A stretch of 64,000 bases of DNA from Paramecium tetraurelia (Eukaryota), in the NCBI GenBank assembly GCA_000165425.1, contig CT868067.1, positions 1-64,000 on the forward strand. The letters run 5' to 3'. Positions 1 to 64,000 of the stretch are shown one piece after another (positions within the stretch are counted from its first letter, which is position 1; each line of letters starts with the position of its first letter). Both the position numbers and the translations under genes were made by a program. Under the pieces are notes generated by a model, which was not told the DNA's origin, searched no databases, and saw only the letters and a program-made list of their open reading frames with translations.

Positions 1-3000
1 GTTTATTATCTTAAGGTAAGAAAGGTCTTCTAATTAGTTTTCTTTAAACAACTCCATCTTCACCTTAAACTAATATCTCTTCTTCAACATATTTAACAGG
101 TTCTGGTTGAAATTTGATTTCCATATTTCCTTCATTATTTTTGATCCAACCTTGTTATTTCAAGGCTTAATTTGATTGATCATTTTAAACAATTTTCCTT
201 GAAATTACTTATTTACCATTTCCTAAATCTTCTTCTAAGTTTTATCCCATCTATAAATTATCTATTTCTTCATTATTTAATGGTTTTCTTACAATTTTCC
301 TCTCTAATTTTCCTGTTTTTGGATTGATTTAAATGATTTCTTCTTCAATAAATTGTTCTGGTTCTTCTGAATTTAAGATGATCTCTTCTTATTTACCAAC
401 ATTCTACCATTATTATTTGCTTGCTTTAGGTTAAAGATTGGATTCTATTTTACGTGAAAGCACTTTGTTTCCATTCTTATCCACTTCATTTAATGAATCT
501 CCTTCTTGTACTTTTCCTCCCAAATACGGCTTTCTTACTAGTTTTCTTTCCATCATTCCTGTTTCATTATTAACCTATAAGACTTCTTCTGTAATATACT
601 AAGATGGTTCAACTCCCAATGATTATTCATAATTCCCATCATTATTCTTCTTCCACTTAGAAGAAGTAAGAGATAAGTCATTATCAACAATCTTTCTAGA
701 AACTACATAATAACCTTCACCTAAATCTTCTAAAAGTTGTTCTCCTTCTTCTATATTCTCATCTTCATCTAATGGTCTTCTTATAATTTTCCTCTCTTAT
801 TTTCCTCCTTGTCTCATAATTATAACTTCTTCTTCTATAAATTTGGTTGGTTCATGAATTGACAAGGTTTTTTCATAATTTCCTTAATTGTTTTTCCATC
901 CTTCCTTCTCAACTTACTAAGTTGATGAAGTATTTTCAACAATTCTTCTTGCAAGAATTTTATTTCCATTTGAATCATTTTCTTATATATTATTTCCTAC
1001 ATTCAAACCAGGTTAATACTATTTTCTTACTAATTTTCTTTCCATCTTTCCTGTCTCTTCATTCATTACTAAGACTTTCTTCCTCAATATATTTGGCTGG
1101 TTCATTCTAAACAATTACTTTTTCTAATTATCCAGTTTTCTAATTTTTCTTCCATTCATTTAAAGAACTATCATTTTGTACAATTCTTCGAGCCACAACT
1201 TTTTAGTTATTACCTATTGATTCATTTAATTAATCTCCGATTTCTTCATCATTTTCATAAGGTCTTCTAACCAATTTACGCTCTTGTTTACCTGTTTTTG
1301 GGTTTATTATTATTATTTCTTCTTCAATATATTGCTCAGGCTCTTCTTATGAAATTATCTTTTCTAAAGTACCATTTTATCCTTTTTACCAATCCTTTTG
1401 AACTTAATTAAATGATTAAGAATTATCAACTATTTTTCTAGATAAAATTCTATTTCCATCCTTATCAACTTCATTTAGGTTATTACCCATTTATTAATTT
1501 TCCTTTGTTAAAGGTCTCCTAACTAATTTTCTTTGTATTCCATTTTCTCCATAACAAAGAACTTCCTCCTCAACATATTTAGTAGGTTCATTCTAAGCTA
1601 ATTAAATTTCCATCTATCCTTATTTTGATTACCAATCTTTCATTTAATCCATAGATTACCCTTCACTTACGACGCACTATTCTTCGAGCAACCACTTTTC
1701 TAGTGCCATCACCTTCTTAAAGATTTTCTCTCAATTTCACCTACTTTCTGATTGAGTCAAAGGTCTTCTGATTAATTTTCCTTTCTTATTTCTAAGTTTT
1801 CGGATTTATGATGATGATTTCTTCTTCTATATATGCTTCAGGTTCTTCCTGTGAAACTATTTTCTCTAATTATCCATTATTCAATTAAACCCAGGTTGAA
1901 TCAACTGGTTTATTATTTGATACAATCTTTCTTGAGACTACTTTATTTCCATTTAAATCTTATTCTATCACAGCTCCTGTTTATAATTTATTATCTTAAG
2001 GTAAGAAAGGTCTTCTAATTAGTTTTCTTTAAACAACTCCATCTTCACCTTAAACTAATATCTCTTCTTCAACATATTTAACAGGTTCTGGTTGAAATTT
2101 GATTTCCATATTTCCTTCATTATTTTTGATCCAACCTTGTTATTTCAAGGCTTAATTTGATTGATCATTTTAAACAATTTTCCTTGAAATTACTTATTTA
2201 CCATTTCCTAAATCTTCTTCTAAGTTTTATCCCATCTATAAATTATCTATTTCTTCATTATTTAATGGTTTTCTTACAATTTTCCTCTCTAATTTTCCTG
2301 TTTTTGGATTGATTTAAATGATTTCTTCTTCAATAAATTGTTCTGGTTCTTCTGAATTTAAGATGATCTCTTCTTATTTACCAACATTCTACCATTATTA
2401 TTTGCTTGCTTTAGGTTAAAGATTGGATTCTATTTTACGTGAAAGCACTTTGTTTCCCATTCTTATCTACTTCATTTAATTAATCTCCTTCTTGTACTTT
2501 TCCTCCCAAATAAGGTTTTCTTACTAGTTTTCTTTCCATCATTCCTGTTTCATTATTAACCTATAAGAACTTCTTCTGTTATATATTAAGATGGTTCAAC
2601 TCCCAATGATTATTCATAATTCCCATCATTATTCTTCTTCCACTTAGTAGAAGTAAGAGATAAATCATTATCAACAATCTTTCTAGAAACTACATAATAA
2701 CCTTCACCTAAATCTTCTAAAAGTTGTTCTCCTTCTTCTATATTCTCATCTTCATCTAATGGTCTTCTTATAATTTTCCTCTCTTATTTTCCTCCTTGTC
2801 TCATAATTATAACTTCTTCTTCTATAAATTTGGTTGGTTCATGAATTGACAAGGTTTTTTCATAATTTCCTTAATTACTTTTCCAGCCTTCCTTCTCGAC
2901 TTACTAAGTTGATGAAGTATTTTCAACAATTCTTCTTGCAAGAATTTTATTTCCATATGAATCATTTTCTTATATATTATTTCCTACATTCAAACCAGGC

Positions 3001-4830
3001 TAATACTGTTTTCTTATTAATTTTCTTTCCATCTTTCCTGTCTCTTCATTCATTACTAAGACTTCTTCCTCAATATATTTGGCTGGTTCATTCTAAACGA
3101 TTATTTTTTCTAATTATCCAGTTTTCTAATTTTTCTTCCATTCGTTTAAAGAACTATCATTTTGTACAATTCTTCGAGCCACAACTTTTTAGTTATTACC
3201 TATTGATTCATTTAATTAATCTCCGATTTCTTCATCATTTTCATAAGGTCTTCTAACCAATTTACGCTCTTGTTTACCTGTTTTTGGGTTTATTATGATG
3301 ATTTCTTCTTCAATATATGCTTCAGGTTCTTCCTATGAAACTATTTTCTCTAATTATCCATTATTCAATTAAACCCAGGTTGAATCAACTGGTTTATTAT
3401 TTGATACAATCTTCCTTGAGACTACTTTATTTCCATTTAAATCTTATTCTATCACAGCTCCTGTTTATGATTTACGATCTTAAGGTAAGCGAAATCTTAA
3501 AATTAGTTTTCTTTAAACAACTCCATCTTCACCCTTAAATTAATATCTCTTCTTCAACATATTTAACAGGTTCTGGTTGAAATTTGATTTCCATATTTCC
3601 TTCATTATTTTTGATCCAACCTTGTTATTTCAAGGCTTAATTTGATTGATCATTTTAAACGATTTTTCCTTGAAATTACTTATTTACCATTCATCCTAAA
3701 TCTTCTTCTAAGTTTTATCCTATCTATAAATTATCTATTTCTTCATTGTTTAATGGTTTTCTTACAATTTTCCTCTCTAATTTTCCTGTTTTTGGATTGA
3801 TTTAAATGATTTCTTCTTCAATAAATTGTTCAGGTTCTTCTGAATTTAAGATGATCTCTTCTTATTTACCAACATTCTACCATTATTATTTGCTTGCCTT
3901 AGGTTAAAGATTCGATTCTATTTTACGAGAAAGCACTTTGTTTCCATTCTTATCTACTTCATTTAATGAATCTCCTTCTTGTACTTTTCCTCCCAAATAC
4001 GGTTTTCTTACTAGTTTTCTTTCCATCATTCCTGTTTCATTATTAACCTATAAGACTTCTTCTGTTATATATTAAGATGGTTCAACTCCCAATGATTATT
4101 CATAATTCCCATCATTATTCTTCTTCCACTTTGAAGAAGTAAGAGATAAATCATTATCAACCAATCTTTCTAGAAACTACATAATAACCTTCACCTAAAT
4201 CTTCTAAAAGTTGTTCTCCTTCTTCTATATTCTCATCTTCATCTAATGGTCTTCTTATAATTTTCCTCTCTTATTTTCCTCCTTGTCTCATAATTATAAC
4301 TTCTTCTTCTATAAATTTAGTTGGTTCATGAATTGACAAGGTTTTTTCATAATTTCCTTAATTACTTTTCCAGCCCTTCCTTCTCAACTTACTAAGTTGA
4401 TGAAGTATTTTCAACAATTCTTCTTGCAAGAATTTTATTTCCATATGAATCAATTTTCTTATAAATTATTTCCTACATTCAAACCCAGGTTAATAAACTA
4501 TTTTCTTACTAATTTTCTTTCCATCTTTCCTGTCTCTTCATTCATTACTAAGACTTCTTCCTCAATATATTTGGCTGGTTCATTCTAAACAATTACTTTT
4601 TCTAATTATCCAGTTTTCTAATTTTTCTTCCATTCATTTAAAGAACTATCATTTTGTACAATTCTTCGAGCCACAACTTTTTTAGTTATTACCTATTGAT
4701 TCATTTAATTAATCCCCAATTTCTTCATCATTTTCATAAGGTCTTCTAACCAATTTACGCTCTTGTTTACCTGTTTTTGGGTTTATTATTATTATTTCTT
4801 CTTCAACATATTGCTCAGGCTCCTCAGACA
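1..4830. repeat. Coding tandem super-repeat: near-identical blocks offset by ~1985 bp and ~1484 bp, built from ~248-bp modules
   Basis: ttaaggtaag recurs at 11, 1996 and ~3480. The duplicated ORF-track entries at 847/2834 and 1833/3317 reflect the same offsets. Confidence 0.95.
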
Positions 4831-7800
4831 AAACCATTTCAAAATTTTTTCCATTTTGTTCCCAATTTTTCAAATTCCCTATTTATTCAATAACTTTTCT
4901 TGATATAACAACATTTCCGTTTTTATCCACTTCTTTTAAATTATTTCCTACTTTACCTTTACACTATTCTATCGGTCGTCTAATAAGCTTACGTGTTATT
5001 TTTCCATTGTTATCTTTTACTAATACTTCCTCTTCTACATATTACATTGAATCAATTTATAATTCGAAGTTGCCTTCTTAATTTTTCAACCATTCCTATC
5101 CTTATTATATATTTTTATCTTTTTCTATAATTCTTCTTGCAATAATTTTAACCCCTACATCACCATCTTCATCCAACTCTTCACTTATCTCTTGTAATGG
5201 CATATCAAAGAATGGTCGTCTAACTAGTTTTCTGTCTTATTTTTTTGTTACTGGATTGTATATTAAGATTTCTTCTTCGACAAACTATTCTGGGTCTGAT
5301 TCTGATATTAATTTTTAAAAAAGTCCCTCTTAATTAAGTTACCATCCGTTTTTTAACATGAACTATTTTGTTTAAGAATCATCTATTATTCTTCTCGAAA
5401 TAACTTTTATTTCATTTTAGTTATATTATTCATTCTCTTCATTCATATCTTCTTTATATGGTTTTCTAATTAACATTCTTTCCATCTTTCCTGTATCCTT
5501 ATTATACCTTAAGATTTCTTCTTCAACATATTTAACAGGATCGCTTTTTTATTCTTTATCCTTTCCTTTATTTTGCATTTATTAAGGTGTAATTTTTTTT
5601 ACAAAAACCTTTTAGCTATTTTCTATTTATTAAATTTAGATTTGTTCTTTTCCTAGAATCCTTTCAAGTCTTTGCATGTTCTCCAAATTCCAACCATCTG
5701 CTCTCATTTAAGTCAAAGATTCATTATTTTCAACTAATCGTCTACTTTCTACAACTTCACCATTTTATTATTCTTCATTAATACCTTCTCCTAGAGTAAG
5801 CATTTCAGGTGCTTTTCTAATTTATTTTCGAGTGATACAATTACCCTCGTGTATTTTAATATCTTCCTCTAAGTATTATATAGGTTCATTTTTTGAAATA
5901 ACTTTTTTATATTTATTGTTGCTTGTTAATTCCCAACTCTAATCAATTACTTCGTTTATAACTCGACTTGCAATTAAAATTTAGTCTTTAGCTCTTACTG
6001 CATATAAATTTTCATCATTTACATATGCAGGAGAGTCACTGAAAATTATTTCTCTCAATAATACTCTATCCTATTTCTACTTATTTCGTATTAAAATTTC
6101 TTCTTCAAAAATTTTTAATGATTCATCAAATCTTTATACTCCTGGAGATTAGATGATAGGTGATACATTTTATCGATTTGAGAGTTGTTTTTTTGTTCCT
6201 AATATTCTACTTTAAAATTAATTGAATTCTTTATCCTGAGTTCCAAAATCTCCAACTGATAAATCATCAGCAATGCTTTATCTTTTTTTCGATGTTGCAT
6301 CTTCAAATATATCATCAGATTGATTAGATAGTCGTTTCAGGCCTTCTAGTTGAGATCTTACTGTTTCCATTTATTTATTCAGTTCCTGGTCATAGGTTCT
6401 TTCTTTGTGGATAAATTCTTATATTTTATCCTTTTCTGAACTGTTTGCTCTTGGATTTATCTCTTTTATCATTTATCTTATATCTTAAGCAGAGCTGCTT
6501 CTGTTTGAGTAAATTCTTTCTCTAAATTCAAATGCAATTTAAGGGTAATTATACGCAGAATTAATAGTAAGTTGAACATCTTAGATCAAAAGCCTCATTA
6601 AGTTAGCCTTTTTAACAGGAGATTTCGTTCTGCTTTCGGTGTAAGTTACAAAAGAGCGAGCTAAAGGTTGCTGCATGTTTGGTGTGCGAGATAGAAATGA
6701 TTTTGGGAGAAGTGCAGATTGCTTTAAAGGAGTTATTGCTGATTTATTAGATTTTAAAACTATTGGCTAAGGGGAATAATATAATCTAGACTTTTATTAG
6801 GGTATCACAACTTTGCTTGGGGTTCGATTTACTTAATGATTTATTATAGACAATTTTAATTAGGTCTCTTATTTATGTGCCTCAGATAGTGAGTATTATT
6901 ATGAATAATTTTGAATCGCACTTGATATTCCTTTTTTTTGGGCTCCATCAATAAAACGTTCTTTGTCTACAACAAAGGCTTAGATTGAGTTTAATGTGAA
7001 TTTCATAATATTTTATGGGGAGATTGCTGTATGCATAGCTTTTTCTGTATTTTCATATCGAATTTGTTCATAGAGAGCTTTCATTTCGATTTATTCGTTT
7101 TGGAACAGATTTGCTTTGTCTATTTTTATAAACTATTATAATTCAGTTAGACAAAATAGATGAGTGTCATTTTGTGAAACATTATGAATTTTTAATCTAA
7201 TATCCAGCTTTTTGATTACTAGTTCACTTAAAACTAATAGATATAATTCATTTTTATCTAAACCTTTAAGTTAATATTGTTACTTGTGAGCAAAAATGAA
7301 TAGCGATCGTTAGGCAAAATTTCAGAAATAACAAGATGTTCATTTGTATATGATTTGAATTGCTAAAGCATCCATTTCTGATTGCTATAAAAACTTGATT
7401 TAAAGGAATCTGATAATAAAAAAATATTAGAAGATCCTAAATTTTAAGTACAATGTGAAAAATACCATCAATAAGCAAGATGTAATCTTTTCCAGCACAA
7501 ATTTTATTAATTTTTATGGTTAAGGGGCCAACAATATAGGGTATTTCTGAATTTCCAATTGGTGTTTATCCCCATGTCCACAATTTTCCTGAATAGTCAA
7601 GTCCACATCCAAGATGAGAAGAAAGTGCCACCTACTTAAAATCTTTTCCTATCCTACTTGGAATAGGCAAAAAGTATATCTTCGAAATTCCAAGAGTGCC
7701 ATAATGATTTTTATCCTCTCCAAATGAATAAACTTACCCAGAATATGAAAGTGCCAATGTCACATTTTTGTTGGTTGTAATATACTTAATTTTTTCATTC

Positions 7801-8010
7801 TTGAAGGGTAGCTAATAAAAGGAAAGCTCGTAGCTGATATAATATAGGCAGCCTGTTTCTGAGAGTATCTAAAATGAATTTGGTGAAAACCCTTTACAAA
7901 TTTATCTCACCTTACCGAACTATCCAAGCACATTGAACGGTTTATATGTATTCTAAGACTTAAAGAAATAATACCTGTTCATCATCATAGATATACAGTA
8001 TATCATTCAT
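1..8010 (-). CDS. Giant protein, 3'-truncated by the window edge: N-terminal RCC1-like repeats, Ser/Pro/Gln-rich linker, then ~25 copies of an ~83-aa module
   Basis: ATG at 8010, MNDILYIYDDEQ, then a 22-nt intron. RCC1-like segments VTLALSYSGQVYSFGEDKNHYGTLG and LGCGLDYSGKLWTWG follow. From ~6120 downward the motif YVEEEI.I.NP.TGK.ERKL.RRP recurs. Several apparent +1/+2 indels occur within 1-4700. Confidence 0.8.
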
Positions 8011-8033
8011 TTTTTTAATTAAATTAAGTTGTA

Positions 8034-10455
8034 ATGGCAAAGTTGGAAAAGGCTGCAAACGATCTGGATTTTTACAAAAATCGTGATGAGACTCATCCAT
8101 AGAACCTTAATTATGAGCCTCCTGTTGAAGATTTCTATGGGCCAGTGGCAACAGAGCTGAGATTCTGTACAGATCTTATCTGCATTTTTATTTGGATTAT
8201 ATTTTTGGGGTTTTCTTTTGCTTATGGTTTTTATGGTAAAACTAGTTCCAAACCATATAATAGCGTACCAAGAGTTTAAAATAGAAAGACTCTATCGGAG
8301 TTCCGATTTTAGAACTGACTTATGCGGAATTAAATAATTAGAGAAGAAACCTTATGCTTACTTCCTCGACCCAGATAATTTATTCGATATTGCTATTTGC
8401 GTAGAAAAGTGTCCCAATACGATAGACTATGTAAATTGAAAATTAAACTAGACTTAACAAATTTGTTTATATGATACTGATGGATAAACTATATTAGAAG
8501 ATTACTGCTACGATACCTACTATACTGACCCTTACTTAGTTTATTGCATGCCCATGGAACTAGGATAAAGAAGAGATGCAATTGAAAAGATTATAAACAC
8601 CGATATGGAAATTTTTAAGAGAATAGCTGGTGATTTTTGGATAGTATAAATATAAATTAAAAATTAGAATATTGAGTTAATCGTAGGAGCATTTGCAGTT
8701 TAAATAGTAGTAGGAATCATTTTCGTCATTATTTTGTTAGGAAAGAGTATGATTTGAAAATAAATTAGGAATTGCTCATATGATGCTTTGGGGTTTTGTA
8801 ACTGGGTTTTGTGTTGCAATGGTATTCTTGTCTAAATATTTGGATGAAGAAAGGTATAAGGTAATTTAAAGGGATTGCCCTGTTGATATTAAAGATCCTT
8901 ATCAATGTGTGGCAGCACATTTGTATTTATTGGAAATTGCAAAGCAAGCTTTATTATACTTAATTCCTGTCTATGTATTCTTCCTAATTTACTGTTTTCA
9001 TCAAATTTTAAGGATGATTCAAGTTATGGAAAGAATGCTCAAACCTTTAAGGTAAATGCTACATGTCTTACTAATTCCATTCTTTATATCATTGTTGTAA
9101 GCTGCATTAGCAATTCTATTCATTTTAGTCTTAATGGGAGGTATAAACTCTGGAGCACCAGAAACTGTCTCTGCTCCTACTGGTTTTTCCAGCACTTCAT
9201 ATAGGAAATTAGTGTTTTAAGTGTGGTAAGAGAGAGGATTCTACGTGGTATTATTTTTTATGCTTTGGACACTGTAAGCCTTGTATTATTATGTTCGTTG
9301 TTATATTGCTTGCTGTTGTTCAGTTTGGTATTTCAGTAGAGATAAAAATTATTTAAACGCTCCTATGCTGAGACCTCTTTGGTACACTATTAGGTATCAC
9401 ATGGGAAGTTTTTTAATGGGAGCATTATTGATTCCTTTATTCTGGATTCCAAATGCTTTGTTTTATTATTGGAAATCCATGTTAGTATAAATGTCACGAA
9501 AAAGCTTTTTATTACACATTTTATTGTTTTTCTCAATCCCTGGGTTTTGGTTTTACGAATATGCAGGAAAGTATATCAGTCATAGGAACTTCATGCATAT
9601 AGCCATTTTTGGAGAAAGCTTTTGGATAGCAGGGCAAAAGACCTTTTATCTTAGAGAAAGAAACTCTTCAAGAGTAGAAATGATAAAGAAAACTCTTGGG
9701 TTTGTAAGGCTAATAGGAATGTTATTTATTTCATCAGTAGGAACTTACTTGGTTTACTATTAATTATATACTAATTAAATTATTGACAGATTTGTTATCG
9801 ATGTTAAATAGGCGGTTCATTTCCCAATAGTGCCAGCTATATATGTATTTTTAGTTGGTTTATATATTTCTCAAAACTTTTCCTCCATAATTGATATTGT
9901 TGCTGAAATAATGATGTTTGATTTAATAGCCGAGGAAGAGATGTTTATGGGAAAATAGAGATTTGCAGATTAAGATATGCTTGAATTCGCAAATAAATAT
10001 AGTAAAGAAAAGCAGAAATCCGATTTTGTTGTAACTAATTAAGGAAGGATAAATCCTATGAATGAAGGAGACGACGCTAACAAAGCTCTGGGCAAATTTG
10101 ATTTGGGAAATTTAATGGAGTAAGATGAGGAAGAACCTGAGGAACTAGATCCAGAACCAGAACCACCAGTTGAAGAACCAAAAGAAAAATCTATTAAAAG
10201 TGAGCATGATGATGATTTTGGAAGAGGAAATGAACTGGATTTGGATGAATTAGGAGATATGAATAATAAAAATAATGACGATCAATTTGATGACGAGGTA
10301 ATATTTAGTTTTCAATTTCATAGCTTGCAGAATTTAATAAATAAAGAGCACAAGATTCTAACAATAAAAGGAAATTAGAAGAGGATGTTATTAATTTAGA
10401 TCAAAATAAGTAATAAGCAGATGGGGCAAAAAAGACGGATAGAAGAAGATTTTGA
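8034..10455 (+). CDS. Choline transporter-like (CTL/SLC44) multi-pass membrane protein with an acidic C-terminal tail
   Basis: MAKLEKAAND...RFCTDLICILIW, ICVEKCP, RYHMGSFLMGALLI and FMHIAIFGESFWIAG are CTL-type motifs. Several tiny introns; TGA at 10453-10455. Confidence 0.88.
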
Positions 10456-10475
10456 ATTATAATTAAATATTTTAT

Positions 10476-11386
10476 ATGGGATCTCAAAGTAGTAAATTAG
10501 TTACAGAAACTTAAAGGCATGAGCATGCAATCAATTATATGAACTCTGGAGGGTAAGATCAATCATAACTTTAGCTCTATGAGCGACAAATCTGCTAAAA
10601 GTATCAAGGATATCGAATAAACACAACAGGAATTTGTAAATACATAGTTTAAATGGAATTTTGGTGGACAAAAGGTATTTGTGGCAGGCACATTCTCCTA
10701 ATGGAAAACTACTCACTAATTATAAAGAGATAAAGGTGGGGAGTTCAGTATAGTGATACCCTTACCTAAAGGAATTCATCATTATAAATTTATTGTGGAT
10801 GGCGATTGGAGATTCTCTCCTGATGATCCTACAACTGCAGATGAACATGGCAACATCAATAATGTAATAGATACAACCAAAGTCGAAAACAAAGCCAAAG
10901 AATTCATGGATTCAAGTCAATAATTTAAACCAGAGAAATCACCGACTGACTCTGTTATTTAGAATCAAAAATAGGTCATTTAAGATTTCAATTTTAATGA
11001 CAAAGCTCCTCCTGTTCCTCCACACTTACTTAAATACTATTATATAGAAGTAAATTTAATTATATATTCCATAGGAAAAAGAGAAAAAACTTAATAATAT
11101 GTGGAATAAAGATATTAGACCTCAAGGTTAAATGGAACTTGAAGATGCCAAACCATAAATATCATAGCAAGAAATATTTGATCACCTGATCTAGATTTTT
11201 AGCAACGTTAATTCATTGTCCCCTCCTCCCCATGTCAATCTTAATCATTTGGCCTGTCTAACTACAAATAAGAACAGCCCTTTTAGTGTTTATGCATTAA
11301 CACATAGATTTAAGGCCAAGCATACAACAATTAAATTTTACACCCACAAATATTAAGAAAACAAGCAACAATTGTTTGTTGTATGA
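10476..11386 (+). CDS. AMP-activated protein kinase beta subunit (CBM48 glycogen-binding domain + C-terminal ASC domain)
   Basis: MGSQSS start; FKWNFGGQKVFVAGTFSQW...LPKGIHHYKFIVDGDW; APPVPPHL; PPHVNLNHL; THRFKAKH. One intron at ~11050-11074. Confidence 0.92.
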
Positions 11387-12048
11387 AAAATCATAAATAA
11401 ACATTAACATAAAATAACATTCAAGCTATCTATTTTTCTATATAAATGCTCTTTTTCTTCAAAATCTTTATTTTTTCAACTGTTATTTCAACATATTCAA
11501 TCTAATGAATTCTAATTTGTCAAATCATATCATTTAAAATAATTAGCTGTAAAATTGTTAAGAATTATTACTAAAATATTTTTGATTGATATGATTTCAT
11601 TTGAGCGACTAACTTACAGTTATATATTTATTGTAGAAAAATAAATGAATTTTTAATTATTTTGAGTAAATATTAGCTACATACAACCTGAAAAATTAGT
11701 TTTAATCTCTCAAAAACTTCATTTTAGTAATGATAAGAAAATAAAAAGGTTTACAGTAATATTGACTTATATAAAATTCTTTCTAAGTTTGAAGCTCTAA
11801 AATATAATATACACGTTTTTTAATTCATATTACAATTATAAAACAAAAGAAATAAAAATATTATAATTGTTTTTATTAAATAAATCAGATAATGTTTATA
11901 CTAGGAATAATACTTCATTTCTATATGATTTTCTCCTCAAGCAGAAATACCATCTAATTTTAGGATTCTATTACTATTAATAGATATTCAATAATATTTT
12001 ATTTATTTCAATTCGATATTTTTATTAATTTCAAATTAAATAAAAGTG

Positions 12049-13316
12049 ATGTTAGCTAAAAAAGACTAATTTCGAAAGTTAGTTGATAATTAGTTTTATT
12101 AGGGTAATGTAATGTCCATAAAATAAACTCTGATGGTTAACAATGATAGTTTTGAAAATGAATTTTTATAAAAGCCTCCATCATATTAATTTTAATACCT
12201 ACAATTAGACAGGGGGAAATTATAGTCAGTAATAGTTATAAATTTAAAATAAAGATCAACACAAAAGAATCAAGCAGAACGAGATTTAGAAATAATTCTG
12301 TAAGTAATTAAAAGCAAGATAATGAATTAGGTTTAGTTCAATAACTTAAGAATAAAATAAGCAAATTATAATCTTTGCTTCAAGATCTTTTTAGTATTTT
12401 GAAGAATAATGATAAAGTAAATAATGGAATTATTACAGAATTGCATGAGAAATTTATTTCTATCATTAAAAATAACAATGAAACACAAACAACAAATTAA
12501 ATGAATTTGTATAAACTAAATGGGCAGATCTATGGTTTATCTAAAGCTGATTTAAATGATTCCAATTTAACAAAGGAAACGTATACAATAAATGAAAATA
12601 TTAAGGAAATATAGGTTCTCCATTATAAAGGAGCATGTAAAATTATGAAAATTTTTACTTGTAATCATGAATCCTTTAATTTTGGTGAGTGTTAAGAGGG
12701 GAATAATATATTATAAGAAAAATCCTTTTCATTCCAAGAGAACAAAATATTTAAATCAATTTATTTCGATCAAGGTGAATCAAATCAATTAACAGGTTTT
12801 TTAGAATTAAACAAAATGTTTACTTTGGATAGTATTTAACAGTAAGGTAGGATTACAGATGAATTTAATTAAGATCATGAACTTCATGATATAAATATTT
12901 TAACAAATTAAGGTAGTATTGTTGGAGGTTAGGGAATCTATAGAAAAACAATTAATTCTGAAATAGAATTAGTAGAAGGAAAACCTTTTATCAACACTGC
13001 GAACTTAAATTCAGAATTAAATGATTGCGCTTATGAAGAATTTAGAGTATTATATGAGTTCGAAGTTTATTAAAATAAGGAATGTCTAACAATTGATAAA
13101 ATTACTTTAAAGTATTAAATAATAAGTACAATTTTATGATAATGTTTAATAGATAAAATAAATTAAAGTAAATCTAAACTTCAAATTGAAATTGGGAAGT
13201 TAAAAGAAAAGAATTATTCAATTTTGAAGCATCAGGTGCAAAAAGGAAAACTTTTGTCCTTTACATATTCTCATATAAATGAACAAAATTATTTGACTAA
13301 TATTGAATTGGTATGA
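12049..13316 (+). CDS. Hypothetical protein
   Basis: Long TGA-free frame (MLAKKDQF...NIELV*) after removing introns at ~12229-12254 and ~13126-13152. No family recognised. Confidence 0.65.
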
Positions 13317-13394
13317 TTTAAATACAAAAATTTATATTTTTCACAGTCACCTTATCATACTAAATATTATATTAATTTAATTAATTATTATTAT

Positions 13395-13711
13395 ATGAGC
13401 ACAGTTCAAGAAAAGTTTGATCTTGTTTAGAAATTTATTAAATCAGGAAATACAGGAGGAAAGGAGTTGGACAATTCATAGAAATTGTAACTTTATGCTC
13501 TGTTCAAACAAGTGATTATTTCTAAATTTATTTTTAGATTTCTGAAGGACCTTGCAAAGGTTCAGCTCCAAGTAAATTAAAAGTAGTAGAGAGAGCTAAA
13601 TATGATGCTTGGAAAAAGTTAGGAAACATCTCTAAAGAAAAGGCTTAAGAATTATACATTAAAGTAATTGAAGGCGTTTGGCCAAAATGGAATGAAAAAG
13701 CTAAGCTTTGA
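13395..13711 (+). CDS. ACBP: Acyl-CoA-binding protein with C-terminal -AKL
   Basis: KLQLYALFKQ / ISEGPC...RAKYDAWKKLGNISKEKAQELYI; one 3n+2 intron; ends NEKAKL-TGA. Confidence 0.93.
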
Positions 13712-14194
13712 TCAATAACATATATTAATTTTAAAAATAAATATAGAGATACATGGAATAAAAAAATTTTTGGATCTATCTAAAATTCTTATTTAATTTA
13801 ATATAGTTAAAACATTATAAAATGCATCTTGTAGAAGAGTTAAATTAGAAAAGATTAGAATTCAAGCAGATGTGTATTTTCTATTAAAAGCAATTAATTT
13901 CAACACATTTCAAATTTTTATGGTAATGAATACTTATTTCTTAATAAAATAATTTCCAATTTAATCTGATAAATTAAGGATTTATATTAAGTATGAGAAA
14001 AGTTATTGGTGATGATGGGAAAATTATTTGGTAACTACTGTTACAATTTCATAAATCAAAATAATATAGCAATATTTATTGAATTCCTCTAAAAATTCAT
14101 TAATTATTCGATATTTTATATTACTAAAATTCGAGATTTTATTTATTCATGTGAATTTGTAAATGCATATTTATAAAATATATTTCTCTTCATT

Positions 14195-14661
14195 TCAAAT
14201 CAATTCAACAGAGTCTAATATGACTTTGCTTTCCTTATTTGCCACACTTAAGAAAAGACTTAAATCACTAACATATGCTTTTGCCATTCTTGAAACATCC
14301 TTTTGAATAACAATATAGCCTTTTCTTATATGAAATTATTTACTTTAAGTTGGAATATTATTCTCTACATATTCCACCGCTTATCTTCCTTTAAGAGTTC
14401 TGCTTAAAGCTTGCTTTGCGCAATACCAATTGATATCATGAATTTCTGCTCCAGCTAAATTCATTGCCCAGGTTTATTTATTTTCTTTTTTCTTAATCAA
14501 ATTTTACATCTAACAGGATATGCCTTAAAGATTCTTTAATAGTATGGGACTGGCCATTATGAAGTAGACATCACTCTGTCAACAATTGGTCTTTCGTGGA
14601 TAGGTCCCCAAAGAGCTCCAGAGAAGCGTGCCACTGATTTGCTTTGAGCTAGACGAATCAT
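14195..14661 (-). CDS. Mitochondrial protein, probably a ciliate-specific ATP synthase subunit (ATPTT13-like)
   Basis: MIRLAQSKSVARFS presequence-like start; WGPIHERPIVDRVMSTSQWPVPYYQRIFKAYPVR...GRQAVEYVENNI...MAKAYV resembles the Tetrahymena ATPTT13 sequence as I recall it (not searched). Two introns. Confidence 0.7.
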
Positions 14662-14999
14662 TTTTAATTATTTATATAAATTAATTATATATATTTCTAT
14701 TTTAAAATTACATCCACATGATTGTATGGATATTCTAAAATATGAGTATTGTCTTGTTCTTTCTTGAACAATTAACGCTGAGAATAAAAATGAGGAGGAA
14801 ATGCTATGTGGATGTCAAAAAAGGGGAAAAAATAAAATTAAATTAATTTGTTGTAAGTTAATGAGAGATTTGTAATATATTATTAATTACTATACGATTT
14901 TAATGCATTTATTTCACTGGCCAGATTTGGAATTGATATATAATGTATTATTTGATTGTTTATAATTTATATTTATTATATCCAAAAGAATAATTTTTC

Positions 15000-15686
15000 A
15001 TGATGTTGTAAACAAAGAAGTCCAATGTAAAAATTACTGTTGATTAAAAATTCGAGACCTGCATTTAAAAAAATGTGACAGATATCAGGTCTGATCAAGG
15101 AAGTTCTTAGAAGATTCCTGGAAATAGCTATAAGGTAATAAAATTCTAATAAGCAGGTGGAAAAACCCTCTCATTCGGAAGCTAAAACAAAGCAATCAGA
15201 ACCTATCCAAAAATAGATTCCTTCTTTGATAAATTAAAGAAAAATAAGTGATAATTAACATCCTCTAAAACCCACAGAAGTGACAAAATGTTACGTTGAC
15301 AATTCTTAGCTGATACAATAATTAATATAAGAAAATATTAAACTAAAAAAATAAAACTTAGCTAAAGATTCAATCATAAATTAGTTGATAACAAATAATG
15401 ACATTTCCAAAGTAAATCAGTTGAGATCAAGCACATCCTAAACTGAAAGATTATGTAATAAATAAAAGAACTAACAGAACAAGTATAATCATAACTAATA
15501 TCTAGGTAAAAGAATTCACATAAGAGTATGGAAGAACTATCCTCGCTCGGATTCACATTTTGCAATACGGAATAAAAAAATAACTAATTAGATTCTGGAT
15601 AAGTCTCTATAAAATCATCAAAAAGCCCCAATAAATTGCCAAAAGAATTTTTGATAATTCCAAGTCAAAAAAAGTATTTTGTGTGA
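15000..15686 (+). CDS. Hypothetical hydrophilic protein with a short coiled coil
   Basis: MMLQTKKSNVK... open frame with an intron at ~15135-15156; QLIQENIKLKKQN. 3' end approximate. Confidence 0.55.
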
Positions 15687-15761
15687 GTCTTTTGTCAGAT
15701 AGGTTTCAATGAGGAGTAGTTAATTATAATAAAATATTATATATAAAATTAAAATAATTAG

Positions 15762-16992
15762 ATGGGCTCGTGTTGTGCAAACACTACGCAAGATAAAGAA
15801 TCTTTTACTGCTAGTCCAGCTCCAATCTAAATAAGCAACGAGAATTTGGAGGTAAGGGAACCAACGAAAATTAAGGAATCCAATGAAACTCCAAGTTCAC
15901 CCATAAGATCAGAAAAAATCGATGTATTAGTTCATATTAAAATATAGCACAGGAAGAGAATTATGGAAGCATTAAGAGTTACCGTGGTGTGTTGATTGAA
16001 AACACTAATGTATATATGCATTCTTTTAATAGTTTAGATATTTGATGAACAATCCTCACTAGCTCTAACCATATTCAATTCTCTAGGTATTTATGTTAAG
16101 AATTAAAGGTCCGTTTCCATTTCCGATAATCAAAGATCAGACACTTACTTATGCTGGTCCAGTTCAAATCGAGGCAGGGTATTTCTGAAGTAGAAATTAG
16201 ATCCTTTTATATGGGATAATGGTTAGATGGCAAAAGACATGGATTTGGAAAATAGTTATATCCTTTTGGATCAATCTATGAAGGAGAGTGGTACAACGAT
16301 CAATAGTAGGGATATGGGAGAATGGTTCTTCCAAACGGGGATTAGTAAATTATAAGTGTATGATGTAAGTTATGAAGGAGAATGGAGGAGTGATAAGGCT
16401 TGGGGCACTGGAAAATATGTGACCATAGATGGAACTACATACAATGGCGAATGGGTGGATGATAAATAACATGGGGTAACTAAAGATATCTATAATGAGA
16501 AAGGTGTTGAGGAGTGGAAAAATGGTTAAAAATATGAAGGCAATTATTTAAATGGTTAAAAAACTGGATATGGAGTGTTCTATTGGCTGGATGGTTCCAA
16601 ATACGAAGGGGAATTGTTGGATGGAATGCCTCATGGGAATGGGGAATACATTTGGAGGGACGGCAAAAAGGTAAATAGCAAATTGAAATTAGTATAAAGG
16701 AGAATGGATGTTTAATTAGATGCATGGGGATGGAATATATGTTTGGCCTGACGGAAAGATTTACAAGGGGAATGTATACTAATTTTACTAGTCATTTTAG
16801 TTTGAAAAAGACTAAAGAGAAGGGTATGGGGAATTGGATTGGTCAGATGGTAGAATGTATAAAGGTAATTGGAAAAATGGTAAATAACATGGCGAAGGAG
16901 CATTTATTTATAAAAACAAAATAAGAAAAGGAGTTTGGTAAAATGGGTAGCCAACAAAGTGGTGTCAAAGTGAAATATTATCAATATAATGA
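15762..16992 (+). CDS. MORN-repeat protein, N-myristoylation/palmitoylation candidate
   Basis: MGSCCAN start; many YEGEW..D...GYG / YEGELLDGMPHGNG repeats; many tiny introns. Confidence 0.92.
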
Positions 16993-17067
16993 TATACTAT
17001 AATGTTTTAATTTATTCTCAATCAATAGATATAATTTAATTATTAAAGTGAATTCAATTTCAATAGT

Positions 17068-18357
17068 ATGGGGAATTGTGGATGTCTAAAGAGAAATGAT
17101 AAAGAGTTTGATGACTTTGATGATAAACCGATTAAATAAGCACCACCGGCAGTCAAAGAGAATACCGAATAATAGAAACCCACAATATAATTCAGTTCGC
17201 ACTCTGTCCCTCAAAGGCAAAAGATCAAGGAAACTGTGAATCTAAGGAAGTCTCATACTATTGAAGGCGAAAAAAAGCTTAATGATTACACATTAAAATA
17301 GGTTTTAGGTTAAGGTACATTTGGAAAGGTTAGGCTTGCGGAAAAAAATTTATAAAATTATGCTATAAAAATACTAAATAAAAGCAGACTCAAAAAGCAA
17401 AGGGAGTATTACACTGATTCAAATGGAGGTTAAATATTTAATTATCATGGTAGTTGTTAAGATTAAGAATGCATTTTAAAATGTGGCTAAGGAGATTGCT
17501 ATTATGAAGAAGTTACGTCATCCTAATATTATTCGACTTTATGAAATTATTGATTCTCCTAATTCAAATAAAATGTATATGGGTATTCTCTGCTTTTATT
17601 ATCAAAGTAATGGAGTATGCACAAAACGGCTAATTGATTGAATGGAATGAAGATTTAGGATAATTTATTTTAACACATTAAGATTTTAAGCTTACAGAAG
17701 ATAAATTGAGAATAATTTGTAGAGACATTATAAAGGGTATATACCAAAGTATAAATACCCTAATATCAATATAGTGCATGAATTAGGAATAGTGCATAGA
17801 GATCTAAAGCCTTAAAACATTTTATTTGATCAAAAGTTTAGAGCCAAAATCTGTGACTTTGGAGTTTCTCAAATTATAAATGGAGACACTGAGTATTTTG
17901 GTACCAATGGCACCTATTTATTTATGGCTCCTGAGTGTTTTTCAAATGGTTTATTTGATAGAAAAGCAGTTGATATTTGGGCATTTGGAATTTCAATATA
18001 TTCATTTGCTTTCTTAACAGTGCCATTTCTTGCAGTTGAAATTCAAGACATTATGGATTTGATAGAGTAAAATGAGTAAGCAATTGTTATATTAGTAGAA
18101 TTCAATATCCAAATTGTAGAAATGAATTTAAGAATTTTCTGTAGAAATGTCTAAATAAAGATCCAACTCGTAGAGCTACAATCAAAGAATTAGCAAGGGA
18201 TCCATGGTTAAATGAAGGCTAACAGATTCGTTTGCAAGATGAGATCGACCAAAAACTTATGATGATAGAAGTAGATGAGACAGAAATCTAAGAGGCATAT
18301 TCATTGGCTACATTTATTTTAATAAAGAATTGGGTTGCTAAATTGAAGCATTAGTGA
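17068..18357 (+). CDS. Ser/Thr protein kinase, CaMKK-like
   Basis: LNDYTLKQVLGQGTFGKV, YAIK, EIAIMKKLRHPNIIRLYEIIDSP, HRDLKPQN, DFG, GTYLFMAPE, DIWAFG; MGNCGC N-terminus. Confidence 0.92.
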
Positions 18358-18591
18358 TTATAATTTATAATATTTTACACCTCTTCCTCAATCAAATAGA
18401 ATGACATACAAAAATAGACTATTGCTTTTAGATATTTTATTCTGATTCATAAAGCATGTATATATTTCATTCAATAAAGCAATACATCATTTTAATGAAT
18501 ATAGATAAATATTTGAATGTAAAATAATTATTCACTTATTATATCATGCATTTAGTATTATTTGAGTTGATATTAATTATATTTGTCATAA

Positions 18592-19494
18592 ATGAACTCT
18601 AGACCATAGTTATATTAGGCATTTTAGAGTCCAGACGATCTGGTGTATTCGTCCTATACTAGTGAATCAATGGCAATGATAAAACCAAGTGAACAGATAA
18701 AATCACTTTTGCATGGTCGTTTTCAAAATTACTCTAAAAATCAAACAGAACCAGAGGAATACCCAGATTCATTAAATCAATAATGCAGAACAAAGCCTAT
18801 TGCTCAATCTAAAGAAATATAGATTCAGAAATCAATCTAACAATTGAAACAGAAATTGCATCAACAACAACAAGAATTTTATAGCAAAGAATTATTATTG
18901 TAAGAGCAATTGTTGCAAGCATAACTTGAGCATGATAAATTGATGAGATTGGCTAAATAAAAATATGAGTTAATTATTGATAGTCTTAAATAACAGTTAA
19001 AATAAAAGGATGAAGTAATATATGATTTAAATCTGAAATTGAGAGTGTCTCAATCATCATAATAAAAAAGCGATAAATAAATAATTGGAAAACATTCAAA
19101 AAAATCCTCCATTATGACAGGTGAAGAATTAGATTCAGAAGGTGCTTGCACATAGAGAACTTAGAATGTTCCTACTCGTTCCTCAACTTCTCAGCAATAA
19201 AATGATGATAAGCTCTTGAGTCTCTATCGACATGAGATTGACAAATTAAAACACTAAACATTCGAATTTGCATAAAAATTTGAGACTGAAAAAAGAACCA
19301 TTAAAGATGAAATCTCCTTACTCAAGAATCAAAAATTATTACTGCAAACCTTATTGACAACTAAACAGTCTCCGTAATCTGAAAGGAAGTTAACTAAATC
19401 TGAAGCTAAAACCTCGTGCAAAACAAGGAAATAAGAAAACTCGTCCATAAGAATGCCCAAAAATAAAACTAGATAATAGTTAAGATTTGACTGA
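18592..19494 (+). CDS. Hypothetical coiled-coil protein
   Basis: Uninterrupted ~300-codon frame in the ciliate code, Q/E/K-rich heptads. Confidence 0.75.
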
Positions 19495-19567
19495 AGAATT
19501 TGAGATGATATTTATAATTACTAATATGTATATCATAATGTTCCAATATATACATTAACATTATAAT

Positions 19568-20726
19568 TCAATTATTATAAATCCAAAGGCATTTTTATTT
19601 TAGCTGTCACAGAAAATGCAAACTGTATTTTTGTGGCATCTTTAATAAGTAAAATGGCTTCGAACTTTTAATATTATTAAACATCGCTTTCAATATTCTC
19701 ATTATTGAATGTGAAAGTGGGCGAGGGCAGATTCTTCACAATTAACAATTTATATTATTCCAATGTTTATGAATCAAGAGGTTAAAGCGAGTATTCTAAT
19801 GCATTTTTGCTTTTATTGAACATTTGTATGACTACTTATAATTCTGTTTTTTCCTTATTCACATATGATACCTTACCTATTTATAAATAAGGAGCATGGT
19901 CATAATGCAAATTCTAAACGCTATAAGCAAATTTCTTGGAGTTTTTTTCTGGTTATAGAGTCAAAATCAACTTCGAACACTTTCTGCATTTTCTGTTTTT
20001 TCTGCTCAATAACCCTAAAGGTATTGGTAATAATGTTGCATTTTAGGATATAGGATTGTAATCTTGCAATTCAACTTATTTATTATTTAAGTCTAAATTA
20101 TACCTTTATAAAACAGCTTTTAAGTTTTTTTCTTTAACCATCTTATCGATTTCTACATTACTTAAGTGAGTCAAGACTTCGCTTTTTGCCCATGATTATG
20201 TCAATGATTTTAGGACATGTTTATTTTTTTTATTGTATTTTTGTAAGAAAATTACTATTTTCAATACATTTAATTCGATTTTATTATTCTTAAAAGTCCT
20301 TATACTCAGCTTCGTATTCCTGTTTATAAGCATTATTAATTTTAGTATAAACTTATTGAAAATTAGGATCTGCGACTCCAATTGATCTGGTTGTGTAAAA
20401 ACAATATGAACAAGTGAATGCATAATTCTTCTCAGTGTCGATTTGTCTACGCAATACATTTTTGCAAACAGGACTCTCAAAACAAGAACTACAATTAACA
20501 GTCAGATTGGATGTCTCACTTGTAATTTGAACATCTCCACAATTTCTACAATAATAACAAAATATTTCATTTGATGTACAATATCTACACATACTGTTTT
20601 AGCATCTAAGATGAACAAATAATAATACGATAGACAACAGTACATTTCCTCTTATAGAAACTCTCTTCCACATTCACATTGAATTAAAATTAATGGTAAT
20701 TTGGCTATCTTTTTGAATTAAAACAT
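19568..20726 (-). CDS. DCTN4: Dynactin subunit 4 (p62)-like
   Basis: Cys pattern MCRYC..EIFCYYCRNC...CSSCFESPVC...YAFTCSYCFYTTRSIG matches the p62 zinc-binding N-terminus; introns present. Confidence 0.8.
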
Positions 20727-20760
20727 TTTTATGTAATATTTATTTATTTGTTTATTAATA

Positions 20761-21884
20761 TCAAACCTTAATGTTTGAGAAATCTACGCTTTAAACAAGA
20801 GCTAAAGCTTATTCACTGACTCCCAATTCTCTTGTGAATTCATTTTTAGTGTTGGTGTAGATGTCAGTCTCTTCAGCATAAGTGTTATTTTCCAATTCTA
20901 ATTCGGCAGTGTATTATTTTTAATCGGCAGCTCTTTAGTCTCTAAATTCAACCATGGAATCGATTTTTTCTATTATAATAGATGTCATATTTACCATTGG
21001 TAGCAGTCAAATCAACGGTTGCTCTGTCAATTTATCTTCCGAATTCAGAGAATTCATCATCCAATTATTCAAGATAAGCTTCATGATCAATAACATCTTA
21101 AGCTTCTTGGGCTGTTAACTCATTGATTTAATCAACGACTGCATTTCTAAAATCATTAAGAGCATCAACGATAGATTTCAAAACATCTTGATTTGAAAAG
21201 TTTTAATTTGATGCTAAACTAATGAGTGCCTTGATCATTGGTGCCATTCTAGATCTTGATCTCAATTTATTTTCGATGTTTTTCAATGTATTTTAGAATC
21301 TCTTGATTTAGAGTAATGATGGATTGGTCAAGGAAGCCAAAAGACTAAGAGCATCGTCAACTGAAGAAGTAGCATCATTCAATTCAGCAACTTAAGCTTC
21401 GAATGCATCATGCTCTTATCCTCTAACGAGGATAGCTTCATCATAGAGCTTTCTGTTTTCCTCTTAATATCCAATAACGGTATCAATTTTGCTTTAGATT
21501 TGACTTCTTCTTGGATAAAGTAAGTTGTCAAGAGTGTCTTATGTGTTGTTGACGTCTAAGAATTTAATTTTGCTTAATACCTATAACAGCATCTTGAATG
21601 TCTTGTTCAAGACTAATAACAAGTGCATTATGTTCGTTTGTTCTAACTTGAAAATCGAATTCAAGTGTTTCTAATTCCTCCTCTAAGTCATTGATGAGTT
21701 CTTCGATAGCATCAATCAATTCTTAAACTGGACCTCCTGCCATTGAGTGTAACTCAACCAAATGAAGCAATGCGCTTCCATATGTACTCTTTGCTAATTC
21801 AGCTTGGATTTTAGCCATGTTTCTTTCTTAAACTCTAGCTGTAAAGGCTACAGCAATAAGGGCAATCAGTATTATGGATTTCAT
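20761..21884 (-). CDS. Trichocyst matrix protein precursor (T1-like branch)
   Basis: Signal peptide MKSIILIALIAVAFT; YGSALLHLVELHSMAGGPVQELIDAIEELINDLEEEL...RTNEHN; acidic coiled coils; one intron at ~21557-21581. Confidence 0.85.
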
Positions 21885-22733
21885 GAATTAATATTAATCA
21901 AATAAAAACGACTTTGCCTAATTATCAATATCATAAATCAATCACTAAATAATTCTGGTCTTTCTATTCCTAAACAATCAGAAATCCAACAATAACTCGC
22001 TCATTTTTTAGCATTCTCAACCCTCTTATTCACTTCTTCATTTATAAAGCGTTGCTTGCTGACTTATTGCTAAAATTGTCTCAAATCTCTAAAATCATTT
22101 TTACACTTCCCTCTCGTGTATATTATAAAATACTTTGTATTTATGGTTAATACCATCTTTAAAAGTTCTTATAGTATTGGAAATTAGATTTAGACAACTA
22201 AAATAACTTGATAAATCTTTAAAAGTACCCTTAATTTGTTCAATTAGTTTAATTAAAAATCGATAGGATTCAATAAATTTATTGCTGTCTCCTTATACCT
22301 TTATGTCGATTATATATGTAAAATTATCTCAAGTAAATTGTATTATTTATGAAAGAGAGTTCTTTTGTTTAGAAGTTATGAAATTGGTTCGAAATCTAAT
22401 TAATCTGAATTAAATTAGGTCTCATTTTATATTATGATACTTTTTAATGTTTTTGGATTCATAAGATAAAAGATGAATTTTTGAATTATAAACAAAGAAT
22501 TTTAAAACCAATTGTTCTTAATTTTGGATTTTAAAATAGAAAAAAAAATATACTAGCAAGGTTTCATTCTTAATTCCTCTTTCCTAATTAACCTAAGTTA
22601 TTTTAGAATTTCTGGTTCCGTACATAAATATTGTTATTACTCAAATTTATTTTAATCATAATATGTGAATAAATATTTTAATCTACCAATTTTTCAAATG
22701 TCCAGATGTTTAGACTTCTCATTTTTCTCAAAT

Positions 22734-22785
22734 ATTATGTTTAAAGACTTGTTATTGATAACATTATGTTTAAAGACTTGTTATT
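22734..22785. repeat. Direct duplication of a 23-nt unit, period 29
   Basis: attatgtttaaagacttgttatt at 22734 and 22763. Confidence 0.9.
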
Positions 22786-22826
22786 ATTAATATATAATAT
22801 TAATTCTCATTATTTAAATAATAAAC

Positions 22827-23640
22827 TCAGAATTTCACTACAGTCTTTACGCTGTAGTTCTTATATAATTCAGCCACAACCTTATTCATGGCAGTGGGCC
22901 CACAAAAAGTGCCTATAGTATCATTATTGGGCGAAGGGAAGACTTATTTTAACACATCCAAAGTTACATACCCTTATAATCCTTTATATACTGGTTCTTT
23001 ATCTAAAATATGAGTGACTTTTAAATTAGGGCACTCATTTTGGAACTTAGTTAATTAGTCTTTTAATAAAATATCTTAAGATGTTTTGTTTGCATATAAT
23101 AGATGCATTTGAAGTGGGTCTTTATTTTGGCAAACATATTTGATTATAGAGAAAGCAGGTGTAATACCTGTTCCTCCACAAATCATTAACATAGTTTTAA
23201 AAACTTAAAATTGTTTATTGATTTTGGGGCTAAATAACAAAATTATTTTACGCTATTATAAATTTATTAGCTCCAATATATGCTAACTTGCCAATTTTTC
23301 TTTACATTTATAATTTGCTATTGATATTCAACTTTGCTAAAATAGGAGTCAATGATCCTTATGGATAAATTTTTATTGGCACTTCAAAATAGCGCTAATT
23401 GTAAAATCAAAACAAACCTTTTAGGAGAGAATTGGAGTATAGTTTCTATTTATATCAATCCCATCTGAATCTTTCATTCTTGGATAAACGAATAAAAATT
23501 TACAGGATCTGAAAATGTTCAGCCGGTTCTAATTAGATATCGACTTCACTCTAAAAACCAAACAAATAGGTATCATGAGTAATTTAGTCTTTTTTCACTA
23601 AAGTGGTCTCAAAGGTTTTATCGTAATCTATAGAACTCAT
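22827..23640 (-). CDS. NADH-cytochrome b5 reductase family, no obvious N-terminal membrane anchor
   Basis: ITHDTYLFGF, RNYTP, IKIYPQGSLT, MICGGTGITP, LLYANKTSQDILL, CGPTAM. Confidence 0.92.
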
Positions 23641-23662
23641 TTATTTATATTATAATAATTTT

Positions 23663-24364
23663 TCACTTTTAGGCTTCCTTTTCCTTTTCTTTTTCTTTTC
23701 CTTATTTTACAACTTTCTAGTCCGATTTATCTTTATTTTCATCTTTGTTCTAATCGTCCTTTGTGGCCACTTCATCAATCAATTTTTAGACTTTCATAAT
23801 AGGTTTTTTGGTCACTACTGTAATTTGAAATGTTGTGTAATCTTGCAATTCTGGACTGTAGAAGTTTTCAATTTATAATGTAAATTATCCATAGGTAGTT
23901 ATTTTGTTAACCATTGACAACAAATGATTTTTTGTAACCTATGGTAAATTTGCTTAAATAATACTTGTAATTTGAATCTTTATTGAACTTCCTCAATAAT
24001 TAATTTGTCATCTATTGGATCTTTAAGAAGACTTGGATTTGAAAATTTAGGAGGTCGTACAAATTCTAAATGGATTCCTGCAATTTTTTGTTAAAACAAT
24101 TTAATATCCTTTCTTCTTTGAATTTTATTTTCTAACTTCTCTTCATCAAGGTCAGGTAATAATCTACAATTCAAATTTTTGAATTAAATACCTTCTTCTA
24201 TATCCTGGCAGATTCTAATATGCTATGGCCCTTGGGAAGAGATATTTCTCAAAAAATCCTGGTTTCACAATGCGTACTTCCCCTTAAAACCCTTGTACGC
24301 AATCTTTTAAAAAAAATATTTCCATTCTCTATTTTGAGAAGAAGTATTGTAAACCCCTTTTCAT
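23663..24364 (-). CDS. Mitochondrial ribosomal protein bL9-like
   Basis: MKRGLQYFFSKQR presequence-like start, then MEIFFLKDCVQGFQGEVRIVKPGFFEKYLFPRAIA, an L9 N-terminal pattern. Confidence 0.72.
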
Positions 24365-24409
24365 TAAATTTAATTACAGTATATTATTTATTGGAATTTA
24401 ATTTAAATT

Positions 24410-25951
24410 ATGGAAGGTATCATAACTTAATTTGGCATTTTATTTCTCCTAATAGCTCTCTTCATTTTTGATGGACTATTCAAATTAGTGCCACTCTATG
24501 CTATCATAGCCGAAGTCTATTCATTATATTTGGATAGCTAAAAAATAATACCTCAATAGAAAGAGTTGACTAAAAATTAAAAATTGACTTGGTAAGAATT
24601 GAAGAAGCATGACAACTAATCCTCAGCCTATGTAGCAATTAAAGGAAAAGTATATGATGTTACCTCATTTTTGAACAGCCATCCTGGAGGAAGGGAATTT
24701 TTATTGTTGAATTGTGGAAGAGATGCTACTCTTGCATTTCAATCATATCATCCCTTTTCTGATAAACCTGAGAAATTACTCGAGAAATATTTGATTGGAG
24801 ATCTTTTGACGACTGAGTGGCCAACCTTCAAGCCAGACTCTGGATTTTATAAGGAATGCACTGAGAGAGTTAAGAAATATTTTTAGTCCAAAGGTATAAA
24901 TCCTAAAACTCCAATCCCAGGACTTGTCAGAGCAATTCCTTTGTGGATTTGTTTCTTTTATACATTTTATTTAACATTTGTAAGTGATTCACTTGGCTTA
25001 ACCAAAAGAATTTTAATAGGCACCATTTTTGGTATTTTATAAGCATTAAATACTTTACATTTAATGCATGATGCATCTCATGGGGCTGTTGGAAACAATG
25101 AAAAATGGTGGTGGTTCTTTGGTAGACTTACCTTAGATTATATATCTGGATCATCTATGGTGGCATGGTAGAATTAACATGTCGTTGGACATCATTAATA
25201 CACAAATATTATGGGATCAGATCCAGATATCCCTTAATTGAAAGAAGGAGATGTTAGAAGACTAGTCAAAGAATAAATTTGGAGTGCTATGTATAAATAT
25301 TAGCATTTGTACATGCCTTTTCTATATGGTTTATTATCACTTAGATCTAGATATTATGATGTTTTTGAAATATTTTTAAAGGAAACTGATGGTCCTGTTA
25401 AGGTTAATCCAATATCTTTATAGGATAAGTTAAGATAAGCTAGTAGTAAACTACTATGGCTATTTTGGAGATACTTTTTGCCTGTTTAAGTTTTTGGAAT
25501 GAGTTAATGCTAATTTTGGTTCCTTTTCATATATGTGGAATTCATAACTGGATATTGGTTGGCTATTAATTTCTAGGTTTCTCATGTGTCAGATGAGGCT
25601 GAATTCTTCTATAATAATATTGATAAGGCAGTTAAAAATGGTACAAATGAACAATGGCCAATTGAATGGGCTGTTCTATAAATTAAGAGTTCAGTGGATT
25701 ATAGTCATGGTAATTGGCTTATGACTTACTTATGTGGAGCCTTGAATTATTAAGTCGTTCATCATCTATATCCAGGAGTGAGTCAATACTTATATCCAGA
25801 AATAGCTCCTATTGTTTTAGAGGTTTGTAAAAAATATAATCTTAAATATAACCTCCTTCCTGGATTCAAGGAAGCATGGAATGGTCATTTTAATCATTTA
25901 AAAAACATGGGTAAACAAAATAAATTTGTTGGTTTTGCCAAAATGGAATGA
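24410..25951 (+). CDS. Front-end fatty acid desaturase with fused cytochrome b5 (Delta-5-like)
   Basis: Intronless 513-aa frame; HPGG heme motif; His boxes HDASH, QHVVGHH, QVVHHLYP. Confidence 0.95.
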
Positions 25952-26357
25952 TTAATTCTATTTTAAAAAATAACAAAATTATTATATCTTTTAATTATAC
26001 AATCTTATATTAATAATATTATATAAGTAAAATATTATTATTAATGATAAACATTATTTTTATTCATTTAAAGATTCCTCTAGTACCTAACTCAAATATT
26101 CTTTAAAGGAATTTCATGAAATTAATATTTAACTTTAGAAAAGAGATAGTATTCCCAATCATTCTTTCTAATAATGCTCATGACATAGGTCGATATCAAA
26201 TTTCTTTGGTTCCCATAAATTTCAATCCCCTATTGGAGTATAAGTAATATATATAAAATGATATGTCAAACTAATAGTGAGAATTCAACAAATTATGTTA
26301 TTAATAAAGATTATTATTAAAATGGTTTATAGGACATTATAATATTAATTATATTAT

Positions 26358-27910
26358 TCATTTAACACTTCTACTTTAATATAAGGCATAGTAACTCCAA
26401 ATTACTAAGATAAGTCCTAAAAGGGACATGATTCCAAATAGGTTAAATGGTGCTATTTTGCTCCAGTGATCCTAAAGCACTCCTCCTACAAATGAACAAA
26501 TTAAAATTCCTAAAACACTAAATACATTTGCTAATCCGGAGATGTATCTATGATATTGATATAAAAATACCCTCTAAATTCAGTATAAGCGTACTTATTT
26601 ACAAAGTATAATGCTCCAGTATAGAGTCCAGACATTCCACTTCCTAAAATGGCCATAATGATGAAAGTATAAGGACTTTTTGGATTGGGTGCAAAATTCA
26701 TTAAAAAGCATCCAATCATGGTAAGACTAAACATTATGAAAAGTAATTTGTTTTTGGAAACCTTCTCAAATAAAATGCCATAAAAGATAGCTCCTACCAT
26801 GATGACGGCATAGGTCACTCCAGAGAGGGTTTAAGCCTATGATTTAAAATAGAGACAATATGAATACTTAAATACTGGCTTCTTTGTAGGCATCGTCATC
26901 ATTTAAAGTGTCTTCCACGAATTATTGACTCCATATCTGTAATGATAAAGTGAGTAAGATGGAGTCTCCTCTTCCCAAGAAATTGGTCACGTACCCTTAA
27001 AATATCCATATATTCTTTCCAGCCAACAAGGCTATCTTCATAGCAGCTCCACAATTAGATTCTTGTTTGATTTGATTAAGAGCTCTGACTTCCTTCTCAT
27101 AATCGATGTAATCAAAGTCCTCATCTTGAATTTGCTTGATATTCTAATAGGGGCAAATGCTTCTTTCGATCAAATCATCTCTAAGAGGAGCATTCTTATA
27201 GGTTTTTCTTTCTTTTTTAAAATGTAATCCTCTTTTTAACCCTAAAGTGTAAAGTAAGCCCAGACATAGGAATGAGCATCCCACAACAATATAAGTGGTT
27301 TTGAGTGAGAAACTTTAGGTCAATAGTTTTGTTATTACTGTGGCTGAGAACAATGCTCCAAAGGCAGCCAGTATTACATTAATTGCTGAAGCTTTTCCTT
27401 TGGTTTAATCAAGGACATAGTCTCCTAGAAAAGGAATAGTGGCTAGTGTGATTGCTCCAATGGCATATTGAATCTAATTAGGATATTATGAATACTCTTG
27501 ATATACAATATTGTGGATAGATGTCTTCTGCGAATCCCATACTGCTGATTGAGAGTGCTGTCAAAATAATACCCACCTGCAATACTGGCACTCTTCCAAC
27601 CTTATCGCTCATTATTCCTACAATGGGGGCGAATATACATTTTGTTGCAATGTCTATCAGCAACATGTATCCATTTTCTAAATTATATTAATAGTTTACA
27701 CATGCCGGCATCTTTTGGATGGATCCCATATCTCTAGTTGAATAGCAACGGTTAGAGACTTTCGACACTTACAAAGATAAATGTCATGACGAAATAGTGG
27801 CACAGTGAACAGAAGTAGTTTGTGTGTGAGATGTCTGGGTACAGTTTTATTACTCCTCTAAAGACCTTTCTCTCTTGAGGAGCATTATCAGAAGGTTCAA
27901 TTTAATTCAT
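26358..27910 (-). CDS. Major facilitator superfamily transporter
   Basis: GIMSDKVGR motif A; about 12 hydrophobic segments; GGVLQDHWSKIAPF; several introns. Confidence 0.9.
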
Positions 27911-28124
27911 AATTTTAATTAATACAAAATTATCATTTTTATTTTGGGAAATATGATACGTGCTTTTTAGAAACTTCTATTATTTAGGCTTTAAGAAGAG
28001 TTTCAAAAATTAATTAGAAGTTTTGCATAATAAATCGATGTCTCATTCCGAATCCTTATTTATTTATAATTTGTGATTATAATAATATCTTCAAGAGAGT
28101 TACTAATATATAAATTATATTATT

Positions 28125-29255
28125 ATGAAAGCCAGAAGTGGTTGTTCCTAATTTCCAACTCTCTTTCAAATATCCACCTACATCCTCTTCATTTTAAATG
28201 CCGTCCTTATATTCATACACACATTCGCTCTTGAAGAAAATGTAATATCATTATCATTTTTAGATTGTACATTACATAATTTTCTCATTTTTGGTATGGA
28301 TTTCTATTTATTTTTGTATAAAAACCACTATCAGTGATCCAACTGATAGTTTTGTCATTTAATAATAAAATAATAGAGGGTATAAATCTCAAAAGAATTA
28401 GGGAATTCTTCGATTATGAGGACCAACAACTCAACCAATTTTGTGAACTTTGCTTTGCCTATGTTAAAGACACGACAAAACATTGTAAATCATGTGACAG
28501 GTAGTTTACTACATCTATTAGGTGTTGCGAAGATTTTGACCATCATTGTAGGTGGATAAACAATTGCATAGGGGGAAAAAATTATAAACCATTTATAGGT
28601 ATGATTGTATCTGTCTTCCTCCTCCTCTTATATTCTATTGTTGTCAATGGGAGAGTGATAAATCAATATCATGAAGAGGAACTATAAACATCAACTGTAC
28701 ATATTAACTTTATTTAAGTTCTACTCAAAACATGCATAGCTAATACTAATTATAACAGTTATTTTTTTAGTACTTGAAATAGTCGGATTCGTCTTCCTAT
28801 TACAATTGATTGCACTTCATGCATACATTTATAAAAAAGGGATGACAACATATGACTTCATAGTTAGTAGGAGAAAGAAAAAGGTTGAGCCTTCTAATTA
28901 ATCAGAAATCAATCGTGACAATAACCAGGAAAATAAAATCAAAAATATTAAAGACAGTAAAGAATAGGATAACAAACCTGTAATATAAAAAAAAGAGGAT
29001 GGAAAATAAGGAAGCAAAACTTATACTCATCCTGAAATCATAAAGAATGAAGGATCACTTTGTTCATCTAAAAAAGCCAAATAAACTGTATTATAGAAAC
29101 GGAAATTGACTTAGGACGGCAGCGATGAATATCAAAAGGAAAGTTTCGTCAATTTCTTTACTTAACGACATTAAACTAATATAGAATTTCAATTATAAAA
29201 TCGCAAAACCAATAATATCGAGGCGACGACACCAGAATTAGCCAAATTATAATGA
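28125..29255 (+). CDS. DHHC palmitoyl acyltransferase
   Basis: FCELC...KHCKSCDR/CCEDFDHHCRWINNCIGGKNY; TTYD motif; transmembrane segments. Confidence 0.95.
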
Positions 29256-29760
29256 AATACTACAGTATAAATAATAGTCTTTGTCAATAATTATTAAATC
29301 TTTTTCTATAGATCCAATTTGACTGATTTCATTAGTTTTAACTAAGTCTTTATTTTTCTTATTGATTTCAATTTAAGAAAAGCCTTTTTTTAGTAAATTG
29401 AAGAAATCTATTTAAAATATTAAATAAAATGGTAGAGACATTCTCCTATAACTCAGTTCAGATAAAGCTTTCCATTACAAGTCTCTATTTTAACATAATA
29501 TAATATAATATTCTTAATGTTTAATTATATACCTTAAAGAATTTATATTATATTAAAATCTTTACTTTTATATCTGGGCTAAAAATGCAAGGAAAATATA
29601 ATTCTTAAATTCTACTACTAGTCTCTTATGTAGAATTCATTTACATTGAAATCTAGTAATTGATAGATTGGGAATGGAGAGATGCTATTTACCTTTCTAA
29701 TAACTTTGCATTTTACTAATAATTTATTAAACATGAGATGCCTTATTCATTAATTTAATT

Positions 29761-31229
29761 ATGAGTAGATATCCACAAGTCTTTTTAGATTTTCAAATAG
29801 GTACTTAGGCAGCTGGTAGAGTTATCTTTGACTTGTTCAATGATGTGACACCCAAAACGGCAGAAAACTTCAGAGGTCTTTGCACAGGTGAATATGGTAA
29901 TGTGGGAATGGCAAAGAAAACCAAAAAGTTGCATTATTTGAATACCAATGTATTTAGGATAGCTGATAATATGTTGATTCAAGGAGGTGATATTATAAAT
30001 AATGATGGAACTGGAGTATAATAAATTAAAATTTTAGGGTGCTTCAATTTATGGTTAAACTTTTGTAGACGAGAATTTTTCAAGAAGACATGCATGTGCA
30101 GGTTTGTTATCTATGGCAAACAGAGGAAGAAATACAAATAACTCTCAGTTTTTTATTACTTTAAAACCATGTCCCCATTTAGATGGAAAACATGTTGTAT
30201 TTGGATAGGTGATTGATGGCATCGAAGTCATTAAAAGAGTAGGTCAGGTGACTGTGGATATGCAAGATAGGCCAAGAATTCCAGTGATTATTATTAATTG
30301 CGGCGAGGTCTCAGAATCTAAAAATTGGTTGATTTGTGATCCTTTTAAAAAGGAGATTATGGATGAAATTCATAGAGATAGATTAAAGGCATTATATGGA
30401 TAAGAATATCTGGATGAGTTGGATAAGGAGGAAGAATAAAAATTATAGGCTTTGAATCCTGAAAAGTATAAGTAATAAAGTTTAGAAAATGAGGAGGAAA
30501 GCAATAAGTAATTGTTGGTCGAATAGTTACTATAGAAATAAACAGAAAAATAAGAGCAAGAATATGATTCATAAGAAAAATTACACTAATTTGAAGGGAA
30601 AAACTTTATGACATAAAAACACAAAGAAAGGTATTTGGAATTGACAAAGAAAATCTAGCAATCTAAAGTATTAAATGATAAGGCAGTTTTAAATGAGGAA
30701 AGGTAAAATACTGATGCTTAATATGATAAAAATCTAAGAAAAGGAAAATATCTTAAGAAAAAGGAAGCAGAGAAATAAGAACTTGAATTCAAATAAATAG
30801 ATGAGGATAAGGATTATTTGAATAGAATGACTCTCAAACATGATGAAGAATAAGAAAAAAAAAAAGAATATTTTGGGTGGGATGTATTTAACGAGGATGC
30901 TGTTTATAATGCTTATAAGAAAAGATGCACCACTTTAGCAAAAAATGAAGGAAAATATAAGCAATAAATGGGTATTTAATATTTATTAATTCTTAGAAAG
31001 CAATTAGGAGTTTCTACCTACTAATGAGGCTTTGGAGAGACTGAGTTCTGATATAGCAAATTAATAAGAGAGGAGAAAAGAGTTTTCAAGAAGAAGGAGA
31101 TTCAATGAAGATTAACCAGTAACATACATCAATGAAAGAAATAGGATCTTCAATAAAAAATTAGAGAGATTCTTTGGAGACTATGCTGCAGATATTAAGG
31201 CTAATTTAGAAAGAGGAACTGCATCTTGA
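29761..31229 (+). CDS. Cyclophilin-type PPIase fused to a C-terminal SYF2 splicing-factor domain
   Basis: [48 protein letters not shown]-terminus [46 protein letters not shown] (SYF2). Confidence 0.93.
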
Positions 31230-31550
31230 TACAATTATATATTTTAATATACCATTAAGAATAAAAAAATAAATTAATATCATAATTTAATCGACATCAT
31301 TTCAATTTATTAAACTTAGAAATCAAACAATAATTAATATAAAGTTTTACAAATTCAATAAAATAAACTGAAATATCTAGAAATTCATAAACAAAAATTA
31401 AATTGATCGTTAAATTGTTTTAATAAATAGTAAAGTAGAGAATCAAGAGTTTTATTGAAATAGATCTAAGCTCCTTCTTTATTTATACCGAACTTAATTT
31501 GATTTTGAGGAGTCATCTTTTGAATTGATTATTTTATATCCTATTTATTT

Positions 31551-31635
31551 ATCAGAGGATGAGGAAACATAGATCCCAGTAGTATAATGTACAATTCATA
31601 AGAGATCAGAAACGAAAGTCTAACTGAGCCCTGAT
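31551..31635 (+). ncRNA. Possible box C/D snoRNA
   Basis: Box C variant ATGAGGA at 31559, box D CTGA at 31624, closing stem ATCAG(A)GG/CCCTGAT; intergenic and less AT-rich than its flanks. Confidence 0.3.
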
Positions 31636-31659
31636 AATTTGATTCTTTATATATATTTA

Positions 31660-33522
31660 ATGGAAAATCGTTTAGAAAAAAATGTCAACAAATTAATCGA
31701 ACGCTACAAAAAGACCAGCCAGTAACTAGAATAAATGATCCAAACAGAATAAACCATTTCTCAACCAGTTACTGTGTATTAAACAAGATCTCGACAAAGC
31801 AGAAATAATTTCAATGATGAGTAATCTTCTATCAATACTGAATAGAGAGAGTTCATCAAGAGAAAAAAAGAATCATTCAATTGAGTAGATAAGTAGACTT
31901 AGAGAAACCTTAAATGCTAAAGAATTATAAGAAAAGGAAAAATAGGATAGATTGAGAATTTTGAATAAAGAATTAAAAGTAGTCATCTTTATCTAATTTA
32001 GATGACCTTAAAAGATTATATGTAAGCAAATAGAGACTTGGAAATTAAAGTGAATCAAAGAGAAAAGCACATTAAATCATTAGAATATGAATTAAAATCT
32101 ATTTAGGATTCATATTCCAAGGTTGAAAACAATTCTAAAGAGAATAGACTAAAATATGAAGGATAAGAGAAAATAATTGAATAACTCTAGTAATAATAAT
32201 ATGATTCACATCAAAAATTATTATTGAAGAAAGATAAAATTTAATTGTTAAAAGAGTAACTAAAACAACAAGAAACTTAATTTGATGAGTAAGGATAAAA
32301 TTTTGCTAAAGAATTAGAACGGGTTTAAAGAATGTGTGAAGATTTTTCAATTGAGATGTACAACTATTTAATTAATAGTCATTAGTAAGAATTAAGAAGC
32401 ATAAAATAGAGAACTAGAAGAGGAAAAAATGTAACTATTGGAAGAAACACAATAAAAAGAAGCTTAAATTTAATATTTTGATCAATTAGTATAGGATTTT
32501 CGTTTAAGAGATGAAGACAACTAAAAATCAATTGACTATTTAAATAAAGAGTTACAATATCATAAAGCATAAACTTAGTAATATATAATAAAATTTGAAG
32601 AATGTTAAGAATAATTAAAATAAGTTTCTGAAAACACTTAAGAAAAGCTTTCAAACCTTGAAAAAGAATCAAAAAAGTATTAAGACTAATTTCAAGATTT
32701 ATTAAATTAAAAAAAACAAAAATCAAATCAAAATAAGCTAAAGATCGAGTAGTTATAATAGACAATATTGGATTTATAAAGGAAAATAGATAATGAAGAG
32801 AAAAATAAAGAAATTCAGGAATATGATTTCAAAAATTTATAATAATTTAGTAATGAATTGAAACAGCTGTCTGATTAATAAGCATAAAAATTATTCAATT
32901 AAGAAGAAAAAATATAATCTTTACATTTAGAAATATCTAAATAGAAGCAGTTAAGTTCAAATTTACTCAGTCAAATTAAATAAATGGAATAAAAATCTTC
33001 TTAAGAGTAAACAATGATAGAATAAGTATGATATACATATTATTAATAGCTAAAAGATGATAATCAAAACTTATCTGATTCAATTGTATAATTGTAAAAT
33101 TACATTAGAAATTTAGAGGAAAACCATTTACAGTGTAAATAATAGCATGAAAAATAAATGGATGAAATTGAAAAAAAAATAGATGATTTGGTTGAATCAG
33201 GTCTAAATGCTCAGGAGCAATTACAAGAATATATTTAGAAGGAGAATGAACTTAAGTAAAAAGTAAAGTAGTCAGAACTTGAGACACAAAATCAATAGGA
33301 AAAATGTCAGAAATATAAATAATAATTATAAAGTCTTAGACATACTATAAAGAATGTAGAAATGCTCATTTATTTTAGTTGGAAGATAAATTCAAATAAT
33401 ATGATTGTTAGGCTTAATAAATTTAAATTTAATCGTAAAAATAGGTTGAATTGCAGAATTAATAAAAAATTAAAGTTTTAGAAGATATTTAGTCATTAAT
33501 AAAATTACATAAAAAAAATTGA
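31660..33522 (+). CDS. Long coiled-coil protein
   Basis: MENRLEKNVNKLIERY... Q/E/K-rich frame across several tiny introns; TGA at 33520-33522. Confidence 0.75.
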
Positions 33523-33734
33523 TAATTAATTTATATTATTAAAACAAATAAAATTCCTCATGTTGATAATATTAATATTTACTATTTTCTTTGATTTATG
33601 ACGTCTTGACCTTCATTTCATTACACTCGAGTGATAATGCATATGTTAAGTGCATTTAAATCCTTCACTAACTTAACAAATAAATCTTGGAATTTCTTTT
33701 ATGATTAAATAATATTAAAATTTACAAAAGGAAA

Positions 33735-34617
33735 ATGAACCCTTAGGATCATTAAAATCAAATTGCACAAAACTTTAGACCTATATAAAATTACTCTTTT
33801 TTCTATAACACTTTGCACATGCCTTATTAATTTTCTCATCCTTGTGCATACAATGCTCCTCAAGGAATGTTTTTTCAGAGATAGATGCCTCCTGTCTTGA
33901 TGCCTGATCCATAGCATCATCAAAAGCAGCAATAGCCGAAAGTAGTTATAACAATTTCGAGTGATGAGGAGGAAGTGCATCCAAAGCCATAGGAACAAGC
34001 TCCAAAACCTGTTGCAAAACCACCTCCTCAACCCAAAAAGTAGCCTAAGATCTTGGACTTGGATTAGTTGGAAAGTTAAGGAAGGGTGTATGATTATGAG
34101 TCTTCTGCCTCTCCTTAACTTCCAAGAAGAGTCTCAAAAGGTTTAAATTTTTAGAAGACAATGCGATAAATGCATTATGAGAACTTCTAATCACCAAAGC
34201 AGAAGAAGAAGCCTTAGAAAATTCGTAAGGAACCTACTCGCATCCAACCAAAGATAGCAAAGCAAGTTCAAATAGGAAGATAGCGGCAACTAATTGTATT
34301 TCCCCAATCAAATGTAAAAACGCGTTTAATCAGAGTTTACACTAAAAATGAAGAGAAATGTACTTAATATAATATATTTGAGACAGTCTAAAAATTATAT
34401 AATATCATCTTGTAGAATTTTCCAAATGTCAATGATGAGGATGTAGTGAGAATCCTTAATTTCTCAGGGAAATCGTACAAAAAAGCAATTAACTTTGTTC
34501 AAGAGAATGGATTTCTAGTGCAATATTTGATTGAGAGTAATAAGAATTTAAAATACCTTTTTAGCTTATTAGAATAATATCTTATCAAGCGAGGAAGAAT
34601 CAAAAAATAAAAAGTGA
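33735..34617 (+). CDS. Hypothetical Pro/Gln-rich protein with a small helical (UBA/CUE-like) C-terminal domain
   Basis: MNPQDHQNQ...VITISSDEEE...NFPNVNDEDVVRILNFSGKSYKKAI; two introns inferred. Confidence 0.65.
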
Positions 34618-34975
34618 ATTTGAAAATATTAAATTATTATATATTATAGTAGTTTTTACATCGAAATTTAAAATTGATATGTTCTTGAATTTATTATTTA
34701 AATTAATTCATTACGTCATTCATATTCATTTTGAATTAAAAATTATAAATTATTCTCAATTTTATCACAAATTCTAACTGGATTTTTAAATTGCATTTCT
34801 ATTATACCAACAAAAGAATAGTAAGATTTTCCTATACTAAAAAAGAAAGAAACATAGAATACCATTCTTTAATTTCAATCTCATTCACACAATATTAATT
34901 ATTTTTTTTTAAAAGATATGTTTATTTAAACTGAATTTACTGGTTTATTATATCATGATAAAAATAATTAAATTA

Positions 34976-36415
34976 TCAATTTTGCCATCCATAATCGTCT
35001 TGTCTTTTGACTTTTAATGTCCTTGGAAGTGGTTATAATTTGATTTCCTCATCATATTGTATTCTTACTGCTGGTTGAATATTGTTATGAACTAATGGTT
35101 GTTTAGGGAAGGATGCTATATAAGCGGAAGGCTGTTAATTAGTTTCAATCATCTAATGATAAACATATAATATTACAAATGAATGAACCTTGCCCATCAA
35201 TATATTCCAAGGCATATTGGTGTAAATAGTGGGCATATTATGATAAGGAGATTTGGATACGAAATATCCTTCGCTGTTTCCTAAAACCTCATAAAAGTAA
35301 AAGGAACTCTCATATTACATATATTTATTAACATAGAATGGATAACTGTCGCTAGGTATTTTGTATACTTAATTTAACATTTGTTCTAAAAATCCCCAAT
35401 TAGTATATTTGTTAATTTGTAAACACTTGTGTAAAAATTATTTGTTTTGATCAAAATTCTATGCATACAATGAACCCATTCCTGTGAAAGAACAAAATTT
35501 AGATTAGTCGCAGCCACTTTTAAATTGACCACATGTAGTACAATAAGCATTAAATAGATTTAGATCCTTTTTCCCATTTCTAACTGCCATACATAGAGTA
35601 ACATTTCCTACTTGATTCGCAGTGGCTTAAGTGTAGAGAGGTTCAATATGTTTGCCAAGATCGTGTGCAACTTAGGCAAATTTAGCAAGAGATCCTTAAA
35701 GTATGATTTCAGAATTGCAATGTACGTCATTTGGGAAAAAGTGGATTTGCGATTTAGCTAGTTTTCCAATTGACATAAAATTAGGTGAGAAATTTTATAT
35801 CGTGTATATCAACAATCCACCATCATTAATTGCCTTAAGAGCTGGCACGACTAATGCAAATGGTTTACGAAAGATCTCCTCAATTTCAATGAAATCGAAC
35901 TTCTTACCTGTGAGATATTCATATTTATCCATTTATACTAACTATGGAGATGAAAGCCCATTTAGATTTAAAATATAATTTGTGAAGTCTATGAAATTCC
36001 TTTTACTATCACAAGCAACTGGGTCATAATTTAAATCTTAAATGTACCTCACCAAACGGGAAGTTGCTTAGCCACCTAAGATTGCTGCTTTAGGTTTAGT
36101 TGAACCAAAATATGCTTCTGCCAAAATAAGATGCAAATCTCTATTAATTTTCATATTGTTGTTGTAAGGGTAAAACATGTCTGTTTATGTTTAAGGATCA
36201 AAAATTGATTCTGGATTAAGGTAATGATACTTCATATTTTCCTCGATGGATTCATAAATATGAATTTAATTTTTATTCTTCTCAAAAAACTCTTTTGTGT
36301 AGAATCCTTGAGGAGGTGAGTCCATTTCCAATAAGGTTAGTTTTGGTGCATGTAATTTCAACATCATTGGGTTTCCTTGTTTTTTTAAGATATCTCTTGC
36401 AAGTGTAGTTTTCAT
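34976..36415 (-). CDS. Degenerate Trm1-like (tRNA m2,2G26 methyltransferase family) protein
   Basis: FYPYNNNMKINRDL, RLVRY, FDFIEI, ALKAINDGGLL, AHDLGKHIEPL and CTTCG follow the Trm1 motif order. Confidence 0.65.
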
Positions 36416-37116
36416 AAATATTTTTATTTAATTACAATTATTAAAGAAGTGTAAAACTTCATAATTGCTTAATAATTAGAACAATTAGATCATTTTTATG
36501 CTTTGGAATCATTGGATTTGTTATTTAGAATAAGATTTCTCTTATTCTTAAAATTAAAAGTGTTCTAGTTGGTAATCAATTCTCAGATTTATCTATTTCA
36601 AATTCTGCTTCAGGATTTCTTTTTGAAATAAATTAGATAGATAAAACTAATCTTTTTTACCTAAGAAATTGATATATCATTTATTTAATATAAAATATAA
36701 GAGATCATTCCTTTTTTTAAATAGCACCTATAATTCTTATTTTGATTTATGAAATTTTAGCTGATTTCTATTTCAGGTAACTAAACCAATAATCATTTTA
36801 TTGTTCTTCAAAATCCATAATTTCATTTAATTATGAAATTCTTTTAAACAAAACAATAAAATTTCGTATTATTTTTACATAACTTTTTCCGATGCTTAAA
36901 TTTAGTTTAAATATCAATTGATATAATTTCATAATAATTATGACCTTATTTTTATTCAGTATCTCATTTCTATTATTTAATTTGCAAATAACTAATTATG
37001 ATCCTTAAGCCCTGTATCGTAAGTTGCCTCATAATTGATTGCTTGATCAAAGCATAGGAGTCTTCAAACTTAAAATATATTATATTGAAAAAGTTTCTTC
37101 AATATTATAATTTATA

Positions 37117-37740
37117 ATGAAATCAAAAAAACATTTTGGATCATCCACTACTCAATTTGAAATGTTGATGTTGAAGTTTAATTGGAGCATGAAAATGAAT
37201 GCTCTCCAAAAGATATTTATAAGAAGATGCAGATAACCATTATATGATCTCAAAAATCATGGGAATGAGCATCCAGAAAGAATTGTCAAAAGACATGTTC
37301 GCCATTTATCAGACCAAGTTGATGATTCAATGGAGCAACTCAAATTGTTGGAATTACTCAAACATAGAAGAACTCCAACTGACAATTTTCATAAATGCAA
37401 TTCTTCGAATCTAACTCGAATCTACAGCAATAGGAATCGAGATATGAATTCTTCTTTCTTTCAATCTGATGAGAATAATATAATCAATGATTAATTTTTG
37501 GAATTATTTAAGGATCAAAAAGATTAAACATATTTTGGCATCTTGAGTAAATTTCAAATCCATATTAGCCCCAAGAACTCAAATTGAATAGGAGAATCTC
37601 CATAAATTGTTGGAACATAAAAGATTGAATTCAAATGATATTCATACATTCATTTAATTAGTCAAGAAACCAAGAATAGTACTAGAAGAAGAAAAAAATT
37701 AATAATTAGAATCAAGTACTAATTTTAAATTGTTGATTTT
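37117..37740 (+). CDS. Hypothetical protein, 3' end uncertain
   Basis: MKSKKHFGSSTTQF... open for ~150 codons; probable intron at ~37547-37568. Confidence 0.5.
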
Positions 37741-37780
37741 CTTAACGATATTACTATTTATTATAATAACACTTATTTGA

Positions 37781-40242
37781 TCATTATATTCCTCTTTAAT
37801 TTGCAATCAAAGCTTTTATTTATTTTATGTCTGTATTCCATTAGCCAAATGGTATGATACACTTAAAAAAGGCATACAAAGAAGGCTTTAATTAGGATTC
37901 TGTTATACCAATCAAATAAGTTTACTAAAATTTTGGATTTTACTGAACAAATTCCTATTCATTTTTTTGAACAATCTTTGTAAAATCTGCAATTTCTTAT
38001 TGCTTTTTAACAAATAACATAATAAAATAAAACTGTTTGCCGGCCAACAAATATTCTTTGTAAAGTCTGATCACATCAACTATATCAACAACTATTATAG
38101 GGTTCTTAATCTCAAAATTATCATATGTAGAATTTCCAAAATTTGTTATGATATCGCTTTATAATTTGATATTAGAAACATAACAAAGTATCTCATTTAC
38201 TGTCTTTGGAGGCTAGATTACATTACAACGATGTGTCCACTTTAAATTGGTTCTATTATCCCTGCTTGACTAAACATCTTTGTTAAAATTAAACATAGCA
38301 GGTTCTGAATTGCTTTTACAATTTGAATCATTTCTTCTTGGAAAAACGACGTTGTAATTATTTTTGACAAGTTTCTTCTTTTTCTTAGTTTTTTTGGCTC
38401 TGGACAACCTTTATTAGAACTTCTCTTTGAGTAAATCTTATAGTTTAGTTGGGTTAATTTGAGGAGTATTGAATGAAGGAGGAGAATTGACTATACTATC
38501 TGCATATTCCTAGAATAATTAATAATGATTACACTGATTGCAAACTTATCATTATTTTCTGATTGATCAATGACGATCTAATCAAAGATACCTTTATCTC
38601 TGGCATCTTCGAGTGTGATCTCTAATAATAAAATAAGTTCATCTCTGATTTCAGGGAAATTTATATCAATTTTGCTGGTTATTTATTCTGGCAGTGTTTA
38701 AGTATTCGTTGTGGTTTATAAACTTTTTCTAATTTAAGAATCCAACATAAATTTTGTGGGAAGTATTTACACTTTTTCTTTCCATTAATAATGATAATCA
38801 TTTAAAACAATTCTAGAGAAAGTGATATCTGTAAATTGAGATACGTGATCTTGTTTATTGCTTGCAATGTAACTTAAAAAAGTAAAGGTAATAATAACAT
38901 TATCTCCGTCGGTTTAAAATTTAAATTCATTTTTATTTAGTTTCATTAATCGCTTACAGATTTGAAGACAATAGATCAGAAACTATTCATGAAGATTTAA
39001 TTTTGCATCTCTTAATCCAAAAACTTAGGAATATAATTTAATGACTGAAGGTGTACATGTAAATATTAAGACGAACTCTAAATCATAACTTGAGTTCTCT
39101 TGATTGATTTGTGATACTATGCATTTAATAGATAATTCGCCTTTTTATTTATCACAAAATCTAGTCGAAAATAGCAAGGTTTATAAAATAAACATGAGTA
39201 GTGTTTTATCACCTGCCACCAATTCTGGAATGCCATTTTCAAATGTTAAATCAATTTTATTAAAATGCTCATATAATTTGAGTACAGTACATTCGATTAG
39301 ATTACATAATTGGATTTTGATGTCAAATAATTTGATATCTTATGAGGGACTTATAATTTAGGAGATGATGTAATGTTCCAAATCAAGACATTCGGATAAG
39401 CATTAACCTAAAGTACTTAGATCTGATTCTTTGATCATACGAAATGCTCTCAAATTGTTCCATTTTGTATAGTCCTGACTTAAGAGTGCATGCAATTTAA
39501 TAATTTTTTCGTTCATTAGTGTAAAGAAAGAATCATCATGACATTAAAAATAGGTTTCAATTAATAATAAATTGTTTTCCCATGGTTTAACTTGATATTC
39601 TATCAATTATTACTCACTGGTTTCGAATTGTGCGATTCCTACATGTTTCTTTTGTATAAAATCTGTCACTTACTGTTAAGATAAGGATGGCAATTTTGTT
39701 GTTTTGCTAGAAAAGAGCACATTCAGGTTTTCATCTAAATAAAGGATATGATGAGGTAGGTTGAGTATCATACCTTCATACTCCTATTGAATGGCGTTCA
39801 TTCTGCAAATCTTAGCATAAAAGTATCTTTTCAGTATTTCAATAGCCCTTAGGAGAGTAATCATGAATAGGAATAGGTAAATGTGACTAGGTTAACGTAT
39901 TGTTAGAAGTTGAAATAACACCTAAAAAGGCCAATAAGGGATAAGAATTAAATTGATTAAAAAAGTGAAGATGTGAGATTAGAAACAATAAATTTAGATT
40001 TCCCCTAATGAAGCAGCACAGAGGATAATTTATATAAGATATCTCCATTTGTACTTGTTTTCATAGTAGAATATTGAGGTGATGAATGCAGTTGCAAATG
40101 TAAGGAAAGTATGTTGAAAAATGAGTTTGAGCAAGAGAATAAATGGGAAAAATGATATACCTGTGTAAACTGAGTTTCTGAAATTCTGCTCATGTTTTTC
40201 ATAATTGAATCTGGCAGTTGATGAGACTTGATATTTGTCCAT
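37781..40242 (-). CDS. Membrane-anchored degenerate hybrid histidine-kinase-like protein
   Basis: N-terminal TM segments; IPELVAGDKTLLMFILQTLLFSTRF...GELSI resembles the HATPase_c N-box region; receiver-like C-terminus. No canonical H-box seen. Confidence 0.55.
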
Positions 40243-40261
40243 ATTATTTTATTATTTATAC

Positions 40262-42003
40262 TCAATTTTATTATTATTTTTTCTTGGACAATTGTTCCTC
40301 CTTCTCAATCAAAATTATTGTCTTATAATAATTCATCAATTTGTCATCATCCTTATCCCCATCAATCAATCCGAATGTCAAGAATCCCTTAATCAATTGT
40401 GCACTGATCACGTAATTCAGATCACAACCCAATGGAATCATCAGTAAAATAGTGGAAAACCCACAGCCAAAGAGTGAATTAATAAGTCCAACAAGACATC
40501 CAAGGGACCATCCAGAATACCTAAGAATAGCCTCAGCCTATTAATCTATAATAATAAATCATAGCATTCATACATAATGAATAAACGATTTCTAAATTTT
40601 ATATATTTAAGTTGTCTATGCTCTCTTGTAATTGATATGAGGCAATTGGCTGGTTATTGACTTGATTTTGAGTCAAGTAAAACACTTAACGACCTAATGT
40701 CAATGAGGTTAGCAATGATAGATCGTTCTCCCATTTTTGAGCAATTTGAGGCTTCTTGATCAAATACATTAATTTAATGCCCAAACTTTTAGGTGAATTG
40801 ATGATTTGTTTCAAGGCCAGGAGAGATAAGGTTCCAAAAACCTCAAATGAATTCCTAGATTAATATCAAATTGCTAATTACTTTAATATTTATAAGCTTT
40901 GTTCCTCTTCCCATAACAATTGTTTTAATGTAAATATGTATATGAAATAATCAGTATACAATCTTAATATTCTAGATGCATAAACAAAAAGGATAAATGC
41001 CAAAAAAGCAAAGATGATTCCCACAATGGATGTTGAGTATTGACTGTATACAGGTTTTGATGTGTCAATTGAACCTATGCTTAATGCTGCACTATATAAT
41101 TGTTTAATTAATTAATACGTGATGGAATAGTACATTACTAAAAAGTTGATGACCACCAACAATTAAATGACAGAGTTGTATCTAACTGTATATTATCCTA
41201 GATTCTTTCTTATCGTCAAAGTGATATAACTCTTCAATCTGTATCCCTCCTTATCATTTTAAGTGAAGAATTGAGATATAAGAGACCCTATAAATAACTT
41301 GATCAAGAGCAATAGAATTATTGTATACGTTGTTTTGTTATTGAATGCTTCAACTAAGATTTCAATTGATTATTAGTTTAATTATCTTGATTCCCCTGCT
41401 CTTTACAGTTTTTCCATATCATGAAAGTTCGACAAGCGATTCGCCATTATGATAGCCAACCATAGTATGCAATACGGGTAAAACTTAGTTAGGAATTAAA
41501 TTATAAGCGAAAAGTATTATCTGAACACTCTCTAATTTAAATAAAGCACGGAGAGTAGTAATAGAAGTCCTGTAAAAACAAATTCACTATTTGAAATCAA
41601 GGATACGGTAAAGGTGTTGAGCTTAGATGTTTCCAAAGCAGGCAAAACCAATTATAGTTATGAATATAAGGTAGGCAAACAACCGTGATTGTCTAATTTA
41701 ATACTAACTTATTATTACATTCATCAGTATTTGCAATGTTCCCAGAACAATTATCACATTACAATTTTGTATCTCCCTTTTTTGGACATTCATCTAAACA
41801 GAGAGTCGTCTAAGTATCTTTTGGATCCGGAAAGTAAATCAAATTGCATTACTCTAACATCATCTGCCTATAAATATACTTCCATTGCTGATAGGTTAGT
41901 TAACGGGTCCATAACCAAGGATACTAGAGATTCCAAATAAGCCTATATATATGACCAATGCTGCAGTTGAGAATCCAAAGCAAAGTTTATCAGTTATTGC
42001 CAT
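40262..42003 (-). CDS. Second, divergent choline transporter-like (CTL) membrane protein
   Basis: MAITDKLC...; YFPDP...TLCLDECP; many TM segments; many tiny introns. Confidence 0.6.
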
Positions 42004-42257
42004 TTAATATTTATATATATTATATTTGTATAAGTTTATTTTATACTAGTTATTAGAATCCAAAGGTTTCCATTGATTAGTTCTTTGAATTGTTATATTG
42101 TTCATATCTAAATTATACATGCTTATTACAATTTATCATACTTTAGTTTGAATATAAATGTTGTATTCATTTTCTTCGAAATAGTTCCACTATTCCTGAC
42201 TCCCATTAGTTGACTTGAAACCTTTAGGATATTATATAAATTTAATTAATAAGATTT

Positions 42258-45200
42258 TCACATATATAGTATTTAATTTTCAATTTTCAGTAAATAGGTG
42301 AGAGTTTTATAAAAACTGTCTTCGTTGTACAACGCTTTAGGTGGTAACAAATAAACAAATTGTCTTATGCCCCACAATTTGTTCTTGATAGATTAATGAA
42401 TAATCCAAATCTAAGCCATATTTATCATAATAATGAAAAGGTAAAATATTATAGAAATCGTTAATTTGACTCTGTTGCTATCCAAGATTCCTTCCTCGAT
42501 AGTCTATCGAACTGTATCTACAAAATTACTAACCGCATCTATTATAAAACTTTCTGATAACATATGTCTCAATTAAAGCATTTGTGTTGCCGAACCTGAG
42601 ATTTAGTATAAATCTATGTTTTCTCTCAAGATTTAAAATATATCTTAAGAGGGCAATAATAATCCTTATTACAACTCTCCATTATTTACAGTCACACAGA
42701 TTTCAGGCTCATTGACAACTGGACACACATTACTTGAAAATAGAACCTTTAATTCTTCGGAAACTGTTCCCTCAGAGTAAAGTATATCTCCTAATATAGT
42801 ATTTGCCGTTGTGTAACTTTCACTGGTATAAATAAAAAATTATGCTGGATCTTCTGGATTTATAAGTTCATTTTGCACCAAATATTTATTACTTTGCAAT
42901 ATGAAATTAGTTAAACATGCTTCTGATAAGCTTTCTGTAAAAGTAATACATTTTTAATAGATTGCTAATTTTGACTCTAAATCACTTATTTATTGTTTGT
43001 CACTCATCCTTACTAATAAAAAAGTCACCAATGAAATAGTGATGGAAATTAAATGAAAACTAAATGTAAGTTGCCGTCTTACATTGAATTGCTCTTAAAC
43101 CTTTATAAATTTCTTGTTGTTATTGTTATTATTATTGTTGTTGTGATGAGCAGTAGAACTTCCACCCTAATAGTTATTATTCTATTTTTCTTCTTCTTCC
43201 GGATGGAACTTATCTTTTAATGAGAAATGGTACTCATAGAGATCAAAATGCTAATCAATCTATAAAATATAAATACATCTTGGTTGATTAATAACAATTA
43301 GTTCACGTGATTTAATTCGCTAGCAATTGCAGAATGTGAGATTTGCTCTGAACATCGTATGTATTTTTTACATAATTAAATGTATGAATATTACAAGAGA
43401 AATGCTATACAGAAATATACTACGTACACTGCAATAAAAGTAAAAGAAACATAGTCAATGATGTTATCCTGAGACCCCAAAATTGAATTGATTTCATCCG
43501 TGAATCTAGTATTCAAGAGGGAATACGCATTCTTGTACTTACTATAAGATCTCAATAAGTATAAAATAGACTTAACAAATTAAAAGTTATCTGTAAAATC
43601 AGTGATATGTAATGATCTTATCATATACATCAACTAAAACAGAGCAGTCCAACCCTTAACTGTTTTGTCTACATTCTCAAAAATATCCAATTATTCTAAT
43701 TCTATTGATGAAAACACTGCTCTGATAATAGAATTTTCTGAATATTCATCCATTTTTGTTGAAAATATTTCTATATTTCTATCCAAGACTGTCTGCAACT
43801 ACCCAAGTAGAGTAGCATTATATTCATAATACATTCCAAATTCTGATAAGTTGGAACCCATTTATATATATTATATCAAAGTCATGGATCCCTACATCGT
43901 GGCTCTACTATAAGCAGTCATTGTAAAAGCTTATAAAATATAAATGTTGCTTCTTATGTTACTTTACCAATTTGCATAGAGTATTGTACTTGCAGTTGTA
44001 AATCCTAAAATGGCAGTCAAAGAAAAGATATTTATGAATAGTAGAGCATAAAGTAATTTAGGTTTAGTATTCATCTCAGAGAACTTACGGTAAAAATGAG
44101 ATTTAACTAAAATCCTTTAGATTTCACTTTGCTTTGATGAATTACTACTGATGCTATTGATGTAGATTTATTTGTGAGGTTATTCTGGTGATTCGTTATC
44201 TTTTTCACTTGAATCCTACTTTGATACTATATCATGATGGTCACTACATAAGAATTCCTGTTGTCTTAAGGGCTAATTCTCCTATTCAGCTGGCACCATT
44301 TAACTTCGCAAGGTTATTGGGTCTGGCTGAGAAGTGAATTGAGGAATCTCGTTATCTCCTGCTCCAGGCATTACGTAATCCTTTAGCTTGATGCCTTCGA
44401 ATTCGGAACTATATTCATCCAAAGACTAAGACAATGGCGATTCATCAGAACAAACTGCTCCCAATTTATATGGCGATCTGATTTTTAAAACATACACTTT
44501 AAATACAATCCTGTTTACAAGAGAGTAAGACATTTGGACTTCTAAATCCAATTAGAATTTAGTATCCTTGTCTAATATCATTTCAATAGAATCTTAGGAA
44601 ACATTGAAATGCTAAACCAATTTATTTGCTGTTGTTAAGGTTTCAGCTACACCATTTTCCTTTTAATATTCCTCCAAATAATTTTGTAATTAAGCGTCCA
44701 AAGAGTTAAAATTTGGTATAAACTAATTTATAGGCTTTCCTAGTAATTTTGAGGGATTAGTCATCTCAAAACAGTCTAAAGCGTTATTAGTAATTCCCTC
44801 TATATTTTATTTGGAATCCAATAGAATGAAACCACTCAATCCATCCTATCTTATTCCTTATTTGATTTCTTTGGTGAAACAAAAGGATGGAAGAACATTT
44901 GATGAAAAATTAAAACTAATATCTATAAAGATTTCCAAATAACTCAAAACTCCTGGAGTTTATTGCTAAGTTAAGAATGGCAATGGCTATCTAAAAACCA
45001 TAGGTCTATTTGTTATTACAAACATCTCCATCATCTCATCATGTGCTTTGATTATACTTGGATAACAAAGTTGATCTAATGATTTTACTTGTTGTCTAAA
45101 TTCTTCAGAGGTATAACCTACAAAAGATGGAAAATTCTTAGAGAAATTGATGATTTCACCTCTCTTCATATGTGATTATGTTAGATTAAGTGACATATAC

Positions 45201-47428
45201 CCAACTTTATATGATTACTCTTCAGTTTTATAATAAAATGATGGGTATTCAAAAAACTTACTTTCCCTTGTATTGATTAGATTACATAGTTTAATAAATT
45301 GATCATAGTTATTTGTCACTTCAAGACAATAAAGCATGTAACAATACAAAGAGGTTCTTCCCGGTGAATATAAATTAAAATATTCTAGCTCTTTTTATAT
45401 CTTACAATTTTGTGTGTTTAATTTCAAATATAATTCTTCAAGTGACTCATAACTATGAGTTTCATCATTTAGTTTTAGTAGAAACTGTTTTTTATGCGAT
45501 AAATTGACAAATACTTATTTCAATAAGCGATCCCTCTCCAATTCTGTGTACCTGTAATCTTCATATTTCAAAGTTAACTCTATTGATTACCTAGTAATAT
45601 CCTCCTTGAATCTATGTAGAATTTGATATTTTGAATAGCTCTTCAGTAGCTCGAAAGCTAATCTCTGCTGCAAAGAACTTCCCTTCTCCAATAAATGTTT
45701 TAAATCCAGTATTTACAATTAAGCCTAGTAACACTCATCAGAATTGCATAAAAACACTAAGATCTATATCAAATATATAATATTCGGATGTGCCTTGCGT
45801 ATTTCAGTTTAGAAGACCAGCTTAGAGTAATCTCTTAAATATCTCATAATCAATTCCACATAAAATTGAATATTGAGTATTTTGAAATCATCATACATTC
45901 TCATTTCTTTAACTATCTCATATTTATCTATTATCTTTCTCTTTTCACCTTTCAGACCCCGACAAAAACAATATTGATTATTACAGTTTTCAGTGTGAGT
46001 CCTCAACAATATGATACACACCATAAGAATCTTTGATCTTTCAATCTTCAACTCCACTCCAGAATTTCTGGTTAATACTCCAATCTCTTACAATCTCATC
46101 AATTAGACTGCTCTTATAAAATGAATGAAGTAGGACATATCATATTACTTGATGATGTTTGATTAGAAATCCTTATACTTGATATTCTCACTTTCAATTC
46201 GTAATCCTTATTCAGACTCATGAGTATGTAAGGTTTATTGGGGTTATTATTATTAGAGATTTGCAAAAGCTTGAATAGACTTTTCTTTCTTTAATGTTGA
46301 CGTAAGCACATTTTCAATTCTGCTGTCTTGAAGAACAATAAATAGCCTACTTAAACAGGGAGCAATGATAAAAGATAAGCATATAATCTATTAGTCGGTT
46401 AGTCTGCAAATGAATAATAAAGTCAAACAAAGTACGATTGCCCTCATAAATACATTTGTGGAATATTTAAATTTCTATACATAGGGTAATGTTAGATAGG
46501 CATCTAAAGCATCAATCAGAAAAGCAATTATTACAAATATCAAATTGACTATGTAGATAAAATCATCTTCCTGTATAATGTTGCCTGCTCTTACATAAGA
46601 GTAACTGATCAATATGGGTACTATACTGAATCCTATATGTAGCCATTGTAAGTATGAAAATCTCAGTCTCATGAAGTTGGATTCATGTAAGGTAAATGAC
46701 ACCTAACACCACACTAATGATAAACTTGAAATTATCAAAGTTTCAATAGCCAATATGACATTCAGGATTTATCCAACAATTTATTGTGTTTCATCTGCCT
46801 TGTCTAAGACTAAGTTGATTTACAATAAGAAATAGAGAATGGGGATTAGGAAAACATGAGGAAAATAATTCAGGAATATTGCTATTTATCTCAGCCTTAT
46901 TATTTAAAGTGATGTATTTGATTAGTCTGACATCAAACGATGTTGAAATCCTTCTATATATGAGTTTTAATTGTAGATCTAATGCATAATCTGAATGCAA
47001 TCACTTAGATTGTCACTCTGACTGATATTTAATTGTCTTTTATTCTTAAACTTTGTTTATTTAAAAAATGTAATCTCATCGGACATACTCACTCCAACTA
47101 AAATGGCCGGAATGGAAAAGAATGCGATGAATACACTCTGACATGCAATCAAATAATCTGGTCCTAAATTTTCAGGCAAATAAATTGTTGGAACACATAT
47201 TCTAAATAGTAATTCCAAGTCTTGAGGTCCAGAAGTTCCATTAAAGTCGTTAAGCAAAGGAGCTAATTTTATTATGGCAACTTTTTAAAGGACACTCACT
47301 ATCATCGCTAATATCCAGAGGAAATAGTTTTCTTTCATTAAACAAAATTGTGTGAAGCCTATAATGAACTATAGTCTGTTCTCCAGTTTCTACTGCAAAC
47401 TCAGTTTAAAGTTCTCCAAATTATTCAT
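42258..47428 (-). CDS. Large multi-TM PAS-domain protein (TmcB/TmcC-like ciliate family)
   Basis: N-terminal TM bundle; HTENCNNQYCFC; GEIINFSKNFPSFVGYTSEE...LCYPSIIKAHDEMM (PAS-like); C-terminal TM segments ending FVYLLPP...ILYM*. Confidence 0.8.
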
Positions 47429-47990
47429 ATATGCAAATAAATTAATATAATTTAATAAATGAATTTGGTGCTATAATTCAGAAAGTAGTCTAATGAGCAA
47501 GTGGATATTCATATTCGTCTGCTCAATTCTAGGTTTTGTTTATGCAGGAATGCAAGATGCTTCCTACCTTAAAGAATTTAGCAAAGATACTAAGTACAAA
47601 AATAATTTGAAAATTTAATAAATATTGAAATTAATTATTATAATATGACAGTATTTAGGACATATTCAATCTTATTTTATATAAACTAATTGAATTGTAC
47701 ATTTTTACTTAAATTCTCATGTTTTAATGTATTTTAATTTTCCTCATAAAACAAGCTATGATACACTATTATGGTCTGGCTTCCTAAAATATTGAGGGAA
47801 TTTGATATCTAACATAGATAGAATATTACACAGTATGGCATTTTATACAAAATCTAGAGTATCATCAAAATCAATTAGTTTAGGGGTATCTCTATTGCAG
47901 GCCAATATGTAAATCAATCGGTATACTTGAATTGATGTGCATAACTAGAAACAGAATTAAGACATTGATTTATAATTATATATAAATTAT

Positions 47991-48941
47991 ATGATTATTT
48001 CTGAATAAATGTAAGCCAACTTGGCTCATTTTTTTTTAGTTCTCAAATCATAAGAGTGCGTCCAATATTAAGATATCAATGGTACTCAATATGAAGGATA
48101 AATAAGACTCATATAGCCAAATGAACAAAAACTGGTATTCAACTATACTCGCAATTTGGCAACTAATGAATCTAATGATAATAAGCTAGTGCAATTCAAG
48201 GATCTAACTTATTTGAAAGTGCAAAATCAAATGTCACAATCTCAGATTGTTGAGAAATCCAAATCTGAGAAAAAAACAAAGACTTTTGTGAGATGGGAAT
48301 AGAATGTGGATGCTTCAAATTTGGAAGATCAAGCAGTGAAAAACTTTGATCAATTTGAAGCTATTAAGAAATTTGGCATTGAACCTACATATGATGAAAA
48401 TAAGTATACAACCAAATTGATAGCACCTGTAACTGAAGATTTGAGACTATATGCTGAAAAATGTGAAAAAGAATTGAAAAATGACACATCAAATAAACAC
48501 GTCCTTGAAGAGCGAAATCTAAAGCAATTAGACGATGAGGAATCAGCTTACTCAGAAGTCATCAGGGAATAACCTCAATAGATGGTCCAAGTTCAATAGA
48601 CAATGCAATCACAAATAGCATCTCCTCCAATTAAATTTTTCAATTCAAATAAGCAAAAAGAAAAAAATAACAAAATTTCATACATCGAGAAACTATTTGA
48701 ACCAACAAATCTAATTTCGGATGAACCTGAACAATAACCTAAGATTAAGCCGCTTAATTAAGAAGCCACAACAAAGTATTTTATTATTTATCAACTCAAT
48801 AGATTCAAACTCTAATAGACTACCACTAATAATATTCCTAAATTAATGCTTTCTAATTTCATTAATGCAGTTGAAGGATATAAATGGTAAAACATGAACC
48901 CAGATCCAACCAAAAACAAAAAAGAGAAACTCAAAAAATGA
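47991..48941 (+). CDS. Ataxin-2/Pbp1-like protein (Lsm + LsmAD)
   Basis: FDQFEAIKKFGIEPTYDENKYTTKL...NKHVLEERN...DEESAYSEVIR is the LsmAD signature; NGTQYEG Lsm-like N-terminus. Confidence 0.85.
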
Positions 48942-49283
48942 ATTATATCAAAGTGTTTATAATATATTAATAAATATTTACATTTCAGTACCTTAGGCTG
49001 AAATCCAAATTTAATATGGCTTCCTCCATCCATTCATAACATCTGCCAAGCATAACTCCTCTAAGAAGAAGAACCAATTTTAGATTAAAAATTAGCTGAT
49101 TAAAGTGGATGATAAAAACCTATTGTGTAACTTATTTATTCAGTCTCTCTTGCCTGTCTATAATAATTCATAAATCAAATTTATAAATGAATGAAAAAAC
49201 CAATTCATTTATTCTCTCTGGATTTAATTGTATGTAGTTGACTTATATTGTTGATATTCAATATTATTTATATATATAAGATA

Positions 49284-49999
49284 TCACTTGCTTTCAACCA
49301 GAGTATATTTACTAAACCTTATTCCATCAAATATTTTTTATTGATATATAGTTGTCTTGCATAATCCTGAATAAGTGCTTGATCTTCCTTTTTCACATGC
49401 TGATCCTATTGTTTTCTGAGTGGCAGAGACATAAGGAACAATTCCCTTGCGAGGAGCCTATGTAATCTATGATATTCAGTACCTCATCAAAGAAACAAAT
49501 AACATATTCTATGAATTTATCAATATTCTTTTTTAAAGCACGTCCACACCCGAAATATTTCATTCTCGCAATGACTAATTACTCACCCTTGTTATCATCC
49601 ATCCACTTTTGATAAACCTCTCTTGGTTCCCATTCTTGGCTTGCTGAATGGACAGTTCTGAATTTATGTAGAGCTCCATAACGAGTTGTTAACTAATTTT
49701 AATACATTTTGTTAATCTACTTGTCTGCAGGTTTCGAGAGAATCTGGACACCTTTCTGAACATGACTATGCAGCATTTGCTATTCCTTATTGCCATTCAA
49801 CAACATTCATATTTGCTGCATAATCCATCTCGCCAACATGATTCTTTCTTCTTCCTTATGCTACTTCATTTCTCAATCTATTGAGTTATTCTTCAAATTC
49901 AGCTTGTCTTTTAGCAAATATTCCTTTTGCTGTGGTCTAACAAGAGTCACCTGGCAATGCATTTGCTACTAATAAGCATCCAATAACTAAAATTATCAT
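49284..49999 (-). CDS. Secreted CAP/SCP (PR-1/antigen 5)-like protein
   Basis: Signal peptide; NRLRNEVAQG...AANMNVVEW...AAQ; QLVIARMKYFGCG; YVIC. Confidence 0.82.
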
Positions 50000-50190
50000 A
50001 ATATAATTATCGTTTTTTATAAACTGATTATGCTAGATCAAACATTGATAAAAATATGTGACTTTTCAAGTTCATAGTAATGAAACTGCCAAAATAATAG
50101 AAATTTGAGGAAAACATTCCTTCAAAACTATCAAATTTCTTAAAGTTCTAAAGTCGAATTTATATTTAAATTTTACAATATAAAAATATA

Positions 50191-50605
50191 ATGGCAGAGA
50201 ACAACAAAGATTTAAAATAACTTAAGATCAAAACAGCAGCCCTCAAAAGAATTCAAAAAGAGTTTTTCGGTTATCAAAAGGAAGAATTGAAATAAAATGA
50301 AAGAATTCAAAAGCTTAAGAACTAAAATGCTGAAGAAGCAGATATCAAAAAACAAGTTCAAATTTTATTTTTTATAATTTAGGAAGAAGTTCTACAAGAA
50401 ACAGTACAGATGTACCCCAATATTATTGGGAGACTTGTTGAATCTGTGAATGAACTCTAAGTTTGGCTAGTAACATACTTACGAATATAATTAGGATGGA
50501 AAACTCAATGACCCATTGATTGATACAAGTGAAGAAAAGACAAAGGCATTGGAGGCGATAACTGAAGCTTAAGATTTCTTGAAAGCCAACAATCCAGCTC
50601 AATGA
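50191..50605 (+). CDS. TBCA: Tubulin-folding cofactor A
   Basis: KQLKIKTAALKRIQKE..YQKE...DIKKQ/EEVLQETVQMYP; two introns. Confidence 0.92.
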
Positions 50606-50757
50606 TTAGTTTGCCTTTTGTTATCAATATATTTATTAGAGATTATACTGTCATTTTTAACATAACAATTGTTGATCTTCTATATTAAATTTGTGTTTCG
50701 AGCATCTTGGAATGCAAGGGAATATAAAATATTGATTAAAATTATTTTTGCTTTAGA

Positions 50758-51827
50758 ATGAATTATTATAAATAACATGCATTACAACATATGGGTCAAA
50801 TAGAGCCAGAGGCAAATTTCTTTATTTTTCATCCTAATACTCCTTTTACTTCAAGTAGAACAAAACAAAATAGAGTTTTAGCATTTTTATTGCAAAAATT
50901 AGCAATGCTTCGCAAGTACAATTGATAATAATAAAAAGGTATGAAAATTTATGTGGAGTCATATTACTACTTTTGAAAGAATTAACAGGGTAATTTTTTT
51001 ATGCAAATTATCAAGGAAATACTGAACTAAGAAATATACTTATTTATTATAATAATATCATTTATTAGAACCCTGGTTTGTATTAGCAATTTTATAATAA
51101 TGAAACACCTCAAAAATACAAGTTTAATTTATGGTTGAGATCATTGGCTCATCTTGATGATGACAAACTTTAGATTGAAATTGAAAAATATTCTTACGAC
51201 CATAATTATATTAATATGTTGGAATATGAGATATTATTATCAATCATTTAAGAGAGTGAAATTGATTTAACCAAAATAAAGAACGGCATTGTGTTACTTA
51301 AACTTATCAATTACAAAGAAGATGAAGAAAAACTATAGATTTTAAAATAGATGAAAGATTGTTATATAAATGAAAGTTATACCCTAAAGAAGGAATGGTT
51401 GACTTTGATGATTAAAATGGATAAAGAATTGGAAGTATAGGATTTGAACAATTTGCAATAAGTTGATCTCTATGATTCCAATTTCTAATATCTATTGGTC
51501 TCGAGCTATTTGAAATTGGATCAAGTCGAGAAGGCAATTCAACAATTAATCAATCATTTACTATTTTCTGATGGCAATGCTGAAATCTGGGCTTTGTTGT
51601 AGTAATCATTGACCCCTGAATCTATTGAGAAGTACAAGGAAGATTGTAAAATTTTGATAAAGTTACATTTTGGTTAAGGATTTCTAAAGTAATTAATAGA
51701 ATTTCCGAAGAATTAGGAATTGTTGAGGTTATTATAAACTAAAATTGGGTTTATCTCGCTTTTCAATGAAAAGCAGTCAGAAAAATATCTCATTTTTCTA
51801 TAAAAGCAGGAATAATATTGTATGTGA
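50758..51827 (+). CDS. Hypothetical helical-repeat (TPR-like) protein
   Basis: Long open frame; YLKLDQVEKAIQQL...NAEIWALL. Confidence 0.6.
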
Positions 51828-51862
51828 TATATAAAATAATAATAAAATCGATATTAATATAC

Positions 51863-53181
51863 ATGCAATCAACTCAAACCTTTGAGGGCCGAAATGTAAC
51901 GCGAACATACACAGGGAATAAAGCTCTTAGAAAACTCAAAGAAAATAGGAATAATACTGCAAAATTCATTTCAAAAGGCTCTCCATCTAAAGATTTACTT
52001 TTTTAGTCCTAAAACAAATTTAGAGTTGGCCCTCCTCCACAACCATTACGTAAGAACTTCTTTATCCTTAGTGAGGGCACAGTAATTTTCTGCGTTTGGA
52101 CCCAGCAGATCGACTAAATCCATTCTAGCAAGAAATAACTTCTTAAATGGATAACCATCACTCACAAATGTCAAACCATTTTTAGACTTCAATTAATTTA
52201 TGAGGGGATTATCCTCCAATAACGTGAAACCCAAATCGCCTGAACCACAATAAGTGAAAACTATTAAATCCAAATTTTGCAGATGTAAGGAAGTGAAAGA
52301 TTTAATCAGAAAGGTATACATTACAAAATATCATAGGATGAAAATGACAATATTAGTATTAATAACGACATGAGTCCCAAACAACAGATGCTTTTTAACA
52401 CCTCTCTTAGCAAGCCATCCTCTCCTACCATGAAAGGGTACCTTAACTCCAAAAAAGACATTTATAAGCAATGTATGATATTTATAGTGATTAAAGTGAA
52501 AAATGATATTGATGTCAAAAAGGAAATTTACTCTTATGCTCTCAAAAAGATGTTAAAAGAGGGCGACGAAGAAGAACTCATGGATTTTGATCATCGATAC
52601 TTAAGAAGTGTGAGATAGAGGAAATTAAGAAACATTGTCCACTTTCTCTTAGGAAGATCGAAAGAACAGTAAGTCTCGCTCCAAGATTTGATAGATAACA
52701 AGATGACCCAATATAAACCATTTCAACAATAGGGATCATATTCGTTTCTATATTATGTGAAGAAAGGATTACTTGAAAAAGTAGAAACACTACTCCAATA
52801 GAATAATCTTTACGCCTTTGACTTTGATGAGAAGCAAATGACCGGTCTTCACATTGCCACCTAAAAGAATAACTTGAACATGATCAAATTACTTATAACA
52901 TACAATTCGAATCCACTCTCCAAAGACCTATCAGGATTAACGCCGTTACATTATGCAATCAAACATCTTAATATAGTAAGTGTATAAGTATTTATTCAAT
53001 CTCTATATATGAGCTTTTCTTATCAATCAAAGTTCCAACAGATTGCCAATACCCAGATTATTGTAAATTAACAGATGATAGATCAATCTTGAAATTAATT
53101 CGAACTGCCAAAATAAACGATCTCATTAGAAGAACGTCAAAACATAAATACTTACAACAATACCTATAATCAATTATGTGA
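51863..53181 (+). CDS. Ankyrin-repeat protein
   Basis: MTGLHIATQKNNLNMIKLLI and GLTPLHYAI; low-complexity N-terminal half. Confidence 0.85.
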
Positions 53182-53393
53182 TATTTTTAGAATTTTTTAT
53201 AATATTTATTAAAATGTATTATTCAAATTCAAGTAAATTTAAGGGAATATATAATATAATTTAAACATATTATTAATCCTAATTTTAAGTTACAAAAGTC
53301 ATTAATTCATTGGAATTCATTTTCATTATTGTCAGGAATTATTGGTAAATTTGAAAATATGTTATTTTGACAAAGGTATCCTTTTTTGAATAA

Positions 53394-54403
53394 ATGAGTC
53401 AGAATAAATATAACTTTTTTCTTCTTCTTAATCATCTCCTTCCTATTCTTATTCAAAATGAACTAATTCATTCAGCTAAGAGTAATAATCTTGATATTTA
53501 TGAATTTGAAAAAATACACCTATATGTGCTTCATACTTAATAAAGTCCTAAAGTAAGACTGAAACCAGAATGGATATTGTCCATAGTTTACAACTTAATT
53601 GACTTCTTAGTTAGTTGACAGTTTTTATAAGTAGTTTTGATAAGCTATTTATAAATACTTCCAAGTAATAAAATTTATTTCTTTATGTTGAATCAGAGAT
53701 ATATTGTGAGAAAAAGAAGTCCACGGCCAGTAATCAGATTTCTAAAATATTGTCCTAAATTGACGGTTGCTTCTATAATGACGATCTAAAATTTTTAAGG
53801 ATATCCTTCCTCTCCAACAGTCACTTTGTCTAATAGTAAGCTATGTTAATCCTTTATTGTTTAATCCAGCCCCTAATCCTAAATGAAAAGATGTAAAATG
53901 AAAGATAATAGTTAGATTTGTCAGTGGATGTGTACAAACCAACCACTCCATAAACAATTTTAAAATCTGCATCTCCGACAGATAGAAAGTTTAGTTATCT
54001 TTCCTTTTAAAGAACAACGATTGGACTAGAAAGTCCTACAAAATAATAAGATAGCATTTATCAAATTGAATATGCTGATGATACAGTTTATTATGGACAA
54101 ATCAATATTACAAAAAGGCAGGGCATGGGAGCTATGTATGATAAAAACAAGAATCTGATATATTTGGGACAATGGAACAATGACAAATATCACGGGCTTG
54201 GAATTTTAGTTAAGGATGACTATACTTACAAGGGTGAATTTGTGAATGGTATTCTAGAAGGCTAAGTAATAGAGGAGGCAAATTAATCAAAATTCTATGG
54301 ATATTACAAAAATGGGTAGAAGAATGGGCCTGGAACCTTATATGAACAATCAAAAACCATAATGGGAATCTGGAAAAATGATGTTTTGGATTAAGAATGT
54401 TGA
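53394..54403 (+). CDS. MORN-repeat protein
   Basis: YYGQINITKRQGMG, YLGQWNNDKYHGLG, YKGEFVNGILEG. Confidence 0.82.
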
Positions 54404-54556
54404 TACTTTGATTTGCACATTTTTCAATCATTCCAACTTATTTTTAGTTTAATAAATTATGTTATTAACAACTATTCCTACATTTTCAAATTTCCAAATT
54501 TTAGAAATGTTGATGTAATTTAAATTTTATTTTTAATTATGTAAAATGTAAAACAA

Positions 54557-55731
54557 ATGAGGGAAAAATATGAAAACATCAAATAACTCAATCCAAATAG
54601 AGATGTTAGTTCGAGGTCATTTCATAGTCATACACCTTCGAAAGAGCAATATCAAGTTGCGTTTTCTAGTGGTAAAAAGTCAATCGATTAACCAAATGTA
54701 TCGATTGGAAAAACTTTGTTATGTAGTCCTTGCTATAACAAAAGGCTATTGAATAAATCATAATAGAATAAAAAGCAAGAATCTGAATTGGAGAAAGTAA
54801 TTTTATAATTATAAAATAGAGGTTGTTGATGAAATAAATGGAACAAAATCAATTAAGAGAATAATAAAAGATTAATTTTGAAGTTGGCTAATTGTCACTT
54901 AGAAAGTAAATGGAGTAATAAAATCTAAACATTTCGAAAGAATTATTGGATTTAAATAAAGAAAAGGAAAGACAACTTAAAGAGTAAGAAATATAACAAT
55001 AAAACTTAATTATAAAATAAAATTAAGAAATTTTGTATAAAGAAAAAATTGAAAAAAAAAAAAAATAGCATAGTTTGCATCAAGAACTTTCAAGCCAAAT
55101 TGAATAACAAAAAAGATTAAAACAAATGGAATACATGTCTTAATCTATGGAATTTGATGATCCTTATTGGAGAAATCAAGCGTATGAGGAAAAAGAATAA
55201 CAAAGGAGAAAAAATTATCAAATGATGTATAATAATAATCACTGGTAAAATCATGAAAAAGAATAATACAAGAAATAATAACAGGAAAGATCCTTAAAAA
55301 ATAAAGAAATTGATGAAAGAATTAAGACGTTATAAGAATATCACAATTAATTAGAATAAGAGAAAATAGAGAAATAATAAATTTAACATTAACTGATTTT
55401 AGATTTAAATGCATAAGTAAAGCTTAAAAAAACAAAATAAAAAGCTATCAAATTAATTGATTAACAAAAATAGCGTCAAAGAGACTAAGAAATTATGTAA
55501 TAAGAAAAACTAAGAAAATATTAAGAAATTTGTCATAAAAAGAAGGTAAGCTAAGAAATTATTGAAAGTCTCAACAAATAAATCGAAATGTAAAAATAAT
55601 TAAATCCTAAGTAATAACAAGAATAAATTAAAAGTGATTTTTATATATTAAAACCTGTAGTAGAAAAGTAAACTATATCTTGCGCTGATTGTAAAAAATA
55701 GTAGGTCCCACAATAATTAAGTTATGCTTGA
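54557..55731 (+). CDS. Coiled-coil protein flanked by CxxC motifs
   Basis: LCSPCYNK near the N-terminus and CADC near the C-terminus; Q/E/K-rich middle. Confidence 0.72.
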
Positions 55732-56277
55732 ATATATTAATAAAATATTTCAAATTAATAAATTAAATGAAATAGTTAGTTAATCCTATTAACATTTTAT
55801 ACTTAAATAAAAAAGTGCATCTTGAACCTTACAATAATTTAAAAATGGTTTACATTGTCTATCATGAACAACTAAAGGTCTTATAATAAATATCAGATTA
55901 AGAAGAACTAAATGCAAATAGTTATCTAATTCTCTTGATATTGAGCAAATGTTATAAAAACTAACAGTTTGGAAATAAATTTTTAATCCTATATTTATTT
56001 CAACAGATCATGAACTAACAAATTTATATATCTAATTCATAATGTATTCTTAATAATTGAGTTTTGTACTTTCTTATAAAAAATTTTATATAGTAACTTT
56101 AATCGTTTTAGTCTTGTTCTTTAAGCTAGACTAAACTAGACGTAATGAATTATTTGTAAGTAAAATTACAATATGAATGCATATTCTATAAATTCAGAGG
56201 GCTTTTATGTAAAAATAGTAAAATTTTCTGGGAATAAATGAATATTTTATTATTGATTTTGGATTGAAAATTAATTT

Positions 56278-59065
56278 ATGAATTAGAGTTTAACAGATAA
56301 CTCTCATATATCACATTGTCAATTAATGATTTAAGAGGAGTCTTAATCTGGTTGTAATAATACCATACTCTATCATTCAATACATGATTAAAATCAAGCT
56401 GTTTAATCTATGAAATTGGAAGAATTTTAAAGAATAGAAGATATTCAAATTAAAAATGAGAACTCTAAATAATCTGAAGCGAGACAGAAACCATTTTCGC
56501 AATTGATGGTTCATTTCAATGTCCATCATTTCAAAAGGAAAATGTTGTCATATATTCATCCTAATAAGGAATTATCAAAAAATTAATTCTTTATAATATT
56601 TGACAAATCTTCATCTTTCAAAAGCTATCCAAAAAAATAATAATAAAAAACATCATTGCTATAGCATAATAGAGCAGTTGTGGGGTTTCGTAACATAATA
56701 AAAGATTTTAGGAATACTTTTATAGCCTAATTCAAGAAAAAGGTTTAATATTTCATAGAAATCATTCCCATAATAGATCCTTATTCAACTAAGAAGTTGA
56801 TTTGGGACGGAATCATTACAATAATGAGAATATACTTATTAATTTGGATTCCCATTTTGATAGCATTTAAAAATGGAACCCTAGAGGACGTGAATGCTTA
56901 TACTCTTAATGTATGCAGTAGTGCCTTTTTGATTGATTTGGCAATGCAGACTTTTACAATAAGGTTTGATAAAGGGTTTCCTGTAAAAGATCGATATTTA
57001 TTGATACGATACTAAATAAATTGGTGGACTGCAATAGAATTATTTAGCTTCATAATATCCTTGTATTTCAGCATATAATTTCATTAAAACAATTATTCAA
57101 TGTCAGTAGTTGAAGATGATGGATGGACCAAAATACTATTGTTATTATTAATTGTCTAGACAAAAAATATTCTTTAGTTCATTGAAAATTTGCAAAGTGT
57201 AATAAAGCCAAGTAAATCATCAAATTCATTGATCGAATTGGTAAAACTGATATGTTTGATATTGTTGATCTAACATATTTTTTCATGCGTGTGGTATTGA
57301 AGAATTATAATTAGGGTAATAATTGGAACATATGAGCATTTAACAAGCTAATCTTCTTGGCTAGACATGGCAAAGCTGGATATCTATTAACCATGGCATT
57401 ATATTTACTTAGAAGCCATGTATTTTATAAGTGTAACTACCTTTACAGTTGGATATGGTGATATAACACCACAGAGTATTTTTAAATTTAATAATGTTTA
57501 GGTACATCTGAGAAGTGGTTTACAGTTATATACATGTTTTTCTGTTCTTTGTAGCTCTCTTATTCTGTAAATACTATAGGATCTATTTTGATTTAATTAA
57601 AAGAAAACAATGAAGAAATAAAATAGAAAATGACAGCTGTTACAGAGTATATGAGAAATAGATAAATGAGTCGAGGATTGTAGTTTAAGTAAGACAATCA
57701 TTATACCTATTTTAAGAGTTAGAGAATATTTAAATTATTATTGGTAACAAGAAAATGCTTAAAAGAAAAATGAGACTACTGAAATTATACGATTACTACC
57801 AGAAGAACTCCAAAAAAGTATATAAAGGGAAGGATGCTCTAATTTAATTAACAAGAGTTAATTTTTCAAAGAGAAATTTACTCAAGGGTTTCTGAATCAA
57901 TTAATAGATATAGCTTATGTGAAGAATTTCTAACCAGGAATAATAATCAGTGACTTGTAGAATATTTACATAATCGAATAGGGTTGTGTAGAAATAATAT
58001 AAAATTAAGTAAATATATCACATTTAAATTATAGACAGTGGTAGGCTAATTAGATTAATTTTAATAATTTGGACTCAAAAGAGTGTCTCTAGATTTGATA
58101 AATGAAACCAAATATAGGACAAAATCATTTACAAATCTTCTTATTATTCCATATACATCCTTAGTTTAATTAATTGCATAAACTTAGAATGAATTAGAAA
58201 TAGTGTCATAAGCCAGTCTTAATATTATTAATGAGTGTGTTATATGCAAAGGATAACATGTAACAGAATTGTGTTCTCAAGTGCACTATATTCCAGAAAA
58301 TGAAAAAGTAATTAAAAAATATTTGTACAACTCTATACAATAAAGGGGAAGGCGTAGGAGAAAACCAAGGGATTAATTTTAAGAATGGAAAAATGAATTG
58401 AAGTATTTTCAAGATACTGCTGAATAATTATAATAAGATTGTAATAATGAAATTGAACTTCTGTTTCCCAATAACGAAAAGTAACACCACATTAATATTT
58501 GTACGCCTCGCTCCTTACTTGAACTAAATGATGAAAAACCTATAGGATAAAGAGGAGATCTTGAATAGAAGCTTGAAAATAAAGATACTACAAAAACCGT
58601 TAAAAAATTCGAAAATAAACAAGAAATAAATGAATTAAATCTAATTTAGCAGTTCGAAGCTATATCCGAAAAATTTAAACAGATTCATATGTACAATGAA
58701 AAAGTTTAAAAAGATATTTTTCTGCTTTATAAAAGATTAGAATTTTTGTTGGGTTTAGGTGAATTTGAAATTGATAGATACAAGAGTTATAAACACTATT
58801 ATAAAAGTTGGAACATTGATAGAATAATTGCAGAATATAATTTTGCTTCTAATTACATACAAAATCGAAAAAGTGAAAAAGTTAGCCTCGAATAAATATC
58901 GAAATATTTACTATTCCCCAAGATGTACTTTCAACAATATCATTCTGAGAAACCATCTGTGCCCGTTGAAAAACCGAAGGTTAATAAAAGTATAATTCAT
59001 TATTCATCGTAGACGTTAGAACTTCTAAGAAAAGGAAGCGAATTGCCATTCATCCAGATTTTTGA
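56278..59065 (+). CDS. Cyclic-nucleotide-binding-domain (EAG/HCN/CNG-like) K+ channel, copy 1
   Basis: Six TM segments; SVTTFTVGYGDITP; C-linker RVREYLNYYW; degenerate CNBD; CxxC..H...C knuckle; last intron 58990-59012. Confidence 0.9.
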
Positions 59066-59089
59066 ATAATAAATTAATTGTATTTTATA

Positions 59090-61914
59090 ATGGATTAACA
59101 AAAAAATCTCACTCGTTGTACTTTAATAGTAAATGATAGTTAAAGTGAGTCTAATAATAATATTGATCATTCTATTATTGGAGTAGAGGAGGCAGTTTCA
59201 AAAGATGCTATAACGCAGAATGTTAAATAAAAAGAAAAATTTGGACAAACAGAAATTAATGCTATATTTCAAAATTTGCAAAGTAATTAAACAAGCTCTA
59301 TGTCTCCGAAGCATAAATCCTTCTCAAAGTTATTGATTTATTTTCATTCAACCAAATATGCCAACAAAATGTTACAATTAATTAGGCCAAATGAAAAATT
59401 TTCAAAGAAACATTTTAAAATTATAGATGATTCCGCATCATCTTATAAACACATGAAGAAAAGAACTCATCTAGCAACAAATATGGTTAGTTAAAATTTA
59501 AACCTAATTGATTTCAGAGTAAAACTCAGAATGAAAGTTAGAGAGTTCTAGTCTTTATTAAAATAAAAGTTTCTGCTTTACTTTTCCTTAATTCCATTAA
59601 TTGAACCTTAAAGTAAATTTAAATTATTGTGGGATTTTCTATTGAGCATCATGAGAATGTATATGATAGTATGCATGCCTATAGTAATATCGTTTCATTC
59701 TAAAGATAGCGAATAATATCATTGTCTTTACATTATTCTAACATGTCTATTTTTTATTTTTGACATTATACTTAGAGCATTTACAATTTGTTATGATAAA
59801 GGCCTTCCTTTGAAGGACAAATTCGAATTGATTAAAAGACAGTTTACACTATCAACATTCATGGAATTATTTAGCATCTTTTGTGGGATTATTATCGCTT
59901 TATCATTCTTATCAGAATAAGAAAGCCCATATATATTAGAAGAGGATGGGTGGCCTAGAATGGCACTTTTACTCTTCTATTAGTAGATAATGAATATTCT
60001 ACAATATTTTGATACAATTTAACATCAATTAAAATTAAGTAAATTAAGTAATTCGTTTATTGAATTGCTTAAATTAGTATTCTTAATATTATTAATTCAA
60101 CATTTTTGTTGTTGTCTTTGGTAAACATTATAGCTTATAATTAAGGGTAGTGATAGGAGAGTATAAGTAAAGGTAAGATACAATTAATTGGCTTAAAAGA
60201 GTCGAAGGAGAGCCTTGGTAAAATGTATATTTGGAATCATTTTATTTTATGAGTGTTACTATGTTCGTACAGTAGGTTATGGAGAGATAGTACCAACAAG
60301 TAAGAATAACATAGGTAATATAGACCCTATTGAGAAGATATTTTGTATTTGTTACATGTTTCTATCCACTATGCAACTGTCATTTTCTGTAAATACAATC
60401 GGAACCATATTGACTTAAATCAAGGAGAATAACGAGAAGATTAGATAGAAGATGACTTGTATAAATGAGTATATGAGGGAAAAATAAATTAGTTAAAGTT
60501 TACAATATAAGTATTTATTGATTAAATTTAGATTAGAGTGAGAGAATATTTCAATTTTTACTGGGAATAGGAAGTCATACAGAAACGAAATGAACAATCT
60601 GATTTGATCTAATTGTTACCAGAAGAATTGTAAAACAACCTTAAAATTGAATCTGCTTAGGTTCTAATGAGCAAATGCCAATTTTTTAAGTAATTCTTCT
60701 CCTAAAAATGTTTACATCAGCTTCTTGATAAGGTAGAATTTAAGTCATATTAACCTGGAATAGTAATTGAAAACAATGATCTGAATATATTCATTATAGA
60801 ATAAGGTCTAGTTGAAGTTAAATAATAAAAAGTATTGAATTTATACAATATAAGAGGTAATTATGCTATTTGAAAGATAATGATTATTTTGGTCATCTGG
60901 AAATGAAAAGTAATTAATCATCAGCATTATAATATAAAACAGCCTCATTTTGCAGCATACTCATAATTCCTAATTAAGGAATAAGGGAAGTCTTGTAATA
61001 AAATGAAAATGATTAGGAATAATATTAAAAAATCAAAGATATATCCTATTGTTACGTTTGTCAAGACAAAACTCATTTGAGTAATGAATGTTACCAAGTT
61101 CATTTTGTGCCAGACAAAGAAAAAGTCATAAAGCAGTATAATTTTATTCAGGAATAATTTCGTGATTGTTTCAGGAGGTCAAATAAGAGACATCATTTTT
61201 CTGCCTCATAAGATTTGGAATTGATTTCAAATTCTGCCAAAATCTATCAAATAGAAAACGACTAAATAATTGAATAAATAGTTCCTACCATATTTTATGA
61301 GTAAAAACAATCAATTTAAGAATTGGAAGAATGCTATAATTATGATAGATTTAATTAAAGTGAGAATCATTAAAGAAAAATCAAATATAAACATAAGGCT
61401 TCAGGGTCACAGAATATGATTAGGGCATAAACTATTGATATTTTGATTAATGATAATGGCATGAAAGAGATGCATGAACAAATCAAATAGAAATATGAGA
61501 ATATTCATAAATATACGCAGTAATAATAAAAGGATCTCTAAATGCTTTATAAGTAATTAAGTAACAAGGGAGAAGAGAATTCAGAAACTTGTGATAAAAT
61601 CCAAAACTTACGGTACAATAAAGAGTGGAATCTAGAGAATATTGTTAAGAAGGTTAATAGATGCTAAAAATAAGAGTTTTAGAAATCTACGATTGAACAA
61701 TTTTAGAAGTATATGATGTTTCCGAATCAATTTGTATCTTTGTATAAGAATAAGAAAATACCAACTCAAGAGGACTAGGAAAAGCTGAATGCATCGGTAT
61801 TCATTCAACAATACAAATAAAGTAAATTTTGTTTATTATCTGTAAGATCTAAAAAACCTAAAGAGAAGAAATGGGAGAATTGTACCTTAATTAATATTTA
61901 ATATAAATTAATGA
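59090..61914 (+). CDS. CNBD-type K+ channel, tandem copy 2, with a 2-nt frameshift at the pore as assembled
   Basis: Colinear with copy 1 with shared intron positions; SVTMF+gt+TVGYGEIVP; stop inferred at 61912-61914. Confidence 0.8.
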
Positions 61915-63024
61915 ACGACAATAAGTAGAAAGATCTTGAGAGTCCGATTTTCGCAGTTGTGTGTTTTCCTGATTCTGTTTTAGTGAGCTTAGGAGGAGGA
62001 GGAAAGAAATATGGATTAGTTAATAGTCTAGTAGAAATTCTTCAATATTCTTTAAGCAATTATTTCCGAAACCAATATATGGAATTTTGAAGGATCCCAT
62101 TCATACTTTACAATTAGGAGACGAGATATTCTAAAGATTAAGACTAAACACGAAAACAGGATTAATTGTGGGAAATAGCGATGATTAATGTGTGATATTG
62201 AAAGTTTAAGATAACAAGATCTCAATAGTAACTAAGTTTTAGACTGACAGGGCAGCAATAGAACCTTGTTAGAATGACGGAGTCTTTAAATTATTAGGGG
62301 GATACTTTGGCCACAGGAGGAGAAGACGGAATTTTGAAGGTTTGGAATAAGGATTATCAATTGAAATACACAGTGGATATGAAAGGGAAAATTTAATCAT
62401 TAGATTATCATGTAGCAAATGGAATGGTATATCTGATTTTGACAATAGTTAATAGTGGCCACTGACAATGAAGAATGCAAGATATTAAAGGATAGCCACG
62501 TGTTGCATAAATTAGATATTTCATCAAACAATATCCATAAATTACAGTTTCAATCAGCTCTCTTCTCATTAGATGGCACTACTATATTCACATTCAAGAA
62601 TCCAATGAGAGGAGCTTCTTATATGACAAGTTGGAGAATCGAAAATGACAACATTAAACCATTAAAAACAATAAAGATTCATGGACATCCAGTAGTCAGT
62701 ACTTGTTAATCAAAGGAAGGCATATTCATTGGTATTGGATGTTCTGATGGAACTGTAAAAATAATAAATGCAAGGTACAATTGATGTGTATATTCATTTA
62801 GAAAATTGGATATTGAATCTAGTAAGTAGGCTCATGAACTTCCCTGTACAGCATTATGCTTTACTCCAGATTCCAGATTCATTATTTCAGGATCGGTGGA
62901 TGCCAAATATCATTTTCTCTAAAATACTAGACCTTAAGGAATGTTTTCTTTACTATCAAAATTCTGGCTATTAGGTATGTTGTTAGCATACTTAATTATT
63001 GTAATAAAGGATTTATTTGAATGA
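61911..63024 (+). CDS. SEC12: Sec12/PREB-like WD40 GEF for Sar1, C-terminal TM anchor
   Basis: PIFA...GGGGKKYGLVN K-loop; LATGGEDGILKVW; ISGSVD; terminal hydrophobic helix. Confidence 0.85.
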
Positions 63025-63081
63025 GAGTTATCAAGTATAATTTAATAGTTGTTTATTATAATTACATTAAATTATTTTAAA

Positions 63082-63796
63082 ATGCATAACAGAAACAAAA
63101 CTAGCAAATCATAAATGCAACCCTTAATCTAATTGTCTATTGATCTAGGAAATAGTAAATGCGATAGGATTGTCCTTTATAAAGAGACTGATCCCTATTT
63201 AGAAGCTAGATAATTCGTCCAAAGAAATCATCTGCCCTAATAAATGGTTAAAGTAATATCGAATTGCATTATTAAACAAATGAAAGCCTATGAAGATATG
63301 ATGATGATAACGTATGTAATTTAATCAACAAATAAAGGACACTCAAACAGAAACTAATTATCTGAGAAACTTAAAATCTAATCATATTGAATTATAAGCC
63401 AAACAAAAAACTCCAAGTCCACAAAGATTTCATCCAAGCCCCAAAATAATACATAAACAGAATCTATCCAGAAGTCCATCCAATATATCTTTGTAAGATG
63501 AACTACCTACTGATAAAGTAGTAGTGAAGAAACTATTCTAAGTTTTAGATTCTGATTAAGATGGATTGATCTCTGCTAATAAAGTGAATTATTAGAAATT
63601 ACCCATCTAGTTAAAAAATAGAGTAAATTTCATTAGTCTAATCTAGATTTCCATTCATTTGGAACAATCATCTATACCATTTGAATTTGAAGAATTGTAT
63701 GATAAATTGAAGAATGATCCATAAGAAGAATATTTTATTACTTTAAAACTGATAAGCTAAATTTTAGACATTCCAAAGGTCAAAGTATTAATGTGA
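63082..63796 (+). CDS. EF-hand-containing hypothetical protein
   Basis: LSIDLGNSKCDRIVLY N-terminus; LFQVLDSDQDGLIS EF loop. Confidence 0.75.
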
Positions 63797-64000
63797 ATAA
63801 TTTTGAATCATATAAATAATAAATCATTAAACATGGTTGTAAATTTCACTACATTTTTATTTTTGTTAAATTTATTTGGTTCTATTATTACTTGGATATA
63901 CCTTATTAAGTTAAACTAACGAAATTTCGAAGTTAACACAATCTTATTGTTGATAAATATGAATATTATCAATTTAACACTTTATAGTCAAATTCTAATA

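What the first reader, a model, noticed from the sequence alone, without database searches (positions are those of the whole stretch)
1..6120. Unrecognised ~83-aa module repeated ~25+ times in a giant RCC1-headed protein
Seen: on the minus strand, modules recur about every 248 bp with consensus EP..YVEEE(I/V).I.NP.TGK.ERKL(I/V)RRP...IG..L.E......I(S/A)R(R/K)I(V/I).N......W..N..G..EK.I. The acidic strand (EEE), NPxTG turn and basic strand (RKL.RR) suggest charge-paired beta-hairpins. The module does not match ciliate cortical repeats I know (alveolin EKIVEVP, articulin VPV, Sfi1 centrin-binding). Inference: a beads-on-a-string scaffold or molecular ruler of more than 2600 aa, anchored by an RCC1 propeller, possibly a new cytoskeletal or ciliary repeat domain.
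Basis: partly seen in the sequence, partly recalled or inferred. Interest (0 to 1): 0.75.

Follow-up and report, generated by a model that had tools for sequence, protein, structure and literature searches.

The report
Giant Paramecium protein, undescribed beta repeat
A Paramecium gene encodes a very long protein with an RCC1-type head followed by at least 25 copies of an ~83-residue beta-sheet module that matches no described domain or solved structure; what it does in the cell is unknown.

Summary
The window is Paramecium tetraurelia macronuclear DNA. The minus strand 8010..1 carries one gene: a weak RCC1-like head, a basic linker, then 25 modules (6127..2) spaced about 247 bp apart. The array has a six-module higher-order repeat of about 1487 bp. 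The reference frame is broken in 8 of 23 complete modules by 1-2-nt insertions, so public annotation splits the gene into several unnamed proteins.

These breaks are most likely assembly errors:
- 12 of 12 resolved breaks are insertions.
- Contigs from four independent runs lack all nine events tested.
- Removing those nine gives 1306 stop-free codons.
- Differences between copies are mostly synonymous.
- Four related metagenome contigs are fully open.

My best reading is a Paramecium-lineage-specific, rod-like spacer or tether protein. Function and location are untested. This is a new domain family within a familiar kind of architecture; interest is moderate.

The parts
7975..8010 (-). Exon 1 (ATG at 8010-8008; MNDILYIYDDEQ)
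   Evidence: Mapping of public model P0006 onto the window; sequence read
7953..7974 (-). Intron 1, 22 nt, GTA..TAG
7466..7952 (-). Exon 2 (core of the RCC1-like repeats)
7437..7465 (-). Intron 2, 29 nt, GTA..TAG
7284..7436 (-). Exon 3
7264..7283 (-). Intron 3, 20 nt, GTA..AAG
1..7263 (-). Exon 4, which runs off the window start. It is open throughout once the private insertions are ignored; m17 is not resolved.
7072..8010 (-). RCC1-like head, about aa 1-290 (extent is my estimate). Pfam matches cover only aa 63-180.
6128..7071 (-). Basic, S/T/Q/N-rich linker, pI 9.7, no family match
2..6127 (-). Array of 25 modules of about 83 aa (m0-m24)
4826..6127 (-). Unique, more divergent modules m0-m4
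   Evidence: single-copy contig depth
3333..4825 (-). Superunit 1 (m5-m10, types A-F). It carries 9 insertion events in the reference: 3532, 3663, 3692 (2 nt), 4161, 4374, 4452, 4486, 4495 (2 nt), 4678.
1849..3332 (-). Superunit 2 (m11-m16). m14 carries two private 1-nt insertions.
1347..1848 (-). Variant pair A'B' (m17 frame-broken, m18 intact)
2..1346 (-). Superunit 3 (m19-m24). m20 carries one private insertion and m24 is cut by the window start.

Best explanation
Shown:
- This is one Paramecium tetraurelia macronuclear gene. Public models GSPATT00037746001 and GSPATT00037745001, plus unnamed pieces, are fragments of it.
- It has three tiny introns in the head and about 2640 codons inside the window.
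- Its order is a weak RCC1-like propeller head, a basic low-complexity linker, then at least 25 tandem ~83-aa modules of one undescribed family.
- Each module is confidently predicted as two long beta-hairpins plus a fifth strand and two short helical turns. The first hairpin pairs the acidic IEEEIL strand with the basic ERKLIRR strand.
- Strand 5 of one module continues into strand 1 of the next.

Likely (about 0.85): the 1-2-nt frame breaks are errors of the reference assembly, and the array is translated as one chain under purifying selection.

Inferred (about 0.5): the array is a stiff, highly charged rod with no signal peptide. It works as a spacer or tether. The RCC1-like head docks one partner and the other end docks another; in the P. 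pentaurelia relative that end is a basic ~490-aa tail. The setting is probably the cortex or cytoskeleton of Paramecium. The family seems confined to Paramecium-like ciliates.
For: Gene and species:
- P0006 is 100% identical and named P. tetraurelia by its sources.

Module family:
- Alignment A1.
- 45-module consensus.
- The HMM hits only 6127..2.

Frame breaks as errors:
- 12 of 12 resolved breaks are insertions relative to paralogous copies, and 11 of 12 lengthen a run of the same base.
- Contigs of 4 runs (2 DNA, 1 probable RNA, 1 RNA-seq) leave out all 9 events in 3333-4825, mostly at full depth.
- Deleting those 9 events gives 1306 codons with 0 stops, against 20 stops before.
- After dropping 14 private insertion columns, 17 of 17 copies are stop-free.
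- Differences between copies are 58 synonymous to 32 non-synonymous, where only 20% of sites are synonymous (the pairs are not independent).
- Four of four related metagenome contigs are open end to end, 3359 codons in all.

Fold:
- Three modules: pLDDT 88.4, pTM 0.76.
- One module: pLDDT 93.4, pTM 0.81.
- In the three-module model, strands 76-84/86-95 and 157-165/168-177 cross the module borders.

No known relative:
- Pfam.
- PDB sequences, best E 0.14.
- Foldseek, best E 0.058 and 1.3.

Restricted range: 17 hits among 1.84 billion representatives.

Conserved module order: C D E F A' B' is kept in L004.

Composition: modules have pI about 5.1 with about 18% acidic and 15% basic residues and almost no Cys; linker and tail have pI 9.7-9.8.
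Against: - No localisation, proteomic or phenotype data exist. The gene ids appear in no searchable paper.
- The read evidence comes from contigs, not reads. Contigs laid on m5-m10 probably come from the paralogous copies. At 4715 and 4718 all four runs carry the m11/m19-type synonymous letters, and contigs drop rarer variants. Absence of the insertions is therefore supportive, not proof.
- At 3532, 4374 and 4452 part of the depth does not show the deletion. Clipped contig ends lie at those places.
- Expression rests on one RNA-seq run whose contigs match unique parts exactly. No spliced joint was seen, and DNA carry-over is not excluded.
- Rod stiffness rests on an AlphaFold model built from 23 aligned rows. 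I could not inspect its coordinates.
- The RCC1 head is only marginally above Pfam's repeat threshold.
- The true 3' end lies outside the window.
Confidence: 0.55

Rival explanations
1. Filament-side binder or ruler (nebulin/titin-like). Each module would bind one subunit of a periodic polymer such as a microtubule lattice or cortical fibre. The six-module super-repeat would match that polymer's long period, so the protein lies along a filament rather than bridging two structures.
For: - Six position-specific module types exist.
- Their order is kept in a related ciliate (L004).
- Six charged or aromatic positions are invariant in every module.
- The weakest of leads: the top Foldseek rows for both models are chains of ciliary doublet-microtubule structures.
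Against: - The near-identity of superunits in P. tetraurelia shows recent duplication or gene conversion, which needs no functional period.
- No partner is known.
Confidence: 0.15
2. Regulatory protein. The RCC1-like head would be the active part, a GEF or binder of a small GTPase as in other RCC1-like-domain proteins. The array would only place or multimerise it.
For: - The RCC1_2 and RLD Pfam matches.
- Other RCC1-like-domain proteins work in Paramecium exocytosis: Nd6p, known to me only from the title in the reference list of PMC13739732.
Against: - The head matches only the middle of the RLD profile, at 40 bits against a cut-off of 150.
- The head plus linker found no relative among the 8000 scored candidates of 602-1918 aa, so it evolves fast.
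- More than 75% of the protein is array, which is kept under purifying selection.
Confidence: 0.1
3. Decaying gene. The frameshifts would be real, only the 1096-aa product (P0006) or nothing would be made, and the downstream modules would be untranslated relics.
For: - The reference sequence and the public gene models are broken.
- The read evidence is from contigs that may come from intact paralogous copies.
Against: - All 12 resolved breaks are insertions.
- Corrected frames have no stops.
- Copies downstream of the first break differ mainly at synonymous sites.
- The reference also has a burst of 10 substitutions at 3469-3500 that an independent contig contradicts, a sign of low sequence quality.
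- Relatives are intact.
Confidence: 0.07
4. Elastic or ion-responsive element. The charge-paired sheets would unfold or stiffen with force, Ca2+ or pH, giving a spring in the cortex.
For: - Very high and balanced charge.
- D-x-N/D-G turns recur in every module.
- Paramecium has Ca2+-driven cortical networks (my own knowledge).
Against: - No EF-hand or other Ca-binding family was hit.
- The D-x-N-G motif is an ordinary hairpin turn.
- There are no data.
Confidence: 0.06

Closest known systems
SasG/Aap G5-E repeat rods of staphylococci (recalled, not fetched here)
   Same: A head domain is followed by many near-identical tandem beta modules of about 80 aa, with strands that run on between modules. 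Repeat number sets the length of a stiff rod. High DNA identity between repeats makes assemblies unreliable.
   Different: - SasG/Aap are bacterial, secreted and wall-anchored. This protein is ciliate and has no signal peptide.
- No Pfam G5 match was found.
- The modules here carry two helical turns and a conserved Trp.
Titin and nebulin super-repeats (recalled)
   Same: A giant protein built of one small module type, with a higher-order super-repeat of differentiated, position-specific modules (six types here).
   Different: - The module is not Ig, Fn3 or a nebulin repeat.
- No periodic partner filament is known.
- Superunits in P. tetraurelia are up to 100% identical in DNA, which points to recent duplication.
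RCC1-like-domain proteins with long repetitive regions, such as RPGR, and Paramecium Nd6p (both recalled; the Nd6p title was seen in the reference list of PMC13739732)
   Same: An N-terminal RCC1-like propeller followed by a long non-catalytic region.
   Different: - The head here is weak and partial by Pfam.
- Nd6 is described as part of an Alveolata-wide complex (passages of PMC13739732), whereas this module family was found only in Paramecium-like sequences.
Giant repeat proteins of ciliate cortical networks: Sfi1-type centrin binders of Paramecium and Spirostomum, and GSBP1/2 (abstracts of PMC9946354 and bioRxiv 10.1101/2024.11.07.622534 seen in the listing)
   Same: Lineage-specific giant ciliate proteins made of tens of tandem repeats that build cortical structures.
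   Different: - Those repeats are helical centrin- or spasmin-binding units. This one is an all-beta-sheet module with no match to them.
- No Pfam Sfi1 or alveolin hit was found.

Membership tests
RCC1 repeat / RCC1-like domain (Pfam PF00415, PF13540, PF25390) | Repeat HMM match above the curated cut-off | tested here: met
   RCC1_2 scored 27.9 bits on the 8006-7251 ORF and 23.2 bits on P0006, against a cut-off of 22. RCC1 scored 20.0 against 21.7, just below.
RCC1 repeat / RCC1-like domain (Pfam PF00415, PF13540, PF25390) | Complete seven-bladed propeller | tested here: inconclusive
   PF25390 matched profile positions 87-217 of 363 only, at 40 bits against a cut-off of 150.
Described ciliate cortical repeats (alveolin/IMCp, articulin, Sfi1) as held in Pfam | HMM match of the module to any Pfam family | tested here: not met
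   No family reached its cut-off in P0001, P0002, P0003, P0005, P0006 or a 280-aa module stretch. Only sub-threshold noise appeared, such as DUF1659 at 15.1 against 24.1 and DUF6651 at 23.3 against 27.
DM10 domain of ciliary microtubule inner proteins (my guess for the weak Foldseek rows; chain identities are recalled, not verified) | Significant fold or sequence similarity | tested here: inconclusive
   - Foldseek E 1.4-2.5 for single-module hits to doublet-microtubule chains.
- No Pfam hit.
G5 / E repeats (SasG, Aap) | Pfam G5 HMM match | tested here: not met
   No hit. The likeness is in architecture only.
[not shown]
   - Foldseek found 0 rows with E of 0.001 or less.
Nd6p (Paramecium exocytosis protein with RCC1-like domains) | Sequence identity or orthology to Nd6p | not tested
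   - The Nd6p sequence and paper were not at hand.
- Indirect evidence only: the sources call P0006 'unnamed/uncharacterized', and the head plus linker search returned only itself.

The most novel reading that the evidence does not exclude
The module is a genuinely new protein fold. Its copies join head to tail through a shared strand into one continuous charged beta-ribbon, possibly on the order of 100 nm long (my estimate; not measured). Its conserved six-module super-repeat is matched to a periodic cortical structure. That would make this a Paramecium-specific molecular ruler or strut, for example of the cortical-unit lattice, whose proteins, to my knowledge, are still unidentified.
Probability: 0.15. 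Interest if true: 0.8.

Novelty: new variant of a known kind. Interest (0 to 1): 0.5.

Why it matters
- It would add a confidently modelled domain family, absent from Pfam and without a PDB match, to the short list of modules that build giant rod proteins. It would also give Paramecium cell biology a candidate structural component to tag.
- The current public annotation of this locus is wrong, most likely because of assembly errors in a high-identity repeat: one gene is cut into several 'unnamed' proteins. The same problem probably hides other repeat giants in ciliate genomes.
- The family is nearly invisible in metagenome protein catalogues, because gene callers using the standard code chop it at TAA/TAG.

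Tried and rejected
- Tandem Repeats Finder on 1-12000 found only a 16-nt array. Neighbouring modules are too unlike in DNA, and the high-identity period exceeds 500.
- No whole genome is held for this window.
- Pfam on all pieces found nothing for the module.
- A PDB sequence profile search gave a best E of 0.14.
- Foldseek against PDB and VIA-align wide, on the 3-module and 1-module models, found no match above background.
- The head plus linker search and the P. pentaurelia tail search each returned only the query. Both covered limited length ranges, so they say little.
- Split-propeller idea, prompted by earlier finding e1-5403247: the tail of P0005 has no RCC1 match.
- A 16-nt micro-intern reading of the m5 break is rejected. 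The paralogous copies show a simple extra A in an A-run.
- Programmed frameshifting is rejected. The breaks sit at unrelated sequences and are missing from independent contigs.
- Literature: the gene, protein and accession ids appear in no held paper. Keyword searches found nothing on this protein.
- Supplements of PMC3091696 held no occurrence, and 2 files were unreadable. Supplements of the P. tetraurelia subcellular-proteomics preprint (10.1101/2025.04.24.650466) are closed and could bear on localisation.
- The RNA contigs (X17, X20) do not cover 7149-7466, where two introns lie, and no spliced joint was reported. This shows nothing either way.
- Contig depth in the repeat is about 3-8 times that of the unique part. 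This is only a rough hint of copy number. It cannot settle whether P0003, from another scaffold, is the same DNA assembled twice or further copies.
- The earlier-findings index had nothing for this genome or sequence.
Full report
WHAT THE WINDOW IS

GC content is about 28%. Long frames open only when TAA and TAG are read as Gln. The gene's head holds 20-29-nt GTA..AG introns. A profile of the modules found a 1096-aa public protein, P0006, that is 100% identical to the window. Its sources name it as Paramecium tetraurelia macronuclear 'unnamed protein product', GSPATT00037746001 / XP_001436704.1 / A0CEU0, on a 144,165-bp scaffold.

THE OBSERVATION

On the minus strand an anchor motif recurs 24 times between 5890 and 16. 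A more degenerate copy starts at 6127.
- Modules m2-m23 are 231-264 nt long, mean 247.
- m1 carries a ~30-aa insert.
- m24 is cut by the window start.
- An HMM built from 45 modules of this gene and its relatives hits only 6127..2, minus strand, in the whole 64 kb.
E9, E10, R23, R27, R55 and W71 are kept in 98-100% of 45 unique modules.

The head, ATG at 8010, gives marginal RCC1 matches. RCC1_2 scores 27.9 bits against a cut-off of 22. PF25390 scores 40 bits over profile positions 87-217 of 363.

First, the modules fall into six types, A to F. In the window they are ordered m5-10 = ABCDEF, m11-16 = ABCDEF, m17-18 = A'B', m19-24 = ABCDEF. This gives direct DNA repeats 1485-1493 and 1985-1987 nt apart.

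Second, 8 of the 23 complete modules are frame-broken in the reference. That is why public annotation cuts the locus into P0006, P0008 and further pieces.

ARE THE BREAKS REAL?

Aligning each broken module with its paralogous copies resolves 12 break events, 14 nt in all, in 7 modules. All 12 are insertions, and 11 lengthen a run of the same base. The breaks in m17 are not resolved.

I laid Logan contigs of four runs from four studies on 3333-8100. Two runs are DNA, one is probably RNA and one is RNA-seq. All nine events in that stretch are 'left out', mostly at 100% of the depth. The exceptions are:
- 3532: 151 of 387 in X9, and 31 of 69 in X17.
- 4374: 30 of 43 in X17.
- 4452: 245 of 349 in X2, and 0 of 8.7 in X20.

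Clipped contig ends sit at these three places.

Removing the nine events turns 20 stops into 0 over 1306 codons. Fourteen runs hold only 0.91-0.93 of the stretch's sampled words, which fits a reference that carries private errors.

One caveat applies. These are contigs, which drop rarer variants. At 4715 and 4718 all four runs show the m11/m19-type letters, so what lies on m5-m10 probably comes from the intact sister copies. The result supports the error reading but does not prove it.

Independent support comes from four other results:
- After dropping 14 private insertion columns, 17 of 17 copies read without a stop.
- Pairwise differences are 58 synonymous to 32 non-synonymous, where 20% of sites are synonymous. 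Without the m10/m16 pair the count is 56 to 22. The pairs overlap, so the binomial p of 7e-20 is only indicative.
- The 10 non-synonymous differences in m10 coincide with a burst of 10 substitutions at 3469-3500 that an independent contig contradicts. This is a sign of poor reference quality there.
- Four metagenome contigs encoding relatives are open from end to end under the ciliate code: 875, 1210, 541 and 733 codons with no stop. The P. pentaurelia relative P0005 is an intact 1430-aa model.

I put the chance that the breaks are artefacts at about 0.85.

GENE ANATOMY

| Feature | Coordinates |
|---|---|
| Exon 1 | 8010-7975 |
| Intron 1 | 7974-7953 |
| Exon 2 | 7952-7466 |
| Intron 2 | 7465-7437 |
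| Exon 3 | 7436-7284 |
| Intron 3 | 7283-7264 |
| Exon 4 | 7263 to beyond position 1 |

That is about 2640 codons in the window.
- The head covers about aa 1-290.
- The linker, about aa 291-640, is basic (pI 9.7) and rich in S/T/Q/N.
- The modules have pI about 5.1, about 18% D+E, 15% K+R, and almost no Cys.
- In P. pentaurelia the array ends in a ~490-aa basic tail with no family match.

The N-terminus shows no obvious signal peptide by eye; this was not tested with a predictor.

P0003, a partial 905-aa model on a 440-kb scaffold, carries nearly the same modules with breaks at other places. It is either the same DNA assembled twice or more of the array. Contig depth, at 3-8 times the unique part, is too rough to tell.

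THE MODULE

AlphaFold2 on three modules with 23 aligned rows gave pLDDT 88.4 and pTM 0.76. On one module with 26 rows it gave pLDDT 93.4 and pTM 0.81.

| Element | Residues |
|---|---|
| Strand 1 | 5-14 |
| Strand 2 | 21-29 |
| Short helix | 32-37 |
| Strand 3 | 41-49 |
| Strand 4 | 52-61 |
| Short helix | 66-71 |
| Trp bridge | about 75 |
| Strand 5 | 82-86 |

In the three-module model strand 5 runs, after a one- or two-residue break at the conserved E-P, into strand 1 of the next module. The strand pairs are 76-84/86-95 and 157-165/168-177. Together with the high pTM this argues for a stiff, continuous array rather than beads on flexible links. I could not read coordinates, so length per module is not measured.

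COMPARISON WITH WHAT IS KNOWN

- No Pfam family matches.
- No PDB sequence matches; the best E is 0.14.
- Foldseek against PDB gave 0 rows at E of 0.001 or less, with best values 0.058 and 1.3.

DISTRIBUTION

HMMER with the 14-module profile against 1.84 billion representatives found 17 proteins. These are P0006 and 16 ORFs of 30-121 aa. The 10 ORFs I looked up all come from metagenome or SRA assemblies (one is also in NCBI). They are pieces cut at TAA/TAG by standard-code gene calling.

The word-indexed search found only P. tetraurelia pieces and one P. pentaurelia protein. In metagenome locus L004 the module types follow each other as C D E F A' B', as in the window. Module identity is therefore position-specific and older than the species split. 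The near-identity of whole superunits in P. tetraurelia is recent. No Tetrahymena or other named ciliate protein was found, though the profile was narrow.

HOW IT MOST LIKELY WORKS

Shown:
- One gene with an RCC1-like head, a basic linker and at least 25 modules of a new family.
- Sequence evolution consistent with purifying selection on the protein.

Inferred:
- A long, stiff, highly charged rod in the cytoplasm, with a propeller at one end and a basic tail at the other. That makes it a spacer or tether between two structures, probably cortical.
- The closest working analogies are SasG/Aap rods and the super-repeated giants titin and nebulin. These are analogies of architecture, not membership.

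Rivals, with my confidence in each:
- A filament-side ruler, 0.15.
- A regulator driven by the RCC1 head, 0.10.
- A decaying gene, 0.07.
- An ion- or force-responsive spring, 0.06.

EXPRESSION

An RNA-seq run (X20) holds contigs identical to unique parts of the gene: 5696-6024, 6340-6741, 6773-7079 and 7524-7925. No spliced joint was seen and DNA carry-over is not excluded. Transcription is therefore suggested, not shown.

No paper held in the library names the gene.

VERDICT

This is a real, probably intact but mis-assembled and mis-annotated gene for a Paramecium-lineage giant protein built from a domain that no searched library describes. It has a confident predicted fold and no detectable relatives. 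Its function is open. Interest is moderate at 0.5. It is a new domain family inside a familiar architectural kind.

Noticed in passing
window 8780-10522 (+): Divergently placed neighbour: a 580-aa ORF with a strong choline-transporter-like domain (PF04515, E 2e-44). Its first exons probably lie upstream of 8780.
   Followed up: partly
window 3469-3500: A burst of 10 substitutions in the reference relative to an independent DNA contig (X2). It coincides with 10 non-synonymous differences between m10 and m16 and looks like a low-quality stretch of the assembly.
   Followed up: partly
P0003 (another P. tetraurelia scaffold of 440 kb; not in the window): A partial 905-aa model with almost the same modules in the order C D E F A B C D E F A', but with frame breaks at other places. 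It is either the same array assembled twice or its continuation, so the two scaffolds may abut inside this gene.
   Followed up: partly
window 24410-25951 (+): Cytochrome b5 fused to a fatty-acid desaturase (PF00173 and PF00487), the front-end desaturase type.
   Followed up: no
window 30002-31027 (+): Cyclophilin domain (PF00160; only the C-terminal half of the profile) followed by a ~240-aa highly charged K/E/Q tail. Upstream exons were probably missed.
   Followed up: no
window 43025-47512 (-): A 1495-aa ORF with many hydrophobic stretches and no Pfam match at E of 1e-5 or less. The adjacent ORF 42258-43373 (-) also has no match. It may be one large membrane protein of unknown family.
   Followed up: no
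window 56278-57300 (+) and 59090-60541 (+): Two neighbouring ORFs that look alike by eye. The second has an Ion_trans_2 match (E 5e-6). They are likely tandem paralogues of a K+-channel-like gene.
   Followed up: no
L001-L004 (metagenome loci): Standard-code gene calling chops ciliate genes at TAA/TAG. This family therefore appears in protein catalogues only as 30-210-aa 'hypothetical' fragments, so catalogue counts understate it.
   Followed up: partly
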